Of a DNA stretch of 62,035 bases, positions 1 to 62,035 are shown one piece after another (positions within the stretch are counted from its first letter, which is position 1; every line of letters begins with the position of its first letter). The position numbers and the translations under genes are program-made. A model generated the notes under the pieces. It searched no databases, had not been told where the DNA came from, and saw nothing but the letters and a program-made list of their open reading frames with translations. The DNA comes from an uncultured Clostridia bacterium. GTDB taxonomy: Bacteria; Bacillota; Clostridia; Oscillospirales; Oscillospiraceae. The stretch is taken from contig CAMKED010000001.1 of the NCBI GenBank assembly GCA_946411475.1, positions 1 to 62,035 on the forward strand. The letters are read 5' to 3'.

Positions 1-491
1 GCACCGGCAAGACCCGCCGCGTGCTGGTGTTCGCCAAGGACGCCAAGGCTGACGAAGCCAAGGAAGCCGGCGCCGATTACGTCGGCGGCATGGAGCTGGT
101 GGAAAAGATCCAGAAGGAAAACTGGTTCGAGTTCGACGTCGTCGTTGCTGCTCCCGACATGATGGGCATCGTCGGCCGTCTCGGTAAGGTCCTGGGCCCC
201 AAGGGCTTGATGCCCTCTCCCAAGGCTGGCACCGTGACCCCCAACGTCTCCGCCGCTGTCAAGGAGATCAAAGCCGGTAAGATCGAGTACCGTCTCGACA
301 AGACCAACATCATCCACTGCCCCATCGGCAAGGTTTCCTTCGGCCCCGAGAAGCTCGAGGAGAACCTGTCCACCCTGATCGGCGCGGTCATCAAGGCCAA
401 GCCCGCCGCTGCCAAGGGCCAGTATATCAAGTCCTGCGTCATCGCGTCCACCATGGGCCCCGGCGTCAAGGTCAACACTGCCAAGTATTGA
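1..491 (+). CDS. rplA: 50S ribosomal protein uL1, C-terminal part (5' end outside window)
   Basis: ORF 21..491 stays open to the window edge. The translation (...[15 protein letters not shown]...[22 protein letters not shown]...) is a typical L1 sequence. Stop at 489-491, followed by a terminator. Confidence 0.95.
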
Positions 492-514
492 TCCCGGCTT
501 GATTCGGATTGTTC

Positions 515-555
515 CGGCAGCACTGCGCGAATGCGCGGTGCTGCCGATTTTTTTC
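515..555 (+). terminator. Intrinsic terminator after rplA
   Basis: The stem cggcagcactgcgcg/gcgcggtgctgccg (one G-U pair) has a 3-nt loop and is followed by attttttttcc. Confidence 0.8.
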
Positions 556-556
556 C

Positions 557-584
557 TTGACAAAATCTATTTTTCTGCTACAAT
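557..584 (+). promoter_or_regulatory. Sigma-A type promoter of the queT leader
   Basis: TTGACA (557-562), a 16-nt spacer, then TACAAT (579-584). It lies about 20 nt upstream of the riboswitch aptamer. Confidence 0.7.
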
Positions 585-604
585 AAGGCTGCTCCAATTG
601 AATA

Positions 605-645
605 CGACAGTTCGTGACCATCCTGTCGTTAAACAAAACTATTGG
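605..645 (+). promoter_or_regulatory. preQ1-I riboswitch aptamer
   Basis: CGACAG-UUCGUGACCAUC-CUGUCG-UUAAACAAAACUAUUGG has a 6-bp P1, a UUC...-type loop and an A-rich ...AAAACUA tail, as in the B. subtilis queC and T. tengcongensis preQ1-I aptamers. It sits upstream of a QueT transporter gene, a classic preQ1-regulated target. Confidence 0.8.
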
Positions 646-670
646 ATCGCTCCCGCTGGGAGCCAAAGAT

Positions 671-697
671 GGGCGCAGTGCGCCCAATTTTTCTTTT
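671..697 (+). terminator. Riboswitch expression-platform terminator
   Basis: GGGCGCagtGCGCCC followed by aatttttctttt, located between the aptamer and the queT RBS (ggagg at 699-703). Confidence 0.75.
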
Positions 698-710
698 GGA
701 GGAAAAACCT

Positions 711-1256
711 ATGAAGCTTACCCCTCGCAGGATCGCCTTTGCCGGCATCCTTGCCGCGATCTACGCGGCGCTCACCCTTGCCACCTCCAGCTTTGCCTAC
801 GGACCGGTCCAGTTCCGGATCGCCGAGGCCTTCGCAGTGCTCTGCTGCTTCACGCCGGCCGCCATTCCGGGCATGGTCGTGGGCTGCATGGCGGCCAATC
901 TGGCCTCTTCGGTCTCTGCCTGGGACTTCGTCATCGGCACGACTGCAACGCTGCTGGCCTGCGTCGTGACCTGGCTGATGTCCCGTCCGCTGCGCCGGGC
1001 GCAGACGGAGAAGCTGACGCGGCGGAATCTGCTGCTGGTGTTTCTGGCGCCTTTGCCGACCGTTCTGTTCAATGCCGTGATCGTCGGCGCGGAAATCGCG
1101 TATTTCTTCGACGACCGCGCCTTCCTGACCGCCTGGTGGCTCAACGGTCTGTCCGTCGGCGCCGGAGAGGCTGCGGTTCTGTACGCGCTGGGCGTACCGC
1201 TCCTGTTCTGGCTGCTGAAAGACAAGCGCCTCAACCCGCAGCTTCGCGCTATTTGA
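711..1256 (+). CDS. queT: Queuosine precursor transporter QueT
   Basis: The internal ATG at 711 of ORF 642..1256 is preceded by ggaggaaaaacct. The product is a multi-TM protein (MKLTPRRIAFAGILAAIYAALTLATSSFAYGPVQFRIAEAF...) typical of the QueT/COG4708 family. A preQ1 riboswitch lies upstream. Confidence 0.8.
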   Translation: MKLTPRRIAFAGILAAIYAALTLATSSFAYGPVQFRIAEAFAVLCCFTPAAIPGMVVGCMAANLASSVSAWDFVIGTTATLLACVVTWLMSRPLRRAQTEKLTRRNLLLVFLAPLPTVLFNAVIVGAEIAYFFDDRAFLTAWWLNGLSVGAGEAAVLYALGVPLLFWLLKDKRLNPQLRAI

Positions 1257-1325
1257 CAGAATATGAAAAACGAGAGCCGATCCGCGGTCACGGATCGGCT
1301 CTCGCTGGTTATCCAACAAGGACGC

Positions 1326-2000
1326 TTACTTTTTCGGCAGCATGCCGGAAATCAGACCCACGAAGCCGGAAATCGGCATCGTTTGCAGTATGATCTTGCC
1401 TGGGCCGGTGACCACGGTGTTGAAGAAGCCCTCGCCGCCGAGCATTTTGTTTTTGATGCCCTTGACGGACTGCACGTCCATCTGCACGGAGGCGTCCATC
1501 ATGGCCAGGTAGCCGGTGTCGAGGATCATCTGCTGGCCAGGCGCCAGGTTGTATTCCATCACGGTGCCGTCGATCTCCAGGAAGGCAATGCCCTGGCCGG
1601 AGAGCTTCTGCATCACAAAGCCTTCGCCGCCGAGCAGGCCGGTGCCGAGCTTCTTCTGCCAATGGACGCTGAGCTCCACGCCTGCGGTAGAGGCCAGGAA
1701 GGCCTTTTTCTGGCAGATCACGGGGTGCTCCGGGGTGATTTCCACGGCCCGGATGGAGCCGGGGAAGCTGGAGGCGAAGGCAATCATGCCGGGGCCGCCC
1801 TGGGCGGTGTACTGGTTCTGGAACGCATTCTCACCGGAGAACATCCGGCCCAGGACCTTGCCTGCGCCGCCGCCGACGGTGTCCATCTGCATGTTGGGGC
1901 TCATCCAGCTCATCGCGCCGGATTCACAGATCAGGGTTTCGCCGGGATCCACGTTGCAGATCACAACGGGCATGGGTTCGCCGTAGATTTGGTACTTCAT
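1326..2000 (-). CDS. TIGR00266/AIM24 (DUF124) family protein
   Basis: A 224-aa ORF with the characteristic ...GESLICESGAMSWM...GGEGFVMQKLSGQG.AFLEIDG... pattern. An RBS ggagg lies upstream. Confidence 0.7.
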   Translation of the reverse strand: MKYQIYGEPMPVVICNVDPGETLICESGAMSWMSPNMQMDTVGGGAGKVLGRMFSGENAFQNQYTAQGGPGMIAFASSFPGSIRAVEITPEHPVICQKKAFLASTAGVELSVHWQKKLGTGLLGGEGFVMQKLSGQGIAFLEIDGTVMEYNLAPGQQMILDTGYLAMMDASVQMDVQSVKGIKNKMLGGEGFFNTVVTGPGKIILQTMPISGFVGLISGMLPKK

Positions 2001-2050
2001 GCTGGAACCTCCTTTTTTGATCGTCTGAATTGTATGTGACCGGGGTTAAC

Positions 2051-3082
2051 TTATTCCTTCAGCAGCTTGCGCCGCGCGAAGTTGATGGGACCCTCCTGCA
2101 TCCGGTTGATCCAGCTCAGGCTCTTGCCGCAGCCGTAGGCCACGCAGGAATCCGCGTCGTCGGCCACGGTGCAGCGCATACCGGTGCGTTCGGTGATCAG
2201 CTTGTCCATGCCCCAGAGCTGGGCGCCGCCGCCGGTGAGGATGATGCCGTTGCGGGCGACGTCGGCTACGAGCTCCGGTGTGGTCTGTTCGAGCACGGCC
2301 AGAATCTCGTCGGTGATCTGACGGGCGGGCCTGCGCAGGGCTTCGAGCATGTCTTCGGAGCTCACGCTGATCTCGCGGGGCAGGCCGGTTTTGAAATCCC
2401 TGCCCTTGACGGGGGCCACGACCGGCTGCTCCCGCTCATACACGGTGCCCACGCTGATCTTGGCGTCCTCGGCGATGGTTTGCCCCACGATCAGGCCGTA
2501 TTTCTTCCGCAAATAGCGGATGATGGCCTCGTCGAAGTTGTTGCCTGCTACCTTGATGGAGGCGGAGTTTGCCAGCCCGTTCATCGTCAGCACGCCGACG
2601 TCCGTCGTGCCGCCGCCGATGTCCACCACCATGTGGCCGTCCGGTCCTTCAAAGCTTAAATTCGCGCCGAGCGCGGCAGCCAGGGGCTCCTCGATCAGGT
2701 AGACCCGGCGGGCGCCGGCCTCCTGCGCAATCTGCACCACGGCGCGTTCCTCAATGCTGGTGATGCCGCTCGGAACGGAAATGATCACACGGGGCTTTAC
2801 GAAATTGTTTTTGAAAATCTGGCGGAAAAACTCGGCCAGCATTCGCTGCGTGAGCTCATAGTCCGAGACCACGCCCTCCTGCAGGGGGTGCATGGCGACC
2901 ACGTTGCCGGGAGTCCTGCCCAGCATATTCCGGGCGGCGGAGCCGACCTTGAGGATTTTTCCGGTATTCTTGTCTACCGCGACGACGGAGGGCTCCCGCA
3001 GCACGATTCCCTTGCCCTCGGCATATATGACTACGTTGGCAGTCCCCAGGTCGATGCCCAGGTCCTTGGAGAAAATTGACAT
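2051..3082 (-). CDS. mreB: Rod shape-determining protein MreB/Mbl
   Basis: 343 aa. The translation MSIFSKDLGIDLGTANVVIY...VVDIGGGTTDV...ILTGGGAQL shows the actin-fold phosphate and adenosine motifs. Confidence 0.93.
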   Translation of the reverse strand: MSIFSKDLGIDLGTANVVIYAEGKGIVLREPSVVAVDKNTGKILKVGSAARNMLGRTPGNVVAMHPLQEGVVSDYELTQRMLAEFFRQIFKNNFVKPRVIISVPSGITSIEERAVVQIAQEAGARRVYLIEEPLAAALGANLSFEGPDGHMVVDIGGGTTDVGVLTMNGLANSASIKVAGNNFDEAIIRYLRKKYGLIVGQTIAEDAKISVGTVYEREQPVVAPVKGRDFKTGLPREISVSSEDMLEALRRPARQITDEILAVLEQTTPELVADVARNGIILTGGGAQLWGMDKLITERTGMRCTVADDADSCVAYGCGKSLSWINRMQEGPINFARRKLLKE

Positions 3083-3135
3083 GTTATGATCACCTACATT
3101 GTAATTTCAATTTGCATTCGTGACCGCCGGAACGG

Positions 3136-3230
3136 ATATGAAGTATTTCTGCGAAATATGAAGTATGCCTTGCGGCACATGAAGTATCTCTTTTCGAGAT
3201 ATGAAGTATGTGCGTCAGCAAGTACTTCAT
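3136..3230. repeat. GAAGTAT mini-hairpin module (4 direct units + 1 inverted unit)
   Basis: TGAAGTAT occurs at 3139, 3159, 3180 and 3202, and inverted (TACTTCA) at 3223. Each 12-14-nt spacer is itself a small hairpin (tatttcTGCgaaata, tgccTTGCggca, atctcTTTTCgagat). The last arm contains the comFC stop codon. Confidence 0.9.
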
Positions 3231-3868
3231 GCCTGCGTGACGGCCAGCGCGGCCACGTCTACGGACTTTGCGCCTGCTTCCAGCAGGACGCGGCTTGCCT
3301 CGGAGACGGTAGCGCCGGTCGTCAGCACGTCGTCGATCAGCAGGATCCGCTTTCCGCGCACGGCTTCCGGGTCGCGAACGCGAAAGGCCCCGTGAATATT
3401 TTGCTGCCGTTCTTCCGGCCCGAGGGTCCGCGACTGCGGCCTGACCCGGCTGCGTTTTTGCAGCGTGGAGACGGGCTTCATACCCAGCGCCTTTCCGACC
3501 GCCTGGGCCAGCAGCTCCGACTGATCGTAGCCCCGCCGCCAGCGGCGAAGCGGGCTCACGGCCACGTAAGTCAGCAGGTCGAAGTCCCTGCCCAGCCGTT
3601 CCTCCACAGCCTTTGCCAGCCAGGGCCCGTAATACCGGGCGTAGAAGCGGCAGTCGCTGAATTTGAAGCGCAGAATGGAAGCGCGGCAGTCGCCCTCATA
3701 CCAAAGCGCAGCGGCCCAGCGGCGGTAGTGTGACCCGCGCCTGGCCCCGGAGATCGGCTCCGGGATCGCGGCGGCGCAGTCCGGGCAGAGCCGTTCCGCG
3801 TCCGGCCCGACCAGCTTGTGGCAGATCACGCAGCGCCGCGGCCAGAGCAAATCTTTTATCAGATCCAT
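3227..3868 (-). CDS. comFC: ComF family protein (phosphoribosyltransferase-like, ComFC)
   Basis: The internal ATG at 3868 of ORF 3227..3961 gives an N-terminal CxxC...CxxC zinc finger (CVICHKLV...CPDCAAAI) and a C-terminal PRTase motif (LLIDDVLTTGATV). Confidence 0.8.
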   Translation of the reverse strand: MDLIKDLLWPRRCVICHKLVGPDAERLCPDCAAAIPEPISGARRGSHYRRWAAALWYEGDCRASILRFKFSDCRFYARYYGPWLAKAVEERLGRDFDLLTYVAVSPLRRWRRGYDQSELLAQAVGKALGMKPVSTLQKRSRVRPQSRTLGPEERQQNIHGAFRVRDPEAVRGKRILLIDDVLTTGATVSEASRVLLEAGAKSVDVAALAVTQA

Positions 3869-3880
3869 ACAACTACGTTC

Positions 3881-4040
3881 GGGGCGTCCCCGAAAGGACT
3901 TGCTTCGCTTCGGAGGACGCTGCCCCCTACAAGCGGGTTCCGTACCTGTCATTCTGAGCAAAGCGAAGAATCCGCCCCCGTCTCCTGTTGCCGATTGCCT
4001 AATACCTAATGCCTATTGTCTATCGTCTGTTTCCTATTGC
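3881..4040. repeat. Mosaic repeat block (GC hairpin, GTCATTCTGAGC...GAAGAATCC unit, CTATTGCC-type stutter)
   Basis: The unit gtcattctgagcaaagcgaagaatcc lies at 3948-3973. It is followed by tctcctgttgccgattgcctaatacctaatgcctattgtctatcgtctgtttcctattgcc. The stutter supplies the recD2 stop (cta at 4034-4036). Confidence 0.85.
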
Positions 4041-6256
4041 CTCAATTCTGCATTTGCGTGGCACAGCCGCCACTTGAGCCCGCTGAAGCGTTTTTGCTTT
4101 TTGTCGTTGTTTACCATATATTCCACGACGCCCTCGTCGCCCACCACGATCAGCAGCTCCCGCGCCCGCGTGATGGCGGTGTAGAGGATGCTGCGGCTCA
4201 GCAGCAGGGGCGTGCCCCGCCAGGCGCAGAGCACCACGGCCCGGTATTCGCTGCCCTGGCTCTTGTGGACGGTCATGGCGTAGGCGGGCTCCAACTGCGA
4301 GAGCATGTCGTAGGAGTAGACGGCCTCGCGGTCGTCGAAACGGATCGTCATGTTCTGGGCCTGACTGTCGATGGCCTTCACGGTTCCGACGTCGCCGTTG
4401 AAGATGCCGGAGCCCATGCCGGGCCCGTCCGCCTTGTTCCAGATGATGTCGTAGTTGTTGCGGATCTGCATGACCCGGTCTCCCTCGCGGAAGACAATCT
4501 CCCCGTGCCGCTTCTCATGCTTGCCGTCGGCGGGCGGATTCAGCGCCTGCTGTAATAGCCTGTTCAAAGCGCCGGTCCCGGTCTCGCCCTTGCGGGTGGG
4601 GGAGAGGACCTGAATATCCTCCGGCTGGAAGCCCATGTTCTGGGGCAGACGGCGGGCGCAGAGGTCGGTCACGGTCTGGCAGACAGCCTCGTCGCTGTCG
4701 CGCTGCAGGAAGAAAAAGTCTTTTTTCCGTTCGTGCAGCTCCGGGAGCTCGCCGCGGTTGACCCGGTGGGCGTTCATGACGATCAGGCTCTCCCGGGCCT
4801 GGCGGAAGATCTCCGTCAGCCGGACGGTGGGGATCATTTCACTGCGGATCAGATCGGAGAAGACGTTGCCCGCTCCGACGGAGGGAAGCTGATCCGGGTC
4901 GCCGACCAAGATCAGACGGCAGCGCTCCGGCAGCGCCTGCACTAAGTCGTACATCAGCAGCAGATCGACCATCGAGCTCTCGTCCACGATCACCGCGTCG
5001 CAGACCAGCGGATTGTGCTCGTTGTGGACGAAGATCATGTCTCCCGTCTCCGGGGAGACGTCCACCTCCAAAAGCCGGTGGATCGTGGAGGCGTCGCGGC
5101 CCGTCAGCTCGGTCAGCCGCTTGGCGGCCCGGCCGGTAGGGGCGGCGAGGAAGGTTTTCAGCCGCATCTGCTCAAACAGGTCGAGAATGCCGCGCAGGGT
5201 GGTGGTCTTGCCGGTGCCGGGGCCGCCGGTGACGATCAGCAACCGTTCTCCGGCCGCGGCGCGGATGGCTTCCTTCTGCAGATCGGCGTATTCGATTCCC
5301 TGCGCTGCTTCAATGCTTGCGACGGACTTGGCCAGATTTGCGGGCAGGGAGGCCTTGCCCCCGACCATCTCCGAAAAGCGGCGGGCCAGATAGCGCTCCG
5401 CCTGCCCGTAGGCGGGCAGATAGACCGCGCGCAGGGAGGCGATCTCGTCCAGCACGATCCGCTCCTGAACGTTCAGACGCTCCAGCCCGGCGCGGATGAT
5501 CTCCTGCGGCAGACGCAGGAAGGTCGCCGTGGCCTCCACCAACTGCGGTTCGGGCACGAAGACGTGGCCGCCGGTGGAATTGTAGCTTAATTCATAGAGG
5601 ATCCCCGCGTCCACGCGGCGCTCGTCGTCGCCGTCGAAGCCCAGCTCCAACGCAAAGGCGTCCACCTGGGCGAAGGGTGCGTTGAAGCCCTCCTCGGTCA
5701 GAAAGTAGGGATTGTCCTGAATGGCCATCATGGACAGCTCGCCGTAGGCCTTGTAGATCTTCACGGCCAGCTCCGTGGGGAGGCGGTAGCCGCTGAGGAA
5801 CTCAGCCAGATGCCGCAGCCCCTGCTGGGACTGGAAGCTCTCCTGGATCTCCCTGGCCTTGGCCTCGGAGATGCCGGGCACGGTGGCAAGCTGTTCCGGT
5901 TCATGTTCAATGATTTTCAGGCTGTCCGCGCCGAAGCGCTCCACGATCCGGGCCGCGATCTTTGGCCCGACGCCGCGGATCGCGTGGGAGGAGAGGTAGG
6001 CCAGGATTTCGATCCGGGACTCCGGCATCAACCGTTCGAGATTCACGACCTCCAACTGCTTGCCGTAGGTGCTGTGGCTGCTCCAACGGCCCTCCACCCG
6101 CAGGCGTTCGCCCACGTTGGTGTCGGGCACGGTGCCGACCACGGTGGTGGTCTCGCCCTTGCCGTCCTTCAGCCGCAGGACCGTGTAGCCGTTTTCCGCG
6201 TTCTGAAAGACCACCGCCGAAACGCTGCCCTCGATCCGAATCAATTCTTGTTCCAT
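4034..6256 (-). CDS. recD2: SF1B ATP-dependent RecD-like DNA helicase (RecD2)
   Basis: 740 aa. It has an N-terminal OB/HhH region, Walker A (VTGGPGTGKTT), and the motifs LILVGDPDQLPSVGAG and ...AMTVHKSQGSEY. Confidence 0.9.
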   Translation of the reverse strand: MEQELIRIEGSVSAVVFQNAENGYTVLRLKDGKGETTTVVGTVPDTNVGERLRVEGRWSSHSTYGKQLEVVNLERLMPESRIEILAYLSSHAIRGVGPKIAARIVERFGADSLKIIEHEPEQLATVPGISEAKAREIQESFQSQQGLRHLAEFLSGYRLPTELAVKIYKAYGELSMMAIQDNPYFLTEEGFNAPFAQVDAFALELGFDGDDERRVDAGILYELSYNSTGGHVFVPEPQLVEATATFLRLPQEIIRAGLERLNVQERIVLDEIASLRAVYLPAYGQAERYLARRFSEMVGGKASLPANLAKSVASIEAAQGIEYADLQKEAIRAAAGERLLIVTGGPGTGKTTTLRGILDLFEQMRLKTFLAAPTGRAAKRLTELTGRDASTIHRLLEVDVSPETGDMIFVHNEHNPLVCDAVIVDESSMVDLLLMYDLVQALPERCRLILVGDPDQLPSVGAGNVFSDLIRSEMIPTVRLTEIFRQARESLIVMNAHRVNRGELPELHERKKDFFFLQRDSDEAVCQTVTDLCARRLPQNMGFQPEDIQVLSPTRKGETGTGALNRLLQQALNPPADGKHEKRHGEIVFREGDRVMQIRNNYDIIWNKADGPGMGSGIFNGDVGTVKAIDSQAQNMTIRFDDREAVYSYDMLSQLEPAYAMTVHKSQGSEYRAVVLCAWRGTPLLLSRSILYTAITRARELLIVVGDEGVVEYMVNNDKKQKRFSGLKWRLCHANAELRQ

Positions 6257-6261
6257 GAAAC

Positions 6262-6361
6262 CCTCTCCGTAGGGGCGGCCGGTGGCCGCCCGCTGCGCGT
6301 CCCTCGTCTCCTATTGCCTGTTGCCTATAGCTTATAGCCTATTGCCTAAATATCTATTGCC
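6262..6361. repeat. GTAG-headed palindrome plus CTATTGCC stutter
   Basis: ccGTAGGGGCGGCCggtGGCCGCCC lies at 6269-6291. It is followed by tctcctattgcctgttgcctatagcttatagcctattgcctaaatatctattgcc (6307-6361). Confidence 0.85.
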
Positions 6362-6391
6362 TTCTTCTTATTCTACACAAAAAAACGCGTT

Positions 6392-6447
6392 CTGTCTATC
6401 AAAAAATGAATTTTTTGATAGACAGAAGCGAAAAACCGGGCTATACT
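6392..6447 (+). promoter_or_regulatory. Perfect 15-bp inverted repeat (operator-like) overlapping a putative promoter
   Basis: CTGTCTATCAAAAAA-tgaa-TTTTTTGATAGACAG spans 6392-6425. TAGACA (6419-6424), a 17-nt spacer and TATACT (6442-6447) follow, upstream of the HMA-domain gene. Confidence 0.55.
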
Positions 6448-6491
6448 ATACCTGTCAAAACAAGCGAACGAAACCGAAAGGAGAAAAAACC

Positions 6492-6746
6492 ATGACGAAA
6501 ACCGTGCTAAGCGTTGAGGGCATGATGTGCGGCATGTGCGAAAAGCACCTGAACGAGGCCATCGAGAAGGCTTTTGACGTCAAGAAAGTGACTTCCTCCC
6601 ATCTCAACAAGCAGACCGAGATCCTCTCCGAGGCGCCCCTGGACGAGGCGCTGCTCAGAACTACCGTCGACGAAGCGGGCTATACCCTGAACGGTATCCG
6701 CACCGAGCCCTACGAGAAGAAGGGCTTCTCCCTGTTCCGGAAATAA
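6492..6746 (+). CDS. Heavy-metal-associated (HMA) domain protein, CopZ-like
   Basis: The internal ATG at 6492 is preceded by aaaggag. The translation MTKTVLSVEGMMCGMCEKHLNEAIEK... contains the MxCxxC metal-binding motif. Confidence 0.8.
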   Translation: MTKTVLSVEGMMCGMCEKHLNEAIEKAFDVKKVTSSHLNKQTEILSEAPLDEALLRTTVDEAGYTLNGIRTEPYEKKGFSLFRK

Positions 6747-6768
6747 GCCGTTTTCTCTCGCGCATACA

Positions 6769-6804
6769 GCACACGCCCGCAGGCCGAAGCCTGCGGGCGT
6801 GTGC
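6769..6804. terminator. Bidirectional hairpin between convergent genes
   Basis: GCACACGCCCGCAGGC-cgaa-GCCTGCGGGCGTGTGC forms a 16-bp perfect stem. The flanking U-tracts are weak. Confidence 0.6.
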
Positions 6805-6805
6805 G

Positions 6806-8317
6806 TTAATAATCCTTAGTATTTTCAATAACGATGTGAAGCAGGTTTCGCAGTGCCTGACCGTCAGAGAACAGATACTCTTCCGCTCGATCGGAGCTGT
6901 ATTCCTTCCCCGGCTCGTACAATACCAGACCTTTTTCATACAGGCAGCCCCGGATCCACGCGGCTCCCCGTTTCAAACAGAATTCCATCCATGCTTGTCC
7001 CATGTCCTCGGAATGATCCAGCGGTTTTTCCAATTCCAGTCCCCGGATCGCTTCCTCGAATTGTTCGCAGATCTCAGCGTCCTTGCAGAACTCGCTGTCG
7101 GAACCAGCGTGCGGAAAAGGCAGCACTGCGCTCACGCTCCAGCCGCCGCCGTCCCGATCCAAGAGCTCTGTCTGGACGGTCCCGCCGATTGCCGTGACCC
7201 CAAGCATACCATAGAGAAAGAAAAAGAAAACGGACAGCCCGAAGATTGCAAGGAAGCCTGCCCGCCGCTTTTGCGGGTGCAGCACCTGCGCCATCCGATA
7301 GCGCAGCCCCGAAGCGGAGGCGGAGAGGCAGGTGGTAAAGCCCATGGCCGTTCCGGCGTTGCTGAGCAGCAGACCGGCATAATTTTTGCGTTGTTCTTCT
7401 GTTAATTCGTTTGTGGCCAGCTCGTCGCAGCAGAGCTCCAGATCCTCAGCGGCTTTCCCCAGACCCGGCCAAAGCATGGGAATGAACCAACCTGCCGCGC
7501 AGAGAAAGCCCAGCGTGAATTTCAACCAGTTGTCCTGATGCATCAGATGGATGGCTTCGTGGCGGAAGATCAGCCGCAGCTCCTGCTCGCTGTATTCCCG
7601 CTGGGGCAGAACAAGGCATCGCGTTTTTTCCCACAAGCCGATGACCAAAGGGCAATCCACAGCAGGAGAGCGCAGGACAGACACTTCTTTACTGGGGCTC
7701 ACGTTGTTTTCAATCTCTGCCCGCTTCTTGTTTTCGTCGAAGCAGAGCGCCCTCCAGGTAGATAAAAAGAGATTACGTTCCTGTGCTGACACGGGAACCG
7801 CGTCCCACAAAAGGGCCTTCCGAAAGCGAAGATGGGAGACGAGCTTCCAGATCAGAACGGCGAAGAAGCCTGCCGCCCAAACAAGCAGGGCGATCCACAG
7901 GGCAGAGCGGGGCAGACGCACAACAAACAGCGGAGCATCGGGAGTAAATTTGTGCAGCAGCAGGACCAGAAAAAAATAAAATATCAGATTTGGAAGCAGC
8001 CACAGTGCGGCGCAGCCCCGCGCGGAGATCCGTTTCCGCAGCAGCGGCGTCAGCGCCCAAAGCAGGGCGGAATAAACAAGCGTCGCCGCAAGCATCCGAA
8101 GCAGTTTTGCGAGATAAGAGAAGAACAGCCCTAAAAAGAAAGATAATAAGAGAAGCAAAAAAAACACGTCGGGGAGCGCCTGCGGGTAATAATCCGGCGC
8201 AAAGCGGTTGCGGCTTCGAGAAATAGCGCGAGTGAGCGCAAACGTCATCAGCGTATACGCACCAAGGAGCAGCGCATACAGCAACAGGGAGCCCAGCCGG
8301 GATAAAAGGTCAGTCAT
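6806..8317 (-). CDS. M56 family (BlaR1/MecR1-like) membrane metallopeptidase, no PBP sensor domain
   Basis: 503 aa and multi-TM. The HExxH motif (FRHEAIHLMHQDNW) sits in the typical M56 context. The C-terminal ~150 aa are not penicillin-binding-like. Confidence 0.8.
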   Translation of the reverse strand: MTDLLSRLGSLLLYALLLGAYTLMTFALTRAISRSRNRFAPDYYPQALPDVFFLLLLLSFFLGLFFSYLAKLLRMLAATLVYSALLWALTPLLRKRISARGCAALWLLPNLIFYFFLVLLLHKFTPDAPLFVVRLPRSALWIALLVWAAGFFAVLIWKLVSHLRFRKALLWDAVPVSAQERNLFLSTWRALCFDENKKRAEIENNVSPSKEVSVLRSPAVDCPLVIGLWEKTRCLVLPQREYSEQELRLIFRHEAIHLMHQDNWLKFTLGFLCAAGWFIPMLWPGLGKAAEDLELCCDELATNELTEEQRKNYAGLLLSNAGTAMGFTTCLSASASGLRYRMAQVLHPQKRRAGFLAIFGLSVFFFFLYGMLGVTAIGGTVQTELLDRDGGGWSVSAVLPFPHAGSDSEFCKDAEICEQFEEAIRGLELEKPLDHSEDMGQAWMEFCLKRGAAWIRGCLYEKGLVLYEPGKEYSSDRAEEYLFSDGQALRNLLHIVIENTKDY

Positions 8318-8392
8318 TTCAATTCCTCATTTCTGTGCGTGGGAGAGAACACAATATAAAATCACGCGTACATGCGTTCAAAACGTGCGGGA

Positions 8393-9937
8393 TCAGGGAT
8401 CAGGGATCAGATACACCGTGGGCTTGCTGTCGTCCGTATAGCGCTGACCGTACAGTTCAACGTCCCCGGCATGGACCACGATCCGATCTGCAAAGACCCG
8501 GAGCAGCATTTTTTCTCCGTTGTCCCGCGCCAGGATCACACGGACTTCCTCAGAGGAAGGGACTTTCCAGTATTCGTAATAAGGAATGTCGTATTCGAAC
8601 AGATCCTGATTGTCCTTCCACAGTGCACGTTCCAGCTTCAGACCCTGCAGCTCCTTCTCCGTCGTCTCCACAAGCACCGGACTTGTGCTGTATGTACGCA
8701 CATGGCGGGAATAAACAGCATAAACCTGCCAGCCCTTGTCCAGAATCTCGGTCTGGACGGTGCCAAGCCGCGCCTGAATGCCGACGCTCCCGATCAGGAG
8801 AAAAAACAGAGCGATGATAAGGATGTTGACGTTATGTGTACTGATTCGACGGCGCGGGAGCAGGACCTGCTTCAAGCGATAGCGGAAGCCCCGGGCAGAG
8901 GCGGAGAGGCAGGTGGTAAAGCCTTTGGCCGTTCCAGCGTTGCTGAGCAGCAGATTGGCGTACGCTCTGCGCTGCTCCGGCTCCATATCCGCCGTGGCGA
9001 CCTCGTCGCAGCAGAGTTCCAGGTCCTCCGAGGCCTTTCCGATCCCAAACCAGAGCGAGGGAATGAACCACCCGGCGGCGCAGATCAGCGCCAGAAAAAC
9101 CTTGGTGCGGATGTCGTCACGGAGCAGATGAATGATCTCGTGCCGCAGGATCATCTCCAAGTCGTCCCGACTGTATGCCTGGGCCGGCAGCACCAGATAG
9201 ATGTTTTTATTCCGCAGGCCGATGGTGAGGGGAGAGGAAACCGCCGGGGAGCGGAGAATATGACGGTAATCCAGAATTGCCTCTACGTGGCGGCAGACAC
9301 TGCGTTCGACGGAGTTCCGGTAAGTCACTTCCGCGGGAAGCACCATCGCCTGCCACACCTGCGCGTAAAGTCCGTATTCCCACTGCTCCGCCTGGACCGC
9401 GTCTTGCAGGATGTGCTTCCGGAAGCGCAGGTGGAAGAACATCTTCCACAGCAGCACGCTGAGGAACCCAATCAGCCAGGTCACAAACGCCGTCCAAAGA
9501 ACGGGACTGGAAAGCCGAATCACAAGCAAGGGATCGGCCATGATCCGACGCTGGAGGATCAGAGGGCCACAGAAAAGCGCACCCGGCACGATCCAAAGCT
9601 CCGCACAGGTGCGAGCGGAAAAGTGCCGCCGCAGCCAAGGCATCAGCGCAAGCAGCAGGATTGTGATCGGGAGCAGAAGAAACAGGAAAGCCAAGTCCCA
9701 GTGGAGCATCGGGACAAATTCGCTCGGTGTAAGAAGGCAGACAATGTGAAAGAGGAGGAATAAAAGACCATAGACATATAGAAAGGTGTACGGTCCCGTC
9801 GTATATCGATATACGCCCGACGGCTTTTCATTCTGTTTTTTCAAGCGCTTATGGCGCCGGTCCAGATAGCCGACGAGCGCGGCGGTCAGAAGCACGCTTC
9901 CGACTATGAACAATTTCTGCTTTATGGAAGAACTCAC
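8393..9937 (-). CDS. M56 family (BlaR1/MecR1-like) membrane metallopeptidase, paralog
   Basis: 514 aa with HExxH (LRHEIIHLLRDDIR). Its ATGA start overlaps the stop of the upstream BlaI-like gene. Confidence 0.8.
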   Translation of the reverse strand: MSSSIKQKLFIVGSVLLTAALVGYLDRRHKRLKKQNEKPSGVYRYTTGPYTFLYVYGLLFLLFHIVCLLTPSEFVPMLHWDLAFLFLLLPITILLLALMPWLRRHFSARTCAELWIVPGALFCGPLILQRRIMADPLLVIRLSSPVLWTAFVTWLIGFLSVLLWKMFFHLRFRKHILQDAVQAEQWEYGLYAQVWQAMVLPAEVTYRNSVERSVCRHVEAILDYRHILRSPAVSSPLTIGLRNKNIYLVLPAQAYSRDDLEMILRHEIIHLLRDDIRTKVFLALICAAGWFIPSLWFGIGKASEDLELCCDEVATADMEPEQRRAYANLLLSNAGTAKGFTTCLSASARGFRYRLKQVLLPRRRISTHNVNILIIALFFLLIGSVGIQARLGTVQTEILDKGWQVYAVYSRHVRTYSTSPVLVETTEKELQGLKLERALWKDNQDLFEYDIPYYEYWKVPSSEEVRVILARDNGEKMLLRVFADRIVVHAGDVELYGQRYTDDSKPTVYLIPDP

Positions 9938-10311
9938 AGCGTTCCCTCCTCCAGCATTTTACGCAGCTCGGCCAGGTCCTCCTTTGAGAGGCCGGAGGCC
10001 GTCAGCGCCGAGGCGAAGGCGGACATGGAGCCGCCGAAGAGCTGATCCACGAAGCGCTTGCTCTGCCGGGCCTGATAGTCCGCCTGGGACACCAGAGGCG
10101 TGTAGACGCTGGAACGGCCCTGCTTTTCGATTTGGACGAAGCCCTTCTCGGCCAGCCGGGTCAGCAGGGTCAGCAGCGTGGTCTGCGCTATCGGCCGCAG
10201 CTTCGCCATCTCGGCCTCCACCGTCGAGCGCGCCACCGGCGCCTCGCAGCGCCAAAGCACTTGCATGACTTCCAGCTCCGCATCCGGCAGCCGGTTTTTT
10301 CGGTCAAACAT
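9934..10311 (-). CDS. BlaI/MecI/CopY family transcriptional repressor
   Basis: The internal ATG at 10311 of ORF 9934..10401 gives a winged-helix Penicillinase_R type sequence: ...LPDAELEVMQVLWRCEAPVARSTVEAEM...TLLTLLTRLAEKGFVQIEKQGRSSVYTPLVSQADY. Confidence 0.85.
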   Translation of the reverse strand: MFDRKNRLPDAELEVMQVLWRCEAPVARSTVEAEMAKLRPIAQTTLLTLLTRLAEKGFVQIEKQGRSSVYTPLVSQADYQARQSKRFVDQLFGGSMSAFASALTASGLSKEDLAELRKMLEEGTL

Positions 10312-10331
10312 GGGATCAACTCCTCTACGCT

Positions 10332-10374
10332 TGTAGTGTGACGTTATTCTACATCCATAGAGTGAATTTGTCAA
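10332..10374 (-). promoter_or_regulatory. Putative promoter with overlapping inverted repeat of the blaI-like operon
   Basis: On the minus strand: TTGACA (10374-10369), 17 nt, TAGAAT (10351-10346). TGTAG-N12-CTACA (10332-10353) overlaps the -10 and resembles TACA/TGTA-type BlaI/CopY boxes only loosely. Confidence 0.45.
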
Positions 10375-10518
10375 GTATGATTTCAAGAAAAAACCGACCA
10401 CCGATCACGGCAGCCGGAAAAAATTTCAAAATGTTCTGAATTTGTAATATTTCTGTAATATATGTGTGCTACAATGTTCTGTGGAGCGATATGGGGATCG
10501 TCCCCTGCGGGGAAATGC

Positions 10519-10573
10519 GGGCGCACAATGTGCGCCCCTACGGCCAATTCTCAACTCTCAATTTTCAACTTTT
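10519..10573. repeat. Inverted GTAG-palindrome plus TTGARA stutter
   Basis: GGGCGCACAaTGTGCGCCCCTAC lies at 10519-10541. It is followed by ccaattctcaactctcaattttcaactttt, and this stutter contains the stop of the DUF4830 gene. Confidence 0.85.
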
Positions 10574-11044
10574 TACCACCCCTCGCATTTTCCCGCCCGG
10601 GGCGGTGTCGGTGACGTCGCCGCCGACGATCCGGCCGTCCAGGACGAAGATCGTGGCGTAGACCGGGCCCTCGGCGTCCTCTGCGTTCAGCACCTCGTAG
10701 ACGTAGCGGGTGGCCTGACGGCCTGCGTACTGGGTCAGATCGAAGCCCTGGGATTTCTGCAGCTCGTTGTACCGCCGGAAAACCTCCGTGTCCGCTGTGG
10801 GAATCTTTACGGACTGTGTCTGGACCGGCTCTGCGTTGACCTGCCAGCCCTGCTGCGTGACGTAGGCCACGCGGGCCTCGTTGCTTTCTCCGTTGCGGGC
10901 GTCCGCCGCCTCCGGTGTCCCGGTTTTTGCGGCCGCCAAAATCGCGCCAAGCACAAACACGGCGATCAGCAGCGTCACCACTGCCGCCAGCTTGGTTTTG
11001 GAGACCTTGGTCGTTATCACAAACACGTTGATACACCCTTTCAT
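10565..11044 (-). CDS. DUF4830 domain-containing membrane-anchored protein
   Basis: 159 aa with an N-terminal TM segment, then ...QQGWQVNAEPVQTQSVKIP...FRRYNELQKSQGFDL..Y.G....RYVYEV...DGRIVGGDV, as recalled for DUF4830 proteins of Clostridia. Confidence 0.7.
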   Translation of the reverse strand: MKGCINVFVITTKVSKTKLAAVVTLLIAVFVLGAILAAAKTGTPEAADARNGESNEARVAYVTQQGWQVNAEPVQTQSVKIPTADTEVFRRYNELQKSQGFDLTQYAGRQATRYVYEVLNAEDAEGPVYATIFVLDGRIVGGDVTDTAPGGKMRGVVKS

Positions 11045-11102
11045 CCATGATGTCTGGTGCAGTCTATGATTTACTGCATTGAACTATTCCAAAATTCGCA
11101 GC

Positions 11103-11323
11103 GCCGGAAATCTGCCGGCCAAGTCAAGTCCGTAGTGCCGGTAATCTGCCGGCCAAGTCAAGTCCGTAGTGCCGGTAATCTGCCGGCCAAGTCAAGTCCG
11201 TAGTGCCGGCAATCTGCCGGCCAAGTCAAGTCCGTAGTGCCGGCAATCTGCTGGCCAAGTCAAGTCCGTAGTGCCGGCAATCTGCCGGCCAAGTCAAGTC
11301 CGTAGTGCCGGCAATCTGCCGGC
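11103..11323. repeat. 34-bp tandem repeat, 7 hairpin copies
   Basis: The unit is CTGCCGGCCAAGTCAAGTCCGTAGTGCCGGnAAT. TCTGCC recurs at 11111, 11145, 11179, 11213, 11247, 11281 and 11315 (period exactly 34). The variable position runs A, T, T, C, C, C, C. Each unit carries GCCGGnAATCTGCCGGC. Confidence 0.95.
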
Positions 11324-11339
11324 TGTTTCAGGAGATAAA

Positions 11340-12038
11340 ATGATAAGATTAGATAAATTTCTGTCCGACGCCGGCCTGGCCTCCCGGCGGGAACTGAAAG
11401 ACCTTCTGAAAGCCGGCGCCGTCACGGTCAACGGCAAGCCCGTCACGGACGGGGCTGCCAAGGTAGATCCCGAGGCGGATCGGATCTGCTTCCACGGCGA
11501 GACCGTGGAGGGACCGCGCCGGGTGGTCCTGCTGCTCCATAAGCCGGCGGGCTTTGTGACCTCCACCGAGGATCCCCGGGACCGGACCGTCATGGAGCTG
11601 ATTCCTGCTGCGTACCTGCGGCACAAGGTGGTTCCCGTCGGCCGCCTGGACAAGGAGACCGAGGGCCTGCTGCTGCTCACCAACGACGGCGAGCTGGCGC
11701 ACCGGCTGATCTCCCCGAAGCATGGGGTCGAGAAGCGCTATTACGCCCGCCATGCGGGAACGGCTTCGCCCGAGGACGTCGCGGCGTTTGCCGCGGGCTT
11801 GACGCTCAAGGACGGAAGCGTTTGCCGTCCTGCCGTCCTGCGGCCGCTCGGTCTCGGCGAGAGCGAGATCGTTGTTACCGAGGGCAAATACCACCAGGTC
11901 CGCCGCATGATGGCCTCTCGCGGTCTGCCGGTGGAATACCTTCGCCGCGAGCAGGAGGGAAGCCTGTGCCTGGACGGCCTGGCCCTCGGCGCAGTCCGGG
12001 AGCTGACGGAGGAGGAGATCAAGGCGCTTTGCGAATGA
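11340..12038 (+). CDS. RsuA/RluB family rRNA pseudouridine synthase
   Basis: The ATG at 11340 follows caggagataaa. The translation shows an S4 domain (MIRLDKFLSDAGLASRRELKDLLKAG.VTVNG) and the catalytic motif VGRLDKETEGLLLLTNDGEL. Confidence 0.85.
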   Translation: MIRLDKFLSDAGLASRRELKDLLKAGAVTVNGKPVTDGAAKVDPEADRICFHGETVEGPRRVVLLLHKPAGFVTSTEDPRDRTVMELIPAAYLRHKVVPVGRLDKETEGLLLLTNDGELAHRLISPKHGVEKRYYARHAGTASPEDVAAFAAGLTLKDGSVCRPAVLRPLGLGESEIVVTEGKYHQVRRMMASRGLPVEYLRREQEGSLCLDGLALGAVRELTEEEIKALCE

Positions 12039-12290
12039 AGTATGTGCCTCGCACATATTTGGACGCTGAACTCTGAACCCTGAACTCTACGGAAGCTATT
12101 ACAAACAACAGCCACCCCTCCACCGCCTTGAGGCGGTCCCCCTCCCCTGCAAGCAGGGGAGGTCATGCCCTGAACTCTACGGAAGCTATTACAAACAACA
12201 GCCACCCCTCCACCGCCTTGAGGCGGTCCCCCTCCCCTGCAAGCAGGGGAGGTCATGCCCTGAACTCTGAACCCACCCTGATCTCTGTTC
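12033..12290. repeat. GAAGTAT unit, TCAGRGT stutter and two identical tandem copies of a 90-nt element
   Basis: Copies 12081-12170 and 12171-12260 are identical 90/90: tgaactctacggaagctattacaaacaacagccacccctccaccgccttgaggcggtccccctcccctgcaagcaggggaggtcatgccc. A third copy lies inverted at 46751-46840. Confidence 0.95.
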
Positions 12291-12519
12291 CCTGTTCCTA
12301 TACAAATTCCACAAAGCAAAATCATTGACAAATCCAGTAAAAACGATTGCTCTGATTCGGGTGAAATTGGCCACATCGCCGGATTTGTTGTCTTTTTGCA
12401 TAAATAATTCTTCAAAAATTAACGGAAAATACCAAAAAGCTCTTGCAAAATGAATGCGGATAGGGTATGATAAAGCTTAGACATTGTATAAACCATCACA
12501 CTGACAGGAGTGCGGTAAT

Positions 12520-13614
12520 ATGACGAATCATATCTTTTCCGACGTGATCCAGCAGATGAAGGCTGCAACGGACCGTCAAATCGGCGTGATTGACGCCGAA
12601 GGCACCGTCGTTGCATGCTCAGACGCGGAACAGTTGGGCGCCAAATATCCCAAGCTTGCCCGGGTGGTCGCGCTTTCCGACGACCAGGCCATGAACTTTT
12701 CCGGGAAAACTGTCCGGGCGCTGTCCAACTTCGGCAGCAGCTTCGACTATGCCGTCTTCGTGAACGGAGACGACGAGATGGCCCACAGCCTCTGCCTCAT
12801 GGCGCAGGTTGCCCTGAACTGTACCAAAATCTATTATGAAGAGAAGCACGACAAGGCGACCTTTGTCAAGAATATCATCACCGACAACATTCTCCCCGGC
12901 GACATCTATATCCGCGCCAAGGAGCTGCATTTCTCCGCCGACCAGAACCACACCGTTTTTCTGATCCGCCAGACCGGGACCGTGGACGTGGGGATCGTGG
13001 ACGTGCTGCAGAACCTTTTCCCGGACCGGCAGCAGGACTTCGTGATCTCCCTCAACGAGACGGACGTCGCCGTGGTCAAGAGCGTCGGCGCCGAGGTCGA
13101 ACAGGCCGAACTGATGGCCCTCGCTTCCAGCATGGAGGAGGCTGTCAAGAGTCAGCTCTTCGTCAAGACGATCATCGGCATCGGCGGCGTGGCGGAGCAC
13201 CTGCGGGAGCTTGCCGATTCCTACAAGGAAGCCCAGGTCGCCATCGAGGTGGGCAAGGTCTTCGACACCGAGAAGACGGTCATCACCTATGAAAACCTCG
13301 GCATCGGCCGCCTGATCTACCAGCTTCCCACCACCCTCTGCGAGATTTTCCTGGGCGAGGTGTTCAAGAAAAATTCGATCGACACGCTGGACCAGGAGAC
13401 GCTGTTTACCATCAACAAGTTCTTTGAGAACAACCTGAACGTTTCCGAGACCTCCCGCAAGCTCTTCGTCCACCGGAACACTCTGGTCTACCGGCTGGAA
13501 AAGATCAAGAAGCTTACGGGCCTCGACCTCCGGGAGTTTGACCACGCCATCATCTTCAAGGTCGCGCTGATGGTCAAAAAGTATCTCGCGTCCCGCGATA
13601 ATAAGATGTTCTGA
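12520..13614 (+). CDS. CdaR/PucR family transcriptional regulator
   Basis: 364 aa with an N-terminal diacid-recognition-like region and a C-terminal PucR HTH (SETSRKLFVHRNTLVYRLEKIKKLTGLDL). Confidence 0.75.
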   Translation: MTNHIFSDVIQQMKAATDRQIGVIDAEGTVVACSDAEQLGAKYPKLARVVALSDDQAMNFSGKTVRALSNFGSSFDYAVFVNGDDEMAHSLCLMAQVALNCTKIYYEEKHDKATFVKNIITDNILPGDIYIRAKELHFSADQNHTVFLIRQTGTVDVGIVDVLQNLFPDRQQDFVISLNETDVAVVKSVGAEVEQAELMALASSMEEAVKSQLFVKTIIGIGGVAEHLRELADSYKEAQVAIEVGKVFDTEKTVITYENLGIGRLIYQLPTTLCEIFLGEVFKKNSIDTLDQETLFTINKFFENNLNVSETSRKLFVHRNTLVYRLEKIKKLTGLDLREFDHAIIFKVALMVKKYLASRDNKMF

Positions 13615-13616
13615 GC

Positions 13617-13664
13617 GTAGGGACAAGCATTGCTTGTCCGCGGACGAGCGCTGCTCGTCCCTAC
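13617..13664. repeat. Inverted doublet of GTAGGGAC palindromes (REPIN-like)
   Basis: The sequence is GTAGGGACAAGCATTGCTTGTCC-gc-GGACGAGCGCTGCTCGTCCCTAC. It begins 3 nt after the stop of the CdaR-like gene. Confidence 0.9.
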
Positions 13665-13694
13665 ATACATTATTGTTCGTTATAGGAGATTTCT

Positions 13695-14384
13695 ATGATC
13701 GTATTTCGTAACGTCACCAAGGTCTATACCGGTGGAAGCCGTGCGCTGGAAGGCGTGAACCTCCAAATCGACGACGGAGAGTTTGTTTTCCTGGTCGGTC
13801 CCTCCGGCTCCGGAAAGTCCACCATTATCAAGCTCCTGACTGCGGAGCTGGAGCCCACCTCCGGCTCCATCGAGGTCAACGGCTATCGGCTGGAAACCAT
13901 CAAAAAGCGCCAGATCCCCTACATGCGCCGTACCGTCGGCGTTATCTTCCAGGACTTCCGCCTGATCGAAAACAAGACGGTTTTTGAAAACGTAGCCTAC
14001 GGCATGCGCATCGTGGGCGCCTCCGGCAAGGAGATCAAGGCCCGCGTGCCCTACGTGCTGGACCTGGTCGGCCTGGAGAACCGCGGCCGCCGCCTGCCGC
14101 ATGAGCTTTCCGGCGGCGAGCAGCAGCGTGTCGCCATCGCCCGCGCCCTGGTGAACAACCCGGCCATGATCGTGGCCGACGAGCCCACCGGCAACCTGGA
14201 CCCGCAGCGTTCCTATGAGATTATGATGCTTTTGGAGTCCATCAACGCCCTGGGAACCACCGTGATGGTGGTGACCCACGAGCAGGAGCTGGTCAACCGC
14301 TTCACCAAGCGAGTCATTGCCATCAATGAAGGCAAGGTTATCAACGACGGAATGGATGGGTACTATTTCAATGAAGAGAATTAG
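13695..14384 (+). CDS. ftsE: Cell division ATP-binding protein FtsE
   Basis: 229 aa with Walker A (GPSGSGKST), the ABC signature ([15 protein letters not shown]) and Walker B ([11 protein letters not shown]). Confidence 0.93.
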
Positions 14385-15261
14385 AAAGCTGGGCTACCTC
14401 TTCAAAGAGGGCATTCGCAATATGTTCACCCACGGCTTCATGTCCTTTGCGGCCGTGTGCGTTACGGTGGCCTGCCTGGTCATCATCGGCGGTTTTTCGC
14501 TGATCATCTACAATCTGAGCCTGTTCGTCTCCGATATGGAGCAGCAGAACCGGGTTCTGGTATACATTGATGAAACCTACGACACCGGATCGGCCAAATC
14601 CGTCGGCTCCAAGATCAATCTGGTGGACAACGTCCGCGAGGCGGTCTTTATGTCCCGGGAGGAAGCAGTGGATCGCTTCATCAAGGATCAGGGCGCAGAC
14701 GAAACCTTTGCCGGCATCAACCCCTCGGACCTGCGTGACCGCTTTATCGTCACCCTGGAGGACAACTCCAAAATGGCCGAGACCGTGGAACAGCTCCGCA
14801 AGATCGAGGGCGTGGCACGAATTGCCGACCGGCCTGAGATCGCCGAGGGCATTACCACCATCCAGCGCGTTCTGAACATTGTCTCCATCGGTATTATCGT
14901 GGTGCTGCTGGTGGTCTCCCTGTTTATGATCTCCAATACGATCAAGCTTGCCATGTACGACCGGCGCGACGAGATCGCCATCATGAAGATGATCGGCGCG
15001 ACCAACCGCTTTATCCGCCTCCCTTACTTTGTGGAAGGCTTCCTGATCGGCGTCATTTCCGCCGCGGCTGCTTTCTTTACCGAGTGGGGGCTCTACGATC
15101 TGCTTGCGTCCCGCATCACCCAGATGCAGAGCATGCAGCTTCTCAGCATTGTTCCGTTCCAGGAAGTGTTTATGCCCATGGTCGTGACCTTCGGAGCGGC
15201 CGGCCTGTTCGTCGGCATGTTCGGCTCCGTCATGTCCATCCGCAAGTTCCTTGACGTCTGA
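14371..15261 (+). CDS. ftsX: Cell division permease-like protein FtsX
   Basis: The start [18 protein letters not shown] overlaps the ftsE end. The protein has 4 TM segments and a large extracellular loop. Confidence 0.88.
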   Translation: MKRIRKLGYLFKEGIRNMFTHGFMSFAAVCVTVACLVIIGGFSLIIYNLSLFVSDMEQQNRVLVYIDETYDTGSAKSVGSKINLVDNVREAVFMSREEAVDRFIKDQGADETFAGINPSDLRDRFIVTLEDNSKMAETVEQLRKIEGVARIADRPEIAEGITTIQRVLNIVSIGIIVVLLVVSLFMISNTIKLAMYDRRDEIAIMKMIGATNRFIRLPYFVEGFLIGVISAAAAFFTEWGLYDLLASRITQMQSMQLLSIVPFQEVFMPMVVTFGAAGLFVGMFGSVMSIRKFLDV

Positions 15262-15289
15262 TCCAAACGAAAAGGGGGGTATGCTAATC

Positions 15290-16624
15290 ATGTACAAGCA
15301 TCGCAGATTGATCGTTTCGGTGATCGCCGGACTGCTTGCGCTGCTGCTTGTCGGAGGCCTGATTCTCAACGCTGTCGCAGAAAGCTCCGGCGCCATCAAA
15401 TCCCGCATCGAATCCCTGAAGCGGGAGGAGGAAGAGATCGCCGCCGAGAAGAAAGCCGCCGCAGAGCAGCGGGAATCCAACGAATCGGAGATCCTGGACC
15501 TGGTGGAGAAAAAGAACCAGATCGATCAGCAGATCAAGCTGACCCAGGAATCCATCGAAACGAAGAATGAACTGATCCGGGAGTACAGCCTCCTGATCGC
15601 AGAAAAGCAGAACGAGCTCGGCGACGCCGTGCAGGGACGCGACAGCCTGAACGAGCAATACCGCGTCCGCATCCGCGCCATGGAAGAGAACGGAAAGCTG
15701 ACCTATTGGTCGATTCTGTTCAAGGCAAACAGCTTTGCAGATCTTCTGGACCGCGTGGAGATGATCAACGAGATTGCCAGCTCCGACGCCAGAATGATCA
15801 ACCAGCTCCAGGCAGCCGCGCAGCAAATTGAAATTGCCCGCCAGGAGCTTGCCGCCGAAAAGGTGGAGATGGAAGAGGCGAAGGAGTCCCTGGCTGCCGA
15901 GCAGCAGGAACTGGAACAACAGCGCGCTGAGGCCGACGGCGTAATGGCAGAGCTGATGGCGGACCATGAAGAGTATGCCGCGGCGGAAAGCAAGTACGCG
16001 GCCGAGCAGGAAGCGCTGCTGGCCAAGATCGCCTCGGAGGAGACGAAGTATCAGCAGGCAGTGGCTGCGGAGGAACAGGCCCGCCGTGAGGCGGAGGCTG
16101 CCGCCAGGGCCCGCGAACAGGCTGCCAAGGAACGGGAGAAAGAGGCGTCCGGCGGAGGCAGCTCCTCCGGCGGAAGCAGCTCCGGCGGCGGCAGCTCCTA
16201 CAACGGCGCGGTCAGCAGCTACGGCTTCAGTTGGCCCTGCACCGCACGGGCGCTGACCTGCCCGTTCGGACCGCGCGTTCACCCCATTACCGGCGTTTAC
16301 AGCAATCACAGCGGCGTGGACATCGGCGCCAGCTATGGCTCTCCCATCTATGCCTGCGCCTCCGGCACCGTGACCACCGCCACCTACGGCACGGCCTACG
16401 GCTACTACGTGACGATCAACCACGGCAACGGTTTCTCTACGCTTTACGGCCATATGATCCGCTACACGGTCAGCTCGGGCGATTACGTGACCCGCGGCGA
16501 GATCATCGGCTACGTGGGCAGCACCGGCTGGTCCACCGGCCCGCATCTGCATCTGACCATGTACCACAACGGGACGCTGGTCAACCCGCTGGACTATCTG
16601 CCTGCAGGCGGATACTTCGTATAA
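15290..16624 (+). CDS. Coiled-coil M23 (LytM-type) peptidoglycan metalloendopeptidase
   Basis: A signal/TM segment is followed by a long coiled coil, a GGSSS linker and an intact M23 domain (HSGVDIGASYGSPIYA...GSTGWSTGPHLHL). The start is chosen at 15290; 15281 is an alternative. Confidence 0.85.
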   Translation: MYKHRRLIVSVIAGLLALLLVGGLILNAVAESSGAIKSRIESLKREEEEIAAEKKAAAEQRESNESEILDLVEKKNQIDQQIKLTQESIETKNELIREYSLLIAEKQNELGDAVQGRDSLNEQYRVRIRAMEENGKLTYWSILFKANSFADLLDRVEMINEIASSDARMINQLQAAAQQIEIARQELAAEKVEMEEAKESLAAEQQELEQQRAEADGVMAELMADHEEYAAAESKYAAEQEALLAKIASEETKYQQAVAAEEQARREAEAAARAREQAAKEREKEASGGGSSSGGSSSGGGSSYNGAVSSYGFSWPCTARALTCPFGPRVHPITGVYSNHSGVDIGASYGSPIYACASGTVTTATYGTAYGYYVTINHGNGFSTLYGHMIRYTVSSGDYVTRGEIIGYVGSTGWSTGPHLHLTMYHNGTLVNPLDYLPAGGYFV

Positions 16625-16652
16625 TCTGAGAGAACAGAAAGAAAGGCATGCA

Positions 16653-17864
16653 ATGAAATCACATCGTCATTTGATCGTTTCCGCTGCCGCCGTGATTCTG
16701 GCTTTGCTGATGACGGGCAGCATGTGCCTGTCCGCCTTCGCGGAGAGCTCCAGTACCATCAAGGCGCGTATTGACGAGCTGAAGCGGCAGGAGGCGGCAA
16801 TCTCCGAGCAGAAGAAGGAAGCGCGCGAACAGCGTGAGGCCAACGAATCGGAGATCCTCGACCTCGTGGATCAAAAGAACGAGATCGATCAGCAGTTGAT
16901 GCTGACGCACAGCGCCATTGAAACGAAAAACGAGCTGATCCGCGAATACAATCTGCTGATTGCGGAAAAACAGAACGAGCTTGGCGACGCCATCTCGGCG
17001 CGCGATGCGCTCAACGAGCAGTATCGCCAGCGCATTCGCGCCATGGAAGAGAACGGGAAGCTGTCCTATTGGTCTATTCTCTTCCGGGCGAGCAGCTTTT
17101 CGGACCTGCTGGACCGCGTGGAGATGATCAATGAGATCGCCCGCGCCGACTCCAAAATGATCGAGCGGCTCCAGGAATCCGCCCAGCAGATCGAGGCGGT
17201 CCGGCAGGAGCTGGCCGCCGAGAAGGTGGAGATGGAGGAGGCCAAAGAGGCCCTGGCCGCCGAGGAAGCGGAAATGGAAACGCAGCGCGTCGAGGCGGAC
17301 AACCTGATGGCGGAGCTGATGGAAGACCACGAGAAGTATGCCGAGATTGAGAGCAAGTTTGAGGAAGAGCGCGAGGCTCTGCTGAAGCAGATCGCCGCCG
17401 AGCAGACCAAATACAAACAGGCGGTCGCTGCCGAATCTTCCGCCGGCTCCGTCAGCAGCGCAGGTCTGAGCTGGCCCTGTTCCGCCCGCGCGATCACCAG
17501 CCCGTTCGGTACCCGCCGCGACCCCTTCACCGGGGTTACCACAACCCACAGCGGCATTGACATCGGTGCAAGCTATGGCTCTCCCATCTACGCCTGCGCC
17601 TCCGGCACAGTGACCGCCGCCACCTATAACTCGATCTTTGGGTATCACGTGCGGATCAACCACGGCAACGGCTTCCTCACGCTCTACGGCCACATGATCC
17701 GTTACACGGTTCACGAAGGCCAGCAGGTGCAGCGCGGCGAGCTCATCGGTTACGTCGGCAGCACCGGCAAGTCTACGGCGCCGCATCTGCATCTGACGCT
17801 GTACTGCAACGGCTCCCTGGTCAATCCCCTGAACTATCTTCCGTCCGGCTGGTATTACGCCTGA
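16653..17864 (+). CDS. Coiled-coil M23 peptidoglycan metalloendopeptidase, tandem paralog
   Basis: 403 aa, collinear with the preceding gene (ESSSTIKARIDELKRQE...HSGIDIGASYGSPIYA...GSTGKSTAPHLHL). Confidence 0.85.
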   Translation: MKSHRHLIVSAAAVILALLMTGSMCLSAFAESSSTIKARIDELKRQEAAISEQKKEAREQREANESEILDLVDQKNEIDQQLMLTHSAIETKNELIREYNLLIAEKQNELGDAISARDALNEQYRQRIRAMEENGKLSYWSILFRASSFSDLLDRVEMINEIARADSKMIERLQESAQQIEAVRQELAAEKVEMEEAKEALAAEEAEMETQRVEADNLMAELMEDHEKYAEIESKFEEEREALLKQIAAEQTKYKQAVAAESSAGSVSSAGLSWPCSARAITSPFGTRRDPFTGVTTTHSGIDIGASYGSPIYACASGTVTAATYNSIFGYHVRINHGNGFLTLYGHMIRYTVHEGQQVQRGELIGYVGSTGKSTAPHLHLTLYCNGSLVNPLNYLPSGWYYA

Positions 17865-17879
17865 TCCTGCCGGGACTGC

Positions 17880-17905
17880 GATAGGACGAGCTCGCTCGTC
17901 CTATC
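17880..17905. repeat. Degenerate GTAGGGAC-type palindrome (GATAGGAC head)
   Basis: The sequence is GATAGGACGAGCtcGCTCGTCCTATC, directly downstream of the second M23 gene. Confidence 0.75.
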
Positions 17906-18109
17906 TTATACTATTATCCAATAAAACCATTTAATATCTTTGCGGCCAGATTTGTGCCATACATCGTTGTCGTCCTTGCCGGGCGTCAAGCCCGCCTGCG
18001 TCCTCCGTCTCGTCTGACGCAAATCTGCCTCGCAAATCTTTTTAAAGCGTTTTATCGGATAATAGTATTACTATTACAGGAAAAATTACAGGAAAACGAG
18101 GATACAAAA

Positions 18110-19390
18110 ATGGACCCTATCAACAACAATTCCGAGTTTCGCACGCAGCCTCCCGTGCAGGTGGTGACGAAGACCCGCGTCTGGCCAATCATTCTGGCAG
18201 CCCTGCTTGCCGCGATCGCGACGTTTACCGGCTGCTTTTTCGTCTTTTTTGCCGAACGGATGAATGCGCCGAAAACGCAGAAACCGTCGGAAGAAGCCGA
18301 AGGGACGTCCGCCTGGGAGCACAAGCTCTCCCAGATCCAGGAACTGGTCGATACGTATTTCATCGGCGAGTTGGACGAGGAGAAGCTGGCCGATGCGGCC
18401 GCTGCGGGTATGATCGAAGGGTTGGACGATGAGTGGAGCTACTATATCTCCGCTGCGGATTACGCCTCCTATCAGGAGACCGTCACCAATTCCTACGTCG
18501 GGATCGGCGTTACCATCACGGCTGAGAACGTAAAAAAGGGTCTGCGTATCATCGACGTGACGCCGGACAGCCCCGCCTATGCCGCGGGACTGGAGATCGG
18601 CGATTTGATCCTTGCCGTAGAAGGCACGCCGGTCCTGGACGGCTCCGAGGGCGCTCTGGACCTGGCGGAGACCAAAGATCGCGTCCGCGGCAAGGAGGGC
18701 ACCAGCGTGACCCTCACGATCTCCCATGAGGAGACGACGCGGGACGTGATCATCACGCGCGCCCGCATCAAAACCGTCAACGTCTCTTGGGAGATGTTGG
18801 ACGGGAAGCTTGCGCTGATCCGGATCCGCAACTTTGAGCAGGACGCCGCAACGGACGCCATTTCCGCCATCGAGGCTGCCAAAGCGCAGGGCGCCGTCGG
18901 CCTGATCTTCGACGTGCGCTACAATCCCGGCGGATACAAGCATGAGCTTGTGAAGCTGCTGGACTACCTGCTGCCGAAGGGCCCGTTGTTCCGCAGCGTG
19001 GACTACAACGGCAAGGAAAACGTGGACTACTCCGACGCCTCGTTCCTGGATATGCCCATGGTCGTGCTGTGCAACTATGAATCCTATTCCGCCGCAGAGT
19101 TTTTCCCGGCTGCGCTGCAGGAATATCACGCCGCAACCATCATCGGCGAGCAAACCTACGGCAAGGGCCGCTTCCAGACCTCCATGAAGCTGGACGACGG
19201 CTCCGCCATCAACATCTCGATCGGCCAGTATACCACGCCCAACGGCGTCAGCCTGGTCGGCAAGGGGATCACACCCGATATTATCGTGGAGCTGAGCGAC
19301 GAGCAGAAGAAGGAGCTTTACTACAACCTTCTGGACAAGGCAGACGACGCGCAGCTGCAAAAGGCCATCGAGGTGCTGACGAATCCGTAG
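18110..19390 (+). CDS. S41 family C-terminal processing peptidase (CtpA/CtpB-like)
   Basis: Internal ATG at 18110. The protein has a TM anchor, a PDZ domain (GIGVTI...GLRIIDVTPDSPAYAAGLEIGDLILAVEG) and an S41 core (...DVRYNPGG...SYSAAEFF...GEQTYGKG). Confidence 0.88.
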   Translation: MDPINNNSEFRTQPPVQVVTKTRVWPIILAALLAAIATFTGCFFVFFAERMNAPKTQKPSEEAEGTSAWEHKLSQIQELVDTYFIGELDEEKLADAAAAGMIEGLDDEWSYYISAADYASYQETVTNSYVGIGVTITAENVKKGLRIIDVTPDSPAYAAGLEIGDLILAVEGTPVLDGSEGALDLAETKDRVRGKEGTSVTLTISHEETTRDVIITRARIKTVNVSWEMLDGKLALIRIRNFEQDAATDAISAIEAAKAQGAVGLIFDVRYNPGGYKHELVKLLDYLLPKGPLFRSVDYNGKENVDYSDASFLDMPMVVLCNYESYSAAEFFPAALQEYHAATIIGEQTYGKGRFQTSMKLDDGSAINISIGQYTTPNGVSLVGKGITPDIIVELSDEQKKELYYNLLDKADDAQLQKAIEVLTNP

Positions 19391-19475
19391 GGCTGTAGGG
19401 ACGGCACCCTGCCGTCCGTGGTTCAGAGTTCAGGGTTCCGGGTTCAGAGCCCGCAGCGCGGGCAATCTGCCCGCC
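19387..19475. repeat. GTAG heads, GTAGGGAC palindrome, TCAGRGT stutter, GCGGGCAATCTGCCCGC hairpin
   Basis: The sequence is cCGTAGggctGTAGGGACGGCAcccTGCCGTCC, then gtggttcagagttcagggttccgggttcagag, then gcgggcaatctgcccgcc. The stop TAG of the S41 gene (19388-19390) is part of the first GTAG. Confidence 0.85.
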
Positions 19476-19624
19476 CGGTTTGCCGGAGGAAAACAATCAG
19501 ATAACAGATAATCGTTTCGGTATTGCTGCGCGATGAATTGTAGTTCTATTTGCCAATTCGTTGAATTGGAAAAAAACGACAATTCTCAATTCTCACCGCT
19601 CAATTCTAAATACAGGAGCTGTCA

Positions 19625-20239
19625 ATGGAATTAGATCACCAAACAAAACAAACCCTCGCAGAAGTCTCCGCGCTGTTGGTCGCTCACCCAATCGAGACGC
19701 CCCGGCTGCTGCTGCGGCCCTTTCGGCCGTCCGACTTGGAAGATCTGTACGAATACCTCGCCCAAAAGGAACAGCAGCGCCTGTCCGGGAATCCACCCTG
19801 CGATTCCGTTGACGACGCCAAAATGCGACTGGATTATATCCTGCGCGCGGACCATCCGCAGGCGTATTTTGCCATCGTCCTCAAAGTGGAGGAGAAGGTG
19901 ATCGGCAATCTCACGGTTCATCAATACCCCTTTCTGGATTCCGATGAGACCCTGCGGGCGCTCCGGGGCGTGACGCTCTCCTACGTCCTCAACGAGCGCT
20001 GCTGGCGGCGGGGCCTGATGACCGAGCTGCTGCGGGCAGTCTATTCCTTCCTGTTTGAGCAGGCCAAGCTGGACTATATCCAATCCGGCTATTTCGACTT
20101 CAACGAGGCCTCCGGCGGCCTGCAGCGCAAGCTCGGAATGCGCCTTTGGACGGAGGCGTCGTTTGATATGGATGGCGTCGAGTATAAGACCAAAGAAATG
20201 ATCCTGTTCCGGGAAGAATTTGAGGCAGGAAACAGTTGA
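19625..20239 (+). CDS. GNAT family N-acetyltransferase (RimJ/RimL-like)
   Basis: 204 aa. It carries ...IETPRLLLRPFRPSDLEDLYEYL... and ...WRRGLMTELLRAV..., typical of Acetyltransf_3 proteins. Confidence 0.8.
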   Translation: MELDHQTKQTLAEVSALLVAHPIETPRLLLRPFRPSDLEDLYEYLAQKEQQRLSGNPPCDSVDDAKMRLDYILRADHPQAYFAIVLKVEEKVIGNLTVHQYPFLDSDETLRALRGVTLSYVLNERCWRRGLMTELLRAVYSFLFEQAKLDYIQSGYFDFNEASGGLQRKLGMRLWTEASFDMDGVEYKTKEMILFREEFEAGNS

Positions 20240-20307
20240 CAAACGGAAATCCGCCCTGTATAATATAGCGACGCAAAAGTAAAATGTGTCAGAAAGGCGG
20301 GACCGAC

Positions 20308-20796
20308 ATGGCGAAGGAATTCAAAATCACAAGCATCCGGCTCAAAGAACTGGAAGAGGAACTGAAATACCTCAAAACGACCCGGGAAAAGGAAGTCGCG
20401 GAGCATCTGAAGGAAGCACGCTCCTTCGGCGACCTGTCGGAGAACAGCGAATACGATGAGGCGAAAAACGAGCAAGCACAGCTCTACGGCCGCATCGCAG
20501 AGGTGGAGAATATTCTGGCCAATGCCGTCATCATTGACGACGGCCTGGACGGCGTGGAGGAATCCAGCATCGGCCGTGTCGGCCTGGGATGCACCGTGAA
20601 GGTCCGCGACCTGGAGCTTGACGAAGAGGACATCTACGCGATCGTCGGCTCTCAGGAGGCAGATCCCAAGAATTACCGGATCTCCGATGATTCTCCCTTC
20701 GGCCGCGCCATGCTGGGCAAAACAGTCGGCGACGTCGTCACCGTTGAAGCCCCTGCCGGTACCATCCAGTTCGAGATCCTTTCTGTCGAGAAATAA
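20308..20796 (+). CDS. greA: Transcription elongation factor GreA
   Basis: Internal ATG at 20308. The translation is MAKEFKITSIRLKELEEELKYLKTTREKEVAEHLKEARSFGDLSENSEYDEAK... Confidence 0.93.
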   Translation: MAKEFKITSIRLKELEEELKYLKTTREKEVAEHLKEARSFGDLSENSEYDEAKNEQAQLYGRIAEVENILANAVIIDDGLDGVEESSIGRVGLGCTVKVRDLELDEEDIYAIVGSQEADPKNYRISDDSPFGRAMLGKTVGDVVTVEAPAGTIQFEILSVEK

Positions 20797-20799
20797 TCC

Positions 20800-21014
20800 G
20801 TAGGGGCGCACAGTGTGCGCCACGGGAGGAAGTGCGTTATCGAGACACCACCTCATCCGTCATCGGGCTTCCGTGAGACGCCCGCTGCCACCAGCGCTTA
20901 ATGTTGCCAGTTGCGTCAGCATAGCTGCCGCACTGGCGATGAAATCCACAACAGTCCCCCGGACTGTTGTGTCCCCTCAAGGGGAAGGCTTTGTAGGGGC
21001 GCACAGTGTGCGCC
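20800..21014. repeat. Mosaic block between greA and lysS
   Basis: GTAGGGGCGCACAGTGTGCGCC occurs at 20800 and again at 20993 (direct). ccacctcatccgtcatcgggcttccgtgagacgcccgctgccacc lies at 20848-20892, the hairpin CACAACAGTCCcccGGACTGTTGTG at 20947-20971, and CCCCTCAAGGGGAAGG at 20972-20989. Confidence 0.9.
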
Positions 21015-21074
21015 ATGTGAAAACATATCAGGCGGCCGGAACTCCGGCCGCCGTATCATATAGGAGGAAGCCCT

Positions 21075-23084
21075 ATGGCAAAGTTTCAACCGCAAGCCGA
21101 ACTGCCCCTGGTGGACCAGGTTCGCGTCCGGCATGAGAAGCTGCAGGCCTTGCAGCAGGAGGGGAGAGACCCCTTCCAGATCACAAAGTTTGACGTGACC
21201 CACCATGCGCAGGAGCTCAAGGACCGTTTTTCGGAAATGGAAGAGCAGACGGTCCGTCTGGCCGGCCGCATCATGTCCAAGCGCGGCATGGGCAAGGCCA
21301 TCTTTGCCGATTTACAGGACCGTTCCGGCCGCGTGCAGATTTATATCAAGGTGGACGAGATGGGCGAGGAAGCCTTTGCCGACTGCCGCAAGCTGGACGT
21401 CGGCGATATCGTCGGCGTCGAGGGCCCCGTCTTCAAGACCGAGCGCGGAGAGATCTCCGTCCGCACCCGCAGCGTCACCCTGCTGTCCAAGTCTCTGCTG
21501 CCCCTGCCCGAGAAGTACCACGGCCTCCAGGATAAGGAGCTGCGTTTCCGCCAGCGTTATCTGGATTTGATCGTCAATCCCGACGTGCAGGAGAATTTCC
21601 GCATCCGTTCCCGCTTCATCAGTTTCATGCGTCGCTATCTGGACGAGCAGGGCTACATTGAGGTGGAAACGCCCGTCCTGAATACCATTTCCGGCGGCGC
21701 TTCCGCCCGTCCCTTTGTGACCCACCACAATACGCTGGACATTGATATGTATATGCGCATTGCCACCGAGCTGCCGCTCAAGCGGCTGATCGTGGGCGGC
21801 ATGGAGCGGGTCTATGAGATCGGCCGCATCTTCCGCAACGAGGGCATGGACCCCAAGCACAACCCCGAGTTCACTTCCGTGGAGCTGTATGAGGCCTATG
21901 CCGATTTCCATCGGATGATGGACATTGCCGAGGGCATTCTCTCCGGCGCTGCGAAGGAGATCCTGGGCAGCTACAAGCTCTCCTGGATGGGCTATGACAT
22001 CGACCTGACCCCCGGCTGGCCCCGCCTGACCATGATCGAGGCAGTCAAGCGTTACGTTGGCATTGATTTCGGCGCGATCTCCGACGACGCCGAGGCAGTT
22101 GCCGCGGCCAAGGCGGTCGGCGTAGAACTGAACGCGGCTGCCGAGCCCACCTGGGGCAACGCCCTGTATGCCTGCTTCGACCAGAAGGTCGAGGAACAGC
22201 TCATTCAGCCCACCTTCATCACCATGTACCCGGTTGAGGTCAGCCCGCTGACCAAGCGCAGCCCCGCTGATCCCCGGCTGACGGAGCGCTTTGAGTTCTT
22301 CATCGCGCACTCCGAGATGGGCAACGCCTATTCCGAGCTCAACGACCCGATCGACCAGCGCGGCCGTTTCATGAAGCAGATGGAGCAGCGCGAGCGCGGC
22401 GACGACGAGGCCGAGATGATCGACGAAGACTTCCTGAACGCCTTGGAGTACGGCATGCCCCCCACGGGCGGCATGGGCATCGGCGTGGACCGCTGCGTCA
22501 TGCTCCTGTGCGGCGTGGACACCATCCGCGAGGTTATCCTCTTCCCGACGATGAAGCCGACGGACAAGGAGAAACCCGAGACCAAGATTGAAGGGAAGCC
22601 GGAAGAACTGCCGGCGGATTTCGAATGCGCCTGCAATACCTGCCCCTCTCAGGAGGCCTGCAAGGCTGCGCAGGAAGCGGCATCGGCAGCCACCGTCGAA
22701 GAAAAGATCGACTTCTCCAACGTCGTGATCGAGCCATTGTTCCAGGATACGGTCGACTTCGAGACCTTCTCCAAGAGCGATTTCCGTGCGGTCAAGGTCC
22801 TGGCCTGCGAGGCTGTCAAGAAGTCCAAGAAGCTGCTCAAGTTTACCCTCGACGACGGCACCGGTACGCCCCGGACGATCCTCTCCGGCATCCACGCCTA
22901 TTATGAGCCCGAGCAGCTCATCGGCAAGACCTGTATCGCCATCACGAACCTGCCGCCCCGTCCCATGATGGGCATCGAATCCTGCGGTATGCTGATCAGC
23001 GCCGTTCATAAGGAAGGCGAAGAAGAAAAGCTCCACCTTCTGATGGTCGATCCTCACATTCCGGCAGGCGCTAAGCTGTGTTAA
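21075..23084 (+). CDS. lysS: Lysine--tRNA ligase (class II) fused to a C-terminal OB-fold tRNA-binding domain
   Basis: 669 aa. The LysRS core runs to about aa 495 (...GMGIGVDRCVMLLCGVDTIREVILFPTMKP). A ~60-aa linker with a CxCxxCx5C cluster follows. The C-terminus is a Trbp111/CsaA/MetG-C type domain (DFRAVKVLACEAVKKSKKLLKFTLDDGTG.RTILSGI...GKTCIAITNLPPRPMMGIESCGMLISA). Confidence 0.93.
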   Translation: MAKFQPQAELPLVDQVRVRHEKLQALQQEGRDPFQITKFDVTHHAQELKDRFSEMEEQTVRLAGRIMSKRGMGKAIFADLQDRSGRVQIYIKVDEMGEEAFADCRKLDVGDIVGVEGPVFKTERGEISVRTRSVTLLSKSLLPLPEKYHGLQDKELRFRQRYLDLIVNPDVQENFRIRSRFISFMRRYLDEQGYIEVETPVLNTISGGASARPFVTHHNTLDIDMYMRIATELPLKRLIVGGMERVYEIGRIFRNEGMDPKHNPEFTSVELYEAYADFHRMMDIAEGILSGAAKEILGSYKLSWMGYDIDLTPGWPRLTMIEAVKRYVGIDFGAISDDAEAVAAAKAVGVELNAAAEPTWGNALYACFDQKVEEQLIQPTFITMYPVEVSPLTKRSPADPRLTERFEFFIAHSEMGNAYSELNDPIDQRGRFMKQMEQRERGDDEAEMIDEDFLNALEYGMPPTGGMGIGVDRCVMLLCGVDTIREVILFPTMKPTDKEKPETKIEGKPEELPADFECACNTCPSQEACKAAQEAASAATVEEKIDFSNVVIEPLFQDTVDFETFSKSDFRAVKVLACEAVKKSKKLLKFTLDDGTGTPRTILSGIHAYYEPEQLIGKTCIAITNLPPRPMMGIESCGMLISAVHKEGEEEKLHLLMVDPHIPAGAKLC

Positions 23085-23134
23085 ATACAGCATTTTGCTG
23101 CTGCGCTTTTGACGGGAGTACGGGAGGTATGGGA

Positions 23135-23635
23135 ATGGAACACATGTATAAAGACGTTCAAATCAAGCCAGTCTGTGAGAGCGATGCATATTTTTTGCAT
23201 TTATTGATGAATGATCCTCCCGTCTTACAACGCTTGAACGAAGTTCCAACTCAGCAGCAAAACTGGATAGACGCGATCAACGAATGGTCTTGCGACGATG
23301 ATGAGGAGGATTATCTCATCTTTGATGGAAACACCCGAATCGGCTGGCTTGGAGTAAATGGGCTCCTTGGCGAGGACAAAGCAGCGTACTTAAAAATGGC
23401 GGTACTGCTTCCCAATTATCAGGGACACGGATTTGGCACTTTCGCAATTCGGGAATTGATGCGCCGCTTGAAGCACAGAGGATTTGAAAAGATTGTCCTG
23501 TATACAGACAGCGATAATGATCAAGCACAAGCCTGCTACCAAAAGTGCGGTTTCCGGGTCGTAGAATCACTCGTGGAAACGATGTCAAATGGAATGGCGG
23601 TTTCAAGATTCAAAATGGAAGCTTGCTTGCTGTAA
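23135..23635 (+). CDS. GNAT family N-acetyltransferase (visibly lower G+C)
   Basis: The ATG at 23135 follows gggagg. The translation ...AVLLPNYQGHGFGTFAIRELMRRLKHRGFEKIVLYTDSDNDQAQACYQKCGFRVV matches acetyl-CoA binding motif A. Base composition is clearly more AT-rich than in the neighbours. Confidence 0.75.
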   Translation: MEHMYKDVQIKPVCESDAYFLHLLMNDPPVLQRLNEVPTQQQNWIDAINEWSCDDDEEDYLIFDGNTRIGWLGVNGLLGEDKAAYLKMAVLLPNYQGHGFGTFAIRELMRRLKHRGFEKIVLYTDSDNDQAQACYQKCGFRVVESLVETMSNGMAVSRFKMEACLL

Positions 23636-23658
23636 TTGTGCGCCATCTATCGCGTCGT

Positions 23659-23715
23659 ATGATTCATCAACTGTTGGTTAAGCCCGGCACCCCGGCTGGC
23701 GCAAAGCTGTATTGA
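23659..23715 (+). pseudogene. Relic of a tRNA-binding-domain 3' end (lysS C-terminus-like)
   Basis: atgattcatcaactgttggttaagcccggcaccccggctggcgcaaagctgtattga translates to MIHQLLVKPGTPAGAKLY*. The lysS end reads KLHLLMVDPHIPAGAKLC* (23030-23084). Confidence 0.45.
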
Positions 23716-23907
23716 TCCGTTCAGTTATGTAAACTGTTTTTGTTGCTGCGAGCCCATTGATCTGCACAGTGGGCTCGCAGTATCCGTATCAGTCCGGAAA
23801 AAGCAAAGTTCTGCAAAGTTTTCAGTTGAAAAACGCAGGTCAATTATGATACAATAGCAGAAGAAACCGAAAGGGCAAAATCCATTGGACTGATACAGGA
23901 GGTTGCT

Positions 23908-24837
23908 ATGGAACAGAAAAAGAGACTTGTGACACGCAGTGATTTTGACGGCCTGGCCTGCGCGATGATGCTCCGCGAGCTCAATATCATCGACGAGATC
24001 AAGTTCGTTCACCCCAAGGACGTTCAGGACGGCAAGGTTGAACTGTCTTCCAACGATATTACGACCAATCTGCCCTATGATCCGCGCGTTTCCCTGGCCT
24101 TCGACCATCACGAATCCGAAATCGACCGTCTGAAGGCCAAGGAAGTCGGTGGCCAGTTGATCATCGATCCCCATGCCCGCAGCGCGGCCCGCGTGGTCTA
24201 TGACTACTACGGCGGCAAGAAGACCTTTGCGAGAATCAGCGAGGAGCTGATGACCGCGGTGGACAAGGGCGACAGTGCGGATTTCACGCTGGACGAGGTC
24301 CTGCATCCCGACGGCTGGGTGCTGCTGCATTATCTGATGGATCCGCGCACCGGACTTGGCCGCTTCCGCAATTTCCGCATTTCCAACTATGATCTGATGA
24401 TGGAACTGATCGGCTACTGTATGGATCATTCGATCGATGAAATTCTGGCCCACCCGGACGTGCAGGAGCGCGTCGTGCTCTACCGCGAGCAGGCGGCACT
24501 GTTTGAGGAACAGCTCAAGCGGATCGCCAAGATCTACGGGAAGGTCGTGGTTCTCGACCTGCGCGAGGAGGAGATCATCCACGCCGGCAACCGCTTTATG
24601 ATCTACGCTCTCTATCCCGAGACGCAGATCTCGGTTCATGTGGCCTGGGGCTTCCGCAAGCAGAACACGGCCGTCATGATCGGCAAGTCGATCTTCAACA
24701 AGGCCTCTCAGGTCGATATCGGTGAGCTTTGCCTGCGCTACGGCGGCGGCGGACACCGCAACGCCGGCACCTGCCAGCTCGACAATGACGTGGTCGACAA
24801 AGAGCTTCCCAACATCATCGAGGCGCTCAACGCCTGA
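23908..24837 (+). CDS. DHH-family phosphoesterase-like protein
   Basis: 309 aa. It shows ...LVTRSDFDGLACAMML..., ...AFDHHES... (DHH motif) and C-terminal GGGGHRNAGTCQL. Confidence 0.7.
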   Translation: MEQKKRLVTRSDFDGLACAMMLRELNIIDEIKFVHPKDVQDGKVELSSNDITTNLPYDPRVSLAFDHHESEIDRLKAKEVGGQLIIDPHARSAARVVYDYYGGKKTFARISEELMTAVDKGDSADFTLDEVLHPDGWVLLHYLMDPRTGLGRFRNFRISNYDLMMELIGYCMDHSIDEILAHPDVQERVVLYREQAALFEEQLKRIAKIYGKVVVLDLREEEIIHAGNRFMIYALYPETQISVHVAWGFRKQNTAVMIGKSIFNKASQVDIGELCLRYGGGGHRNAGTCQLDNDVVDKELPNIIEALNA

Positions 24838-24850
24838 TCAGAAATCATAA

Positions 24851-24892
24851 GCGCCGGTTCCCTGTGTGCAACGCACAGGGGACCGGCGCTTT
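24851..24892. terminator. Bidirectional hairpin between convergent genes
   Basis: GCGCCGGTTCCCTGTGtgcaaCGCACAGGGGACCGGCGC (one bulge/mismatch) is followed by tt. Confidence 0.6.
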
Positions 24893-24904
24893 GTCAGACT
24901 TGGA

Positions 24905-26782
24905 TCACGGAAGCTCCAGCGCTTCCTTCAAAAATGCGGCAATATCGGCCAAGGGGCTGTTCTTGTATTTTTGACGGAGTGGGTTTTTCAGGCCTGCGAT
25001 TGTCACCGCGTCCTGGAAGAAATACCGACCGTCGGCGCAGTCCAGCAGACGGTAGAAGGCGGCAACGCCTGCGCCGGGTTTCCCGGCCTCTTTTTGGCAG
25101 ATCTGCAGGCTCGCAACCGCAGAGATGGGATAGCTGATGACGTAGCCGGGGTTATCAAAAAAGTAGAGATCCCGGACCCAACTCATCGGCCGGATCGCGT
25201 CGGCATAGGGGACCCGGTGCCCGTCGTTCAGACAGCACTGCTCGTAGATTTCGTCCAGCTTCTCCAGCGTGAGCGTTTCCGGATCCTCGGAATAGACCCG
25301 CAGTTCAAAGTCGGCGTAAGTGCAGCGCTCTATGATCCGCTCCAGCAGAAGCTCCGCCAGCGACATGCGGAGGGCTTCAGCCTTTTCCTCCTCCGGCAGC
25401 GCCGCGTTGGCCAGAGCCAGGTATACCATCGCCTGAGAAAAGGTTTCCGTTGTTTCTGTGTCGTCATACATCCCGTAATGCACAAAGCAATCGACAAAGT
25501 GACCGAATTCGTGGGATATGGAGCCGTAGACGTCCCGGTACTTCAAGGGATTGATGAAGATGATGGGCGCCTCATATTCTGTCAGATAGGTCACAAAGCT
25601 GTAATCCCGCTTTTCCGGCGTCGGGCTGAGATCGTACAGCTCGTAGGCAGACAGGAAGCGGCAGGCGTCCCAAATGGGACCGCCCATTTGCTCCGCCGCG
25701 GTAGAAAGCAGGGCGATGGGGTCCTCATTCAGCGTGTCGGAATACCCCAGATGGAAATTCGGATCCCGCTCATACAGCGCGTTCGCCACCGGGACGAGAT
25801 TGTGGCGAACGTCGGAGAGAAAGAGCTCTGCGTCTTCCGGGGTATAATCTCTGCCGAAGCTGTCATAAATGAAGTCAATGTAGTTTTCATAGCCCGAAGC
25901 CGCGGCAAGCTGCTGACGCACGCGAACGATCTCCAGATAGAGCGCGCCGATTTCGTCGTGGTACTGCTCTATGTAGGCGCTGTACGCAGCGTCTCGAATC
26001 TCGACGGAATCAGATTTCTTCCACTCGTTGAGCAGCTTCGTTTCGCCCGCATAGGTCACGGAGGGGGCGCTGATCAGCGCGTGGTATTGCTCCAGCAGCT
26101 TGCTTTCCTGCTGCTGAAGCTCCAGATATTCGGCGCCGCCGTCCGGATTGTAATTTGCATAGTAGTCGAAGTAGAAACCGTCATATTCCCGTTCCAGTAT
26201 GGAGCGGCAGGGAGAGGCGGCGAAGGCTTGCATCAGTGCGGCATACTTATCCGACAGGAGATTGCTCTGTGCTACACAGTAGTTGTATTCCACCTCATAG
26301 TAACTGTCGGTGGTATTCAAAGCGTTGCGGAAGGCGGCGAGGGTATACATGGAGTCAAACTGCATCTGACGGTATTCCAGGTCGAAATAAGCGGCAAGCA
26401 GGGCGTCTGTGTCGAGGCTCGTCTTTGCCCGCTCGATCAGCGCGTCATAGTCCGCGATCAACTGTTCGGCGTCCTGGTGAACGTAGGGCATCTCGGCCAG
26501 CCGCAGCATGGAGATTTTTTCTCCTCTGTGTTCGGGACCGTAATCCCAGTTGGGCCGATAACGAACCAGACCTTCGTCGTTTTCCGGCGCAGCGGTCTCT
26601 GCTGCGGCCGTTGCGGCTTCCGCCGTGCCTGTTTCGGCGGTGCTGCCTGGCTGAGAACTGCTTTCCTCTGCGACTCGCGCAGCAGTGGTGCTTGTGCCGG
26701 CGGGACTGTCGGCGCAGCCGGCAAAGAGACTGAGCAGCAGCACGGCTGCCAGCAGCAGGGCGGTGATTCGGCTTTGTTTCAT
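24905..26782 (-). CDS. Secreted lipoprotein zinc metallopeptidase (HEFGH motif, PepF/M3-like)
   Basis: 625 aa with a lipobox LLSLFAGC, a Ser/Thr/Ala-rich linker and the HExxH motif ISHEFGHFVDCF. Confidence 0.6.
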   Translation of the reverse strand: MKQSRITALLLAAVLLLSLFAGCADSPAGTSTTAARVAEESSSQPGSTAETGTAEAATAAAETAAPENDEGLVRYRPNWDYGPEHRGEKISMLRLAEMPYVHQDAEQLIADYDALIERAKTSLDTDALLAAYFDLEYRQMQFDSMYTLAAFRNALNTTDSYYEVEYNYCVAQSNLLSDKYAALMQAFAASPCRSILEREYDGFYFDYYANYNPDGGAEYLELQQQESKLLEQYHALISAPSVTYAGETKLLNEWKKSDSVEIRDAAYSAYIEQYHDEIGALYLEIVRVRQQLAAASGYENYIDFIYDSFGRDYTPEDAELFLSDVRHNLVPVANALYERDPNFHLGYSDTLNEDPIALLSTAAEQMGGPIWDACRFLSAYELYDLSPTPEKRDYSFVTYLTEYEAPIIFINPLKYRDVYGSISHEFGHFVDCFVHYGMYDDTETTETFSQAMVYLALANAALPEEEKAEALRMSLAELLLERIIERCTYADFELRVYSEDPETLTLEKLDEIYEQCCLNDGHRVPYADAIRPMSWVRDLYFFDNPGYVISYPISAVASLQICQKEAGKPGAGVAAFYRLLDCADGRYFFQDAVTIAGLKNPLRQKYKNSPLADIAAFLKEALELP

Positions 26783-26856
26783 GTTGATCGTTTCCTTTCC
26801 GTTTATGAATTACGGCAGCTCCGTGCAGAATTGCGGAAAGACCCCGGTTCTCGGCG

Positions 26857-28662
26857 TCAGTTCATATGGAAGGCGTCTTTCAGGAATGCTGCGGTCTTTT
26901 CCAGGGTAGCTTCCTCAAATGGACTGTCCAGGCCAACCTCTTCAAGAACCGCGGCGAATTTCTTTCCGTGTGTGCGATTCAGCAGACGGCAGAAGGCGTC
27001 GACGCCTGCGCCGGGATTCTCCGCTTCCAGCCGGCAGATCTGCAAAGCAGTGACCGCAGAGTCGGAATAGCTGATGACGTAGCCGGGGTAAGCAAAGAAA
27101 TGCAGGTAGGCGCTCCAATAGTTGCTTTTAAAACGCACGCCGGAAACACCGGAAATGCCGAAATCCTTCATACACTGCCCGAATATGGCGTCGAGATGTT
27201 CCACGGTCAGCTCCTCCGGCGCAAGCGCGTAAACCTGCAGCTCAAAGTCCGCATAGGCACCCTCCTGAAGGATGGCGTAAACCAGTAGATCCGACACAGT
27301 CGCTCGGAGGTTCGAAGCCCGCGCATCATCCGAGAACGGATCGGCATAGGCAAACGCCAGATACTGCATCGCCTGAGAATAGGTCTCTCCGGTTTCATGG
27401 TCCCCGATACTGCCGTAATTGTAATAATAATCGGTAAAATGTCCGAATTCATGGAACAGCGTGATGACCAGATCTTTTGAAGAGGGATCTACGAAAAGAA
27501 AGGGCGCCTCATAGTTCCCGAGATAGCTTGTATAGCCGGTGCCCATTTTGTTCCGCGAGTAAGAGACGTCATACAGCTCGTGGCCGGACATGAACCGGAA
27601 GGCCTCCCAAATGGGGCCGCCCATCCGTTCCGCGGCAGCGGAAAGGTAATCCACAGACTTTGACTCATCCCAGTAGGAATAGTACGAATACGGACCGGCT
27701 ATGTTGGGGTTTTTCATCAGCGGAGCAAGGAAGTCTTTGACGCAGGCCAGATACTCACGCGCCTGAGCGGGTGTATAATCCCGCTTGAAGCTGCAGGCAT
27801 AGCTGTAATCCATGTAGTTCTCATAGCCCTTTGCTTCGGCAATCTTTTGGCGGAGCTTGACAAGCTCGATAAAAATCTGACCGGAGGCCTCGTGGTTCTT
27901 CTCAATATCCTGGGGGTTGGTATAATCGGCTGTCGACGCCAGCGCATAGTATTGGGCAAGCAGATCGTTTTCCTGCTTCAGCAGGTCGAGGTAGCTCTCG
28001 TCTCCGACGTTGAAATTGTCATAGTCCAGGAAGAATCCTTCGCCGAAATACGCCTTTTCCAGCTCGTCCCGGCAGGGAGAGGCGGCGAAGGCGGCATAGA
28101 GCGCGTTTTCCTTTTCCTCTGCAATATCTCCTTGCTCCTCGCAGTAATCGTATTCATCGGCAAAATAGCTGTCATTCATGTCCATGCTATAATGGAAGTA
28201 CGCCAGGGAACACATCGTTGTGAAGTTGCTGATTTGCACGGCAATCGGGTAATAGTCGGTCAAAAGCGCTTCCGCGTCGCTGCACCCGGGGACCTTCTCC
28301 GTGAGCGCCTCAAGATCGGCAATCAGCTTATCCGCGTCCGGGCGGATGTACTCCATCTCGGAAAGCTTCGGGATCGTCAGGGGCTCCTCCGGCAGGAATC
28401 TCAGATCCCCGCCATTCTGCATTCGAACCGGAATTTCAAAGTCGAACGTGGATTCTTCGGTCTCCCGGACGGTAGCTTCCTGCGAGACGGTCGAAGAATC
28501 CGCCGGGACTGTTTCGGAGGAGCCGGCGGGCTGAGAACTGCTTTTTTCTGTGATTCGCGCAGCGGTGGTGCTTGTGCCGGCGGGAGCGTCCGCGCAGCCT
28601 GCAAAGAGACTGAGCAGGAGGATTACGGACAGTAGCAGGGCAAAAATTCGTACGGGTTTCAT
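26857..28662 (-). CDS. Secreted lipoprotein zinc metallopeptidase, tandem paralog
   Basis: 601 aa with the same lipobox (LLSLFAGC) and the motif LFHEFGHFTDYY. Confidence 0.6.
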   Translation of the reverse strand: MKPVRIFALLLSVILLLSLFAGCADAPAGTSTTAARITEKSSSQPAGSSETVPADSSTVSQEATVRETEESTFDFEIPVRMQNGGDLRFLPEEPLTIPKLSEMEYIRPDADKLIADLEALTEKVPGCSDAEALLTDYYPIAVQISNFTTMCSLAYFHYSMDMNDSYFADEYDYCEEQGDIAEEKENALYAAFAASPCRDELEKAYFGEGFFLDYDNFNVGDESYLDLLKQENDLLAQYYALASTADYTNPQDIEKNHEASGQIFIELVKLRQKIAEAKGYENYMDYSYACSFKRDYTPAQAREYLACVKDFLAPLMKNPNIAGPYSYYSYWDESKSVDYLSAAAERMGGPIWEAFRFMSGHELYDVSYSRNKMGTGYTSYLGNYEAPFLFVDPSSKDLVITLFHEFGHFTDYYYNYGSIGDHETGETYSQAMQYLAFAYADPFSDDARASNLRATVSDLLVYAILQEGAYADFELQVYALAPEELTVEHLDAIFGQCMKDFGISGVSGVRFKSNYWSAYLHFFAYPGYVISYSDSAVTALQICRLEAENPGAGVDAFCRLLNRTHGKKFAAVLEEVGLDSPFEEATLEKTAAFLKDAFHMN

Positions 28663-28884
28663 GTTGAACCTCTCCTTTTTGTTGTTTGATCGCGAGAATC
28701 GGGATCATCTGTCCGTTAATGTCAAATATTAAGGAATTGTTACACAATTTTATCACATTTTTTAAAGCAATGCAATATTATTTTCGGCGTCATCGGATCG
28801 TTCTATGCAGAAAAGCTTCCCGGTTTTTCTTGCTTTTTTTCGGCCGCTATGGTATGATAGGAAAGATGGAAAGGAGGGGACGAC

Positions 28885-30504
28885 ATGGAAAACAGACCGG
28901 CGTCTTTCTGGCGGAGCCGGCTTCCCGGGCCGGTGCTTGCGGCGGCGGTGGGCTGTTTTTTTGCGGGCTTCTTTGCCCATGTGTTTGCCTTTACGAACAT
29001 CCTTCCAAACTCAGACGGCGTCTCCCGGGTGTTTGACGCGCAGCAGATGACCGTCTCCGGACGCTGGTTTTTGCACTACGCCTCCGCCTGGAACGGATAT
29101 CTCCAGGCGCCCGCGGTCATTGGCTTTTTTGCCCTTCTGTTTTTGTCTGTTTCCGCCGGCCTGACGGCGTCTGTACTCCGGCTGCGGAGCCTTGGCCTGA
29201 GCGCCCTGTGCGGCGCGCTGCTGTCCGTCTTCCCGTCGGTCGCCTACACCTTCCTCTATCTGTTCACAGCCTCCGCCTACTGCTTCGGCATCCTGCTGGC
29301 AGTGTTGTCGGTCTGGCTGGTTTCCCGTTACAAATACGGTTTTCTGTTTGCCGCGCCGGTGCTGGCCTGCGCCGTGGGCACCTACCAGGCCTATCTTGCC
29401 GTGGCGGCCGCCCTGTCCCTGATCTGCGTGCTGCTCTATGCCCTGGAGGGCGAGCGGAGCGCCGGGGAGATCTTCCGCTGCGCTCTCAAGTATCTGACGT
29501 TCCTTGTGCTCGGCGTCGGCCTGTATGCGCTGATTCTGTGGGTCTTCCTGCAAGTCAAGGACCTGAGCCTGCTGGACTACAAGGGCATATCGTCCTTCGG
29601 GAAGGAGCTGCGCCTCGGGACGCTTCTGGAATCGATCGGGGCTGCCTATCGGAACTTCCTGCGCTACTTCTTTGTTCCGCGCAGCTTTGCCAACTACACC
29701 ACGCCCGCAGCAGTTGCGGGCAACGCCCTGCTCCTGCTGACGGCGCTCTGGGCCTTTGTCCGTGTCGTGCGCCGTGTGGGCTTCCGGCGGCGGCCCGGGG
29801 CTTTTGCGCTGACGCTGCTCCTCTGCGCGCTGCTTCCGCTGGCCCTGAATCTGACGGTCCTGATGGGAGAAGCCATGCCGATCATGCGCTATTCGCTGGT
29901 GCTGACCTACGTGCTGGCCCTGAGCCTGGTGGACCGCGCCGCGCCGGAGGAAAGCAAAAAACCTGCGGGCAAGAAAAAGCAGAAGCCCACGAAACGGACG
30001 CCCTGGCTGCACGGAGCAGCCTGCTGCGCGGCGGGGCTGCTGCTGATCCTCAGCTTTCAGATCGACAATCTGGCCTACACCGTCTCTGCGCAGGCGCACC
30101 GGGCCACGGAATCCTTTGCGACCCGTCTGGTGGAGCGGGTGGAATCCACCCCCGGTTATCGAAACGGGATGGAGGTCGTCATCATCGGCGGCTTCCCGTC
30201 AAACGTGTATTACAGTGAGATCGAAGCCTTTTCTCTTGTGGAGGATTACAGCAATCTTTCCAGCTCGGTCATCCCGCTGAACAAGCACGTCTACTATTAT
30301 CTTAACGACTGGATGAACGTGCCCTGGAAGACCCCGAGTGAGGAAAAGCTGCAAGCGGTGTCCGACAGCGCACAGTTTCAGGCCATGCCCCTCTATCCGG
30401 ACGACGGCAGCGTCGTGATCGCGGACGGAAGGGTCATCGTCAAGCTGGCCTCCCGATATACACCGAAAAAGGCGTACGAAATCGCCTATGAAAACCGAAG
30501 ATAA
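28885..30504 (+). CDS. Polytopic membrane protein, glucosyltransferase GtrII-like family (tentative)
   Basis: 539 aa with about 10 TM segments and a soluble C-terminal domain. The N-terminus (...FAFTNILPNSDGVSRVF...VSGRWFL) resembles Glucos_trans_II proteins from memory only. Confidence 0.5.
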   Translation: MENRPASFWRSRLPGPVLAAAVGCFFAGFFAHVFAFTNILPNSDGVSRVFDAQQMTVSGRWFLHYASAWNGYLQAPAVIGFFALLFLSVSAGLTASVLRLRSLGLSALCGALLSVFPSVAYTFLYLFTASAYCFGILLAVLSVWLVSRYKYGFLFAAPVLACAVGTYQAYLAVAAALSLICVLLYALEGERSAGEIFRCALKYLTFLVLGVGLYALILWVFLQVKDLSLLDYKGISSFGKELRLGTLLESIGAAYRNFLRYFFVPRSFANYTTPAAVAGNALLLLTALWAFVRVVRRVGFRRRPGAFALTLLLCALLPLALNLTVLMGEAMPIMRYSLVLTYVLALSLVDRAAPEESKKPAGKKKQKPTKRTPWLHGAACCAAGLLLILSFQIDNLAYTVSAQAHRATESFATRLVERVESTPGYRNGMEVVIIGGFPSNVYYSEIEAFSLVEDYSNLSSSVIPLNKHVYYYLNDWMNVPWKTPSEEKLQAVSDSAQFQAMPLYPDDGSVVIADGRVIVKLASRYTPKKAYEIAYENRR

Positions 30505-30553
30505 AGCGAACTGCCTGCGGGCAGTCGGCGCATAAGAAAGGAATCATACGAAA

Positions 30554-30778
30554 ATGGACATTCATGAACGCTTTGTGCTCCAGGACTGCCCCCATTGCGG
30601 CGGCGCAGGTATGTTGGAGGAAGAGAACGGCTGGTGCGTCTACGCTGTCTGTATGGACTGTGGCTGCCAGACCGCGCCGTTTGAATATCGCACCCCCGCC
30701 GAGCGGGAGAAGGCCGCCGAAACGGCAGCCATGCTCTGGAACGTCGGCAAAGTGATCCGCCAGGAGAACGGCGAATAA
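30554..30778 (+). CDS. Small zinc-ribbon protein, Lar (restriction alleviation) family-like
   Basis: 74 aa. CPHCGG...CMDCGC together with C-terminal ...AAMLWN resembles Lar-family proteins. The assignment is tentative. Confidence 0.45.
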   Translation: MDIHERFVLQDCPHCGGAGMLEEENGWCVYAVCMDCGCQTAPFEYRTPAEREKAAETAAMLWNVGKVIRQENGE

Positions 30779-30809
30779 CGAGTGAGAAATAAAAAAGGAG
30801 GTTAATTCC

Positions 30810-32141
30810 ATGAAAACCAATACTGCGGTCAAAGGTCTCATTGATTTTCTGAGCAAGAGCCCCTCTGCGTTCCATGCAGTCGAGAATTTGCGGCAAATGC
30901 TGCTGGCGGACGGTTTTGCTGAGCTGCCCGAGAGCCGTCGTTGGGACGTTAAGCCCGGCGGTCGCTATTTCACCACCCGCAACGGCTCCAGCATCCTGGC
31001 CTTCCGCGTGGGCACCGAGCTCTCCGAGCCCTGCTTCACTCTGACTGCCTCTCATTCCGATTCTCCCTGCTTCAAGATCAAGGAGAACGCTGAGCTGCGC
31101 GTCCGCGACAAGTACGTCCAGCTCAATACCGAGGGCTACGGCGGCATGATCTGCTCCACCTGGATGGACCGGCCGCTCGGCGTGGCGGGCCGCGTCCTGG
31201 TGCGGGTCAAGACGGAGGCAGGGGAGCGCTACGAGACCCGGCTTCTCGACTTTGACCGCGATCTGGTCCTGATCCCCAATATGGCCATCCACATGAACCG
31301 CAAGATCAACGACGGCTATACCTTCAACAGGCAGATCGACATGGTCCCGCTCTTCGGCTCCGGCAAGCTGAAAAAGGGTGCGTTCAAGGCCATGATTGCC
31401 AAGGAACTCGGCGTGGCCGAGGCGGATATCCTGGGCTCCGATCTCTTCCTGTATAACCGCATGGCGCCCACCGTCTGGGGTGCGGAAAATGAATACGTCT
31501 CCGCCGGCCGTCTGGACGATCTGGAATGCGCCTACGGCACGTTGCGCGGCTTCCTGCAGGGCAAGAACGAGAAGACCATCCAGGTCTGGTGCTGCTTTGA
31601 CAACGAAGAAGTCGGCTCCGGCACCAAGCAGGGCGCAGATTCCACCATGCTGGAGGACGTGCTGCGCCGCATTGCCAACGGCCTGGGTTTCGACGATGAG
31701 GACTACCGCTGCATGACCGCCCGGAGCTTCATGCTCTCCTGCGACAATGCCCATGCGGTCCACCCCAACCACCCGGAGAAGACCGACGCCACCAACTGCA
31801 CGTTCATGAACGAGGGCATCGTAGTCAAGGCCCATGCCGGACAGAAGTACACCTCCGACGCAGTCTCCGTGGCCCTGTTCCGCGGCGTTTGCGAGAAGGC
31901 CGGCGTGCCGGTCCAGTTCTTTGCCAACCGTTCCGACGAGAACGGCGGCTCTACGCTGGGCAATATCGCGATGGCGCACGTGTCCATGAATACCGTCGAT
32001 CTCGGTCTGCCCCAGCTTGCCATGCACAGCAGCTACGAGACCGCGGGCGTGCAGGATCTGAAATACCTCGAAACTGCCAGCGCGGCCTTCTACGGCACGC
32101 ACTTTACGGCAGACGGCAAGGGCGGCTTCGCGGCTGAATGA
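30810..32141 (+). CDS. M18 family aminopeptidase
   Basis: 443 aa. The translation shows ...LIDFLSKSPSAFHAVENL..., ...TASHSDSPCFKIKE... and ...DNEEVGS... Confidence 0.88.
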   Translation: MKTNTAVKGLIDFLSKSPSAFHAVENLRQMLLADGFAELPESRRWDVKPGGRYFTTRNGSSILAFRVGTELSEPCFTLTASHSDSPCFKIKENAELRVRDKYVQLNTEGYGGMICSTWMDRPLGVAGRVLVRVKTEAGERYETRLLDFDRDLVLIPNMAIHMNRKINDGYTFNRQIDMVPLFGSGKLKKGAFKAMIAKELGVAEADILGSDLFLYNRMAPTVWGAENEYVSAGRLDDLECAYGTLRGFLQGKNEKTIQVWCCFDNEEVGSGTKQGADSTMLEDVLRRIANGLGFDDEDYRCMTARSFMLSCDNAHAVHPNHPEKTDATNCTFMNEGIVVKAHAGQKYTSDAVSVALFRGVCEKAGVPVQFFANRSDENGGSTLGNIAMAHVSMNTVDLGLPQLAMHSSYETAGVQDLKYLETASAAFYGTHFTADGKGGFAAE

Positions 32142-32323
32142 AGTATTTGCTTGCGCAAATATGAAGTATGCTTCGCATTTGAAGTGTGCTCCGCACATGA
32201 AGTATGGCTGCGCCATATCTCTCGCGCGTCCAAATATGCGCGGCAGCGCATACTTCATATCCGCGCCGGCGGGTACTTCATATTCCGCAGGAATACTTCA
32301 TATCGCCGCCAGGCGATACTTCA
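32139..32323. repeat. Inverted doublet of GAAGTAT mini-hairpin modules (4 forward + 4 reverse units)
   Basis: TGAAGTAT/TGAAGTGT occurs at 32139, 32162, 32180 and 32198, and ATACTTCA/GTACTTCA at 32250, 32273, 32293 and 32316. The first unit contains the stop TGA of the M18 gene. Confidence 0.9.
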
Positions 32324-32344
32324 TCCAACCACAGGAGGCTGCCG

Positions 32345-33145
32345 ATGTTCCAAAAGCTTACTGATACGTCATATGCCGTCTCCGCCTGGTCCGGCGGGAC
32401 GACGACGCAGCTTGCAATTTTTCCGCCGGAGGCAAAGTATGCCGACCGGGACTTCCTTTGGCGGGTCAGCTCTGCCACGGTGGATCTGGAGGAATCGGAC
32501 TTCACCGCCCTGCCGGACTATGACCGCCTGATCGCCACCCTGCAGGGGGAGATCGTACTGACCCACAACGGCGGCGCGCCGATAAAGCTTCACCCTTTCG
32601 AGGTCCACGCCTTTTCCGGTGCGGACGCGACGCACAGCGTCGGCTGCTGCACGGACTTCAACCTGATGCTCCGCCGCGGCCGCGCCGCCGGAACCATGGA
32701 GGCTTTGCGTCTGACGGACGCACCGACCCGCCTCTCCGTAGGGACAAGCATTGCTTGTCCGAAAACCTCCCCTGCAAGCAGGGGAGGAGGAGCGCCGCAG
32801 CGCGGCGCGGAGGAGGGGTGCCTCCCGCCCGAGGTACCAACTGCCCCCGCTGTAGGGACAAGCATTGCTTGTCCGCCCAATGCCTCTGAAGAGACGCTGC
32901 TTCTCTACTGCGCAGAGGGTTCCTGCACCGCAACCGTAGGGGCGGTTGAAACCTCCCCTGCAAGCAGGGGAGGTGGAGCGCCGCAGCGCGGCGCGGAGGA
33001 GGGGTGTTGCCCGCAACCCGCAGCGGCTATCCCCGTCTCCCTCCGCGCAGGCGAAACCCTCCTGCTGACTGCCCCCGCAGCGCTGACCTTCACCGGCGAG
33101 GCCACCCTCATGCTCTGCCGGATCCGGACTGACAACAAAACGTAA
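32345..33145 (+). CDS. HutD/Ves family protein carrying two in-frame repeat-derived insertions
   Basis: The ATG at 32345 follows caggagg. It shows HutD-like sequence (SAWSGGTTTQLAIFPPEAKYADRDFLWRVSSATVDLEESDFTALPDYDRLIATLQGE). At 266 aa it is longer than the ~185 aa usual for the family. The extra ~80 aa map exactly onto repeat units at 32736-33010. Confidence 0.7.
   Translation: MFQKLTDTSYAVSAWSGGTTTQLAIFPPEAKYADRDFLWRVSSATVDLEESDFTALPDYDRLIATLQGEIVLTHNGGAPIKLHPFEVHAFSGADATHSVGCCTDFNLMLRRGRAAGTMEALRLTDAPTRLSVGTSIACPKTSPASRGGGAPQRGAEEGCLPPEVPTAPAVGTSIACPPNASEETLLLYCAEGSCTATVGAVETSPASRGGGAPQRGAEEGCCPQPAAAIPVSLRAGETLLLTAPAALTFTGEATLMLCRIRTDNKT
32736..33010. repeat. Intragenic repeat units inside the hutD-like ORF
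   Basis: GTAGGGACAAGCATTGCTTGTCC occurs at 32738 and 32852. CCTCCCCTGCAAGCAGGGGAGG + GAGCGCCGCAGCGCGGCGCGGAGGAGGGGTG occurs at 32767-32820 and 32952-33006. A GTAGGGGCGG head lies at 32936. Confidence 0.9.
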
Positions 33146-33146
33146 T

Positions 33147-33195
33147 CATAATAATATGGGGACAAACCTGTGCGGTTTGTCCCCATATTATTATG
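33147..33195. terminator. Long perfect hairpin between convergent genes (bidirectional terminator candidate)
   Basis: CATAATAATATGGGGACAAACC-tgtgc-GGTTTGTCCCCATATTATTATG forms a 22-bp perfect stem. It marks the left border of a lower-GC segment. Confidence 0.7.
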
Positions 33196-33958
33196 GCTGA
33201 GATATTTTTTCAAGACACGCAAGCATTTTTCCGGCACAACGAAGATCGACTTCTGCGTAATAATCTGCCTCGGCATCTGTGAACGCACTTTCATCCATGG
33301 CATCAAACTTTGCTGTCATTTCTATTTCTTTTTGTACTAAGGCAGTGTACGTTGCAAGCTGGGAAGTATCACTTGCGTCATAGCTTTCCATGAATGCGCA
33401 GTAAGAATCGATAAACTCCTCATAACTGTCAATAGCTTCTTTGACTTCGGGGCGTATGATACTTTGATCTATACCGGTATCAGTCAAAGTTGCCTTTTCC
33501 GTTTCCTGCTCTTTTTCTGCGGTTGTAGATTCTGGCACGCTTGTTGCTGCAGTTGTTTTGCTTCCGGTGCTTTCCCTTGGAACTGCGCGAGTTTCGGCTG
33601 TGCGAGATTCCGTTGCTACAACCGGCGTAGTTCTATCGTTAGAAGATGAACGGGAAGTTGAATTGGAGCCAGAACCGGAGCCTCTGGATTTGACGGCCGC
33701 AACGATGATAATGACGAGAACGATAATGAACCATGGCTTCTGGGTGATCGATTTCTTCGTTTTTTCTGCTTTCTTTGAACGATTCAGTTCAACGGGCTTC
33801 GAGAAAATACTTGCTTTCGAGGGTTGACCCTGCGCATAGTTAGCGCCAGTTTGCTGCTGGCCTTGCGCGGTGTTGGCAGACTGATAGATTTGCGCTCCAC
33901 ATTTCGGACAGAATTTCGTGCCGTCTTGGACGGCGGTTCTGCAATTTGGACAGTACAT
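33191..33958 (-). CDS. Zinc-ribbon membrane protein, unknown function
   Basis: 255 aa. The N-terminus has CPNC...CPKC, followed by a Q-rich region, one TM segment (WFIIVLVIIIVAAV), an S/T-rich linker and a helical C-terminal domain. Confidence 0.6.
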   Translation of the reverse strand: MYCPNCRTAVQDGTKFCPKCGAQIYQSANTAQGQQQTGANYAQGQPSKASIFSKPVELNRSKKAEKTKKSITQKPWFIIVLVIIIVAAVKSRGSGSGSNSTSRSSSNDRTTPVVATESRTAETRAVPRESTGSKTTAATSVPESTTAEKEQETEKATLTDTGIDQSIIRPEVKEAIDSYEEFIDSYCAFMESYDASDTSQLATYTALVQKEIEMTAKFDAMDESAFTDAEADYYAEVDLRCAGKMLACLEKISQP

Positions 33959-34008
33959 TTTTAACGATCCCTTCTATACTCTTTTTATAAGTGCTTTTCC
34001 TGCACGTT

Positions 34009-34491
34009 TTAAACGTAGTACGGGTTTGGTTTTGAGAGAATCTGAAAGATGTCAATGATCCAACCGAATCCAAAAAGACCGAATGTAAACAGATACAGGA
34101 TTCCGAGATTGGAATTGCCCTCATAGAACTTGTGCGCACCGAAGTAACCCAGAAATACACATAACAGCAGAGCGACCCATTTGTCCTTTGGCGTTCCGGT
34201 ATTGACGGATACGTTGACTTGCTGGCTGACGGGCGTCTGATTCGCCGGAGGCTGATAGAAAACGAAGGTTGGCTGCTGCGCTTTCAGCTCCTGAACTTGT
34301 CTTCCACATTTCGGACAAACGACACAATCTGCGTTAATTGCTTCACCGCAATAAATACAGAATTTTTGATTGTCCTTTCGTGTTTGTCTGGTATCGTCAT
34401 AATACCTTGTTCCGCAGCTTTGACAGACGAGCATGCCGTTTTGCTGAACGATTTCCCGGCTTCCGCACATTTGACAAACGATAGCTTTCAT
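34009..34491 (-). CDS. Double zinc-ribbon plus TM2 domain protein
   Basis: 160 aa. Two CxxC...CxxC pairs are followed by a TM2 domain (KWVALLLCVFLGYFGAHKFYEGN...GILYLFTFGLFGFGWIIDIF). Confidence 0.7.
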   Translation of the reverse strand: MKAIVCQMCGSREIVQQNGMLVCQSCGTRYYDDTRQTRKDNQKFCIYCGEAINADCVVCPKCGRQVQELKAQQPTFVFYQPPANQTPVSQQVNVSVNTGTPKDKWVALLLCVFLGYFGAHKFYEGNSNLGILYLFTFGLFGFGWIIDIFQILSKPNPYYV

Positions 34492-34620
34492 CTTTTCCTC
34501 CTTTACTCACAAATCACTTCTAAAACGGACAAAGCGGAGTGCAGCTTTTTTTCTCAGAAAAGACAAAAAATGTGCAGCCCCAATCGAAGCTGCACACGAA
34601 AAACGCATACCCCGATTGCT

Positions 34621-34722
34621 GCTACACAAATCGATGACCCAACAAAAGGCGCCAAAGTGGAGATGCGCTTTTACCATAAGTAAAAATGCACCTTTTGTTG
34701 GAAAATATTCGATTTGTGTAGC
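34621..34722. other. 102-nt nested inverted repeat (structured RNA or MITE-like element)
   Basis: GCTACACAAATCGA (34621-34634) pairs with TCGATTTGTGTAGC (34709-34722). CCAACAAAAGG (34639-34649) pairs with CCTTTTGTTGG (34691-34701). It lies in the AT-rich divergent spacer between the TM2 and M28 genes. Confidence 0.6.
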
Positions 34723-34879
34723 ACCTTCATTATATCATAGGAGGTCTTTCTGTTCAATCCTTTTTTCAAAAAATTGGACCGATTTTGAATACAGAAGGTT
34801 TTTTTCAGCTTCCCTCTTCCATTTTAGAAAACTTATGATACAATAAGAACAGATAATAAAAAAGAGAGGAGCACCAATC

Positions 34880-36109
34880 ATGACCCAGGAACTGATGAAG
34901 CGCATCTTCGCGGAAACCGATTTTGTTCACCGCAGCGGCACGCCGGAGGAGCTCCGCGTGGCCGAATATCTCAAGGCCCAATGCGACGCGCTGGGCGTCC
35001 CGGCCTGGATCGAGTCCTTCCCCGTGGCCATGGGCGAGATCGAGGAGGCCCACGTCTACGCCGACGGCAAGGAGATCCCCTGTAAGGGCTTCTTCTGCTG
35101 CGGCAGCGGCGAGGTCGAAGCCGAGCTCTACTATATGCCTGCCCAGGATCCGGTCTCCGTGGCCGGCGCCAAGGACAAGATCGTCCTGATGGACAGCTCC
35201 GGCATCGGCTTCTTCGGCTATCAGGATCTGATGAAAGCCGGCGCCAAGGGCATTCTGTTCCAGTACGGCGATATCCATTATCCCATTGACGACATTGACG
35301 AGCGCGACCTGCGCGCCGCCGTAGTCGGAGAGGAGCAGAAGGTCCTCTGCGCCATGCTGAACACCGCAGACGCCGTGAACCTGCTGCGCAGCGAGACCAA
35401 GCGCGTCAAGATCAGCATCCGCCAGCGGGAATACGAAGGCAGATCCAACAACGTGATCGCGGAGCTGCCCGGCAAGCGGGACGAGTGGATCGTTCTCTCG
35501 GCCCACTACGACACCACAGCGCTTTCCCACGGCTCCTACGACAATATGTCCGGCTGCGTGGGTATCCTCGGCGTGCTGGAGGCTTTGAAGGACAAGCCGC
35601 TGAACTACGGCCTGCGCCTGGTGTTCTGCGGCAGCGAGGAGCGCGGCCTGCTGGGCTCCAAGGCCTATACCAAGGATCATGAAGCCGAGCTGCCCAAGAT
35701 TGCCCTGAACGTCAACCTGGACATGATCGGCACCTGGCTGGGCAAATTCATTGCCAAGGTCTCTGCGGAGGACAAATTGGTCCACTATCTGAGCTACATC
35801 GGCGCGGAGCTGAGCTTCCCGGTGGAGGCCAAGCAGGGCGTCTATTCCAGCGATTCAACCCCCTTTGCCGATAAGGGCGTCCCCGCCCTGTCCTTTGCCC
35901 GTCTGGCTTCGCCCAATGCTGCCCCGATCCACTGCCGTTACGACCTGCCCGAGGTCCTGTCCATGGCACAAATGGAGAAGGATATCGCTTTCATCGCGGA
36001 GTTTACCCGCCGCATGGCCATGTCCGCCGTTTGTCCCGTGGGCCGCGACATTCCCGAGAAGGTCAAGACCGAGCTCGACGAATACCTGTTCCGCAAGCGT
36101 CGCGCCTGA
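34880..36109 (+). CDS. M28 family peptidase
   Basis: 409 aa. It shows ...NVIAELPG...VLSAHYDT..., ...CGSEERGLLGSKAY... and ...NLDMIG... Confidence 0.8.
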   Translation: MTQELMKRIFAETDFVHRSGTPEELRVAEYLKAQCDALGVPAWIESFPVAMGEIEEAHVYADGKEIPCKGFFCCGSGEVEAELYYMPAQDPVSVAGAKDKIVLMDSSGIGFFGYQDLMKAGAKGILFQYGDIHYPIDDIDERDLRAAVVGEEQKVLCAMLNTADAVNLLRSETKRVKISIRQREYEGRSNNVIAELPGKRDEWIVLSAHYDTTALSHGSYDNMSGCVGILGVLEALKDKPLNYGLRLVFCGSEERGLLGSKAYTKDHEAELPKIALNVNLDMIGTWLGKFIAKVSAEDKLVHYLSYIGAELSFPVEAKQGVYSSDSTPFADKGVPALSFARLASPNAAPIHCRYDLPEVLSMAQMEKDIAFIAEFTRRMAMSAVCPVGRDIPEKVKTELDEYLFRKRRA

Positions 36110-36422
36110 GCCTTCCCCTTGAGGGGAAGGTGCCCCAGTGCGCACACTGGGGCGGATGAGGTGGTGCCCCAGCAACGCAATTGAGAGTTGAGAATTGAGA
36201 ATTGTCGGTGTTTTGCAGATTGCCATCTGCAAAACGAAAAACGATGAAGCCGACAGCGACGCGAAGACAGAGCCAGCGCTACAGGCCGTAGGGACGACTC
36301 GGAGCCGTCCGCATATTCCTTTTTTCATCGTTCAAATGGCAATTTGAACGATACCATCACTTTCAACGTTCCATTTTCAACTTTCAACTGTTTTTCCCCT
36401 GGCACACACTGTGCGCCCCTAC
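36110..36422. repeat. Large mosaic repeat block between the M28 and aldo/keto reductase genes
   Basis: The block holds GCCTTCCCCTTGAGGGGAAGG + TGCCCCAGTGCGCACACTGGGGC + GGATGAGGTGG (36110-36164) and a TTGAGAR stutter (36181-36204). It also holds the AT hairpins GTTTTGCAGATtgccATCTGCAAAAC (36210-36235) and TCGTTCAAATggcaATTTGAACGA (36328-36351). GTAGGGACGACTCGGAGCCGTCC lies at 36288, a TTTCAAC stutter at 36361-36390, and an inverted GTAG palindrome at 36401-36422. Confidence 0.9.
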
Positions 36423-36480
36423 AGCACAACGGTGCAGTTCCCTTTTAATTCTTACTTCTTCCCAATAAAGGAGATCCACC

Positions 36481-37488
36481 ATGCAATACAAACAATTAGG
36501 TAATTCAGAGCTCAAGGTTTCCGCCATTGCCCTCGGCACCTGGGGGCTGGGCGGCGGCAGCGTCTGGTCCGACAAGGATTCCACCGCTGCTGAGGCTGCC
36601 CGTCTGCTGGACGCCTGCAAGGCGCAGGGGATCAACTACATTGACACCGCCCCCGTCTACGGCACCGGGGCCAGCGAGGAGCTGCTGGGTGCTGCGCTGC
36701 AGGGCCGCCGCCACGACTTCATTCTCCAGACCAAGTGCTCGCTGAACTGGAGAGGGGAGGGCGGCAACTTCCACTACTCCCGCGACGGCTACACCGTCAA
36801 CAACGATACCCGGCCCGAAGCCGTCCGCCGCGACGTGGAGGATTCGCTTCGCCGCATGAAGACCGACTATCTGGACTCCGTGATCGTCCACTACGTCTGC
36901 AAATCCTTCCCCGTGGCCGAGACGGTCGGCGCGCTCGAGGATCTGATCCGCGAAGGCAAGATCCGCGCTTACGGCCTGTCCAACAGCCAGCCCGCAGACC
37001 TGGACGAATATCAGTCCGTGCCGGAAAAGAAGCAGGGCGTCAGCGTGGTGCAGGAGTTTTTCAGCATTCTCTCGCCCTTCCACGGCCGTGACTACTTCCC
37101 CGTCTGCGAGAAGTACAACACCACCTTCCAGACCTATGGCGTCCTGGAGGAGGGCTTCCTGACCGGCCCTGCCTTTCTGGAGCGGAAGTTTGCCAAGACC
37201 GACATCCGCTCCCGGATCCCCTGGGTGCAGGAGCAATACCACGACGGCCTGCGCAAGGCCTTCGAGACCTGGACGCCGCTGTGCGAGGAAAAGCATTGCA
37301 GCTTCGCCCAGCTCGTCGAGGCCTGGGCGCTGGCCCAGCATCCCAATATGAGCCTGCTGGTCGGCATGCGCAAGCCTGAAAACGTAGCCGACACAGTTCG
37401 CTGCCTCGAGCTCAAGCTGACGCCCGCCGAGCTGACCGCCATGGAGGAGACCGTCAAATCCATCCAGGTCGAGGTGCTGGACAAGTAA
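36481..37488 (+). CDS. Aldo/keto reductase
   Basis: 335 aa. The translation is MQYKQLGNSELKVSAIALGTWGLGG...INYIDTAPVYGTGASEELLG... Confidence 0.9.
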   Translation: MQYKQLGNSELKVSAIALGTWGLGGGSVWSDKDSTAAEAARLLDACKAQGINYIDTAPVYGTGASEELLGAALQGRRHDFILQTKCSLNWRGEGGNFHYSRDGYTVNNDTRPEAVRRDVEDSLRRMKTDYLDSVIVHYVCKSFPVAETVGALEDLIREGKIRAYGLSNSQPADLDEYQSVPEKKQGVSVVQEFFSILSPFHGRDYFPVCEKYNTTFQTYGVLEEGFLTGPAFLERKFAKTDIRSRIPWVQEQYHDGLRKAFETWTPLCEEKHCSFAQLVEAWALAQHPNMSLLVGMRKPENVADTVRCLELKLTPAELTAMEETVKSIQVEVLDK

Positions 37489-37542
37489 AAAGAAAACCGT
37501 TTCCGTTCTGACAAGCCGTGCGCGTAAAGGAGTACGAGAAAT

Positions 37543-38256
37543 ATGAACATCTACGCCGCAGCGTCGTTGTTTGCCATTCTGATTCTGCTGTATTGGGTGA
37601 TTTCCGAGGTGTTCACGGTTCTGTTCCGCCTGATCGGACTGCCGGAGGAGAAGGCTCGCTTCCAGGTGATCTCCCTGCTGACGGGGACGGGCTTTACCAC
37701 GCGGGAGAGCGAGATGATCCTCTCCACCCGGTCCCGCCGCCGTCTGGCCAGGATCACCGTGCTGTTCGGCTATGTGTTCAATATCACCTTCGTTTCCACC
37801 GTGGTGAACGTGTTCCTGTCCGCGGGCGCGGGCGGCTTCGGCTCCTCGGTTTTGAGTATGCTGATCCCGCTGGCGACGCTGGCTGCCGTGTTGAGCCTGT
37901 CGAGGACCCGCGAGGTGCGGATGTGGATAGATCGCCGCATCGAACGCGCGGCGGACAGCTTTGGCAGCAACCGCAACGCCAACGGCGTTATGCGCATTGA
38001 CGAGTTGGGTCCACAGACCATCGCCCGTGTCAGCATCAAAACGGTTCCGGAGGATCTGGAGGAAAAGACCCTCTCGCAGTTGGCCCTGAAGCCGAAATGG
38101 GATATTCTGGTCCTTATGGTGGAACGTGCCGACCGCACGACCGAAAATCCAACGGCAAAGACGGTGTTCCGCGCGGGCGACCGGGTCACGGTCTGCGGAG
38201 ACTATCGAAAAATCTGCCAGGTCTTCCAGGCCCGCGAACGCTTTTCCGACAATTGA
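37543..38256 (+). CDS. Membrane protein with C-terminal TrkA-C (RCK_C) domain
   Basis: 237 aa. The N-terminal TM segments carry a pore-like ...LLTGTGFTT... sequence. The C-terminus (...ISQLALKPKWDILVLMVER...FRAGDRVTVCGD) is TrkA-C like. Confidence 0.65.
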   Translation: MNIYAAASLFAILILLYWVISEVFTVLFRLIGLPEEKARFQVISLLTGTGFTTRESEMILSTRSRRRLARITVLFGYVFNITFVSTVVNVFLSAGAGGFGSSVLSMLIPLATLAAVLSLSRTREVRMWIDRRIERAADSFGSNRNANGVMRIDELGPQTIARVSIKTVPEDLEEKTLSQLALKPKWDILVLMVERADRTTENPTAKTVFRAGDRVTVCGDYRKICQVFQARERFSDN

Positions 38257-38266
38257 ACGCAGCCAT

Positions 38267-38289
38267 GTAGCGGCGCACACTGGTGCGCC
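38267..38289. repeat. GTAG-headed palindrome (GTAGCGGCGCAC variant)
   Basis: The sequence is GTAGCGGCGCACACtgGTGCGCC. Confidence 0.85.
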
Positions 38290-38325
38290 ACGCTGCCAAA
38301 CGAACCTGAAACAAAGGAGCCTTAC

Positions 38326-38868
38326 ATGAACGATGAAGCGCTGATCTGGAATGTTACGCATACCGAAGCCCTGCTGCACACGCCTGTCTTTGACGTCCTC
38401 GCCCAGAAGGAGGTCTCCGCTTCCGGCCATTCGGGGACCTATGTCGCGATGCAGGCTCCGGACTGGGTCATGGTGATCCCGGTGCTCGGCGAGGATTTTC
38501 TGCTGGTCCGTCAGTGGCGGCACGCCGCCCGCTGCCTGACCACGGAGTTTCCCGGCGGCGTCCGGGACGGGGACGAGGATCCTGCCGAGACAGCGGCGCG
38601 CGAGCTGCTGGAGGAGACCGGCTTCCGGGCGGGAACGCTTCGTCTGCTCGGACGCTGCAATCCCAATCCCGCCCTGTTTTCCAATACCTTTCATTGCTAT
38701 CTGGCGCAGGAGTTGATTCCCACCGGAGTCCAACACCTGGACGCGGACGAGCTTCTGCGCTATGAGCGTCGCCCGATCCGCGAGGTTGTGGCCGCATTCG
38801 GCAGCCCCGAATTCAGCCACGGCCTGATGGGAACTGCCCTGGCCTTCTACCTGCGGGAGAAGCAATAA
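38326..38868 (+). CDS. NUDIX hydrolase
   Basis: 180 aa with the Nudix box GGVRDGDEDPAETAARELLEETG. Confidence 0.85.
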   Translation: MNDEALIWNVTHTEALLHTPVFDVLAQKEVSASGHSGTYVAMQAPDWVMVIPVLGEDFLLVRQWRHAARCLTTEFPGGVRDGDEDPAETAARELLEETGFRAGTLRLLGRCNPNPALFSNTFHCYLAQELIPTGVQHLDADELLRYERRPIREVVAAFGSPEFSHGLMGTALAFYLREKQ

Positions 38869-38872
38869 TATG

Positions 38873-38904
38873 AAAAACCGGTCGCCCGCAGGCGACCGGT
38901 TTTT
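38873..38904. terminator. Bidirectional intrinsic terminator
   Basis: The sequence is AAAAACCGGTCGCCcgcaGGCGACCGGTTTTT. Confidence 0.85.
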
Positions 38905-38908
38905 CAAA

Positions 38909-38963
38909 GCCTTCCCCTCAAGGGGAAGGCTCCCCAGTGCGCACACTGGGGCGGATGAGGTGG
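38909..38963. repeat. Three-part CCTTCCCC composite element
   Basis: The sequence is GCCTTCCCCTCAAGGGGAAGGC + TCCCCAGTGCGCACACTGGGGC + GGATGAGGTGG, nearly identical to 36110-36164. Confidence 0.9.
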
Positions 38964-38999
38964 AGTTGTTGTATGGAATGATGCCGATAAACGGAAAAG

Positions 39000-39629
39000 T
39001 TACAGCGAAGAATAGCCGAAGCTGTTGACCAGGGCGTCCAGACGGCGGCCGGCCTTGCAGTAGGGGCAGTCGCGGTAATCGTAGCTGGCGTAGTTGGGCA
39101 GGTCCCGGATGTCGTAGACGGAGTGGACCAGAATGCCGGCGGATTCGGGGACGGTGCTGTAAAGGGCGGCGATGCCGGCGGCCTGGCCGCCGTAATAGCG
39201 GATGGCCTCAATGGAGCGGTTGGCCGTGAAGCCGGTGGTCACGCTGGCCATCAGGATCAGGACGTGCTTGTCCCGGATCAGGGGCTGTGCGTTGTCGCGG
39301 AAAATGATCTGGCTGTTGGCGTTGTATTCCGGCTCCAGCACGCAAATATCCCGATGTTCGTTCACACCGCGGGGAGTGTTGACCAGTTCCCGGGCCAGGC
39401 AGGTGCCGATGACGGCGGTGCCGTCCAGACAGAGAATGGTGTCTACCAGGTCAGTTGCGTACTTGGGAGCCAGTTCCTTCGCAACGGCGATGGCCTCCTC
39501 CAGTCGGGTCTTTTGGGCGGAGATGTCAATGTAGTAATTGATATGGCTGTGGTTGGTGGCGAAGTGGCCACGGGCCACGCGGAACGGGACGTTGCCTCTC
39601 TTGATGGGCAGCTCTTGGATCTCGATCAT
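39000..39629 (-). CDS. Phosphoribosyltransferase-fold protein
   Basis: The internal ATG at 39629 follows aaagggagg. It has a PRPP-loop-like VLILMASVTTGFT motif and a C-terminal CPYC. Confidence 0.6.
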   Translation of the reverse strand: MIEIQELPIKRGNVPFRVARGHFATNHSHINYYIDISAQKTRLEEAIAVAKELAPKYATDLVDTILCLDGTAVIGTCLARELVNTPRGVNEHRDICVLEPEYNANSQIIFRDNAQPLIRDKHVLILMASVTTGFTANRSIEAIRYYGGQAAGIAALYSTVPESAGILVHSVYDIRDLPNYASYDYRDCPYCKAGRRLDALVNSFGYSSL

Positions 39630-39786
39630 GTTACAGTCCTCCCTTTTTAGTTTGCGCGTATGCGTTATCGTGTTCTGCGGGAAAAACAAAAAAGCGGCCT
39701 TTATCCGGCAGCAGAGACCGGGAATCATCGCTTTTTTTCATTGTAACTCCAAGACGGGGGCTTTGTCAAGAGCTTCTGCCTTTCCG

Positions 39787-39815
39787 TTGACAAAAAAATG
39801 ATTTTTCGGTATAAT
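39787..39815 (+). promoter_or_regulatory. Consensus sigma-A promoter
   Basis: TTGACA (39787-39792), a 17-nt spacer, then TATAAT (39810-39815). Confidence 0.65.
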
Positions 39816-39841
39816 ACTAACAAATATAGTATAAGGGGGAG

Positions 39842-40465
39842 TTGGCCGTGAACAGCAACACCGTTTTGCAGGCTGTCGGTTATTTTTCCACGGTTTTGAT
39901 TTTGATCTCTTTTTTGATGACCTCGGTGCTGAAGCTGCGGCTGGTGAACCTGATCGGCTCAGCCATCTTTGTGGTGTTTGCCTTCCTGACACAATCCTAT
40001 CCGACGGCGATCATGAACGTGGGTCTGTGCATCATCAATATTTACTTCATCATTCGCCTGCTGCGCTCCAAACGCCTGACGCTGATGCTGCCGATTGCCC
40101 TGGACAGCGCCTATCTCCGGGCCTTTGAGGAGCTTTACCGGGCGGATATTCACCGCTATTTTCCAAACTTCGATCCCAATGCGTCCCAGGCGGACACCGC
40201 CTATTTCGTCTACTATGACATGGACCCTGCCGGTCTGACCATGGGCCGCAGGACGGAGGACGGCACGCTGGAGCTGCTGCTGGACTATACCATTCCCAAA
40301 TACCGGGACGCCTCCGTGGGCCGCTTTCTCTATCCCCATCTGCTGGGCGAGGAGGGCTTCACCGCGCTGGAGCTCCGCAAACCCACCGCGTATCACGAGA
40401 AGTATCTGAAAAAGGTCGGCTTTCGCAAGGAAAACGACTGCTACCGGCTGACGAACAACGCGTAA
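39842..40465 (+). CDS. Hypothetical protein: 3-TM YgjV-like N-terminus plus soluble C-terminal domain
   Basis: A 207-aa ORF with a TTG start per the ORF track; the GTG at 39848 is an alternative start. RBS gggggag lies upstream. There is no confident family assignment. Confidence 0.5.
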   Translation: MAVNSNTVLQAVGYFSTVLILISFLMTSVLKLRLVNLIGSAIFVVFAFLTQSYPTAIMNVGLCIINIYFIIRLLRSKRLTLMLPIALDSAYLRAFEELYRADIHRYFPNFDPNASQADTAYFVYYDMDPAGLTMGRRTEDGTLELLLDYTIPKYRDASVGRFLYPHLLGEEGFTALELRKPTAYHEKYLKKVGFRKENDCYRLTNNA

Positions 40466-40490
40466 ACGCTTGAATTATGGAGGACTCACC

Positions 40491-41165
40491 ATGAAGCTGC
40501 TCTATGCCGAGGACGAACGCAGCCTTTCGGAGGCTGTGGTGGACGTTCTGGAATACCACAAGTATAAGGTGGACGCCGTCTATGACGGCCAGGATGCGCT
40601 GGATTACGCCGAAAACGATCAGTACGACGGGATCATCCTGGACGTCATGATGCCGCGCAAAAGCGGCTTTGAGGTTCTGCGTGCGCTCCGCGCAAAAGGA
40701 GACCGCACGCCCATTCTGCTGCTGACTGCCAAGGCTGAGGTGGAGGACCGGATCCAGGGCCTGGACCTCGGCGCGGACGACTATTTGCCCAAGCCCTTCG
40801 CCATGGGCGAGCTGCTGGCCCGCATCCGGGCCATGCTCCGCCGCAGGGAGGAGTTTACGCCGGATCTTCTGACCATGGGAAATCTTTCCCTGGACCGCCA
40901 GAGCTATACCCTTTGCGTGGGGGAGAACCGGCTGTTGCTGCCCAAACTGGAATTCCAGATGATGGAGCTGTTTCTGCTGAACCGCGGGATCTACCTTTCC
41001 ACCGAGGACATTCTGGTAAAGGTCTGGGGCTATGACACGGATGCGGAGATCGGGATCGTCTGGGTCTATATCTCCTATCTGCGAAAGAAGCTGACGAGCC
41101 TGGGGGCAGACGTAGCCATCAAGGCGAAACGGAACATCGGCTACACGCTGGAGTTGACGACATGA
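40491..41165 (+). CDS. OmpR-family response regulator
   Basis: MKLLYAEDERSL...ILDVMMPRKSGFEVL...LLLTAK... is a receiver domain, followed by a winged-helix output domain (...IGYTLE). Confidence 0.92.
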   Translation: MKLLYAEDERSLSEAVVDVLEYHKYKVDAVYDGQDALDYAENDQYDGIILDVMMPRKSGFEVLRALRAKGDRTPILLLTAKAEVEDRIQGLDLGADDYLPKPFAMGELLARIRAMLRRREEFTPDLLTMGNLSLDRQSYTLCVGENRLLLPKLEFQMMELFLLNRGIYLSTEDILVKVWGYDTDAEIGIVWVYISYLRKKLTSLGADVAIKAKRNIGYTLELTT

Positions 41166-42466
41166 TTCGTACGCTGAAACGAAAATTCATCATGGCGGCC
41201 ATGGTCGCCGTTACGGTGCTGCTGGTGACGATCCTGGGCATTCTGAACCTGGTCAACGCCTGGAGCACCCGGCAGGAAAGCCTGCGTCTGCTCGATAATC
41301 TGATCCAGATGGAGACGCAGATCCCCCCGGAGCTGCCGGAAGGGGAAAGCTTTCCCACGTTTCCCGAGGGGGAACGGCCCTTCCGCGGCGGCGAAGACCG
41401 GGACCGCGGCTTTATGATGGGCCAGTTGACGGAGAATGATCGCATGTCCGCGGTTTTCTTCGTTGTCAGAATGCAGGACGGATCTGTCACCGGGACGGAT
41501 CTGAGCCGAATCTCCGCCGTCTCCGAAGCTGAGGCTGCCGCGCTGGCGGAAGCGGCGTCCGCTACGGGAAAGACGGAGGGCAGCGTGGACAACTATCGTT
41601 ACGCCACCGCGCAGGCAGGCACCGGCGAGACGGTCTACGTTTTCCTGGAGGTCTCCAATCGGCGCAACGCCGTGCTGCGCGTGGCGGCCCTCTCCGCGCT
41701 TGCCGGCTTTGCAGGCTGGCTGCTGATGCTTGGCCTGGTGGTGCTCCTGGCAAGGCGCACCATTGCGCCGATCGCGGAAAATATGGACCGGCAGCGGCAG
41801 TTTGTGACCGACGCCGGACATGAACTGAAAACCCCGCTTGCCATCATACAGGCCAATACGGAGGCCATGGAGTTGATCCAGGGCGAGAATAAATGGAGCC
41901 GCAACATCAAGGCGCAAACGGCCCGCTTGACCGAGCTGACCCGGAATCTGCTGACCCTGGCCCGGGCCGAGGAGATTCCCGCGCAGGGCAGCTTCGCCTC
42001 GGTGGACTTCTCAGCTCTGACAACGAAGACCGCGCAAATGTTCCAGACGCCGATGGAGCAGAAGGGCCTGAGCCTGGAAGCGGAGACAGAGGCGGGAATC
42101 AGCGTTCGCGGCCAGGAGGCGCAGCTTTCCAATCTCTGTTCGATCCTGTTTGACAACGCCGTGAAATACGCCACAGAGGGCTCCGTGCTGCGCCTGCGTC
42201 TGCGAGCCGAGGAGAAGACTTGCACCCTGCGGCTGGAAAACCGCTGCGACAAGCTGCCGGACTGCCCGCCGGAGCGGCTCTTTGACCGCTTCTACCGCGC
42301 GGACGCAGCCCGGACCCAGTCCACCGGCGGCTTCGGCATCGGCCTTTCCGCGGCTCAGGTCATCGTCCTGCAGCACCGCGGCCGCCTCGAAGCGGAATAC
42401 CCCGCGGAGGACCGAATCGCCTTTACCGTCACGCTGCCAGTGCAGCAAGTGACAGGTGACAATTGA
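41162..42466 (+). CDS. Sensor histidine kinase
   Basis: 434 aa with 2 TM segments, an H-box (FVTDAGHELKTPLAII) and N/G boxes (LFDNAVKY..., GGFGIGLS). Its start overlaps the response-regulator stop. Confidence 0.9.
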   Translation: MIRTLKRKFIMAAMVAVTVLLVTILGILNLVNAWSTRQESLRLLDNLIQMETQIPPELPEGESFPTFPEGERPFRGGEDRDRGFMMGQLTENDRMSAVFFVVRMQDGSVTGTDLSRISAVSEAEAAALAEAASATGKTEGSVDNYRYATAQAGTGETVYVFLEVSNRRNAVLRVAALSALAGFAGWLLMLGLVVLLARRTIAPIAENMDRQRQFVTDAGHELKTPLAIIQANTEAMELIQGENKWSRNIKAQTARLTELTRNLLTLARAEEIPAQGSFASVDFSALTTKTAQMFQTPMEQKGLSLEAETEAGISVRGQEAQLSNLCSILFDNAVKYATEGSVLRLRLRAEEKTCTLRLENRCDKLPDCPPERLFDRFYRADAARTQSTGGFGIGLSAAQVIVLQHRGRLEAEYPAEDRIAFTVTLPVQQVTGDN

Positions 42467-42508
42467 CAGTTTTACACCCGCCTGCAGGGACGGCACTCTG
42501 CCGTCTGC
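42445..42508. repeat. GTGACA stutter plus degenerate GGGAC palindrome
   Basis: caagtgacaggtgacaattgacag contains the kinase stop at 42464-42466. It is followed by GCAGGGACGGCActcTGCCGTCTGC (42484-42508). Confidence 0.75.
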
Positions 42509-42598
42509 GAACTCCACCCATCCTTTGAAGCCAATTTCAAAAAATGTGAGGTAATACCTAACATACAAAGCAAGCCAAACCGGGTATAATCTGGTTGG

Positions 42599-42853
42599 GT
42601 GATGCAAATGGACGAGATAAAGCCGCAGGGCTCAATCTACGACGTGATTCGACGAAGCATTCGCAGGTATCGAAAAGCACAGGGGATGACCTCGGCGGAG
42701 TTGGCTGAGTTGGCTGGCCTTTCCCATGTTTTCATTCGCCAGATTGAAAGCGAGAAAACAAGATATAACTTTTCTGTGGAGACGTTTTATACGATTTCGC
42801 AGGCACTTGGCGTTGGAATGGACGCCCTGGCCCAAGAAGCAGAGCCAAAATAG
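42599..42853 (+). CDS. XRE-family HTH transcriptional regulator (orphan)
   Basis: The 84-aa translation ...IRRYRKAQGMTSAELAELAGLSHVFIRQIESEK... is an HTH_3 type sequence. TATAAT at 42585-42590 lies only 8-17 nt before the candidate starts (GTG 42599, ATG 42602, ATG 42608), so the mRNA may be leaderless. Confidence 0.75.
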   Translation: MMQMDEIKPQGSIYDVIRRSIRRYRKAQGMTSAELAELAGLSHVFIRQIESEKTRYNFSVETFYTISQALGVGMDALAQEAEPK

Positions 42854-42891
42854 TCCGGGAACAGCACAGACGCTGCTCCCGGACATTTTTT
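42853..42891. terminator. Intrinsic terminator (bidirectional position)
   Basis: GTCCGGGAACAGCacagacGCTGCTCCCGGAC is followed by attttttg. Confidence 0.8.
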
Positions 42892-42918
42892 GTCAATTGT
42901 CACCTGTCACTTGTCACT
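42891..42918. repeat. TGTCAC stutter
   Basis: The sequence is tgtcaattgtcacctgtcacttgtcact. It contains the stop (tca at 42914-42916) of the transketolase C-terminal subunit gene. Confidence 0.8.
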
Positions 42919-43861
42919 TTTTCAATGCGACTGCCTTCCGGCACTTCTCGGCCAGCACTGCGGGGGTCAGACCGTAGTATTCCAGCACGGCGGCGGCGGT
43001 GCCGCTGCGGCCGAAGGTGTCGTTGACGCCGTGACGCACGACGGGAACGGGGCAGTTCTCGGCCACCAGCTCAGCCACAGCGCCGCCCAGGCCGCCCAGA
43101 ACGGAGGCCTCTTCGGAGGTGACAATGGCGCCGGTTTCCCGGGCTGCTTTCAAAACCAACTCCGCATCCAGGGGCTTGATGGTGTGCATATCGATGACGC
43201 GGGCGGAAATGCCCTCTGCTGCCAGTATCTCCCGGGCCTGGCGGGCCATGCCCACCATGATGCCGGTGGCGATGATCGTCACGTCGCTGCCGTCGGCAAT
43301 CGTGACGCCCTTCCCAAGCTCAAACTTGTAGTCAGACAGCTCGTCGGTGAAGATCTCGGTGGCGGAGCGGGCCAGACGGAGATAGGCGGGGCCGTCGTAG
43401 TTCAGCAGGGCTTCTACGGCCAGCCGCATTTCGTGACCGTCGCAGGGGCAAACCACAGTCATGCCGGGAATCTGCCGCATCAGGGCCAGGTCTTCGGTGC
43501 ACTGATGGGTGGCGCCGTCCTCGCCGACGGAGATGCCGCCGTGGGAGCCGACGACCTTGACGTTCAGATGGGGATAGGCGACGGAGTTGCGGACCTGCTC
43601 GTAAGAGCGGCCGGCAGCGAAGATGGCGAAGGTGTTGGTAAAGGGCTTCAAACCGGAGGCAGCCATGCCCGCGGCAATGCCGATCATGTTATTCTCCGCG
43701 ATACCGCAGTCGAAGAAGCGCTGGGGATAAGCGGCCCGGAAGTCCTTTGTCTGGGTGGCCATGGCCAGGTCTGCGTCCAGGACCATCAGTTCGGGGTACT
43801 TCTCGGCAAATTCTACCAGGGCCTTGCCGTAGGCAGCCCGCGTTGCAATTTTCCCTGCCAT
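42914..43861 (-). CDS. Transketolase, C-terminal (pyrimidine-binding) subunit
   Basis: The internal ATG at 43861 gives MAGKIATRAAYGKALVEFAEKYPELMVLDADLA...GIAENNMIGIAAG... Confidence 0.92.
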   Translation of the reverse strand: MAGKIATRAAYGKALVEFAEKYPELMVLDADLAMATQTKDFRAAYPQRFFDCGIAENNMIGIAAGMAASGLKPFTNTFAIFAAGRSYEQVRNSVAYPHLNVKVVGSHGGISVGEDGATHQCTEDLALMRQIPGMTVVCPCDGHEMRLAVEALLNYDGPAYLRLARSATEIFTDELSDYKFELGKGVTIADGSDVTIIATGIMVGMARQAREILAAEGISARVIDMHTIKPLDAELVLKAARETGAIVTSEEASVLGGLGGAVAELVAENCPVPVVRHGVNDTFGRSGTAAAVLEYYGLTPAVLAEKCRKAVALKK

Positions 43862-43862
43862 A

Positions 43863-44708
43863 TCATTTACCCTCCAGTTCTTTGATTTTGCGTTCCAGTT
43901 CTGCCTTTGCGATGGCAAACTCATCGTCGTTGGGGGCTTTTCCGTGCCAGCCGGCCTGGTTCTCCATGAAGGAGACGCCCTTGCCCTTGACGGTGGCCAT
44001 CAGAATGGCGGTGGGCTTTCCCTTTGTCCGCCGGGCTTCGGCCAGAGCGGCCAGGATCTGCGCGAAGTCGTGGCCGTCGATCTTGATCACGTGCCAGTTG
44101 AAGGCTTCCAGCTTTTTGTCCAGCGGCTCAGTGGGCATGACGTCCTTGGTGGCGCCGTCGATCTGCAGACCGTTCACGTCGATGAAGGCGCACAGATTGT
44201 CCAGCTTCCACTTGGCGGCGGCCATCATGGCCTCCCAGATCTGGCCTTCGGCCAGCTCGCCGTCACCGCAGATGGCATAGGTGCGCCAAAGCTTGCCGGT
44301 GATTTTAGCGGTCATCGCCATGCCGACGGCAGCGGAGAGACCCTGCCCCAGAGAACCGGTGGACATGTCCACGCCGGGGACGTTCCGCATGTCGGGGTGA
44401 CCGGAAAGATGGGCCTTGATGGAGCGCAGGAGCTGGAGATCCTCCACCGGGAAGAAGCCCTGCATGGCCAGCACTGCGTAGAGAGCCGGCGCGCAGTGTC
44501 CCTTTGACAGGACGAAGCGGTCACGGTCTTCCCAGTTGGGATTATGCGGGTCGACGTTCATCTCGTTGAAGTAGAGAACAGTCAGCGCGTCCGCGCAGGA
44601 GAGGGAGCCGCCGGGGTGGCCGGAGGCGGCACGGTGGACGGCGTCCACCGCCAGCAGCCTTGCCTTGTAGGCCGTGACGGCCAGGTCTTTGCCGAACAGT
44701 TTTTCCAT
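43863..44708 (-). CDS. Transketolase, N-terminal (TPP-binding) subunit
   Basis: 281 aa. It shows ...SGHPGGSLSCADALTVLYF... and ...GDGELAEGQIWEA... Confidence 0.92.
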   Translation of the reverse strand: MEKLFGKDLAVTAYKARLLAVDAVHRAASGHPGGSLSCADALTVLYFNEMNVDPHNPNWEDRDRFVLSKGHCAPALYAVLAMQGFFPVEDLQLLRSIKAHLSGHPDMRNVPGVDMSTGSLGQGLSAAVGMAMTAKITGKLWRTYAICGDGELAEGQIWEAMMAAAKWKLDNLCAFIDVNGLQIDGATKDVMPTEPLDKKLEAFNWHVIKIDGHDFAQILAALAEARRTKGKPTAILMATVKGKGVSFMENQAGWHGKAPNDDEFAIAKAELERKIKELEGK

Positions 44709-44751
44709 AGTATCCTTCCTTTGTGTCTGTATTGATGGTTTCAGATTTGAA

Positions 44752-46659
44752 TTACTCTTCGTAAAGGAATTCCGTTTGCCAATAATAGGAGAGAGTTTGC
44801 ATGAGGTGATATTTTTCCGAGTGCGTCCCCGGAATAGCGGTAGAAAGCACGCCGTTGACGCTCACTCGGCCCTTTGTGGAGTAGACCGGGAAATCGGCCA
44901 TCATATCCGCCATGGCTTGCAGATAGACGGGGCCGTCGCCCCAGCCCAGCGTGTCGAAGAGGACGTTCATCAGGTAGCAGGGAGATATGGTGGGACCGTT
45001 CTGCAATTCCTTTCCTGCAAAGCCGAACAGCGAGCGGGCAGCGTCGTTCATCCAGATCACGTAATCCGTGGAATAATAGTTAAAGAAGCCTTGCTCGGTG
45101 GCGAGATCCACATCCATGCCAAAGTGCTCGTAGGCGGCGGTGGTGTAGTTGTTGATGTCTTTGCCCAGCGTGGCCTTGTGGTCGCCGTAGAGCAGCAGGA
45201 CGATGGGCCGTTCACTGGCCCGGAAGCGCTCGATCAGCACGGACAGCTCTTCGTCGCGTCTGGCGCAGCAGCCGAGATAGTTGTTCATGGCGTAGCCGTC
45301 CGGGGTGCGCGCGTCCTTACGGACGTAGCGGCTCGCGTACTTGTTGGAGTTGTAGTAGTATGGGCCGTGCCCCTCGTAGGTGACGGAGAAATTGAAATAG
45401 GGGCTGTCATTGGTTTCCAGATGCGCCTGATATTGCTCCCAAATCACGTCGAAGAGTACGTCGTCGTTCGCGATGTTCTCCGCGCCGACCAGCTCGTCAA
45501 AGCCGTCTTCCCGGAAGCGGTAGCTGTCAAAGCCCAGATAACGGTCTACGTTCAGACGGTTGTAGAACCAACCGTTGAAGGGGTGCGCGCCTTCGGTGCG
45601 GTAGCCCTGCTGCCGCAGATACCAGAGGTAGGAGTTGGTGGGTTTCCGCCAATCCTTCAGCGTGTAGTTGCCGGTTAGGAAGCAGCGCTCCGCGTCCTTG
45701 GTGTTGCCGCCGAAGCCGTTGGTGACCAGGGAACCGAGCATCACGGCGTCGTCCACCAGTGCGTGGTAATCGTCGTAGCAGGAAAAATCCAGGGCTTCCT
45801 TGTTGCACTCCAGTTTGGAGAGGTCTGCGTAGCTTTCCCGCATGATGACGAAGACGTCCGCCTTCCTCTCGGCGGGAATGTCCGTCTCGGTGTATTGGGC
45901 CAGAGTTTGTTCCGCCTTGGACTTGGAATAATCCGAAGGCCTGCCGCTGGCCGTGAAGGCGGAGCGGGTGAAGGAAAAGACCACGCCGCGGGAAGCGTAA
46001 ATCTCGGTGACCGACCAGGTATTTACGTGGTCGTAGTGCTTGGTCAGATTCAGCATTTCTCCGGAGCAGGCGGCTACCAGAGAAAGGGTCAGCACAGCGG
46101 CAGCCGCTGTCAATCCGATCACGCGGCCCATGTTCCAGCGCGGCTTCCAGCGGCTCAGCAGGGCCAGCAGCACCGTGAAGCCCAGCGCGCCGCCCACGGC
46201 GATCATAAGCCGGGGGCTCAGCTCCAGCTCATAGCCCTGCGTCCCGGTGATGGCCAGCGCCTCTCGCAGGCAGGTGATGTCCTGGAATTCCAGCGGATCG
46301 GAGCGGATGATAATCAGATAATAGTTCCCGATTGCCACGCCGAGCCAAATCAGGGCGGTGAGCAGATAGGCGATCCAGGCCCGCCCGATCAAGGCAAAGA
46401 AAACCAGGCAGAAAGCGAAAATCAGGGCAAAATTGATCAAGGGGATCCAGAGATCCTCCCAGTAGCCCAGCCAGATTTCCGGGTTCAGACTGCTGTAAGA
46501 CAGCCGCAGCGTGAAGTAGGTCAGCGCCGCGCAGCCGACCAGCAGCAGAAGGAGCTGCCAGAGAACGAAAAAAACGCGCTTCTGCTCCGGCAGCCGTTTT
46601 TGAAGCACCAAGACCGGCTCCGTTTGCTTTTTCTTTTGGTTTCGTTCCTTTTTTGCCAT
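44752..46659 (-). CDS. LTA synthase family protein (membrane-anchored sulfatase-fold enzyme)
   Basis: 635 aa with 5 N-terminal TM segments and an extracellular alkaline-phosphatase/sulfatase-like domain. Confidence 0.75.
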   Translation of the reverse strand: MAKKERNQKKKQTEPVLVLQKRLPEQKRVFFVLWQLLLLLVGCAALTYFTLRLSYSSLNPEIWLGYWEDLWIPLINFALIFAFCLVFFALIGRAWIAYLLTALIWLGVAIGNYYLIIIRSDPLEFQDITCLREALAITGTQGYELELSPRLMIAVGGALGFTVLLALLSRWKPRWNMGRVIGLTAAAAVLTLSLVAACSGEMLNLTKHYDHVNTWSVTEIYASRGVVFSFTRSAFTASGRPSDYSKSKAEQTLAQYTETDIPAERKADVFVIMRESYADLSKLECNKEALDFSCYDDYHALVDDAVMLGSLVTNGFGGNTKDAERCFLTGNYTLKDWRKPTNSYLWYLRQQGYRTEGAHPFNGWFYNRLNVDRYLGFDSYRFREDGFDELVGAENIANDDVLFDVIWEQYQAHLETNDSPYFNFSVTYEGHGPYYYNSNKYASRYVRKDARTPDGYAMNNYLGCCARRDEELSVLIERFRASERPIVLLLYGDHKATLGKDINNYTTAAYEHFGMDVDLATEQGFFNYYSTDYVIWMNDAARSLFGFAGKELQNGPTISPCYLMNVLFDTLGWGDGPVYLQAMADMMADFPVYSTKGRVSVNGVLSTAIPGTHSEKYHLMQTLSYYWQTEFLYEE

Positions 46660-46675
46660 AGGTTGCCTTCCTCGT

Positions 46676-46893
46676 TTTGGGTTCAGAGTTCAGAGTCCGT
46701 AGGGACGAGCATTGCTCGTCCGTGGTTCAGAGTTCAGGGTTCAGAGTTCAGGGTATGACCTCCCCTGCTTGCAGGGGAGGGGGACCGCCTCAAGGCGGTG
46801 GAGGGGTGGCTGTTGTATGTAATTGCTTCCGTAGGGTTCAGAGTTCAGGGTTCAGAGTTCAGAGTCCGTCCCCTGTTGCCGATTGCCTTGTCA
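46676..46893. repeat. Mosaic block: TCAGRGT stutter, GTAGGGAC palindrome, inverted 90-nt element, CTGTTGCC stutter
   Basis: gggttcagagttcagagtcc is followed by GTAGGGACGAGCATTGCTCGTCC (46699-46721) and another stutter. The inverted copy of the 12081-12170 element lies at 46751-46840 (86/90 identical by eye). A further stutter and ccctgttgccgattgccttgtcacc follow. Confidence 0.9.
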
Positions 46894-48072
46894 CCGCTTC
46901 TTTGCCAGCGGCTCGCTCTTTTCCTGCGCCTCCTGGAGCAGGCCAATGATCTGATTGGAGACCAAAAACCCCTTCGGCGTCAGGATCCAGCGTCCGTCGG
47001 CCTGGTAGAACAGATCCCGCTGCGCCAGCGGCGTGATGGCCTCCAACAGCGGCTCAAAGGGCATGAGATAATTCTTTTCATACTCCTCCGGGGAGATGCC
47101 CTGTGTGGTCCGCAGCCGCAGCATGACGTATTCTCCGGCCCGCTCCCGGGCAGGAATGGCGTCACATTCGGAGAGAATGGGAATGTCCTGCTTCAACACG
47201 CCGCGGATATAAGTCTGAATATCGCGAACGTAGGTGTAGCGTTTGCCGGCGAAGTCTGAGGCCGCGGCGGGGCCGAAGCCGATGTATTCGTCCCCCAGCC
47301 AGTATTTGAGATTGTGACGGGACTCGAAGCCCGGCTTTGCAAAATTGGAAATCTCATACTGTCGGTAACCGGCTTCGTCAAGGATCGACACGGCGTCCAG
47401 ATACATCTCTGCCTGCAGCTCGTCGGAGGGCAGATTCGCGGCGTCCTTATACTCCCAGAGCGGTGTGCCCTCTTCCACCTTGAGCCCGTAGCAGGAGATA
47501 TGCTCCGGCTTCAGCTCCAGCACGTGGAGGAGGGTCTCCTTCCACTGCGGCGCGGTCTGATTCGGCAGTCCGTACATCAGATCGACGGAGACGTTGTCAA
47601 AACCGCACTTCCGGGCGGCATGCACGGCTGCCCGGGCCTGCTCGTAGTTGTGGGGCCTGCCCAGCTTTTGCAGCACGTCGTCGCGGTCAGACTGTACGCC
47701 GAGGGACATCCGGTTGAAGCCCTCGGAACGGAGCTTTTTCAACAGGGAATCCGTCACGGAGTCAGGGTTGGCCTCAAAGGTGATCTCCGCGTTTTTGTCC
47801 ACGCGGAAGCGATGCTGCAGCTCGGCGAAGATGCGGCGCAGGCTGTCCGCGCCGAAGAAGGAGGGGGTTCCGCCGCCGAAGTAGACGGTGTCTACCACGT
47901 AATCCGTGGCGCGGGCCCCGCATTCCTTGAAGTGGACCGCCAGCGCCTGCAGATAGTTGTCCACCAGCCGCCGATCCCGGCTGCCGCCGATGGAGTAGAA
48001 GTCGCAGTACTGACACTTGCTGCGGCAAAAGGGAATGTGGATGTAGATGCCCAAGGGCTTTAGTACGTTCAT
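46891..48072 (-). CDS. hemW: Radical SAM heme chaperone HemW (HemN-like)
   Basis: 393 aa. MNVLKPLGIYIHIPFCRSKCQYCDFYS... contains the CxxxCxxC motif. It lies downstream of lepA, as in many bacteria. Confidence 0.9.
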   Translation of the reverse strand: MNVLKPLGIYIHIPFCRSKCQYCDFYSIGGSRDRRLVDNYLQALAVHFKECGARATDYVVDTVYFGGGTPSFFGADSLRRIFAELQHRFRVDKNAEITFEANPDSVTDSLLKKLRSEGFNRMSLGVQSDRDDVLQKLGRPHNYEQARAAVHAARKCGFDNVSVDLMYGLPNQTAPQWKETLLHVLELKPEHISCYGLKVEEGTPLWEYKDAANLPSDELQAEMYLDAVSILDEAGYRQYEISNFAKPGFESRHNLKYWLGDEYIGFGPAAASDFAGKRYTYVRDIQTYIRGVLKQDIPILSECDAIPARERAGEYVMLRLRTTQGISPEEYEKNYLMPFEPLLEAITPLAQRDLFYQADGRWILTPKGFLVSNQIIGLLQEAQEKSEPLAKKR

Positions 48073-48094
48073 TGTTTACGCTCCTGTGAAGGAA

Positions 48095-48387
48095 TGAAGT
48101 ATTGCCTGGAGGCAATATGAAGTATTCCTTCGGAATATGAAGGATCTCTTTTGGAGAGATATGAAGTATGTGCGACGCGCATATCTGGAAGCAAGGGAAG
48201 GTGTCTCGTGGAAAGTCGTAGGGATGAGCAGTGCTCGTCCGGCATTCGTACCCAGTCGGATCGCCCCGAGAGCGGACAAGCAGTGCTTGTCCCTACATCC
48301 GGAAAGATATGGCGCAGCTATACTTCATAAGCAAAGTGTCTTCATACGGCGAAGCCGTACTTCACATTTGCGTCAGCAAATACTTCA
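48095..48387. repeat. Composite palindrome: 4 GAAGTAT units, a GTAGGGA REPIN-like doublet, then 4 inverted units
   Basis: TGAAGTAT/TGAAGGAT occurs at 48095, 48118, 48138 and 48162. GTAGGGATGAGCAGTGCTCGTCC (48218-48240) and the inverted GGACAAGCAGTGCTTGTCCCTAC (48274-48296) sit in the centre. ATACTTCA-type units follow at 48320, 48338 (degenerate), 48357 and 48380. Confidence 0.9.
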
Positions 48388-48391
48388 TTTC

Positions 48392-50197
<1,806 letters not shown>

Positions 50198-50243
50198 ATC
50201 ATAATCCCTCAAAACAGGCATTCTATCCCTTATAATCCACCAC

Positions 50244-50272
50244 ATTATAGCAGACAAAGCCCGGTTTGTAAA
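50244..50272 (-). promoter_or_regulatory. Putative lepA promoter
   Basis: On the minus strand: TTTACA (50272-50267), 17 nt, TATAAT (50249-50244). Confidence 0.55.
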
Positions 50273-50328
50273 GGCCAAAAAAGCTGTTGCGGCGCGCTTC
50301 GGCAGCGGCGCGGGACCCGCTTCCCCGC

Positions 50329-50506
50329 CTGTCATTCTGAACGAAGTGAAGAATCCGTACCCCCGCGGCAAGCCGCAGGCGTAAATGAATCCTGAAAAAC
50401 GAAAAACTGTAAAATGAAGAATGGGGGTATTCTCAAATTGCCATTTGAGAATGAATTGAAATAGAGACGAGGGACGCGGATTCTTCGCGTTGCTCAGAAT
50501 GACAGG
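50329..50506. repeat. MITE-like element bounded by inverted GTCATTCTGA...GAAGAATCCG units
   Basis: The left end is cctgtcattctgaacgaagtgaagaatccg (50329-50358). The right end is cggattcttcgcgttgctcagaatgacagg (50477-50506). The interior holds a GC hairpin CCGCGGCAAGCCGCAGG and the AT hairpin ATTCTCAAATtgccATTTGAGAAT (50429-50452). Confidence 0.8.
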
Positions 50507-50554
50507 CACTGAAACGCCCGTGGGTTTTATTATTTTTCAAAAATGAAAAAGCTC

Positions 50555-50610
50555 TTGACATTCTCGATAATCGAGAATATAATACAGACAGTCAAACTCG
50601 AATATCGAGA
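50555..50610 (+). promoter_or_regulatory. padR promoter with two palindromic operators
   Basis: TTGACA (50555-50560), 17 nt, TATAAT (50578-50583). ATTCTCGAT-A-ATCGAGAAT (50560-50578) fills the spacer. A second CTCGA-ATA-TCGAG lies at 50596-50610, just before the RBS ggagg. Confidence 0.75.
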
Positions 50611-50623
50611 TTGGAGGTCTGAC

Positions 50624-50947
50624 ATGGCGCGAGAGAAATTCAAAACCCTGACGGAGCAGATGTTCTACACCCTGCTCTGCCTGCGGGAGGTCTGCTACGG
50701 CATGGACATCCTCGACCGCGTTCCGGCCATGACGAACCGCCGGGTGAACATCGGCTCCGGCACGCTCTACACCCTGCTGGAGCAGTTCTTGGACGCGGAG
50801 ATGATCCGGGAGGTCGGCGTGGAGGGCCGAAAGCGCAGCTATATCCTCACGGAAAAAGGAGAAGAAATGCTGAAAACCGAATGCGAGCGCATGGCGGCCC
50901 AGCTCGCGGATTATCAGCGCATCTTTGGAAAGGAGAACAAGAAATGA
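50624..50947 (+). CDS. PadR family transcriptional regulator
   Basis: The internal ATG at 50624 gives ...YGMDILDRV......GSGTLYTLLEQFLDAEMIREVGVEGRKRSYILTEKGEEML, a PadR winged helix. Confidence 0.85.
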   Translation: MAREKFKTLTEQMFYTLLCLREVCYGMDILDRVPAMTNRRVNIGSGTLYTLLEQFLDAEMIREVGVEGRKRSYILTEKGEEMLKTECERMAAQLADYQRIFGKENKK

Positions 50948-52368
50948 AACAGACCAAACGAAGCCTCGCGCTCTTTGGCTTTTTTGACCGCGACGGCATC
51001 GAGGCCTGGCTCGAGCGGCAGGCCGAGAAGGGCTGGCTCTTGGAGCGTGTGAGCGAGCTGTTCTGGCATTTTCGCCGGATCGAGCCGAAAAAACTGCATT
51101 TTTCTCTGGTCTATGACCCCAATGGCTCTGTATTTGACGCCAGGCCCACGGAAGCGCAGTTGGAGTTTCAGGATTTTTGCGCGCACACGGGCTGGAAGCT
51201 GGCGGCCTTCAACGCCCAAATGCAGATCTATTACAACGAATCCGCTGCGCCGACGCCCATCGAGACCGATGAGCTGCTGGAGCTGCCCGCGATTCGGACG
51301 TCGATCCGAAAGCACTACCTGCCGATGTTTTCCATCTTCACCTTTGACGCGATCTTCTTTTGCGCGCTCTTTTTCTTCCGCCTGTCCTACGATCCCCTTG
51401 CCGTCCTGACGAACACGTCCTATCTGCTTTTTGGCCTGTGCGCCATGCTGATGCTGGTCGGTTCGGCGGTAGATTTGATCAGCTTTTTGTGCTGGCGGCG
51501 GCAGGCCGGGCGGGCGATCGGGCAGGGAGGCGCGCTTCCCAAAACCAGACGGGTCTTTCCGTGCCGTTACGCGATTCTGCTCCTGCTGTTGCTGTGTTCG
51601 GTATTTATGCTGGCCTCCTTTGCAGAGCAGCTTCATTTGAAGACCGGCATCCGTTTTGCGATCCTGAGCTTTGTCGGCATGCTGGGTGGGGCAGGCTGTA
51701 TTGTTCTGACCTTCGAGCTGATCAAGAGGCGGAGGATGTCGAGGCGGAAGAATCGAATCCTTGCGATCTCCCTTGTCCTTTTATATTCGGTAGGCTTCGC
51801 TGCGTTTCTGATCGGGATGATCTTTCACCAGCTTCCGTCCGGGCGGCTGTCAAGTACTCCGGCGGAGACTTACGAATACAGGGGACACAGCTTTGCGGTC
51901 TACCGCGATGAGATTCCGCTGACCATCGAGGACTTGATGGATCCGGGCTACGATCTGTATTCTTATGAGCTCCACTATAACGAGGCTTCTGTGCTTTTGG
52001 AGTTTTTGCAGGCGGAGCAAAGTCCCTGCTGGGACGCCCTTGCCGAGCCGGCCCTGAGCTACAGCGTCACCACGGTCAAGCTGCCGTTGCTGTACGACTG
52101 GTGCAGGGATCTGAACCTTGCGGATATTTCTACCCTCACAGGACATATCCGGGTCAGCTACGAGGACGACCCGCCCGACCGCTTTATCCGGGTGGATCCC
52201 GGCCCGTGGCAGGCGAACGAGGCCTATCAGCGCATGTTTGACGACGAGCCGGATAGCTGGTTCGTGCTCTGCTATGACGAGCGCATCGTGCGGATCATCT
52301 TCGACGGAGACGATTGGACGCTGAACGACGCGCAAAAGCGCCTGGTTGGGGAGACACTCGGAAAATAA
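50944..52368 (+). CDS. DUF2812 domain-containing membrane protein
   Basis: An ATGA overlap joins it to padR. MKQTKRSLALFGFFDRDGIEAWLERQAEKGWLLERVSELFWHFRRIEPKKLHF... is a typical DUF2812 N-terminus. It also has 5-6 TM segments and a C-terminal domain. Confidence 0.7.
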   Translation: MKQTKRSLALFGFFDRDGIEAWLERQAEKGWLLERVSELFWHFRRIEPKKLHFSLVYDPNGSVFDARPTEAQLEFQDFCAHTGWKLAAFNAQMQIYYNESAAPTPIETDELLELPAIRTSIRKHYLPMFSIFTFDAIFFCALFFFRLSYDPLAVLTNTSYLLFGLCAMLMLVGSAVDLISFLCWRRQAGRAIGQGGALPKTRRVFPCRYAILLLLLLCSVFMLASFAEQLHLKTGIRFAILSFVGMLGGAGCIVLTFELIKRRRMSRRKNRILAISLVLLYSVGFAAFLIGMIFHQLPSGRLSSTPAETYEYRGHSFAVYRDEIPLTIEDLMDPGYDLYSYELHYNEASVLLEFLQAEQSPCWDALAEPALSYSVTTVKLPLLYDWCRDLNLADISTLTGHIRVSYEDDPPDRFIRVDPGPWQANEAYQRMFDDEPDSWFVLCYDERIVRIIFDGDDWTLNDAQKRLVGETLGK

Positions 52369-52376
52369 GAAAGAAG

Positions 52377-52421
52377 CCCGCCGCGCCGCGTCCAAATCGG
52401 ACGCGGCGCGGCGGATTTTTG
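52377..52421. terminator. Bidirectional intrinsic terminator
   Basis: CCGCCGCGCCGCGTCCaaatcGGACGCGGCGCGGCGG is followed by attttt. Confidence 0.8.
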
Positions 52422-52426
52422 AACGT

Positions 52427-53074
52427 TCAGTTGCCAAGCAAAAATGCCGCCAGCGCGCCGAAGTCCCGGGCGGTGCAGATCACCCCGGCGGCTTCGAGCT
52501 CCCCGGGCGCCGCGTAGCCCCAGAGCGCGCCGATGCAGGCAATGCCGGCCTGAGCCGCGCCGATGGCGTCGTATTTGGTGTCGCCCACCAGCACGGTGTC
52601 GGCAGGCTCCGCCCCGCACAGCTCCATCGCCCGCCGGACGACCATCCATTTCCGGTCGTCCTTTTTGCCGGGCGTGCTGCCCACGATTGCGTCAAAGCAA
52701 TCCCGCAGCCCTGCCCGATCCAGCAGCAGCTCCGCCAGCGCCTGGGGCTTGGAGGTGGCCACGCCCAGATGCAGCCCTGCGGCCCGAAGCCGGAGGAGCA
52801 TCTCTCCCACGCCGGGAAAGGGGGCGCTCTCATAGACCCCGATGGGCAGATAGCGCTCGCGGTAATCCAGAACCAACTGCTCTGCCAGAGCCTTGTCCAC
52901 CCCGTAGACCTCCATGAACTTGTCTACCAGCGGCGGTCCCGCAAAGCAGCGCAGGGATTCCAGCGGGGCTTCGATCCCGTGCTTTCCCAGCGCGTATTGG
53001 ACGCATTTTGTGATGCCCTCCACCGTGTCGTAGAGGGTGCCGTCAAAGTCAAATAATACGGTGTTGTATTTCAT
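52427..53074 (-). CDS. HAD-IA family hydrolase (phosphoglycolate phosphatase-like)
   Basis: 215 aa. The translation is MKYNTVLFDFDGTLYDT... with ...VGDTKYD... Confidence 0.85.
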   Translation of the reverse strand: MKYNTVLFDFDGTLYDTVEGITKCVQYALGKHGIEAPLESLRCFAGPPLVDKFMEVYGVDKALAEQLVLDYRERYLPIGVYESAPFPGVGEMLLRLRAAGLHLGVATSKPQALAELLLDRAGLRDCFDAIVGSTPGKKDDRKWMVVRRAMELCGAEPADTVLVGDTKYDAIGAAQAGIACIGALWGYAAPGELEAAGVICTARDFGALAAFLLGN

Positions 53075-53120
53075 AACAGTTCCTCTTTGTTCGATTATAG
53101 CAAAATGCTATTCAGTGTCA

Positions 53121-53326
53121 GAATAGTTGAAAGTTGAAAATGGAAAGGTATCTATTCAGTCGCACCCGCTCCGTAGTGGCCGCGCACCTGCGCGGCCATG
53201 GCGCGTATCGCTTTTTTCTGTGGATTTATGGCCGCGCAGGTGCGCGGCCACTACGACCCTGCTGAACAGATACATGGCAATTTGAAAAACTCCTCCATTT
53301 TCAACTCTCAACGTTCATTTTTCAAC
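53121..53326. repeat. TTGAAAR stutters flanking a long REPIN-like inverted doublet
   Basis: gaatagttgaaagttgaaaatggaaagg leads into GTATCTATTCAG...GTAGTGGCCGCGCAccTGCGCGGCCAT (53173-53199). A 28-nt spacer separates it from ATGGCCGCGCAggTGCGCGGCCACTAC (53228-53254) and ...CTGAACAGATAC. The block ends with ccattttcaactctcaacgttcatttttcaactc. Confidence 0.9.
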
Positions 53327-53369
53327 TCGATCTGCATTGCACGCAGTTCTTTGACACAGTGCTTCGCGA

Positions 53370-54173
53370 TCAGATATGATCTACCTTGTTCATGCTCCCC
53401 ATCCGATAGCCTCCCAGGTCGACTGTGACCCAGCGGTAGCCCAGGCCCCGCAGAGCTTCGTTGACTGCGGCGGCCAGGGCCGGATCCCGGAGCCGGGCCA
53501 TTCCGGACTCGTCCAGCTCGAGCCGGGCCAGATCGCCGTGATCCCGCACCCGGAGCTGCCGGAAGCCCTGCGCTGCGAGCCAGTTCTCCGCGGCCTCCAC
53601 CCGGGCCAGGCCCGCGGCGGAGATGGGCCGGCCGGTCACAAAACGGGTCGCCAGACAGGCCATCGCGGGCTTGTCCCAGGTGGACAGGCCCAGTTCCTTA
53701 GAGATGGCGCGAATCTCCGATTTGGTCAGCTCCGCTTCCAGCAGGGGAGAGCGGACGCCCAGCTCCCGGATGGCTCGCATGCCGGGGCGGTAGTCGCCTA
53801 AGTCGTCCAGATTGGAGCCCTCGGCCACCCATTGCAGGCCGAGGCTCCGGGCCGTCTCTGCGATTTGCGTAAAGATGGCCTTTTTGCACAGATAGCAGCG
53901 CTCCGGCGGGTTGTCCGCTACGTCGGGGATGGACAGCGTGTCCACGTCCGGCAGAATATGCCGGACGCCCTCGGCCGCACAGAACGCGGCGGCAGCCTCC
54001 AGCTCCCGCGCCGGAACGAAGCGGGAGCGCACCGTCACCGCCGCGGCCCGCTCGCCCAGCGCTTCCCGGGCCGCCCGCAGCAGCAGCGTGGAATCCACGC
54101 CGCCCGAAAAGGCCACGGCCACGGAGCCCAGCTCCCGCAGCAGCCCCAGCAGCCGATCATACCCGCCGCTCAT
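53370..54173 (-). CDS. larE: ATP-dependent sacrificial sulfur transferase LarE
   Basis: The start at 54173 makes an ATGA overlap with the larC stop. The translation ...VAVAFSGGVDSTLLL... shows the PP-loop SGGxDS, with a conserved Cys context (...CYLCKK...). Confidence 0.85.
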   Translation of the reverse strand: MSGGYDRLLGLLRELGSVAVAFSGGVDSTLLLRAAREALGERAAAVTVRSRFVPARELEAAAAFCAAEGVRHILPDVDTLSIPDVADNPPERCYLCKKAIFTQIAETARSLGLQWVAEGSNLDDLGDYRPGMRAIRELGVRSPLLEAELTKSEIRAISKELGLSTWDKPAMACLATRFVTGRPISAAGLARVEAAENWLAAQGFRQLRVRDHGDLARLELDESGMARLRDPALAAAVNEALRGLGYRWVTVDLGGYRMGSMNKVDHI

Positions 54174-55507
54174 GCTTCTGCATGTAGGGACAAGCATTGC
54201 TTGTCCGTCTGAATTGCTTGCCGTACCGTGTCAATGGAAATCCCCTGTTCCAGTGCAATACGCGCCAGGTCATCATATTCGTATTTGACCCGTTCCACGC
54301 CGAACCCGGAGGCAATCTTTCGCCGCACGGGGCCGAACGCGGTCTCTACGGTGTCCACCCGCCGCTCCAACACGGCCCGGCGCAGGACGGCTTCCCGCAC
54401 CCCTAAGGTCGTGGTGTGCCGGAAGAGCAGGGAGATCATGCTGTCCCGATCTGCGTGTTTACATAACACACAAAACATCGTTCCGGGACGGCCTTTCTTC
54501 ATCCCAATGGCCTCGGTCCAAACGTCCAGCGCCCCGGCCTCCAACAGCCGCTCGACCGCGAAGCCGACGGCCTCGCCCGTCATGTCGTCGAGATTGCAGC
54601 GGAGCTCCAGCACCTCGTCGGCCTCCTGCTCCGCCGTTTCGCCCAGCAGGGCGCGGACGCAGTTGGCCGCAGGGAAGTCCTTCCGGCCCATGCCGTAGCC
54701 GATGGCTGCGGTCCGCATCACGGGCATTGCCCCGAACTTGTTGACATAATATTTTAACAAGGCCGCGCCCGTCGGCGTGCAGAGCTCGCCCTGGATCGCG
54801 CCGCCGTAGATCGGCACGCCCCGCAGCAGCTCCGCCGTAGCGGGGGCTGGGACGGGCATCAGCCCGTGCGCGCAGCGAACCTGCCCGCAGCCGACGTGGA
54901 TGGGGGAGCAGAGGATCTGTGCCGGGGCCAGCTCGTGGATCAGCAGGCAGACGGCCGCCACGTCGGCCACCGCGTCCAGGGAGCCCACCTCATGGAAGTG
55001 GATCTCCTCCACCGGGACGCCGTGCACCTTGCTCTCAGCCTCAGCCAGCAGCCCGTATACCGCCAGCACGTCAGCCTTGACCGCCTCGGGCAGGTCAAGA
55101 TGATCCTGCACCAGATGCGCGATCCCATGCATCCCGGTATGGGGATGATGATGGTGCTCCCCGTCCCCTGGTGACTGTTGACTGGTGACTGGCGACTCAT
55201 GATGCTCATGCTCGTGCGCCTCGGGAAAGCCTTCCCCCTGGGGGGAAGGTGTCGGCGCAGCCGACGGATGAGGGGGTGTCTCGTCGTGGTGATGCACATG
55301 CTCCTCCGCGCCGTCCACGGTCACGCGCATGTGCGTGCCGGAAATGCCGCACTTCACGGAATTCTCGGCCCGGTATTCCACCCCGGGGATGCCGAGCGCG
55401 TTGAGCCGGGCCAAAAACTCCGCCTTGTCGGGCAGCAGCTCGAGCAGGGCCGCCGTGAGCATGTCGCCCGCGGCGCCCATAGAGCAGTCAAAATAGAGTG
55501 TTTTCAT
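54170..55507 (-). CDS. larC: Nickel insertion protein LarC (nickel-pincer cofactor biosynthesis)
   Basis: 445 aa. MKTLYFDCSMGAAGDMLTAALLEL... is the DUF111 N-terminus. A His-rich central region carries a repeat-derived insert. Confidence 0.85.
   Translation of the reverse strand: MKTLYFDCSMGAAGDMLTAALLELLPDKAEFLARLNALGIPGVEYRAENSVKCGISGTHMRVTVDGAEEHVHHHDETPPHPSAAPTPSPQGEGFPEAHEHEHHESPVTSQQSPGDGEHHHHPHTGMHGIAHLVQDHLDLPEAVKADVLAVYGLLAEAESKVHGVPVEEIHFHEVGSLDAVADVAAVCLLIHELAPAQILCSPIHVGCGQVRCAHGLMPVPAPATAELLRGVPIYGGAIQGELCTPTGAALLKYYVNKFGAMPVMRTAAIGYGMGRKDFPAANCVRALLGETAEQEADEVLELRCNLDDMTGEAVGFAVERLLEAGALDVWTEAIGMKKGRPGTMFCVLCKHADRDSMISLLFRHTTTLGVREAVLRRAVLERRVDTVETAFGPVRRKIASGFGVERVKYEYDDLARIALEQGISIDTVRQAIQTDKQCLSLHAEA
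54184..54206. repeat. GTAGGGAC palindrome inside the last codons of larC
   Basis: GTAGGGACAAGCATTGCTTGTCC on the plus strand is read on the minus strand as ...TDKQCLSLHAEA*, ending at the larC/larE ATGA junction. Confidence 0.9.
55170..55277. repeat. Intragenic GTGAC stutter and CCTTCCCC composite inside larC
   Basis: ggtgactgttgactggtgactggcgac spans 55170-55196. GCCTTCCCCCTGGGGGGAAGG + TGTCGGCGCAGCCGAC + GGATGAGGGGG spans 55230-55277. The block translates on the minus strand as PPHPSAAPTPSPQGEGF...SPVTSQQSP. Confidence 0.9.
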
Positions 55508-56259
55508 CGCTTTGCCTCCATGTGATTGATCCGATTTGCCAGAAATCCGGCGCCGAAGCCGTTGTCGATGTTCACCACGCTGACCCCGCTGGCGCAGGAA
55601 TTCAGCATGGACAGCAGCGCCGAAACCCCGTGGAAGGAGGCTCCATAGCCCACGCTGGTCGGCACGGCGATCACCGGGCAGTCCACCAGCCCGCCGAGGA
55701 CGGATGCCAGAGCGCCCTCCATGCCCGCGATGGCGACGACCACCGACGCCCCCATCAGCTCGTCCAGATGGGAGAGCACGCGGTGCAGGCCTGCCACGCC
55801 CACGTCGTAGAGCCGTACCACGCGACTGCCGAGGAACTCTGCGGTCAGCGCGGCCTCCTCGGCCACGGGCAGGTCGCTGGTGCCGCCCGTGGCAACGACA
55901 ATATAGCCGAGCCCGTCTGGGGCAGGGGCCTCGCCCAAGCTGGCGATCCGGGCCGTCGCGTCATAGCGCAGGGGAAAGCGTCCAACCAGCGATTCGGCCT
56001 TTTCGGCGTCCAGACGGGTAATCAGCACGCGCGCCTGCCCGTTTTTGATCATCGTATCCAGAATCCCGGAGATCTGCTCGACGGTTTTGCCTGCCCCGTA
56101 GACGACCTCAGCAGCCCCCTGCCGCAGCTTGCGGTGGAGGTCCACCTTGGCGTAGCCGATGTCGGCAAAGGGAGCCTTTTTCAGCGCAAGCAGCGCCTCG
56201 TCCACGGAGACGGCTCCGCTCCGTAGCTGCTCCAAAATCTGTCTGGCGTCTGTATTCAT
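55504..56259 (-). CDS. larB: Nickel pincer cofactor biosynthesis protein LarB (AIR carboxylase-like)
   Basis: The internal ATG at 56259 gives ...DLHRKLRQGAAEVVYGAGKT... and ...VVATGGTSDLPVAEEA...VAIAGMEGALASVLGG... Its end makes an ATGA overlap with the larC start. Confidence 0.88.
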   Translation of the reverse strand: MNTDARQILEQLRSGAVSVDEALLALKKAPFADIGYAKVDLHRKLRQGAAEVVYGAGKTVEQISGILDTMIKNGQARVLITRLDAEKAESLVGRFPLRYDATARIASLGEAPAPDGLGYIVVATGGTSDLPVAEEAALTAEFLGSRVVRLYDVGVAGLHRVLSHLDELMGASVVVAIAGMEGALASVLGGLVDCPVIAVPTSVGYGASFHGVSALLSMLNSCASGVSVVNIDNGFGAGFLANRINHMEAKR

Positions 56260-56289
56260 GTGTTCGCCTCCCGCTTGTTTTCTTCCCAT

Positions 56290-56318
56290 ACTATACCATG
56301 CTTTGCGTGGAATTGCAA
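56290..56318 (-). promoter_or_regulatory. Putative larBCE promoter
   Basis: On the minus strand: TTGCAA (56318-56313), 17 nt, TATAGT (56295-56290). Confidence 0.55.
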
Positions 56319-56362
56319 AAGAAAAAGTTTCCCGGCTTCCGCAAACGCGAAAACCGGGAAAA
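56316..56362 (-). terminator. Intrinsic terminator after the DUF937 gene
   Basis: On the minus strand, TTTCCCGGttttcgcgtttgcggaagCCGGGAAA is followed by CTTTTTCTTTT. Confidence 0.7.
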
Positions 56363-56364
56363 AC

Positions 56365-57063
56365 TCAATGGAACAGGCTCAGCAGACCGTCCAGCAGGCC
56401 GGAGGACTGCTCCTGCTGCTGGTTGTTGTCGGTGAGCTGGATGGTGGTCGGATTGCTGCTCTGATTTGAGCCGCCGCCCAGCAGAGAGGAGAACAGGCCG
56501 GAGGCCATGGAGGCGTTGCTGTTCGAATTACCTCCCAGCAGGGAACCGAGGAGACCGCCGGAGCTCTGCTGGCTCTGATTACTCTGGCTGCCGCCGCCGA
56601 GCAGACCGCCCAACATCCCGAGCAGGCCGCCGGAGCTGCTTTGATTCGCGCTGCTCTGATTGGAATTGCCGAGCAGGGACAGCAGCAGGGGCGCGGCCAG
56701 TGCAAGAACGGAGGTGGACTTGCCCTTTGTGACGCCGGTGGCCTTGGAGATCTGGTCGATCAGTCCGGTTTGATCCTTGCCCAGAACGTGGCCGAGAATT
56801 TTCTTGCCGTCAGCCAGGTCCGCGCTTTTGAGGAAGGCGGCGGGGTCGGAAACGTCGTCCTTGCCGTGATCCGCCAGCGCTTTGGACAGGGAATCCGCAC
56901 CGGATGCGGTGCCTGCGTTCCGCTTCATGCCGCCCACCAGCGCCGGAATTCCGGCGGAGAGGACCTTTGCCACGTCCTCCTGCTTGAGCTTGGTGCGCTT
57001 GCAAATGGCGTCCAGGCCGCCGCCGGAGATCAGCGTGCCGATGGAGTTGAGATCAAACGCCAT
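56365..57063 (-). CDS. DUF937 domain-containing protein with G/S/Q/N-rich C-terminus
   Basis: 232 aa. The translation shows ...LSAGIPALVGGM... and ...GKKILGHVLG......ISKATG...KSTSVLALAAPLLLSLLG, followed by SGGLLGxLLGG repeats. Confidence 0.6.
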   Translation of the reverse strand: MAFDLNSIGTLISGGGLDAICKRTKLKQEDVAKVLSAGIPALVGGMKRNAGTASGADSLSKALADHGKDDVSDPAAFLKSADLADGKKILGHVLGKDQTGLIDQISKATGVTKGKSTSVLALAAPLLLSLLGNSNQSSANQSSSGGLLGMLGGLLGGGSQSNQSQQSSGGLLGSLLGGNSNSNASMASGLFSSLLGGGSNQSSNPTTIQLTDNNQQQEQSSGLLDGLLSLFH

Positions 57064-57064
57064 C

Positions 57065-57970
57065 TCAGTTTCCTCCCGTGACGGTCGGCGCTGCGGTCGT
57101 GTTGACGACGGGAACCTGATCCTTATTCTCGGAAGCAGTGCCGCCTTCTACGTTCAGCTCAGCCAGATTCAGGTTGATTCCCCAATCTGCGGCGTGTGCG
57201 GCGCAGTAGGAGCAGATCGCGGTACGGCCGGACTCAATGGCCTCGGTGACGGAGCCCTTGTAGACGGAGCTGGATTCACGGATATAGGGGCAATCGACCG
57301 CAACCTGCTCAGCGTCCGGGTCGCCGTTATACTTCAGGTGATACTTGTGTCCGAACTGGGTCCAGTAGACGTCGCCGTTGATCTGGGACTCAGCCTCGTC
57401 CTTCTGCTCGGCGGAGATGGGATGATAGTCCGCGGAGGCGGCTCCGGTGATCAGCAGCGCCACGGCTGCAATGATCGCGGCGATGGTCTTGGTCTTCTTG
57501 TCCAGCTTGTCGCTCTTCAGCAGCAGAACGATCAGCGGGATGAAGCAGATGCAAGCCATGATGACGCCCAGCTCGTTCCAGAGATAGAACAGGAACTTGC
57601 CGCGCTTCTCGCTCATGGGCTTGATGTGGTTGGCCTTCTTCCAAAGCTGTGCCGCAGTGATGCAGGCGGCCATATCCAGGACCACGAAACCGATGAACGC
57701 AATCCACATGTTGGTGTCGCCGTTATGCGTGAAGCGGATGACGAAGTTCTTGGTGATCGCCATGATGGCAAAGACCTCACAGACGATCGCAACGATCCAG
57801 AGAAGCACTGCGCCGATGCGCAGGCCGACGGTGCTGCCGCCGGTGGGCTTGTTGGGCGTGATGACGGTCTGCGGCTTTCTGGCCGCGGCGGGCTTCTTGG
57901 CGGGCTCGGCCGCCTTCTTGGCAGGCTCCGCAGCCTTCTTTTCCGTATTGCGGACGATCTTTTCTGCCAT
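57065..57970 (-). CDS. Hypothetical membrane protein (KKAAEPA repeats, 4 TM, Cys-containing C-terminal domain)
   Basis: A 301-aa ORF in an operon-like arrangement with the DUF937 gene (1-nt gap). No family was recognised. Confidence 0.5.
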   Translation of the reverse strand: MAEKIVRNTEKKAAEPAKKAAEPAKKPAAARKPQTVITPNKPTGGSTVGLRIGAVLLWIVAIVCEVFAIMAITKNFVIRFTHNGDTNMWIAFIGFVVLDMAACITAAQLWKKANHIKPMSEKRGKFLFYLWNELGVIMACICFIPLIVLLLKSDKLDKKTKTIAAIIAAVALLITGAASADYHPISAEQKDEAESQINGDVYWTQFGHKYHLKYNGDPDAEQVAVDCPYIRESSSVYKGSVTEAIESGRTAICSYCAAHAADWGINLNLAELNVEGGTASENKDQVPVVNTTAAPTVTGGN

Positions 57971-58014
57971 AAGGGAATTCCTCCATTTCTTTTTCTCAAA
58001 ATATAGGGGAATTG

Positions 58015-58644
58015 CTACCTTCTATTATCTATATCCTGTGGTTTTTTGTCAATAGGAGATTTCATGTTTTTTGAAATTTTATACCATAAACAGGCGAGCC
58101 AGTAGCCCATGATCGCCCCGGCGGTGTTCAGGATCAGATCGTCCAGCTCCGAGACCCCGGAGCCCAGAACGAATTGCATCGTCTCAATGCCCAGCGAGAG
58201 CAGAAAGCCCCACAGCATTGCAACTGTAGCGCCGGCAATCTGCCGGCCATTCTTCCGTAAGGGACGGGTTTCCCGGCCCGCCGCCGCAGCTCCCTGTAGC
58301 GGCGCACACCGGTGCGCCACGGGGAACGGTGCATTGTCGGTACGCCCCTCATCCGTCAGCGGGCTTGCGTGAGACGCCCGCTGCCACCTTCCCCCTCGGG
58401 GGAAGGCATTCCGCAGCCGCACCAGCACGCCCACCGGCATGAACCAAACCAGATTTCCCACAAACAGATAGGTGAAATACCGCCAGTATTCGATCCGAAT
58501 CAGCTTTGCGTAATAGGCAAAGGCGTCCCATTCGATCCGCCCGGAGAAGAGCCCGTGCCGAAAGCAGCCGTTCCGGAATACAGTCAGACGCAGCAGGGCG
58601 GCAAGCCAGAGAACGGCAAGCACCCGGATTACAGTTTTTTTCAT
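58015..58644 (-). CDS. VanZ family protein carrying a ~61-codon in-frame repeat-derived insertion
   Basis: Its ends are VanZ-like (MKKTVIRVLAVLWLAALLRLTVF... and ...LLSLGIETMQFVLGSGVSELDDLILNTAGAIMGY). The central 58225-58407 is made entirely of repeat units. Confidence 0.65.
   Translation of the reverse strand: MKKTVIRVLAVLWLAALLRLTVFRNGCFRHGLFSGRIEWDAFAYYAKLIRIEYWRYFTYLFVGNLVWFMPVGVLVRLRNAFPRGGRWQRASHASPLTDEGRTDNAPFPVAHRCAPLQGAAAAGRETRPLRKNGRQIAGATVAMLWGFLLSLGIETMQFVLGSGVSELDDLILNTAGAIMGYWLACLWYKISKNMKSPIDKKPQDIDNRR
58225..58407. repeat. Intragenic block of four repeat units inside the vanZ-like ORF
   Basis: The units are GTAGCGCCGGCAATCTGCCGGCC (58225-58247), GTAAGGGACGGGTTTCCCGGCCC (58257-58279) and GTAGCGGCGCACACcgGTGCGCC (58296-58318). 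The fourth is CCCCTCATCC + GTCAGCGGGCttgcgtgagacGCCCGCTGC + CACCTTCCCCCTCGGGGGAAGGC (58345-58407). Confidence 0.9.
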
Positions 58645-58654
58645 GCCCCTCCAG

Positions 58655-58750
58655 TTTCAGTTGAAAGTTGAAAATGGAAAGTTGAAAATGAATGTGTTTT
58701 GCAAATTGCAATTTGCAAAACTCCAAAATTCTCCATTCTCACTTCTCAAT
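58655..58750. repeat. TTGAAAR stutter, AT hairpin, TTCTCA stutter
   Basis: tttcagttgaaagttgaaaatggaaagttgaaaatgaa is followed by GTTTTGCAAATtgcaATTTGCAAAAC (58696-58721). Then comes ccaaaattctccattctcacttctcaatt, which contains the cinA stop at 58739-58741. Confidence 0.85.
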
Positions 58751-59227
58751 TAACTCCACCGCCAGATCTGCCGCCGCCTCCGCTGCCATGCAGCGGATCG
58801 CGTTCCGATCACCGTCGAATTTGCATTCCCGGGCCATGGTGATCTCCCCGTTGGAGGCGCTGACGTAGACCAGGCCCACGGGGCGGCCCGTGTCGTCGGA
58901 ATTCGGCCCGGCGATCCCGGTGATGCCGATTCCCAGATCCGCGCCGATCACCCGGCGCACCCCCTCGGCCATCTGCCGTGCCACAGGCTCCGAGACGGGG
59001 CCGAGGCTGTCCAGCAGCGTCTGATCCACACCCAAAATATCATGCTTGATCCGATTGCAGTAGGAAATCACGCCGCCCGGATAGACGGCGGAGCTGCCGG
59101 ATATGTCGGTGATAGACTTCCCGAGCAGCCCGCCCGTGCAGGACTCGGCCGTGGCGACGGTCAGGTGTTTGTTCTTGAGAAATTGTACCAATATTTCAAT
59201 CTGTGTAATCTTATGGGGCATCATCAT
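58739..59227 (-). CDS. pncC: CinA C-terminal domain protein (nicotinamide-nucleotide amidohydrolase PncC-like)
   Basis: The translation shows ...LTVATAESCTGGLLG..., ...GVISYCNRIKHDILGV... and ...GITGIAGP... The start is at 59227 or 59221. Confidence 0.85.
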   Translation of the reverse strand: MMMPHKITQIEILVQFLKNKHLTVATAESCTGGLLGKSITDISGSSAVYPGGVISYCNRIKHDILGVDQTLLDSLGPVSEPVARQMAEGVRRVIGADLGIGITGIAGPNSDDTGRPVGLVYVSASNGEITMARECKFDGDRNAIRCMAAEAAADLAVELIEK

Positions 59228-59630
59228 GATGGCCTCCTGTTCCTGATTCAGCATCCGGGCTGTTCCAGGGGCGCCGGAATCCGTTGAGCGCATACTGTTT
59301 CAATTCATCATTTGGAATCCATTCCCCTTGCTCCCGCAAAAGGTGGGGAAGAACGGCAAGAATTGCCGCTTGATTCAGCGGCCCGTAGATATGCGGGAAG
59401 TCCAGCCCGCCGCCGTCCTCCCACCGCACTTCGCTGGTCAAACGGTCTGTGTCAATGACCAATATTACCTTCTCAGCGCAATCATCCTTGAAGTTCGGCG
59501 CGACAAGATAATAAGTGTCCAGGTCGGAGCAATGAATGTATCCCCACCGTTCCAGACTGCTTGCGCCATAATTTCCCGAAGGGATTTCTGCTTCGTATTC
59601 GTGTTTGTTCGCAACATGTATGATTGTCAT
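59211..59630 (-). CDS. DUF952 domain-containing protein
   Basis: 139 aa. The translation is MTIIHVANKHEYE...SLERWGYIHCSDLDTYYLVAPNF......FPHIYGPLN... Confidence 0.75.
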   Translation of the reverse strand: MTIIHVANKHEYEAEIPSGNYGASSLERWGYIHCSDLDTYYLVAPNFKDDCAEKVILVIDTDRLTSEVRWEDGGGLDFPHIYGPLNQAAILAVLPHLLREQGEWIPNDELKQYALNGFRRPWNSPDAESGTGGHHDDAP

Positions 59631-59660
59631 TTTTTACCACGTATTTGTTAGCTTCCACGC

Positions 59661-59790
59661 GGACGGCTGCGAGCCGTCCCTACTGGCGTTCCCGTCTGTC
59701 ATTCTGCCTTGCCTTGAGCGCAGTCGAAAGGGGAGCGAAGAATCCGTATTCCCCGTCTCCTGTTGCCTGCTGCCGATTGTCTTCTATCCC
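59661..59790. repeat. Inverted GTAGGGAC palindrome, interrupted GTCATTCTG...GAAGAATCC unit, CTGTTGCC stutter
   Basis: GGACGGCTgcgAGCCGTCCCTAC lies at 59661-59683. gtcattctg[ccttgccttgagcgcagtcgaaagggga]gcgaagaatccg follows at 59698-59745. Then comes ccccgtctcctgttgcctgctgccgattgtcttctatcc, which contains the thiI stop (cta at 59784-59786). Confidence 0.85.
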
Positions 59791-60962
59791 TGATACCGGA
59801 TCTTGACCAGCTCGGTGTTCTCGATGGCGCGGGCGATCAGCCCCTCCACGTCGAGCTTCTGCTCGATGCGCTCCGCCTCGGCCAGCTTGGGCTTGGTCTT
59901 GGGGTGTTTGGGCGTGAAGACGGTGCAGCAGTCCTCGTAGGGGAGAATGGAGGTGTCCAGCGTGTCGATCCGCCGGGCAAGGACGACGATCTCCTCCTTG
60001 TCCATGCCAATGAGCGGGTGGAACACGGGCATGTCCACCACCGCGTGGGTCACGTTCATGGCCTGCATGGTCTGGGAGGCCACCTGACCCAGGTTTTCGC
60101 CGGTGACCAGGCACTCGCAGCCGTGATCCCGGGCAATGCGCTCGGCGATCCGCATCATGAACCTACGCATGATGATCGTGAAGTATTCCTCCGGGCAGTT
60201 GTCCCGGATGGCCTCCTGAATTTCGGTGAAGCCCACGATGTCCACGGTCATGCGGCCGCAGTAGCGTGCCATTTTCCGGGCCAGCTCCAGCACCTTGTCC
60301 TTGGCCAGCTCTGAGGTATAGGGGTAGGAGAAAAAGTGGATGGCCTCTAACTCCACGCCGCGCTTGGCGATCATGTAGCCCGCCACGGGAGAATCAATGC
60401 CGCCTGAGAGCAGAACTGCCGCCCGTCCGCCCACGCCGGTGGGCAGGCCGCCCGCGCCGGGCTCGGCCGGGCCGTGGACGTAGGCCGCAAAGTCGCGTAC
60501 CTCCACGTAGACCGTGTAATCCGGCTTGTGGACGTCCACCGGAACCTCGGGATAGGCTTCTGCCAGCCGTCCGCCGATGGTCTGAGAGATCTGGATGGAG
60601 TTGAGCGGAAAACGCTTGTCGGAGCGCTTGGACTCCACCTTGAAGGACTTGGCCGCCGCCAGATCGTCGCCCAGGTAGGCCACCACCGCGTCAAAAATCG
60701 CGTCCTCGCTTTTCTCGCAGGGACGGCAGCGGCAGAGGGAAATCGCACCGAAGATCGTGTGGCAGGCGTCCCAGGCCCCGTCCACGTCGCAGAGCTCGTT
60801 TTCCGGCTCCACGTAGACCGTGGACTGCAAAATCGTGACCTTGAAGTCCCCAAAGGGCCGCATCCGCCGCGCCACGTTGGTGCGCAGCTTGTTTTCAAAC
60901 ATCTTCTTGTTCGCGCCCTTGAGGACGATTTCTCCTAATTTCAGTAAAAAGATTTCGTTCAT
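59784..60962 (-). CDS. thiI: tRNA 4-thiouridine(8) synthase ThiI
   Basis: The internal ATG at 60962 follows aaggagaa. MNEIFLLKLGEIVLKGANKKMFE... is the THUMP-domain N-terminus, and LLSGGIDSPVAGYMIAKRG is the PP-loop. Confidence 0.9.
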   Translation of the reverse strand: MNEIFLLKLGEIVLKGANKKMFENKLRTNVARRMRPFGDFKVTILQSTVYVEPENELCDVDGAWDACHTIFGAISLCRCRPCEKSEDAIFDAVVAYLGDDLAAAKSFKVESKRSDKRFPLNSIQISQTIGGRLAEAYPEVPVDVHKPDYTVYVEVRDFAAYVHGPAEPGAGGLPTGVGGRAAVLLSGGIDSPVAGYMIAKRGVELEAIHFFSYPYTSELAKDKVLELARKMARYCGRMTVDIVGFTEIQEAIRDNCPEEYFTIIMRRFMMRIAERIARDHGCECLVTGENLGQVASQTMQAMNVTHAVVDMPVFHPLIGMDKEEIVVLARRIDTLDTSILPYEDCCTVFTPKHPKTKPKLAEAERIEQKLDVEGLIARAIENTELVKIRYQG

Positions 60963-60986
60963 GGGTATTCTCCTTGGTTCAAAATA

Positions 60987-61112
60987 GCCTTCCCCTTGAG
61001 GGGAAGGTGGCACGGCGAAGCCGTGACGGATGAGGTGGTGTTCCGCGTATACGGAAGGAAAAAGCAAAGCAGGCAGTTCGTTCCCGGCAAGCCTTCCCCT
61101 CAAGGGGAAGGC
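60987..61112. repeat. CCTTCCCC composite element plus a second CCTTCCCC hairpin
   Basis: GCCTTCCCCTTGAGGGGAAGG + TGGCACGGCGAAGCCGTGAC + GGATGAGGTGG spans 60987-61038. GCCTTCCCCTCAAGGGGAAGGC lies at 61091-61112. Confidence 0.9.
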
Positions 61113-61124
61113 TTTGGGGGAAGT

Positions 61125-62035
61125 TTAGTTTCGTCCGATTTTATAGGTGCGATATTGTATCGCTTCGGCGATATGCGCCACGCCGATTTGTTCCGCGCCT
61201 TCCAAGTCCGCAATCGTGCGGGCGACCTTCAAAATCCGGTCGTAGCTTCGGGCGGTCAACCCCATGGTATCAAAGGCCTCTTCCATGAGCTTCGCGCAGT
61301 CGTCATCCAGCACGCAAAGCTTGTGGAGCTGCTCCGGACGCATGCCGGCGTTGGAGACGGTATCTGTCCCGGCGAAGCGCCGGTGTTGGATGGCCCGGGC
61401 CGCGTTGACCCGCTCTCGGATCGCAGCGGAGGGCTCGCCCTCCCTGCGCCCTTGCAGCTCTTCAAAGCTGACGGCGGGCACCTCGATGATGATGTCGATC
61501 CGATCCAGCAGCGGGCCGGAAATGCGCCCCACGTAGTCCTGCACGGAGCGCTCCGAGCAGGTACAGCGCCCGGAGGGGTCCCCGTGCCAGCCGCAGCGGC
61601 AGGGGTTCATCGCGCAGACCAGCATGAATTGACAGGGGTAGGTTTCAGAGGCCATGGCCCGCGTGATCGTGACGATCCCGTCCTCCAAGGGCTGACGCAT
61701 GACCTCCATCGTCTCCTTGCGGAACTCGGGCAGCTCGTCCAGAAACAGCACGCCCCGGTGGGCCAGGGAGACCTCGCCCGGCTTTGGCACGGAACCGCCG
61801 CCTACCAGCCCCGGGGGCGTGACCGTGTGGTGCGGACTGCGGAAGGGACGCACCGTCACCAGTGGATTATCCGGATCGACGAGCCCCATGATCGAATGGA
61901 TCTGCGTGACCTCAAGTGCCTCGGAGCGAGTCATGTCGGGCAGGATGGAGGGCAGGCGCTTTGCCAGCATGGACTTGCCGGAGCCCGGAGGCCCGACCAT
62001 CAGCACGTTGTGGCCGCCCGCGGCGGCGATCTCCA
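61125..62035 (-). CDS. comM: Mg-chelatase-like AAA+ protein YifB/ComM (C-terminal part; 5' end outside window)
   Basis: The ORF stays open to the window edge. It shows ...[22 protein letters not shown]... and ...[11 protein letters not shown]......CPCG-type zinc motif ([15 protein letters not shown]). Confidence 0.9.

Follow-up and report, generated by a model that had tools for sequence, protein, structure and literature searches.

The window analysed here (62,035 nucleotides, positions 1 to 62,035 of contig CAMKED010000001.1 from an uncultured Clostridia bacterium) carries six copies of a short repeat, family A, laid out as a hairpin with one pyrimidine and one purine arm (H1), then a hairpin of variable sequence (H2), and last a purine tail. 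H1 reads CCTTCCCC N4 GGGGAAGG and has six matches in the window (36111-36130, 38910-38929, 55230-55249, 58387-58406, 60988-61007, and 61092-61111), against 0.02 expected from shuffles, and the tail consensus GGATGAGGKGG is matched at 36154, 38953, 55266, and 61028 on the plus strand and at 20848 and 58344 on the minus strand. Folded as single-stranded DNA, the family-A copies form two adjacent hairpins each (z-scores -3.2 to -5.6), and ViennaRNA folding of the element predicts two hairpins only. A previous reading of this DNA from its letters alone (the sequence-only reading) had placed copies of a three-part composite here, all of which we found to within 1-2 nt.

The complete copy at 36110-36164 (plus strand) begins directly past the stop codon of an M28 peptidase gene (34880-36109) and is kept in four strain variants. 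It comprises the H1 5' arm (36111-36118), the loop TTGA (36119-36122), the 3' arm (36123-36130), H2 (36133-36152), and the tail GGATGAGG (36154-36161), which is followed by TGG. The ends of the element are fixed, since metatranscriptome contigs that have nothing but the repeat in common with the window stop matching at precisely 36109/36110 and 36164; these RNA-run contigs are unstranded, may include DNA, and are informative on presence and repeat boundaries only. The 5' end of the element reads (A)AGCC, preceded at position -1 by A or T in 131 of 138 copies. The three-part element is thus confirmed as a short DNA repeat with defined ends, in the 45-65 nt class. Elements of this kind also break metagenome assemblies at contig ends, which is of consequence for annotation.

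Two further complete copies lie between genes on the plus strand. The one at 38909-38963 shares its H2 allele with the 36110 copy, has a flipped H1 loop (TCAA), and sits between convergent genes just 3' of the intrinsic terminator of a NUDIX gene; the one at 60987-61038 falls between two minus-strand genes (ThiI and Mg-chelatase-like) and is antisense to both. The remaining material is partial. At 20848-20892 on the minus strand, taken in the sequence-only reading as an inverted copy, H2 and the tail are present with no adjoining H1. The hairpin remnant at 20972-20990 (TCCCCTCAAGGGGAAGGC, family D14, no strand assigned), previously regarded as isolated, is probably the H1 of that copy, displaced by an insert of ~79 nt. 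A second hairpin regarded as isolated, the perfect palindrome GCCTTCCCCTCAAGGGGAAGGC at 61091-61112 (no strand assigned), is indeed a solo H1, with H2 and tail absent on either side.

Two copies lie inside coding sequences. The copy at 55229-55277 (plus strand) is antisense to the LarC gene that contains it (54170-55507, minus strand) and is translated in frame as TPPHPSAAPTPSPQGEGF in a His-rich loop of the protein; some LarC orthologues have it and others do not. In an empty-site search the indel separating these orthologues measured 93 nt with GAGCATG at both ends, and is therefore not a clean insertion. The complete copy at 58344-58407 (minus strand, H2 loop of 11 nt) is read in frame within a VanZ-like gene (58015-58644, minus strand), where a 117-nt composite of element, spacer, and GTAG REP is missing from an orthologue. 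For strains lacking the copies in 52000-62035, joints in DNA-run contigs were mostly repeat cross-mapping and not interpretable. In-frame peptides added by the element to proteins such as LarC and VanZ matter for annotation. Rickettsia palindromic elements are likewise palindromic repeats found in frame in protein-coding genes, tolerated in surface or loop regions, but they differ from the element in sequence, size, and hosts, and we know of no triplex design among them.

A sister family of the same design, family B, went unreported in the sequence-only reading. It consists of H1 CCTCCCCTGCWWGCAGGGGAGG, a variable hairpin, and the tail GGAGGGGTG, and has five copies in the window. Those at 12113-12162 (minus strand; H1 CCTCCCCTGCTTGCAGGGGAGG, H2 ACCGCCTCAAGGCGGT, tail GGAGGGGTGG; D16) and 12203-12252 (minus strand) lie within a perfect 90-nt tandem duplication, the latter in its second copy. 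The others, all on the plus strand, are at 32766-32820 (H2 CGCCGCAGCGCGGCG, tail GGAGGGGTG; D11), 32952-33006, and 46759-46808, where the tail GGAGGGGTG mirrors the H1 purine arm exactly.

Distribution and insertion marks

The element was found in at least 118 bacterial genome loci, chiefly of gut and rumen Clostridia with other phyla represented as well, and in at least 119 viral or plasmid-like contigs, both counts being lower bounds. Its flanks vary across genomes, phyla, and mobile elements. Relative to chromosomal genes, 34 copies are in sense and 26 in antisense orientation, showing no bias, and sites between convergent genes (17) exceed those between divergent genes (6). On mobile elements nearly every copy runs antisense to the genes, an observation not predicted by the triplex and DUF559 model developed below. 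No fixed orientation or position relative to a regulated gene, as a cis-regulatory RNA or riboswitch would have, was found, with the exception of a subset directly upstream of DUF559 genes, and we found no promoter or terminator accompanying the copies. A scan of the whole window against Rfam at the gathering threshold returned no match, and a literature search with the sequence strings GCCTTCCCC, GGGGAAGG, and GGATGAGG returned unrelated matches only.

Target-site duplications, for which the sequence-only reading had proposed a search, were not found: flanking 3-6-mers are duplicated no more often than in permutations. The element is also unlike a MITE in that its two ends are mirror repeats rather than inverted repeats.

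The window is full of GTAG REPs, abundant as units separate from the element, and a REP-spacer-element composite occurs twice (20800-20892 and 58296-58407), most copies elsewhere being solo. As copies are physically joined to GTAG REPs, another enzyme could move those in the window, and the element might be an ordinary REP/BIME moved along with the GTAG REPs by the RAYT (Y1 transposase) of the genome, its ends serving as protein sites and its mirror symmetry and DUF559 neighbours being by-products. The recurrence of the composite, its role as the unit inserted in the VanZ-like gene, and the lack of target-site duplications, which REPs share, favor such an origin. We nevertheless consider it unlikely: the element has no GTAG/CGTC tetranucleotide at the hairpin foot, it occurs in many genomes, phyla, and mobile elements with variable flanks, and no Y1 (HUH) transposase or other transposase family was found to recur near the copies. 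The view in the sequence-only reading that this is no simple REP therefore stands, the GTAG tag being absent and the recurrent neighbour being DUF559 rather than a Y1 transposase.

Covariation of hairpins and tail

The tail repeats the purine arm of H1 in mirror order and covaries with H1 across at least 10 H1 variants, following the code (H1 pair to tail base) C-G→G, T-A→A/T, and G-C→T. H1 CCTTCCCC goes with tail GGATGAGG; among the variants, GCTTCCCC goes with tail TGATGAGG in 24 of 26 cases, GCTTCTCC with TGATGAGG in 12 of 13, and CCTTCTCC with GGATGAGG in 10 of 11. Other families obey the same rule: CCTCCCC(T)→GGAGGGG(T), GCTCCCC→TGAGGGG, CCTCCCTT→GGAGGGATT, GCTCCCTT→TGAGGGATT, CCTCCCTC→GGAGGGAG, and CCTTCCTC→GGAAGGAG. 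A tail that shifts with H1 in this way would not be predicted of a fixed protein site, which also argues against movement by the RAYT.

Layer by layer, the relationship was measured on DUF559-anchored loci unselected for the element, with the tail read blind directly after H2. At layer 1, C→G occurred 92 times and G→T 47 times, against 12 and 4 off the diagonal (Fisher p = 1e-23), and layers 4, 7, and 8 covaried too. The base 3' of the tail tracks the loop-closing positions of H1 (T..A→T in 92/98, C..G→G in 18/18, G..G→C in 4/4, and A..G→T in 7/7). One mismatch is conserved in the main family, where tail position 6 is A and H1 layer 6 is C-G; the CCTTCTCC and GCTTCTCC sub-families alone resolve it. 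Some of the linkage between H1 and tail could come from sub-family descent rather than constraint, since layer 1 has two states only, and a Shine-Dalgarno role of the tail at DUF559 genes could alone conserve its 'GAGG'.

The middle hairpin behaves as a structure-only spacer that is free in sequence. Among 262 copies of H2 there are 195 distinct sequences, and 98% form a hairpin of at least 4 bp, with a mean folding energy of -8.6 kcal/mol compared with -3.1 kcal/mol for shuffles. Compensatory changes occur in five of seven pairs, and the covariation score of 0.308 (0.094 for shuffles) was reached by none of 500 shuffles. The loops are dominated by GNA triloops (GAA 39, GCA 19, GGA 7, GTA 6), which are typical of DNA mini-hairpins and here outnumber GNRA tetraloops.

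These results bear unevenly on the sequence-only reading. Its discrete unit, with ends that are conserved around a middle hairpin whose structure persists while the sequence varies, is borne out by the H2 covariation, and its parts are not strewn independently at random distances: in sequence unselected for the element, H1 occurs with the tail in exactly one orientation at 24/27 GCTTCCCC, 11/13 GCTTCTCC, and 9/11 CCTTCTCC sites. Its notion of cassette-like modular swapping fails, the middle being nearly continuous in sequence, as does that of hairpin classes shared with GTAG subfamilies, for only one H2 allele, CCCCAGTGCGCACACTGGGG, shares the GCGCACACTG core with a GTAG REP. Nor are the conserved ends independent modules, given that the tail mirrors the H1 purine arm and covaries with it.

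The mirror code is that of an antiparallel purine-motif triple helix, and the three blocks of intrastrand triplex repeats (pyrimidine, complementary purine, and mirror purine) are all present on one strand. In the fold that we propose, H1 would form a hairpin of a pyrimidine arm and a purine arm, H2 would serve as a sequence-free mini-hairpin at the turn, and the purine tail would fold back antiparallel onto the purine arm of H1. The predicted triplets are G*G-C, A*A-T, and T*A-T, with T facing an inverted G-C pair, and the first base past the tail would reach the loop-closing layer of H1. Such a triplex would, we infer, form in the cell.

Other folds were considered and set aside. Were the tail paired with the H1 5' arm by Watson-Crick rules, six of eight pairs would form, with two central mismatches; this was rejected because the variable post-tail base would then face an invariant G. 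A G-quadruplex accounts neither for the layer-specific A/T and T positions nor for the covariation with the C-rich arm. Were the complementary strand to form a triplex of the pyrimidine motif, T would be needed at every A-T layer; the purine motif is preferred because the observed A/T interchange fits that motif only. Sequestration of a Shine-Dalgarno sequence by an anti-Shine-Dalgarno sequence inside the element was rejected as a general rule, the weak pairing being the same, the tail nonetheless acting as the Shine-Dalgarno sequence for DUF559.

DUF559 nuclease genes beside the element

A single gene family recurs beside the element beyond a few loci, DUF559, which adjoins it in 10 of the 118 listed genome loci; the other recurrent neighbour clusters are housekeeping genes, as judged by sequence inspection. 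The DUF559 genes encode Vsr-like, PD-(D/E)xK-type proteins of ~120 aa and are flanked by elements. Approached from the gene, an element lies within 160 nt of DUF559 in ~69 of 80 DUF559 loci, at a density of 5.6 per kb near the gene and 0.34 per kb farther off. The gene usually sits between two inverted copies, with CC-type and GC-type copies pairing around it, and around some DUF559 genes the elements belong to families other than A (loci L198, L205, and L182). The tail ends 5-9 nt upstream of the start codon, where it serves as the ribosome-binding site (Shine-Dalgarno) of DUF559, and the inverted tail overlaps the stop codon. Genes embedded in the element in this manner, with the ribosome-binding site supplied and the stop codon covered, are a further point against an ordinary REP moved by the RAYT. 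There is no DUF559 gene in the window or in the 119 listed viral loci.

The family is related to the solved structure 3HRL and to the domain of the homing endonuclease I-Bth0305I (3R3P), and DUF559 might accordingly be a selfish gene for a homing-type endonuclease, inserting where pairs of repeats already exist. The repeats would then be its target and not its cargo, having spread otherwise or been retained because they serve the host, for instance by pausing replication or as hotspots of recombination. The gene lies between tail-to-tail and also head-to-head pairs, tail-to-tail pairs without the gene exist (for example, L056 and L066), and L088 has tandem duplications of the element together with the gene start, all of which would fit such insertion. 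However, genes diverged to 43-75% identity have their ribosome-binding site and stop codon integrated in the element, which implies that element and DUF559 have long co-evolved, and E. coli has a single DUF559 gene, ycjD, but 23 copies of its triplex repeat TMECO. We regard insertion of this kind as quite unlikely.

The E. coli gene offers a parallel. YcjD is 41% identical to the gut DUF559 proteins; a BoxC-like hairpin lies over the ycjD stop codon and TMECO #9 (BoxC #9) ~170 nt downstream, an arrangement kept in 3317 of 5426 E. coli genomes.

We therefore favor, with somewhat better than even confidence, the proposal that the element belongs, as one family, to a broader class of repeats that fold as an intrastrand triplex and are genetically coupled to a DUF559 nuclease that recognises or processes the fold. 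By recognising or processing the folded element, the nuclease would maintain or spread the repeat, in analogy to RAYT and REP, and on that analogy DUF559 would have a catalytic role in element mobility. The copies in the window would then be solo and non-autonomous, scattered in intergenic DNA and in tolerant protein loops. To our knowledge, PD-(D/E)xK or Vsr-like nucleases do not transpose short repeats.

Known repeats and implications

REP/REPIN-RAYT systems resemble the element in being short, structured, high in copy number, and without target-site duplications, and in having a small single gene flanked by inverted copies of its own repeat, with gene lineages pairing with repeat families. 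The element differs from them in lacking the GTAG/CGTC tag, in having a Vsr-like DUF559 partner rather than an HUH Y1 transposase, and in possessing a third, mirror-repeat part.

The nearest known relatives are Whalefall-1, taken up below, and the BoxC/PIT/TMECO repeats (PIT, potential intrastrand triplex), which occur in Proteobacteria including E. coli (Hoyne et al. 2000; Holder et al. 2015, PMC4666352). The latter have the design of the element: on a single strand, pyrimidines are followed by their purine complement and then by another run of purines, as in intrastrand triplexes of class II (purine motif). The element and these repeats are alike in being multi-copy and mostly intergenic, in having no chromosomal strand bias, and in forming inverted pairs of two sub-types. 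Their sequences differ (CCCTCNCCC/GGGNGAGGG in TMECO compared with CCTTCCCC/GGGGAAGG/GGATGAGG in the element), as do their hosts (Proteobacteria compared with gut and rumen Firmicutes, other phyla, and mobile elements) and the second loop, which has 3 nt in BoxC/PIT/TMECO and is a covarying hairpin of 12-45 nt in the element. The element consequently falls outside the TMECO consensus CCCTCNCCC N3-6 GGGNGAGGG N3 GGGNGAGGG with loops of 1-6 nt (the ITxF definition), and the published ITxF search would miss it because of that second loop. The TMECO study reported that the motif is not associated with transposons, phages, or plasmids and makes no mention of ycjD or DUF559, and its in vivo DMS probing of TMECO in E. 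coli showed no protection (PMC4666352).

Whalefall-1 (Rfam RF01762; Weinberg et al. 2010, PMC2864571), a motif known from whale-fall metagenome sequence alone and read as a non-coding RNA, resembles the element in its three-part layout: UCUCUCC/GGAGAGA form the first hairpin, the second hairpin is variable, and a purine tail (AGGGUGAGG) makes up the 3' end. It is the closest Rfam model: the window copy at 36112-36161 aligns to positions 4-54 of 56 with 21.2 bits (E 0.0017), which is below the gathering score of 37, so that by Rfam's rule the copy is not a member. The Whalefall-1 consensus fits the mirror rule at six of seven positions.

Whalefall-1 being rated a certain RNA by its authors (PMC2864571), the element could be a structured RNA, either a Whalefall-1-like sRNA or a 5' leader of the DUF559 mRNA whose hairpins and tail control translation, the solo copies being orphaned or independently transcribed. 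The position of the tail 5' of the DUF559 start codon and the high depth of the repeat in metatranscriptome contigs are in line with this, although those contigs are unstranded and possibly include DNA. We find an RNA quite unlikely in light of the even chromosomal orientations, the copies inside coding sequences in either sense, the nearly always antisense copies on mobile elements, and the copies without promoter or terminator. DNA rather than RNA is, we infer, the active form of the element, because GNA triloops of the DNA type dominate, chromosomal orientation is unbiased, and purine-motif triplexes, to which the A/T interchange at A-T layers points, are reported not to form in RNA (PMC4666352). 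Whereas Whalefall-1 has been read as RNA, the evidence for the element points to DNA, and the Whalefall-1 'RNA' may itself be a DNA element.

Read as a DNA triplex repeat, the element adds to the known intrastrand-triplex designs a large group, not recognised before, that is found in Firmicutes of the gut and rumen and in their phage- or plasmid-like elements. It also brings natural covariation evidence for the putative third-strand contact, which had rested on in vitro work and one sequence. The BoxC/PIT repeats were already known in the 1990s, the DUF559/YcjD family is large, and we know of no enzyme linked to these repeats so far; DUF559 may be their long-missing partner. More tentatively, and in our view less probably than not, DUF559 proteins of the YcjD type could be the dedicated partner of intrastrand-triplex repeats in many phyla (BoxC/TMECO, Whalefall-1-like, and families A, B, and C), recognising the folded single-stranded triplex and driving its copying or excision. 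If true, this would be a second partnership of a nuclease and a repeat beside RAYT-REP, mechanistically unrelated to it, and would give a function to both DUF559 and BoxC. DUF559 is in any event a concrete candidate enzyme, testable in E. coli with its ycjD gene and 23 TMECO copies.

A three-part element with a mirrored tail

The sequence-only reading had described a composite element resembling cassette-like mosaics, and the composite itself proved real, with all six copies of family A (the repeats first noticed) found at the positions claimed for them. The unit consists of a pyrimidine/purine hairpin (H1), a variable middle hairpin (H2), and a purine tail. The H1 pattern CCTTCCCC N4 GGGGAAGG has 6 matches in the window against 0.02 expected from shuffles, five of them with the tail GGATGAGGKGG, and every copy folded as single-stranded DNA into a pair of neighboring hairpins, with the tail after them left unpaired (z-scores −3.2 to −5.6). 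Metatranscriptome contigs that share the repeat alone have breakpoints at 36109/36110 and 36164, and the unit therefore runs from GCCTTCCCC to GGATGAGGTGG. The gut metagenome behind the window is bovine or ovine, and the closest named relatives of the organism are Oscillospiraceae; four strain variants of this rumen organism retain the 36110 and 38909 copies. No H1 adjoins the 20848 copy; its H1 is probably the hairpin found at 20972, displaced by an insert of ~79 nt. This insert (20893–20971), between H1 and H2 of one element, carries a hairpin of its own (CACAACAGTCC/GGACTGTTGTG) and has no second copy in the window. The window also contains five copies of a sister family, B, which is built alike (H1 CCTCCCCTGCWWGCAGGGGAGG, variable hairpin, tail GGAGGGGTG).

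Cassette-like middles in a few classes had been proposed, but H2 sequences were near-continuous, with 195 distinct sequences of 12–45 nt among 262 copies. A hairpin of at least 4 bp was present in 98% of these middles, and the mean folding energy was −8.6 kcal/mol versus −3.1 kcal/mol for shuffles. Among 29 equal-length copies, both-sided changes occurred at 5/7 H2 pairs, and the covariation score (0.308 versus 0.094) was matched by 0/500 shuffles and was far lower in every slid register. GNA triloops with a C-G closing pair predominate in H2 (GAA 39, GCA 19, GGA 7, GTA 6), GNRA tetraloops being rarer. Such C-G-closed GNA triloops are a hallmark of very stable DNA mini-hairpins.

Read 5′ to 3′, the tail is the reversed H1 purine arm. 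In the main family, the H1 5′ arm CCTTCCCC goes with the tail GGATGAGG, and variants follow suit: GCTTCCCC with TGATGAGG (24/26), GCTTCTCC with TGATGAGG (12/13), and CCTTCTCC with GGATGAGG (10/11), where 8/8 layers match, a layer being one H1 base pair plus the tail base facing it in the proposed triple helix. Further pairings are CCTCCCC(T) with GGAGGGG(T), GCTCCCC with TGAGGGG, CCTCCCTT with GGAGGGATT, GCTCCCTT with TGAGGGATT, CCTCCCTC with GGAGGGAG, and CCTTCCTC with GGAAGGAG. A blind test used 80 loci anchored on DUF559 (a family of Vsr-like nucleases), chosen without regard to element sequence, and took as tail the 8 nt right after the first hairpin downstream of H1. At least 7/8 was scored by 114/198 oriented H1s, about half of the 198 being the wrong orientation of a palindrome. 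Layer 1 gave C→G 92 and G→T 47 versus 12 and 4 off the diagonal (Fisher p = 1e-23), with covariation also at layers 4, 7, and 8. The base after the tail tracks the two outer H1 loop bases (T..A→T 92/98, C..G→G 18/18), including the rarer loop types (G..G→C 4/4, A..G→T 7/7).

A mirrored arrangement that follows the code C-G→G, T-A→A or T, and G-C→T is the requirement of an antiparallel purine-motif third strand. Mirror repeats, unlike inverted or direct ones, are not known to be recognized by proteins. One exception to the code is conserved in the main family, namely an A at tail position 6 over a C-G layer. The third-strand contact, putative in cells, is supported by the natural covariation. 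The element groups with intrastrand-triplex repeats and is more than a mosaic REP.

Known triplex-type repeats, distribution, and strand

BoxC/PIT/TMECO repeats (CCCTCNCCC N3-6 GGGNGAGGG N3 GGGNGAGGG) are described as forming an in vitro intrastrand triplex of the class II purine-motif type, with 23 intergenic copies in E. coli K-12 lacking strand bias and two sub-types paired in inverted orientation; they are linked to local genome instability, not associated with transposons, phages, or plasmids, and of unassigned function (Holder et al. 2015, PMC4666352). The search in that paper limited loops to 1–6 nt, and elements with a hairpin as second loop were therefore beyond its reach. At permissive thresholds, the single Rfam match was Whalefall-1 (RF01762; 21.2 bits versus a gathering score of 37), which shares the element's three-part plan (UCUCUCC/GGAGAGA, a variable hairpin, and AGGGUGAGG) and whose consensus also obeys the mirror rule. 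Its only known source was a whale-fall metagenome, and its authors classed it as a certain RNA. Within the intrastrand-triplex class of bacterial repeats, the element is a variant that is both new and very widespread.

Scanning one genome per species for the exact pattern returned at least 118 loci. Most of those listed belong to Clostridia of the gut or rumen (Oscillospiraceae, Acutalibacteraceae, Lachnospiraceae, Christensenellales), and Bifidobacterium, Selenomonadaceae, a Flexilinea MAG, and a Barnesiella bin are also among the matches listed. Many matches lie at contig ends, as expected of a multi-copy repeat. Applied to IMG/VR, the scan returned at least 119 contigs, and two multi-copy contigs encode a DnaD-like initiator, a DnaB-like helicase, and ParB-like partition, one adding ParA and the other a DNA methyltransferase; both are therefore plasmid-like or phage-plasmid elements. 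Tandem arrangements were also seen, with at least four whole elements head-to-tail at 49-nt spacing in locus L093 (1144–1340), and 70-nt units, each an element plus the first 18 nt of a DUF559 gene, in L088 (6089–6350).

Relative to flanking co-oriented genes, chromosomal elements showed no bias, being sense in 34 cases and antisense in 26, with an intergenic preference for convergent (17) versus divergent (6) gene pairs. Purine-motif triplexes are reported not to form in RNA (PMC4666352). Triloop type, orientation, and the purine-motif code all favor single-stranded DNA as the putative active form. Unlike on chromosomes, all copies lie on one strand in 24/24 multi-copy viral or plasmid-like loci (within L210–L328, e.g., L221, L223, L233, and L279); only 8/153 copies are on the coding strand, and antisense outnumbers sense 61 to 4. 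Candidate explanations for this bias are a replication-strand rule and selection against G-rich, Shine-Dalgarno-like sequence in mRNA or the non-template strand.

Insertion sites and neighboring repeats in the window

An M28 peptidase gene ends with its stop codon directly at the 36110 copy, a NUDIX gene terminator precedes the 38909 copy, and the 60987 copy has a minus-strand gene on either side. The 55229 copy lies antisense within LarC (in-frame reading TPPHPSAAPTPSPQGEGF), its peptide being present in some orthologues and missing in others, with a DNA indel that is not clean. The 58344 copy is in frame within a VanZ-like gene (58015–58644, minus strand) as part of a 117-nt composite (element, 23-nt spacer, and GTAG REP) missing from the orthologue L208; the same membrane-protein loop holds 0–90 residues of REP-coded peptide among orthologues. 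Given the LarC presence/absence and the VanZ-like polymorphism, the repeats insert into tolerant coding loops with the frame kept. The target-site duplications that the sequence-only reading proposed to look for were not found at the copies.

Three repeat kinds are tolerated in frame by LarC (54170–55507, minus strand). Besides the triplex-type element, they are a heptamer run located in the His-rich loop and a GTAG REP from which the C-terminus DKQCLSL is read; in orthologues the REP-coded tails are different, e.g., ADGKVPSLQ and VAHWCAPLQ. At one orthologous VanZ-like site, REP alleles differ between the window and L208. The GTAG-headed REP hairpins form several families with different stems (GGGACAAGC.., GGGGCGCAC.., TGCCGGCAA..), at 13616–13640, 32737–32761, 32851–32875, 46698–46722, 48217–48241, and 54183–54207, and further at 20800–20822, 20993–21015, 36398–36419, 58226–58249, 58296–58320, and 19395–19476. 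At 11058–11363, a GTAG REP (GTAGTGCCGGCAATCTGCCGGCCA) is repeated in tandem as ~8 units of 34 nt. A perfect 90-nt tandem duplication at 12078–12257, its unit a family-B element plus heptamer repeats, has a near-identical inverted copy at 46743–46861. Runs of 7-nt simple repeats (GTTCAGR, AATTGAGA, TTGAAAR) recur beside REPs and triplex-type elements (46665–46865, 12060–12280, 36179–36217, 19567–19605, 36333–36390, 58652–58749, and 53113–53145), one run in LarC reading SPVTSQQSP in frame. In a further family, short hairpins are flanked by ATATGAAGTA half-sites, with copies in both direct and inverted orientation (3135–3171, 32132–32337, 48081–48174, and 48340–48393). At 53172–53255, two perfect inverted 28-nt arms (CGTAGTGGCCGCGCACCTGCGCGGCCAT) lie 28 nt apart in a REPIN-like arrangement; metagenome depth is very high at 53005–53339.

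Association with DUF559 nucleases

When all ORFs of the 118 element-anchored loci listed were clustered, a single family, a ~120-aa protein present in 10 of these loci, was repeatedly found directly beside the element. It matches Pfam DUF559 (E 1e-26 to 1e-30), with PDB 3HRL and the Vsr-like homing endonuclease domain 3R3P as relatives. Other recurrent clusters were, by sequence inspection, housekeeping (e.g., ABC and MATE transporters and an Mfd-like helicase). The usual layout has a direct element upstream, its tail ending 5–9 nt before the ATG, so that GAGGTG is the Shine-Dalgarno sequence of the nuclease gene, and an inverted element downstream, its tail encoding the last codons (TSS...) or following the stop codon. 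Reciprocally, across 80 metagenome loci with relatives of the protein (52%–88% identity), an element lay within 160 nt in ~69, and density was 5.6 per kb near the gene versus 0.34 per kb farther out. Direct upstream plus inverted downstream was the most frequent configuration (17 loci), the head-to-head opposite also being seen, and some genes are flanked by non-family-A elements, e.g., GCTCCCTT/TGAGGGATT at L198 and L205. Neither the window nor any of the viral loci listed contains a DUF559 gene.

The E. coli member, ycjD, is 41% identical to the gut proteins. Its stop codon lies inside a BoxC-like hairpin followed by a duplicated 3′ gene fragment, and TMECO #9 (1351204–1351239) lies ~170 nt downstream. 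In the K-12 locus (L207 7040–7840; 1351039–1351839), the ycjD start is within a hairpin ending in GAATGAGGTG. The stretch from ycjD to TMECO #9 is kept in 3317/5426 complete E. coli genomes. PMC4666352 makes no mention of ycjD, and titles and abstracts matching either DUF559 or ycjD give no link to these repeats. The genetic link between element and DUF559 nucleases is consistent and apparently unreported, and it holds for E. coli BoxC too. The link may reflect a homing endonuclease or maintenance of the repeats by the host; our inference is that DUF559 proteins may play a RAYT-like role on the element.

Follow-up and report, generated by a model that had tools for sequence, protein, structure and literature searches.

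How can a gene for a small membrane protein be read through when its centre is made of repeat DNA? The question is raised by a vanZ-like reading frame in the 62,035-nt stretch of DNA analysed here, which we refer to as the window. The initial annotation had described an in-frame, stop-free block of 183 nt (61 codons) at 58225-58407 within this frame, and the coordinates, length and translation of the block were all reproduced. Read on the coding strand, the insert runs AFPRGG...IAGATV, so that residues 80-140 of the frame are AFPRGGRWQRASHASPLTDEGRTDNAPFPVAHRCAPLQGAAAAGRETRPLRKNGRQIAGATV; its G+C content is 70%.

The gene and its setting

The Pfam VanZ profile (PF04892) matches residues 14-187 of the predicted product with E=1.6e-18 and a score of 68 bits against a cut-off of 30.1. 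The match covers profile positions 5-125 of 126 and spans the insert, which bears out the claim that the frame is VanZ-like at both ends. Most of the 250 homologs found are 137-157 aa long, and an alignment of insert-bearing and insert-free proteins contains 47 invariant columns. The gene order thiI-DUF952-cinA-vanZ-membrane protein is kept across the loci of relatives. By these comparisons, the window gene is a member of the VanZ family with in-frame repeat DNA at its centre. The features of the locus are collected in Table 1.

Table 1. Features of the vanZ gene and its insert, units read on the coding strand of the loops, and the protein size series
Feature	Position	Strand	Description	Basis
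vanZ ORF	58015..58644	(-)	predicted product of 209 aa, frame intact through the repeat block	ORF list, Pfam
VanZ core, C-terminal (residues 141-209)	58015..58224	(-)	predicted TM3, acidic SELDD loop, TM4, basic tail	invariant G146..G180; AF2 helices 136-159, 167-194
Repeat-derived insert (residues 80-140)	58225..58407	(-)	hydrophilic, net +6, predicted-disordered linker	absent from ~45 orthologous loci; pLDDT <50, charge, hydropathy
REP singleton, family GTAG-YGCCGGCAATCTGCCGGCC	58226..58249	(+)	7-bp stem, 3-nt loop; antisense reading GRQIAGAT	window copies
REP-like palindrome GTAAGGGACGGGTTTCCCGGCCC	58257..58281	(+)	8-bp stem, 1 mismatch; antisense reading GRETRPLR	homologous copies in relatives' loops
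Modular hairpin element, short form, ~115 nt	58292..58410	(+)	GTAG REP, linker, CCTCATCC box, variable hairpin, CCTTCCCC..GGGGAAGG hairpin; antisense reading AFPRGGRWQRASHASPLTDEGRTDNAPFPVAHRCAPLQ	alignment with 20796-20995
Palindrome GTAGCGGCGCAC-ACCG-GTGCGCCAC, REP part of the module	58296..58320	(+)	9-bp stem, 1 mismatch	second copy at 38267
Composite core	58347..58406	(+)	CCTCATCC, variable hairpin CAGCGGGC(11 nt)GCCCGCTG, hairpin CCTTCCCCC-TCG-GGGGGAAGG	5 copies, RNA fold
VanZ core, N-terminal (residues 1-79)	58408..58644	(-)	predicted TM1, amphipathic helix, TM2	invariant columns W13..G72; AF2 helices 2-22, 39-50, 54-80
Coding-strand unit GGCCGGCAGATTGCCGGCGCTAC			peptide GRQIAGAT	
Coding-strand unit GGACGGGAGACCCGTCCCCTAC			peptide GRETRPLR	
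Coding-strand unit GCGGACAAGCAATGCTTGTCCCTAC			peptide ADKQCLSL	
Coding-strand unit GCGGACGGCARRGTGCCGTCCCTAC			peptide ADG[KR]VPSL	
Coding-strand unit ...GTGCGCCGCTAC			peptide VAHRCAPL	
114-nt module			peptide AFP[RL]GG..CAPLQ	
Size series			P0014/18, 164 aa; P0016, 179 aa; P0015/17/20, 194 aa; P0009, 209 aa; P0012, 239 aa	

Repeat units of the insert

Four different repeat units had been counted in the block by the initial annotation. Three of them, the palindromes at 58226 and 58296 and the composite, do recur in the window, while the unit at 58257 is present there in a single copy, and the 58296 palindrome and the composite belong to one module. The REP at 58226 (GTAGCGCCGGCAATCTGCCGGC; full unit GTAGCGCCGGCAATCTGCCGGCC) has nine family copies in the window, where chance predicts 0; seven of them form a 34-nt tandem array at 11098-11325. 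The same family is also present in the vanZ loops of six relatives (L003, L017, L155, L157, L161 and L162). The unit at 58296 (GTAGCGGCGCACACCGGTGCGCCAC; pattern GTAGCGGCGCAC..GTGCGCC) occurs twice and the composite five times, again against 0 expected in both cases. The copies of the composite were detected with a gapped pattern; a pattern of fixed spacing matched nothing because the length of the middle hairpin varies.

The 58296 palindrome, a 26-nt linker and the composite together make up the module at 58292-58410, which is homologous from end to end to the intergenic segment 20796-20995 and also aligns with the vanZ loops of L001, L002, L157 and L161. A long form of ~195 nt is found at the intergenic site and in the loops of L161 and L157, and the short form of ~115 nt in the vanZ gene of the window. 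The module lacks terminal inverted repeats, since its two ends, GTAGCGGCGCAC... and ...GGGGGAAGG, show no inverted-repeat relationship. The units of the block are joined by linkers of 7 and 10 nt. The block is therefore better described as two REP singletons and one modular element of ~115 nt. A CRISPR-like array was rejected, since there is no spacer structure and the units come from different families.

Elsewhere, the unit at 58257 (GTAAGGGACGGG...) was seen only in the vanZ loops of relatives (L002, L017, L069, L148, L154 and L159), at the homologous position and mostly with a head of GTAG or GCAG. Its own head is GTAA; the homologous copies in L148, L154 and L002 have GTAG, the head that is found in the window at 58226 and 58296. 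The unit is REP-shaped, but its dispersal as a repeat is not borne out among the sequences compared.

A census of the window returned 23 palindromes that are G+C-rich and strictly GTAG-headed and that belong to at least six subfamilies, which matches the anatomy of GTAG-tagged REPs (PMC3733652). REP types in this genome include the GTAGGGAC- and GTAGCGCC-type. The REPs display a weak strand bias in the window, with 15 on the (+) and 5 on the (-) strand (p=0.04), and the GC skew is flat and uninformative on the orientation of replication. In vanZ, all units are antisense to the gene and share one orientation; outside vanZ, the same families lie on either strand. A crude motif search of the six-frame translation of the window found no RAYT-like transposase. 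The composite had also been reported as translated in the opposite orientation in larC, and we located this reading, PPHPSAAPTPSPQGEGF, at 55230-55273. In larC, repeat DNA has been absorbed at a His-rich linker and at the C-terminus.

The same site in orthologous loci

To place the insert in a comparative frame, the DNA of 162 loci was gathered and the spacing between residues 78 and 141, a pair of conserved anchors, was measured. Each half of the protein was searched by tblastn on its own, which keeps loci with a frameshift from being missed. In ~45 close orthologous loci the anchors are 15 nt apart, and in more distant homologs of the Lachnospiraceae type 15-24 nt (5-8 codons). In contrast, 15 distinct alleles from related rumen Oscillospiraceae have distances of 48, 51, 63, 69, 99, 117, 126, 186, 189, 216, 243, 276 and 291 nt, of which the 216-nt length occurs in three different compositions. 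Because insert-free loci keep 15-24 nt and the 15 alleles range over 48-291 nt, a turn of 5-8 codons (RxQGGR followed by LW) is the ancestral state.

The protein alignment (A1) displays the same pattern. In insert-free relatives (P0021-25, P0030, P0033, P0041 and others), TM2 and TM3 are joined by RIQGGR directly followed by LWKAAL, while the joint in the window's clade is variable in length and its sequences are mutually unalignable. The expectation that insert-free VanZ orthologs measure ~150 aa and have no conserved segment at the site was thus confirmed, with the short turn in its place. A conserved subfamily-specific domain was rejected, as there are relatives without it. Compared with insert-free orthologs, the window gene has a net gain of 171 nt (57 codons) and not of 183 nt, because the ancestral 5-codon turn was overwritten.

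In most of the alleles, the insert DNA is made up of GTAG-headed palindromes and the composite, and the coding strand invariably reads ...CTAC; L074 and L011, the shortest two, are rich in G+C and not clearly REP. An exact look-up of the window protein in a contig index gave no record, and the close alleles came via homologs. The 62-aa insert peptide gave no matches in a word-indexed homolog search. An exhaustive HMMER search with the 61-aa insert against 1.84 billion representatives gave 5 matches only, two of which (P0123 and P0124) look like spurious ORFs across repeat clusters; it yielded no catalogue of host proteins. Taken over the aligned loci, the insertion is real and recurrent in relatives.

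Position of the insert in the predicted fold

The site was viewed in two AF2 models, both of modest confidence (mean pLDDT 56 for the window protein and 70 for the insert-free P0022). In the P0022 model, derived from a 93-sequence alignment, a helix at 53-76 is followed by a 4-residue turn (77-80) and a helix at 81-101, and this TM2-TM3 region is the best-predicted part of the model (pLDDT 83-85). In the window protein, residues 84-135 are modelled as coil with pLDDT <50 between helices 54-80 and 136-159. A layout of four TM helices (2-22, 54-80, 136-159 and 167-194) with an amphipathic helix at 39-50 is predicted for the 209-aa protein, and the 151-aa ortholog is predicted to have the same one. 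In agreement with the location suggested by the initial annotation, the insert is predicted to fall between two TM helices, in the tight TM2-TM3 turn, a site that would be compatible with the fold.

Lysine and arginine are found in the MKK N-terminus, in the turn and in the K/R-rich tail, and the SELDD loop is acidic. By the positive-inside rule, this distribution suggests that the TM2-TM3 turn faces the cytoplasm. All inserts are hydrophilic, with GRAVY values of -0.3 to -1.3 and net charges of 0 to +7, and no TM-like hydrophobic 19-mer is present in any of them. Hence, the inserts should leave the predicted topology undisturbed. Junction and insert peptides of the predicted 209-aa product include the fragments ASHASPLTDEGR, TDNAPFPVAHR and NGRQIAGATVAMLWGFLLSLGIETMQFVLGSGVSELDDLILNTAGAIMGYWLACLWYK.

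Stop codons in the repeats

A readable insert might indicate repeats that are intrinsically depleted of stop codons, as had been implied for this block. The repeats of the window do not agree with this. The 20 REP units leave 100 of 120 frames open, against 98.3 expected from dinucleotide shuffles. For the composite, 20 of 30 frames are open against ~25 expected, with an excess of stops in two frames, and the 183-nt block is open in one of its six frames, the one that is used, against 1.9 expected. Intrinsic stop depletion was therefore rejected: open frames are as frequent as composition predicts in the REPs, and fewer in the composite and the block.

A narrower statement does hold. Within a REP, a stop arises only from the TAG or TAA at the head, and in just one of the sense frames; in 20 of 20 units, every antisense frame is open. 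Antisense REPs, as all of those in vanZ are, can thus never introduce a stop. G+C-rich palindromes are cheap to read through, antisense REPs especially, and the filtering would be done by selection on the host gene. Stop avoidance explains the uniform antisense orientation only partly, because two of the three sense frames are open too. A founder from which the units grew head to tail, a mechanism that inserts on one strand, or both, probably account for the uniform orientation; given the weak strand bias, the shared antisense orientation could be a founder effect.

Turnover at the turn

A closer look at the loops reveals which units stay and which are exchanged. The GRETRPLR unit (58257 in the window) is common to most alleles and is probably the founder, that is, the oldest resident of the loop. 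The slot after GRETRPLRK holds three different REP families in different alleles, and, relative to the founder, the 114-nt module lies upstream in the window but downstream in L002. REP arrays with a period of 45 nt are present in L152 and L069. Near-identical proteins of 164, 179, 194, 209 and 239 aa differ by whole REP units of 15 aa (45 nt), a series of steps that looks like VNTR behaviour. Of two close relatives (flank dS 0.14), L149 (151 aa) has an empty site and L155 a filled one, longer by 102 nt and carrying two REPs. On both sides of the L155 insert stands CGGATAC, a 7-bp direct repeat and the only one seen to flank an insert; insertion and precise deletion would fit the pair equally. 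Taken together, the loops show that different REP families have filled and refilled the turn in this clade of rumen Oscillospiraceae, and that units have been swapped and expanded in tandem.

We consider it very probable that the TM2-TM3 turn of a functional VanZ gene acts as a nest for REPs and a BIME-like module of its own genome, which spread selfishly and are filtered by host selection, leaving a near-neutral insert. The repeats would spread as selfish DNA through a RAYT/IS200-like single-strand mechanism and/or through slippage or recombination between neighbouring REPs. A resident REP may draw further REPs, head to tail and in one orientation. Selection on the host gene would then sort the outcomes; as antisense REPs are stop-free in every frame, only their length would matter. 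The resulting peptide, rich in Gly, Ala, Pro and Arg, positive and non-hydrophobic, could be tolerated as a floppy cytoplasmic linker, because it adds no TM segment and keeps to the positive-inside rule. The insert is most likely a neutral or nearly neutral decoration, and no function of its own is implied.

A more specific version, which we regard as rather unlikely, makes the turn a self-propagating landing pad. An active REP-mobilising system would add REPs at the CTAC tail of resident ones in a strand-specific manner, swapping and expanding them in steps of 24 and 45 nt and generating a rapidly evolving VNTR-like segment. The chemistry of such an insertion might be captured by the empty L149 and the filled L155 with its 7-bp direct repeat.

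Variability of this kind might instead be selected, with the REP-derived linker giving the protein a novel segment for interaction or regulation in the cytoplasm. Many lineages have kept the insert, which is consistently basic and predicted to be disordered, varies in copy number in 15-aa steps, and includes the same module in frame in different lineages at 38 aa. However, the content is almost wholly different between relatives, and P0021-25, P0030 and P0033 within the clade have none, which leaves selection without a conserved peptide to act on. In some alleles (e.g. L002) the REP stems have decayed, as neutral sequence would, and the character of the peptide follows from G+C-rich palindromes. 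An adaptive insert is therefore improbable in our judgement.

Hairpins at the nucleic acid level

The hairpins might also act at the RNA or DNA level, for instance by stabilising the mRNA or by causing pausing or attenuation between cinA/vanZ and the gene that follows, with translation being incidental. The RNA fold of the block contains the four expected hairpins, which are stable (-99.7 kcal/mol, z = -2.26) and whose stems are largely intact in the window allele. REPs lie mostly downstream of ORFs and are thought to be RNA elements (PMC3733652). On the other hand, a z of -2.26 is modest and Rfam offers no family match. Insert-free relatives have the same operon, and the gene downstream of vanZ has a conserved promoter-like site of its own within the vanZ 3' end. 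Translating ribosomes would moreover unwind the hairpins. An RNA-level role is possible and not required, and as the explanation of the insert it appears slightly less plausible still than adaptation of the peptide.

Rfam returned nothing meaningful for the whole window at gathering thresholds or for the local region at E<=1, and a known structured RNA was rejected for want of a meaningful match. An intron, intein or bypass element was likewise rejected; the open frame makes none of them necessary, and Rfam gave no match.

Reading frame and selection on the flanks

In all 15 insert alleles, the length is a multiple of 3 and no stop is present; the outcomes observed are only in-frame and stop-free. 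Eight of these alleles (L001, L002, L003, L011, L017/L068, L067, L069 and L074) were found by DNA-pattern scanning and tblastn, independently of gene calls. Under neutrality, eight in-frame lengths have a chance of at most (1/3)^8, ~1.5e-4, an approximate figure as the alleles are related and not fully independent. The flanks have dN/dS values of 0.18-0.36 in 16 of 17 allele comparisons; in the remaining one, between the near-identical window allele and L067, the value is 0.51 on very few substitutions. These ratios point to purifying selection on the VanZ core flanking the insert.

The same data bear on a decaying pseudogene, in which repeats would have landed in dispensable DNA and the frame would be open by luck. 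For a single block the odds are not extreme, as 25% of dinucleotide shuffles leave a given frame open and a length is a multiple of three 1/3 of the time. One block by itself is weak evidence, and it is the comparative data that make the case. VanZ-like genes are accessory, and REPs normally avoid genes, both of which would suit decay. Nevertheless, the frame is kept in every allele, including the eight ascertained without gene calling, and the low dN/dS of the flanks, the 47 invariant residues, the conserved synteny and the promoter-like site in the vanZ 3' end all speak against it, which makes a pseudogene very improbable. A mis-join of repeat-rich reads inside vanZ during assembly or binning, conceivable for a metagenome-type source rich in short repeats, can be practically dismissed, since the identical 186-nt architecture is found in independent assemblies from different projects (L067, 97%, JGI; L147, 99%, ENA) and in the 12 members of cluster P0001, and analogous inserts are present in at least 14 other alleles.

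Implications and comparison with known systems

Several consequences follow for genomes of this kind. REP-type selfish DNA appears to be abundant in this uncultured lineage of rumen Clostridia, and proteins can absorb it where their structure permits, as at the helix-helix turn of vanZ and the linker and C-terminus of larC. Such inserts inflate and diversify predicted proteins and can split protein clusters, and the repeats seed spurious ORFs, as in P0123, P0124 and the N-terminal extension of thiI. The alleles that differ in 15-aa steps could serve as strain-typing markers. For the study of REP movement in Firmicutes, the locus supplies sites that are naturally empty, filled or swapped.

The closest parallel is provided by the intragenic GTAG/CGTC REPs, palindromes of 20-40 bp with a GTAG end that lie inside ORFs, often in groups encoding 20-30 aa, with clusters of 43-82 aa reported, and whose status as insertions was deduced from shorter homologs (Di Nocera et al. 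2013, PMC3733652). The vanZ units share the GTAG palindromes, their size of 20-40 bp and their location within ORFs. In that survey, dimers are mostly in opposite orientation, whereas all vanZ units run head to tail and antisense. Several families at one site and turnover between close relatives also set vanZ apart from it. Neither Firmicutes nor Clostridia are named in the survey (0 occurrences; PMC3733652).

The classic in-frame palindromic insertions in protein genes are the Rickettsia palindromic elements (Ogata et al. 2000, 2002, summarised in PMC10969869). Like them, the vanZ insert is selfish palindromic DNA in frame at a fold-compatible position, absent from orthologs and with the frame kept without a stop, and one element family is present in several genes, here vanZ and larC. 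They differ in being single elements of ~100-150 bp with a conserved peptide, while vanZ holds a nest of 24-25-nt REPs with a ~115-nt module, whose peptides are not conserved between relatives. Their host has a reduced intracellular genome; the host of vanZ is a free-living gut anaerobe.

The BIMEs of enterobacteria are extragenic mosaics of REPs with conserved linkers, in which the REPs alternate in orientation. The module at 58292-58410 and 20796-20995 resembles them as a chain of hairpins with conserved linkers in short and long forms. In contrast to BIMEs, the vanZ units are uniform in orientation and the mosaic lies within an ORF.

Tandem units of 40-100 bp with strain-variable copy number and open frames that overlap genes are known as the MIRU-VNTR repeats of mycobacteria (PMC3184786). 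The 45-nt REP arrays of L152 and L069 and the series from 164 to 239 aa are similar to them. MIRUs lie between operon genes, whereas the vanZ array is built from REPs and interrupts a hairpin of TM helices in a membrane protein. Small mobile repeats of the ERIC, BOX, RUP, Correia and QMITE types carry open frames that become joined to host ORFs, either within them or at the 3' end (Delihas 2007/2011, PMC3184786; PMC10969869), and the REP-derived C-terminus of larC in the window recalls them. These elements are MITEs with terminal inverted repeats and target-site duplications, and the vanZ module has no such terminal repeats.

The phenomenon is thus already known from other bacteria, and the locus is not a new kind of system. 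What is particular here is the host lineage, an uncultured rumen Oscillospiraceae, the combination of several REP families and a BIME-like module in one turn of a membrane protein, and the VNTR-like series of alleles.

Repeats in and next to open reading frames

Two further ORFs of the window, larC and thiI, are entered by the same repeats as the vanZ loop, the turn between the second and third transmembrane helices that carries the in-frame repeat block. In larC, the composite (a sequence box, a variable hairpin and a second hairpin) falls within the His-rich region of the protein (PPHPSAAPTPSPQGEGF). The larC of a relative, L157 (74% identical), carries the insert too, whose equivalent is lacking in the PDB LarC structure 12bi. 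The last 12 residues of the larC ORF, TDKQCLSLHAEA*, derive from a REP, a GTAG-headed G+C-rich palindrome, at 54184. In thiI, the mechanically called ORF starts with 47 extra residues (..PPSPQGEGYF..), which represent read-through of the composite at 60988-61035. This extension is probably not translated, and would then illustrate how repeats generate spurious ORF extensions. Two database proteins of junk-like character, P0123 and P0124, contain the word VILSEAKNP, which the GTCATTCTGAGCRAAGCGAAGAATCCG repeat encodes, adjoining the composite-derived AFPLGGRWRRASH.

A promoter-like site is embedded in the 3'-terminal codons of vanZ, with the ATG of a 301-aa membrane-protein gene (57065..57970) located 54 nt downstream. 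The C-terminal peptide of vanZ, PIDKKPQDIDNRR, is kept even in orthologs with just 45-50% identity, probably because the promoter-like site overlaps its codons. Near its 5' end, the membrane-protein gene itself harbors an in-frame 21-nt tandem repeat (57886-57940, 2.6 copies) encoding KKAAEPA, also kept in relatives (L067, L147, L152 and L154).

Repeat-associated features of the window
Feature	Position	Strand	Description
thiI	59784-61103	-	mechanical ORF, 439 aa vs 392 aa for ThiI of relatives
larC	54170-55507	-	composite 55230-55273 in frame, orientation opposite to that in vanZ
Promoter-like site	58024-58052	-	TTGACA-17 nt-GATAAT, 11/12, near-consensus
Long form of vanZ modular element	20796-20995		~195 nt, intergenic
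REP tandem array	11058-11363		same family as REP 58226 of vanZ; about 7 copies head-to-tail, period 34 nt
Inverted REP doublets (REPIN-like pairs)	13617/13664, 48218/48296, 53173/53254		intergenic DNA
Second, different hairpin composite	12078-12257, 46743-46861; also 32763-33014		CCGCCTTGAGGCGG + CCTCCCCTGCAAGCAGGGGAGG
AT-rich dispersed repeat	58652-58749, 36333-36401, 53113-53145, 53274-53334, 19567-19605		GTTGAAA/GTTGAGA-type heptamers, e.g. GTTGAAAGTTGAAAATGGAAAGTTGAAAATG
Dispersed repeat	3938-3982, 50318-50357, 50469-50516		GTCATTCTGAGCRAAGCGAAGAATCCG; translation VILSEAKNP

Dispersed and intergenic repeats

The second hairpin composite displays a perfect 90-nt tandem duplication and an inverted copy 34 kb distant (119 nt, 93%), with related copies at 32763 and 32949. 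The AT-rich heptamer repeat is intergenic, occupying among others the cinA-vanZ spacer, and resembling motifs are also present in relatives (L152, 3839-3878).

In the long form of the vanZ modular element (REP, linker and composite), an additional hairpin-bearing segment of ~85 nt separates the variable hairpin from the CCCCTCAAGGGGAAGG hairpin, and the next GTAG REP comes at 20993. Internal identity of the REP tandem array is 97%. Periods of the REP arrays are 34, 66, 73, 90, 98 and 99 nt outside vanZ, and 45 and 90 nt inside it. The REPIN-like doublets of the intergenic DNA are inverted pairs, whereas the units of the vanZ loop all adopt one orientation.
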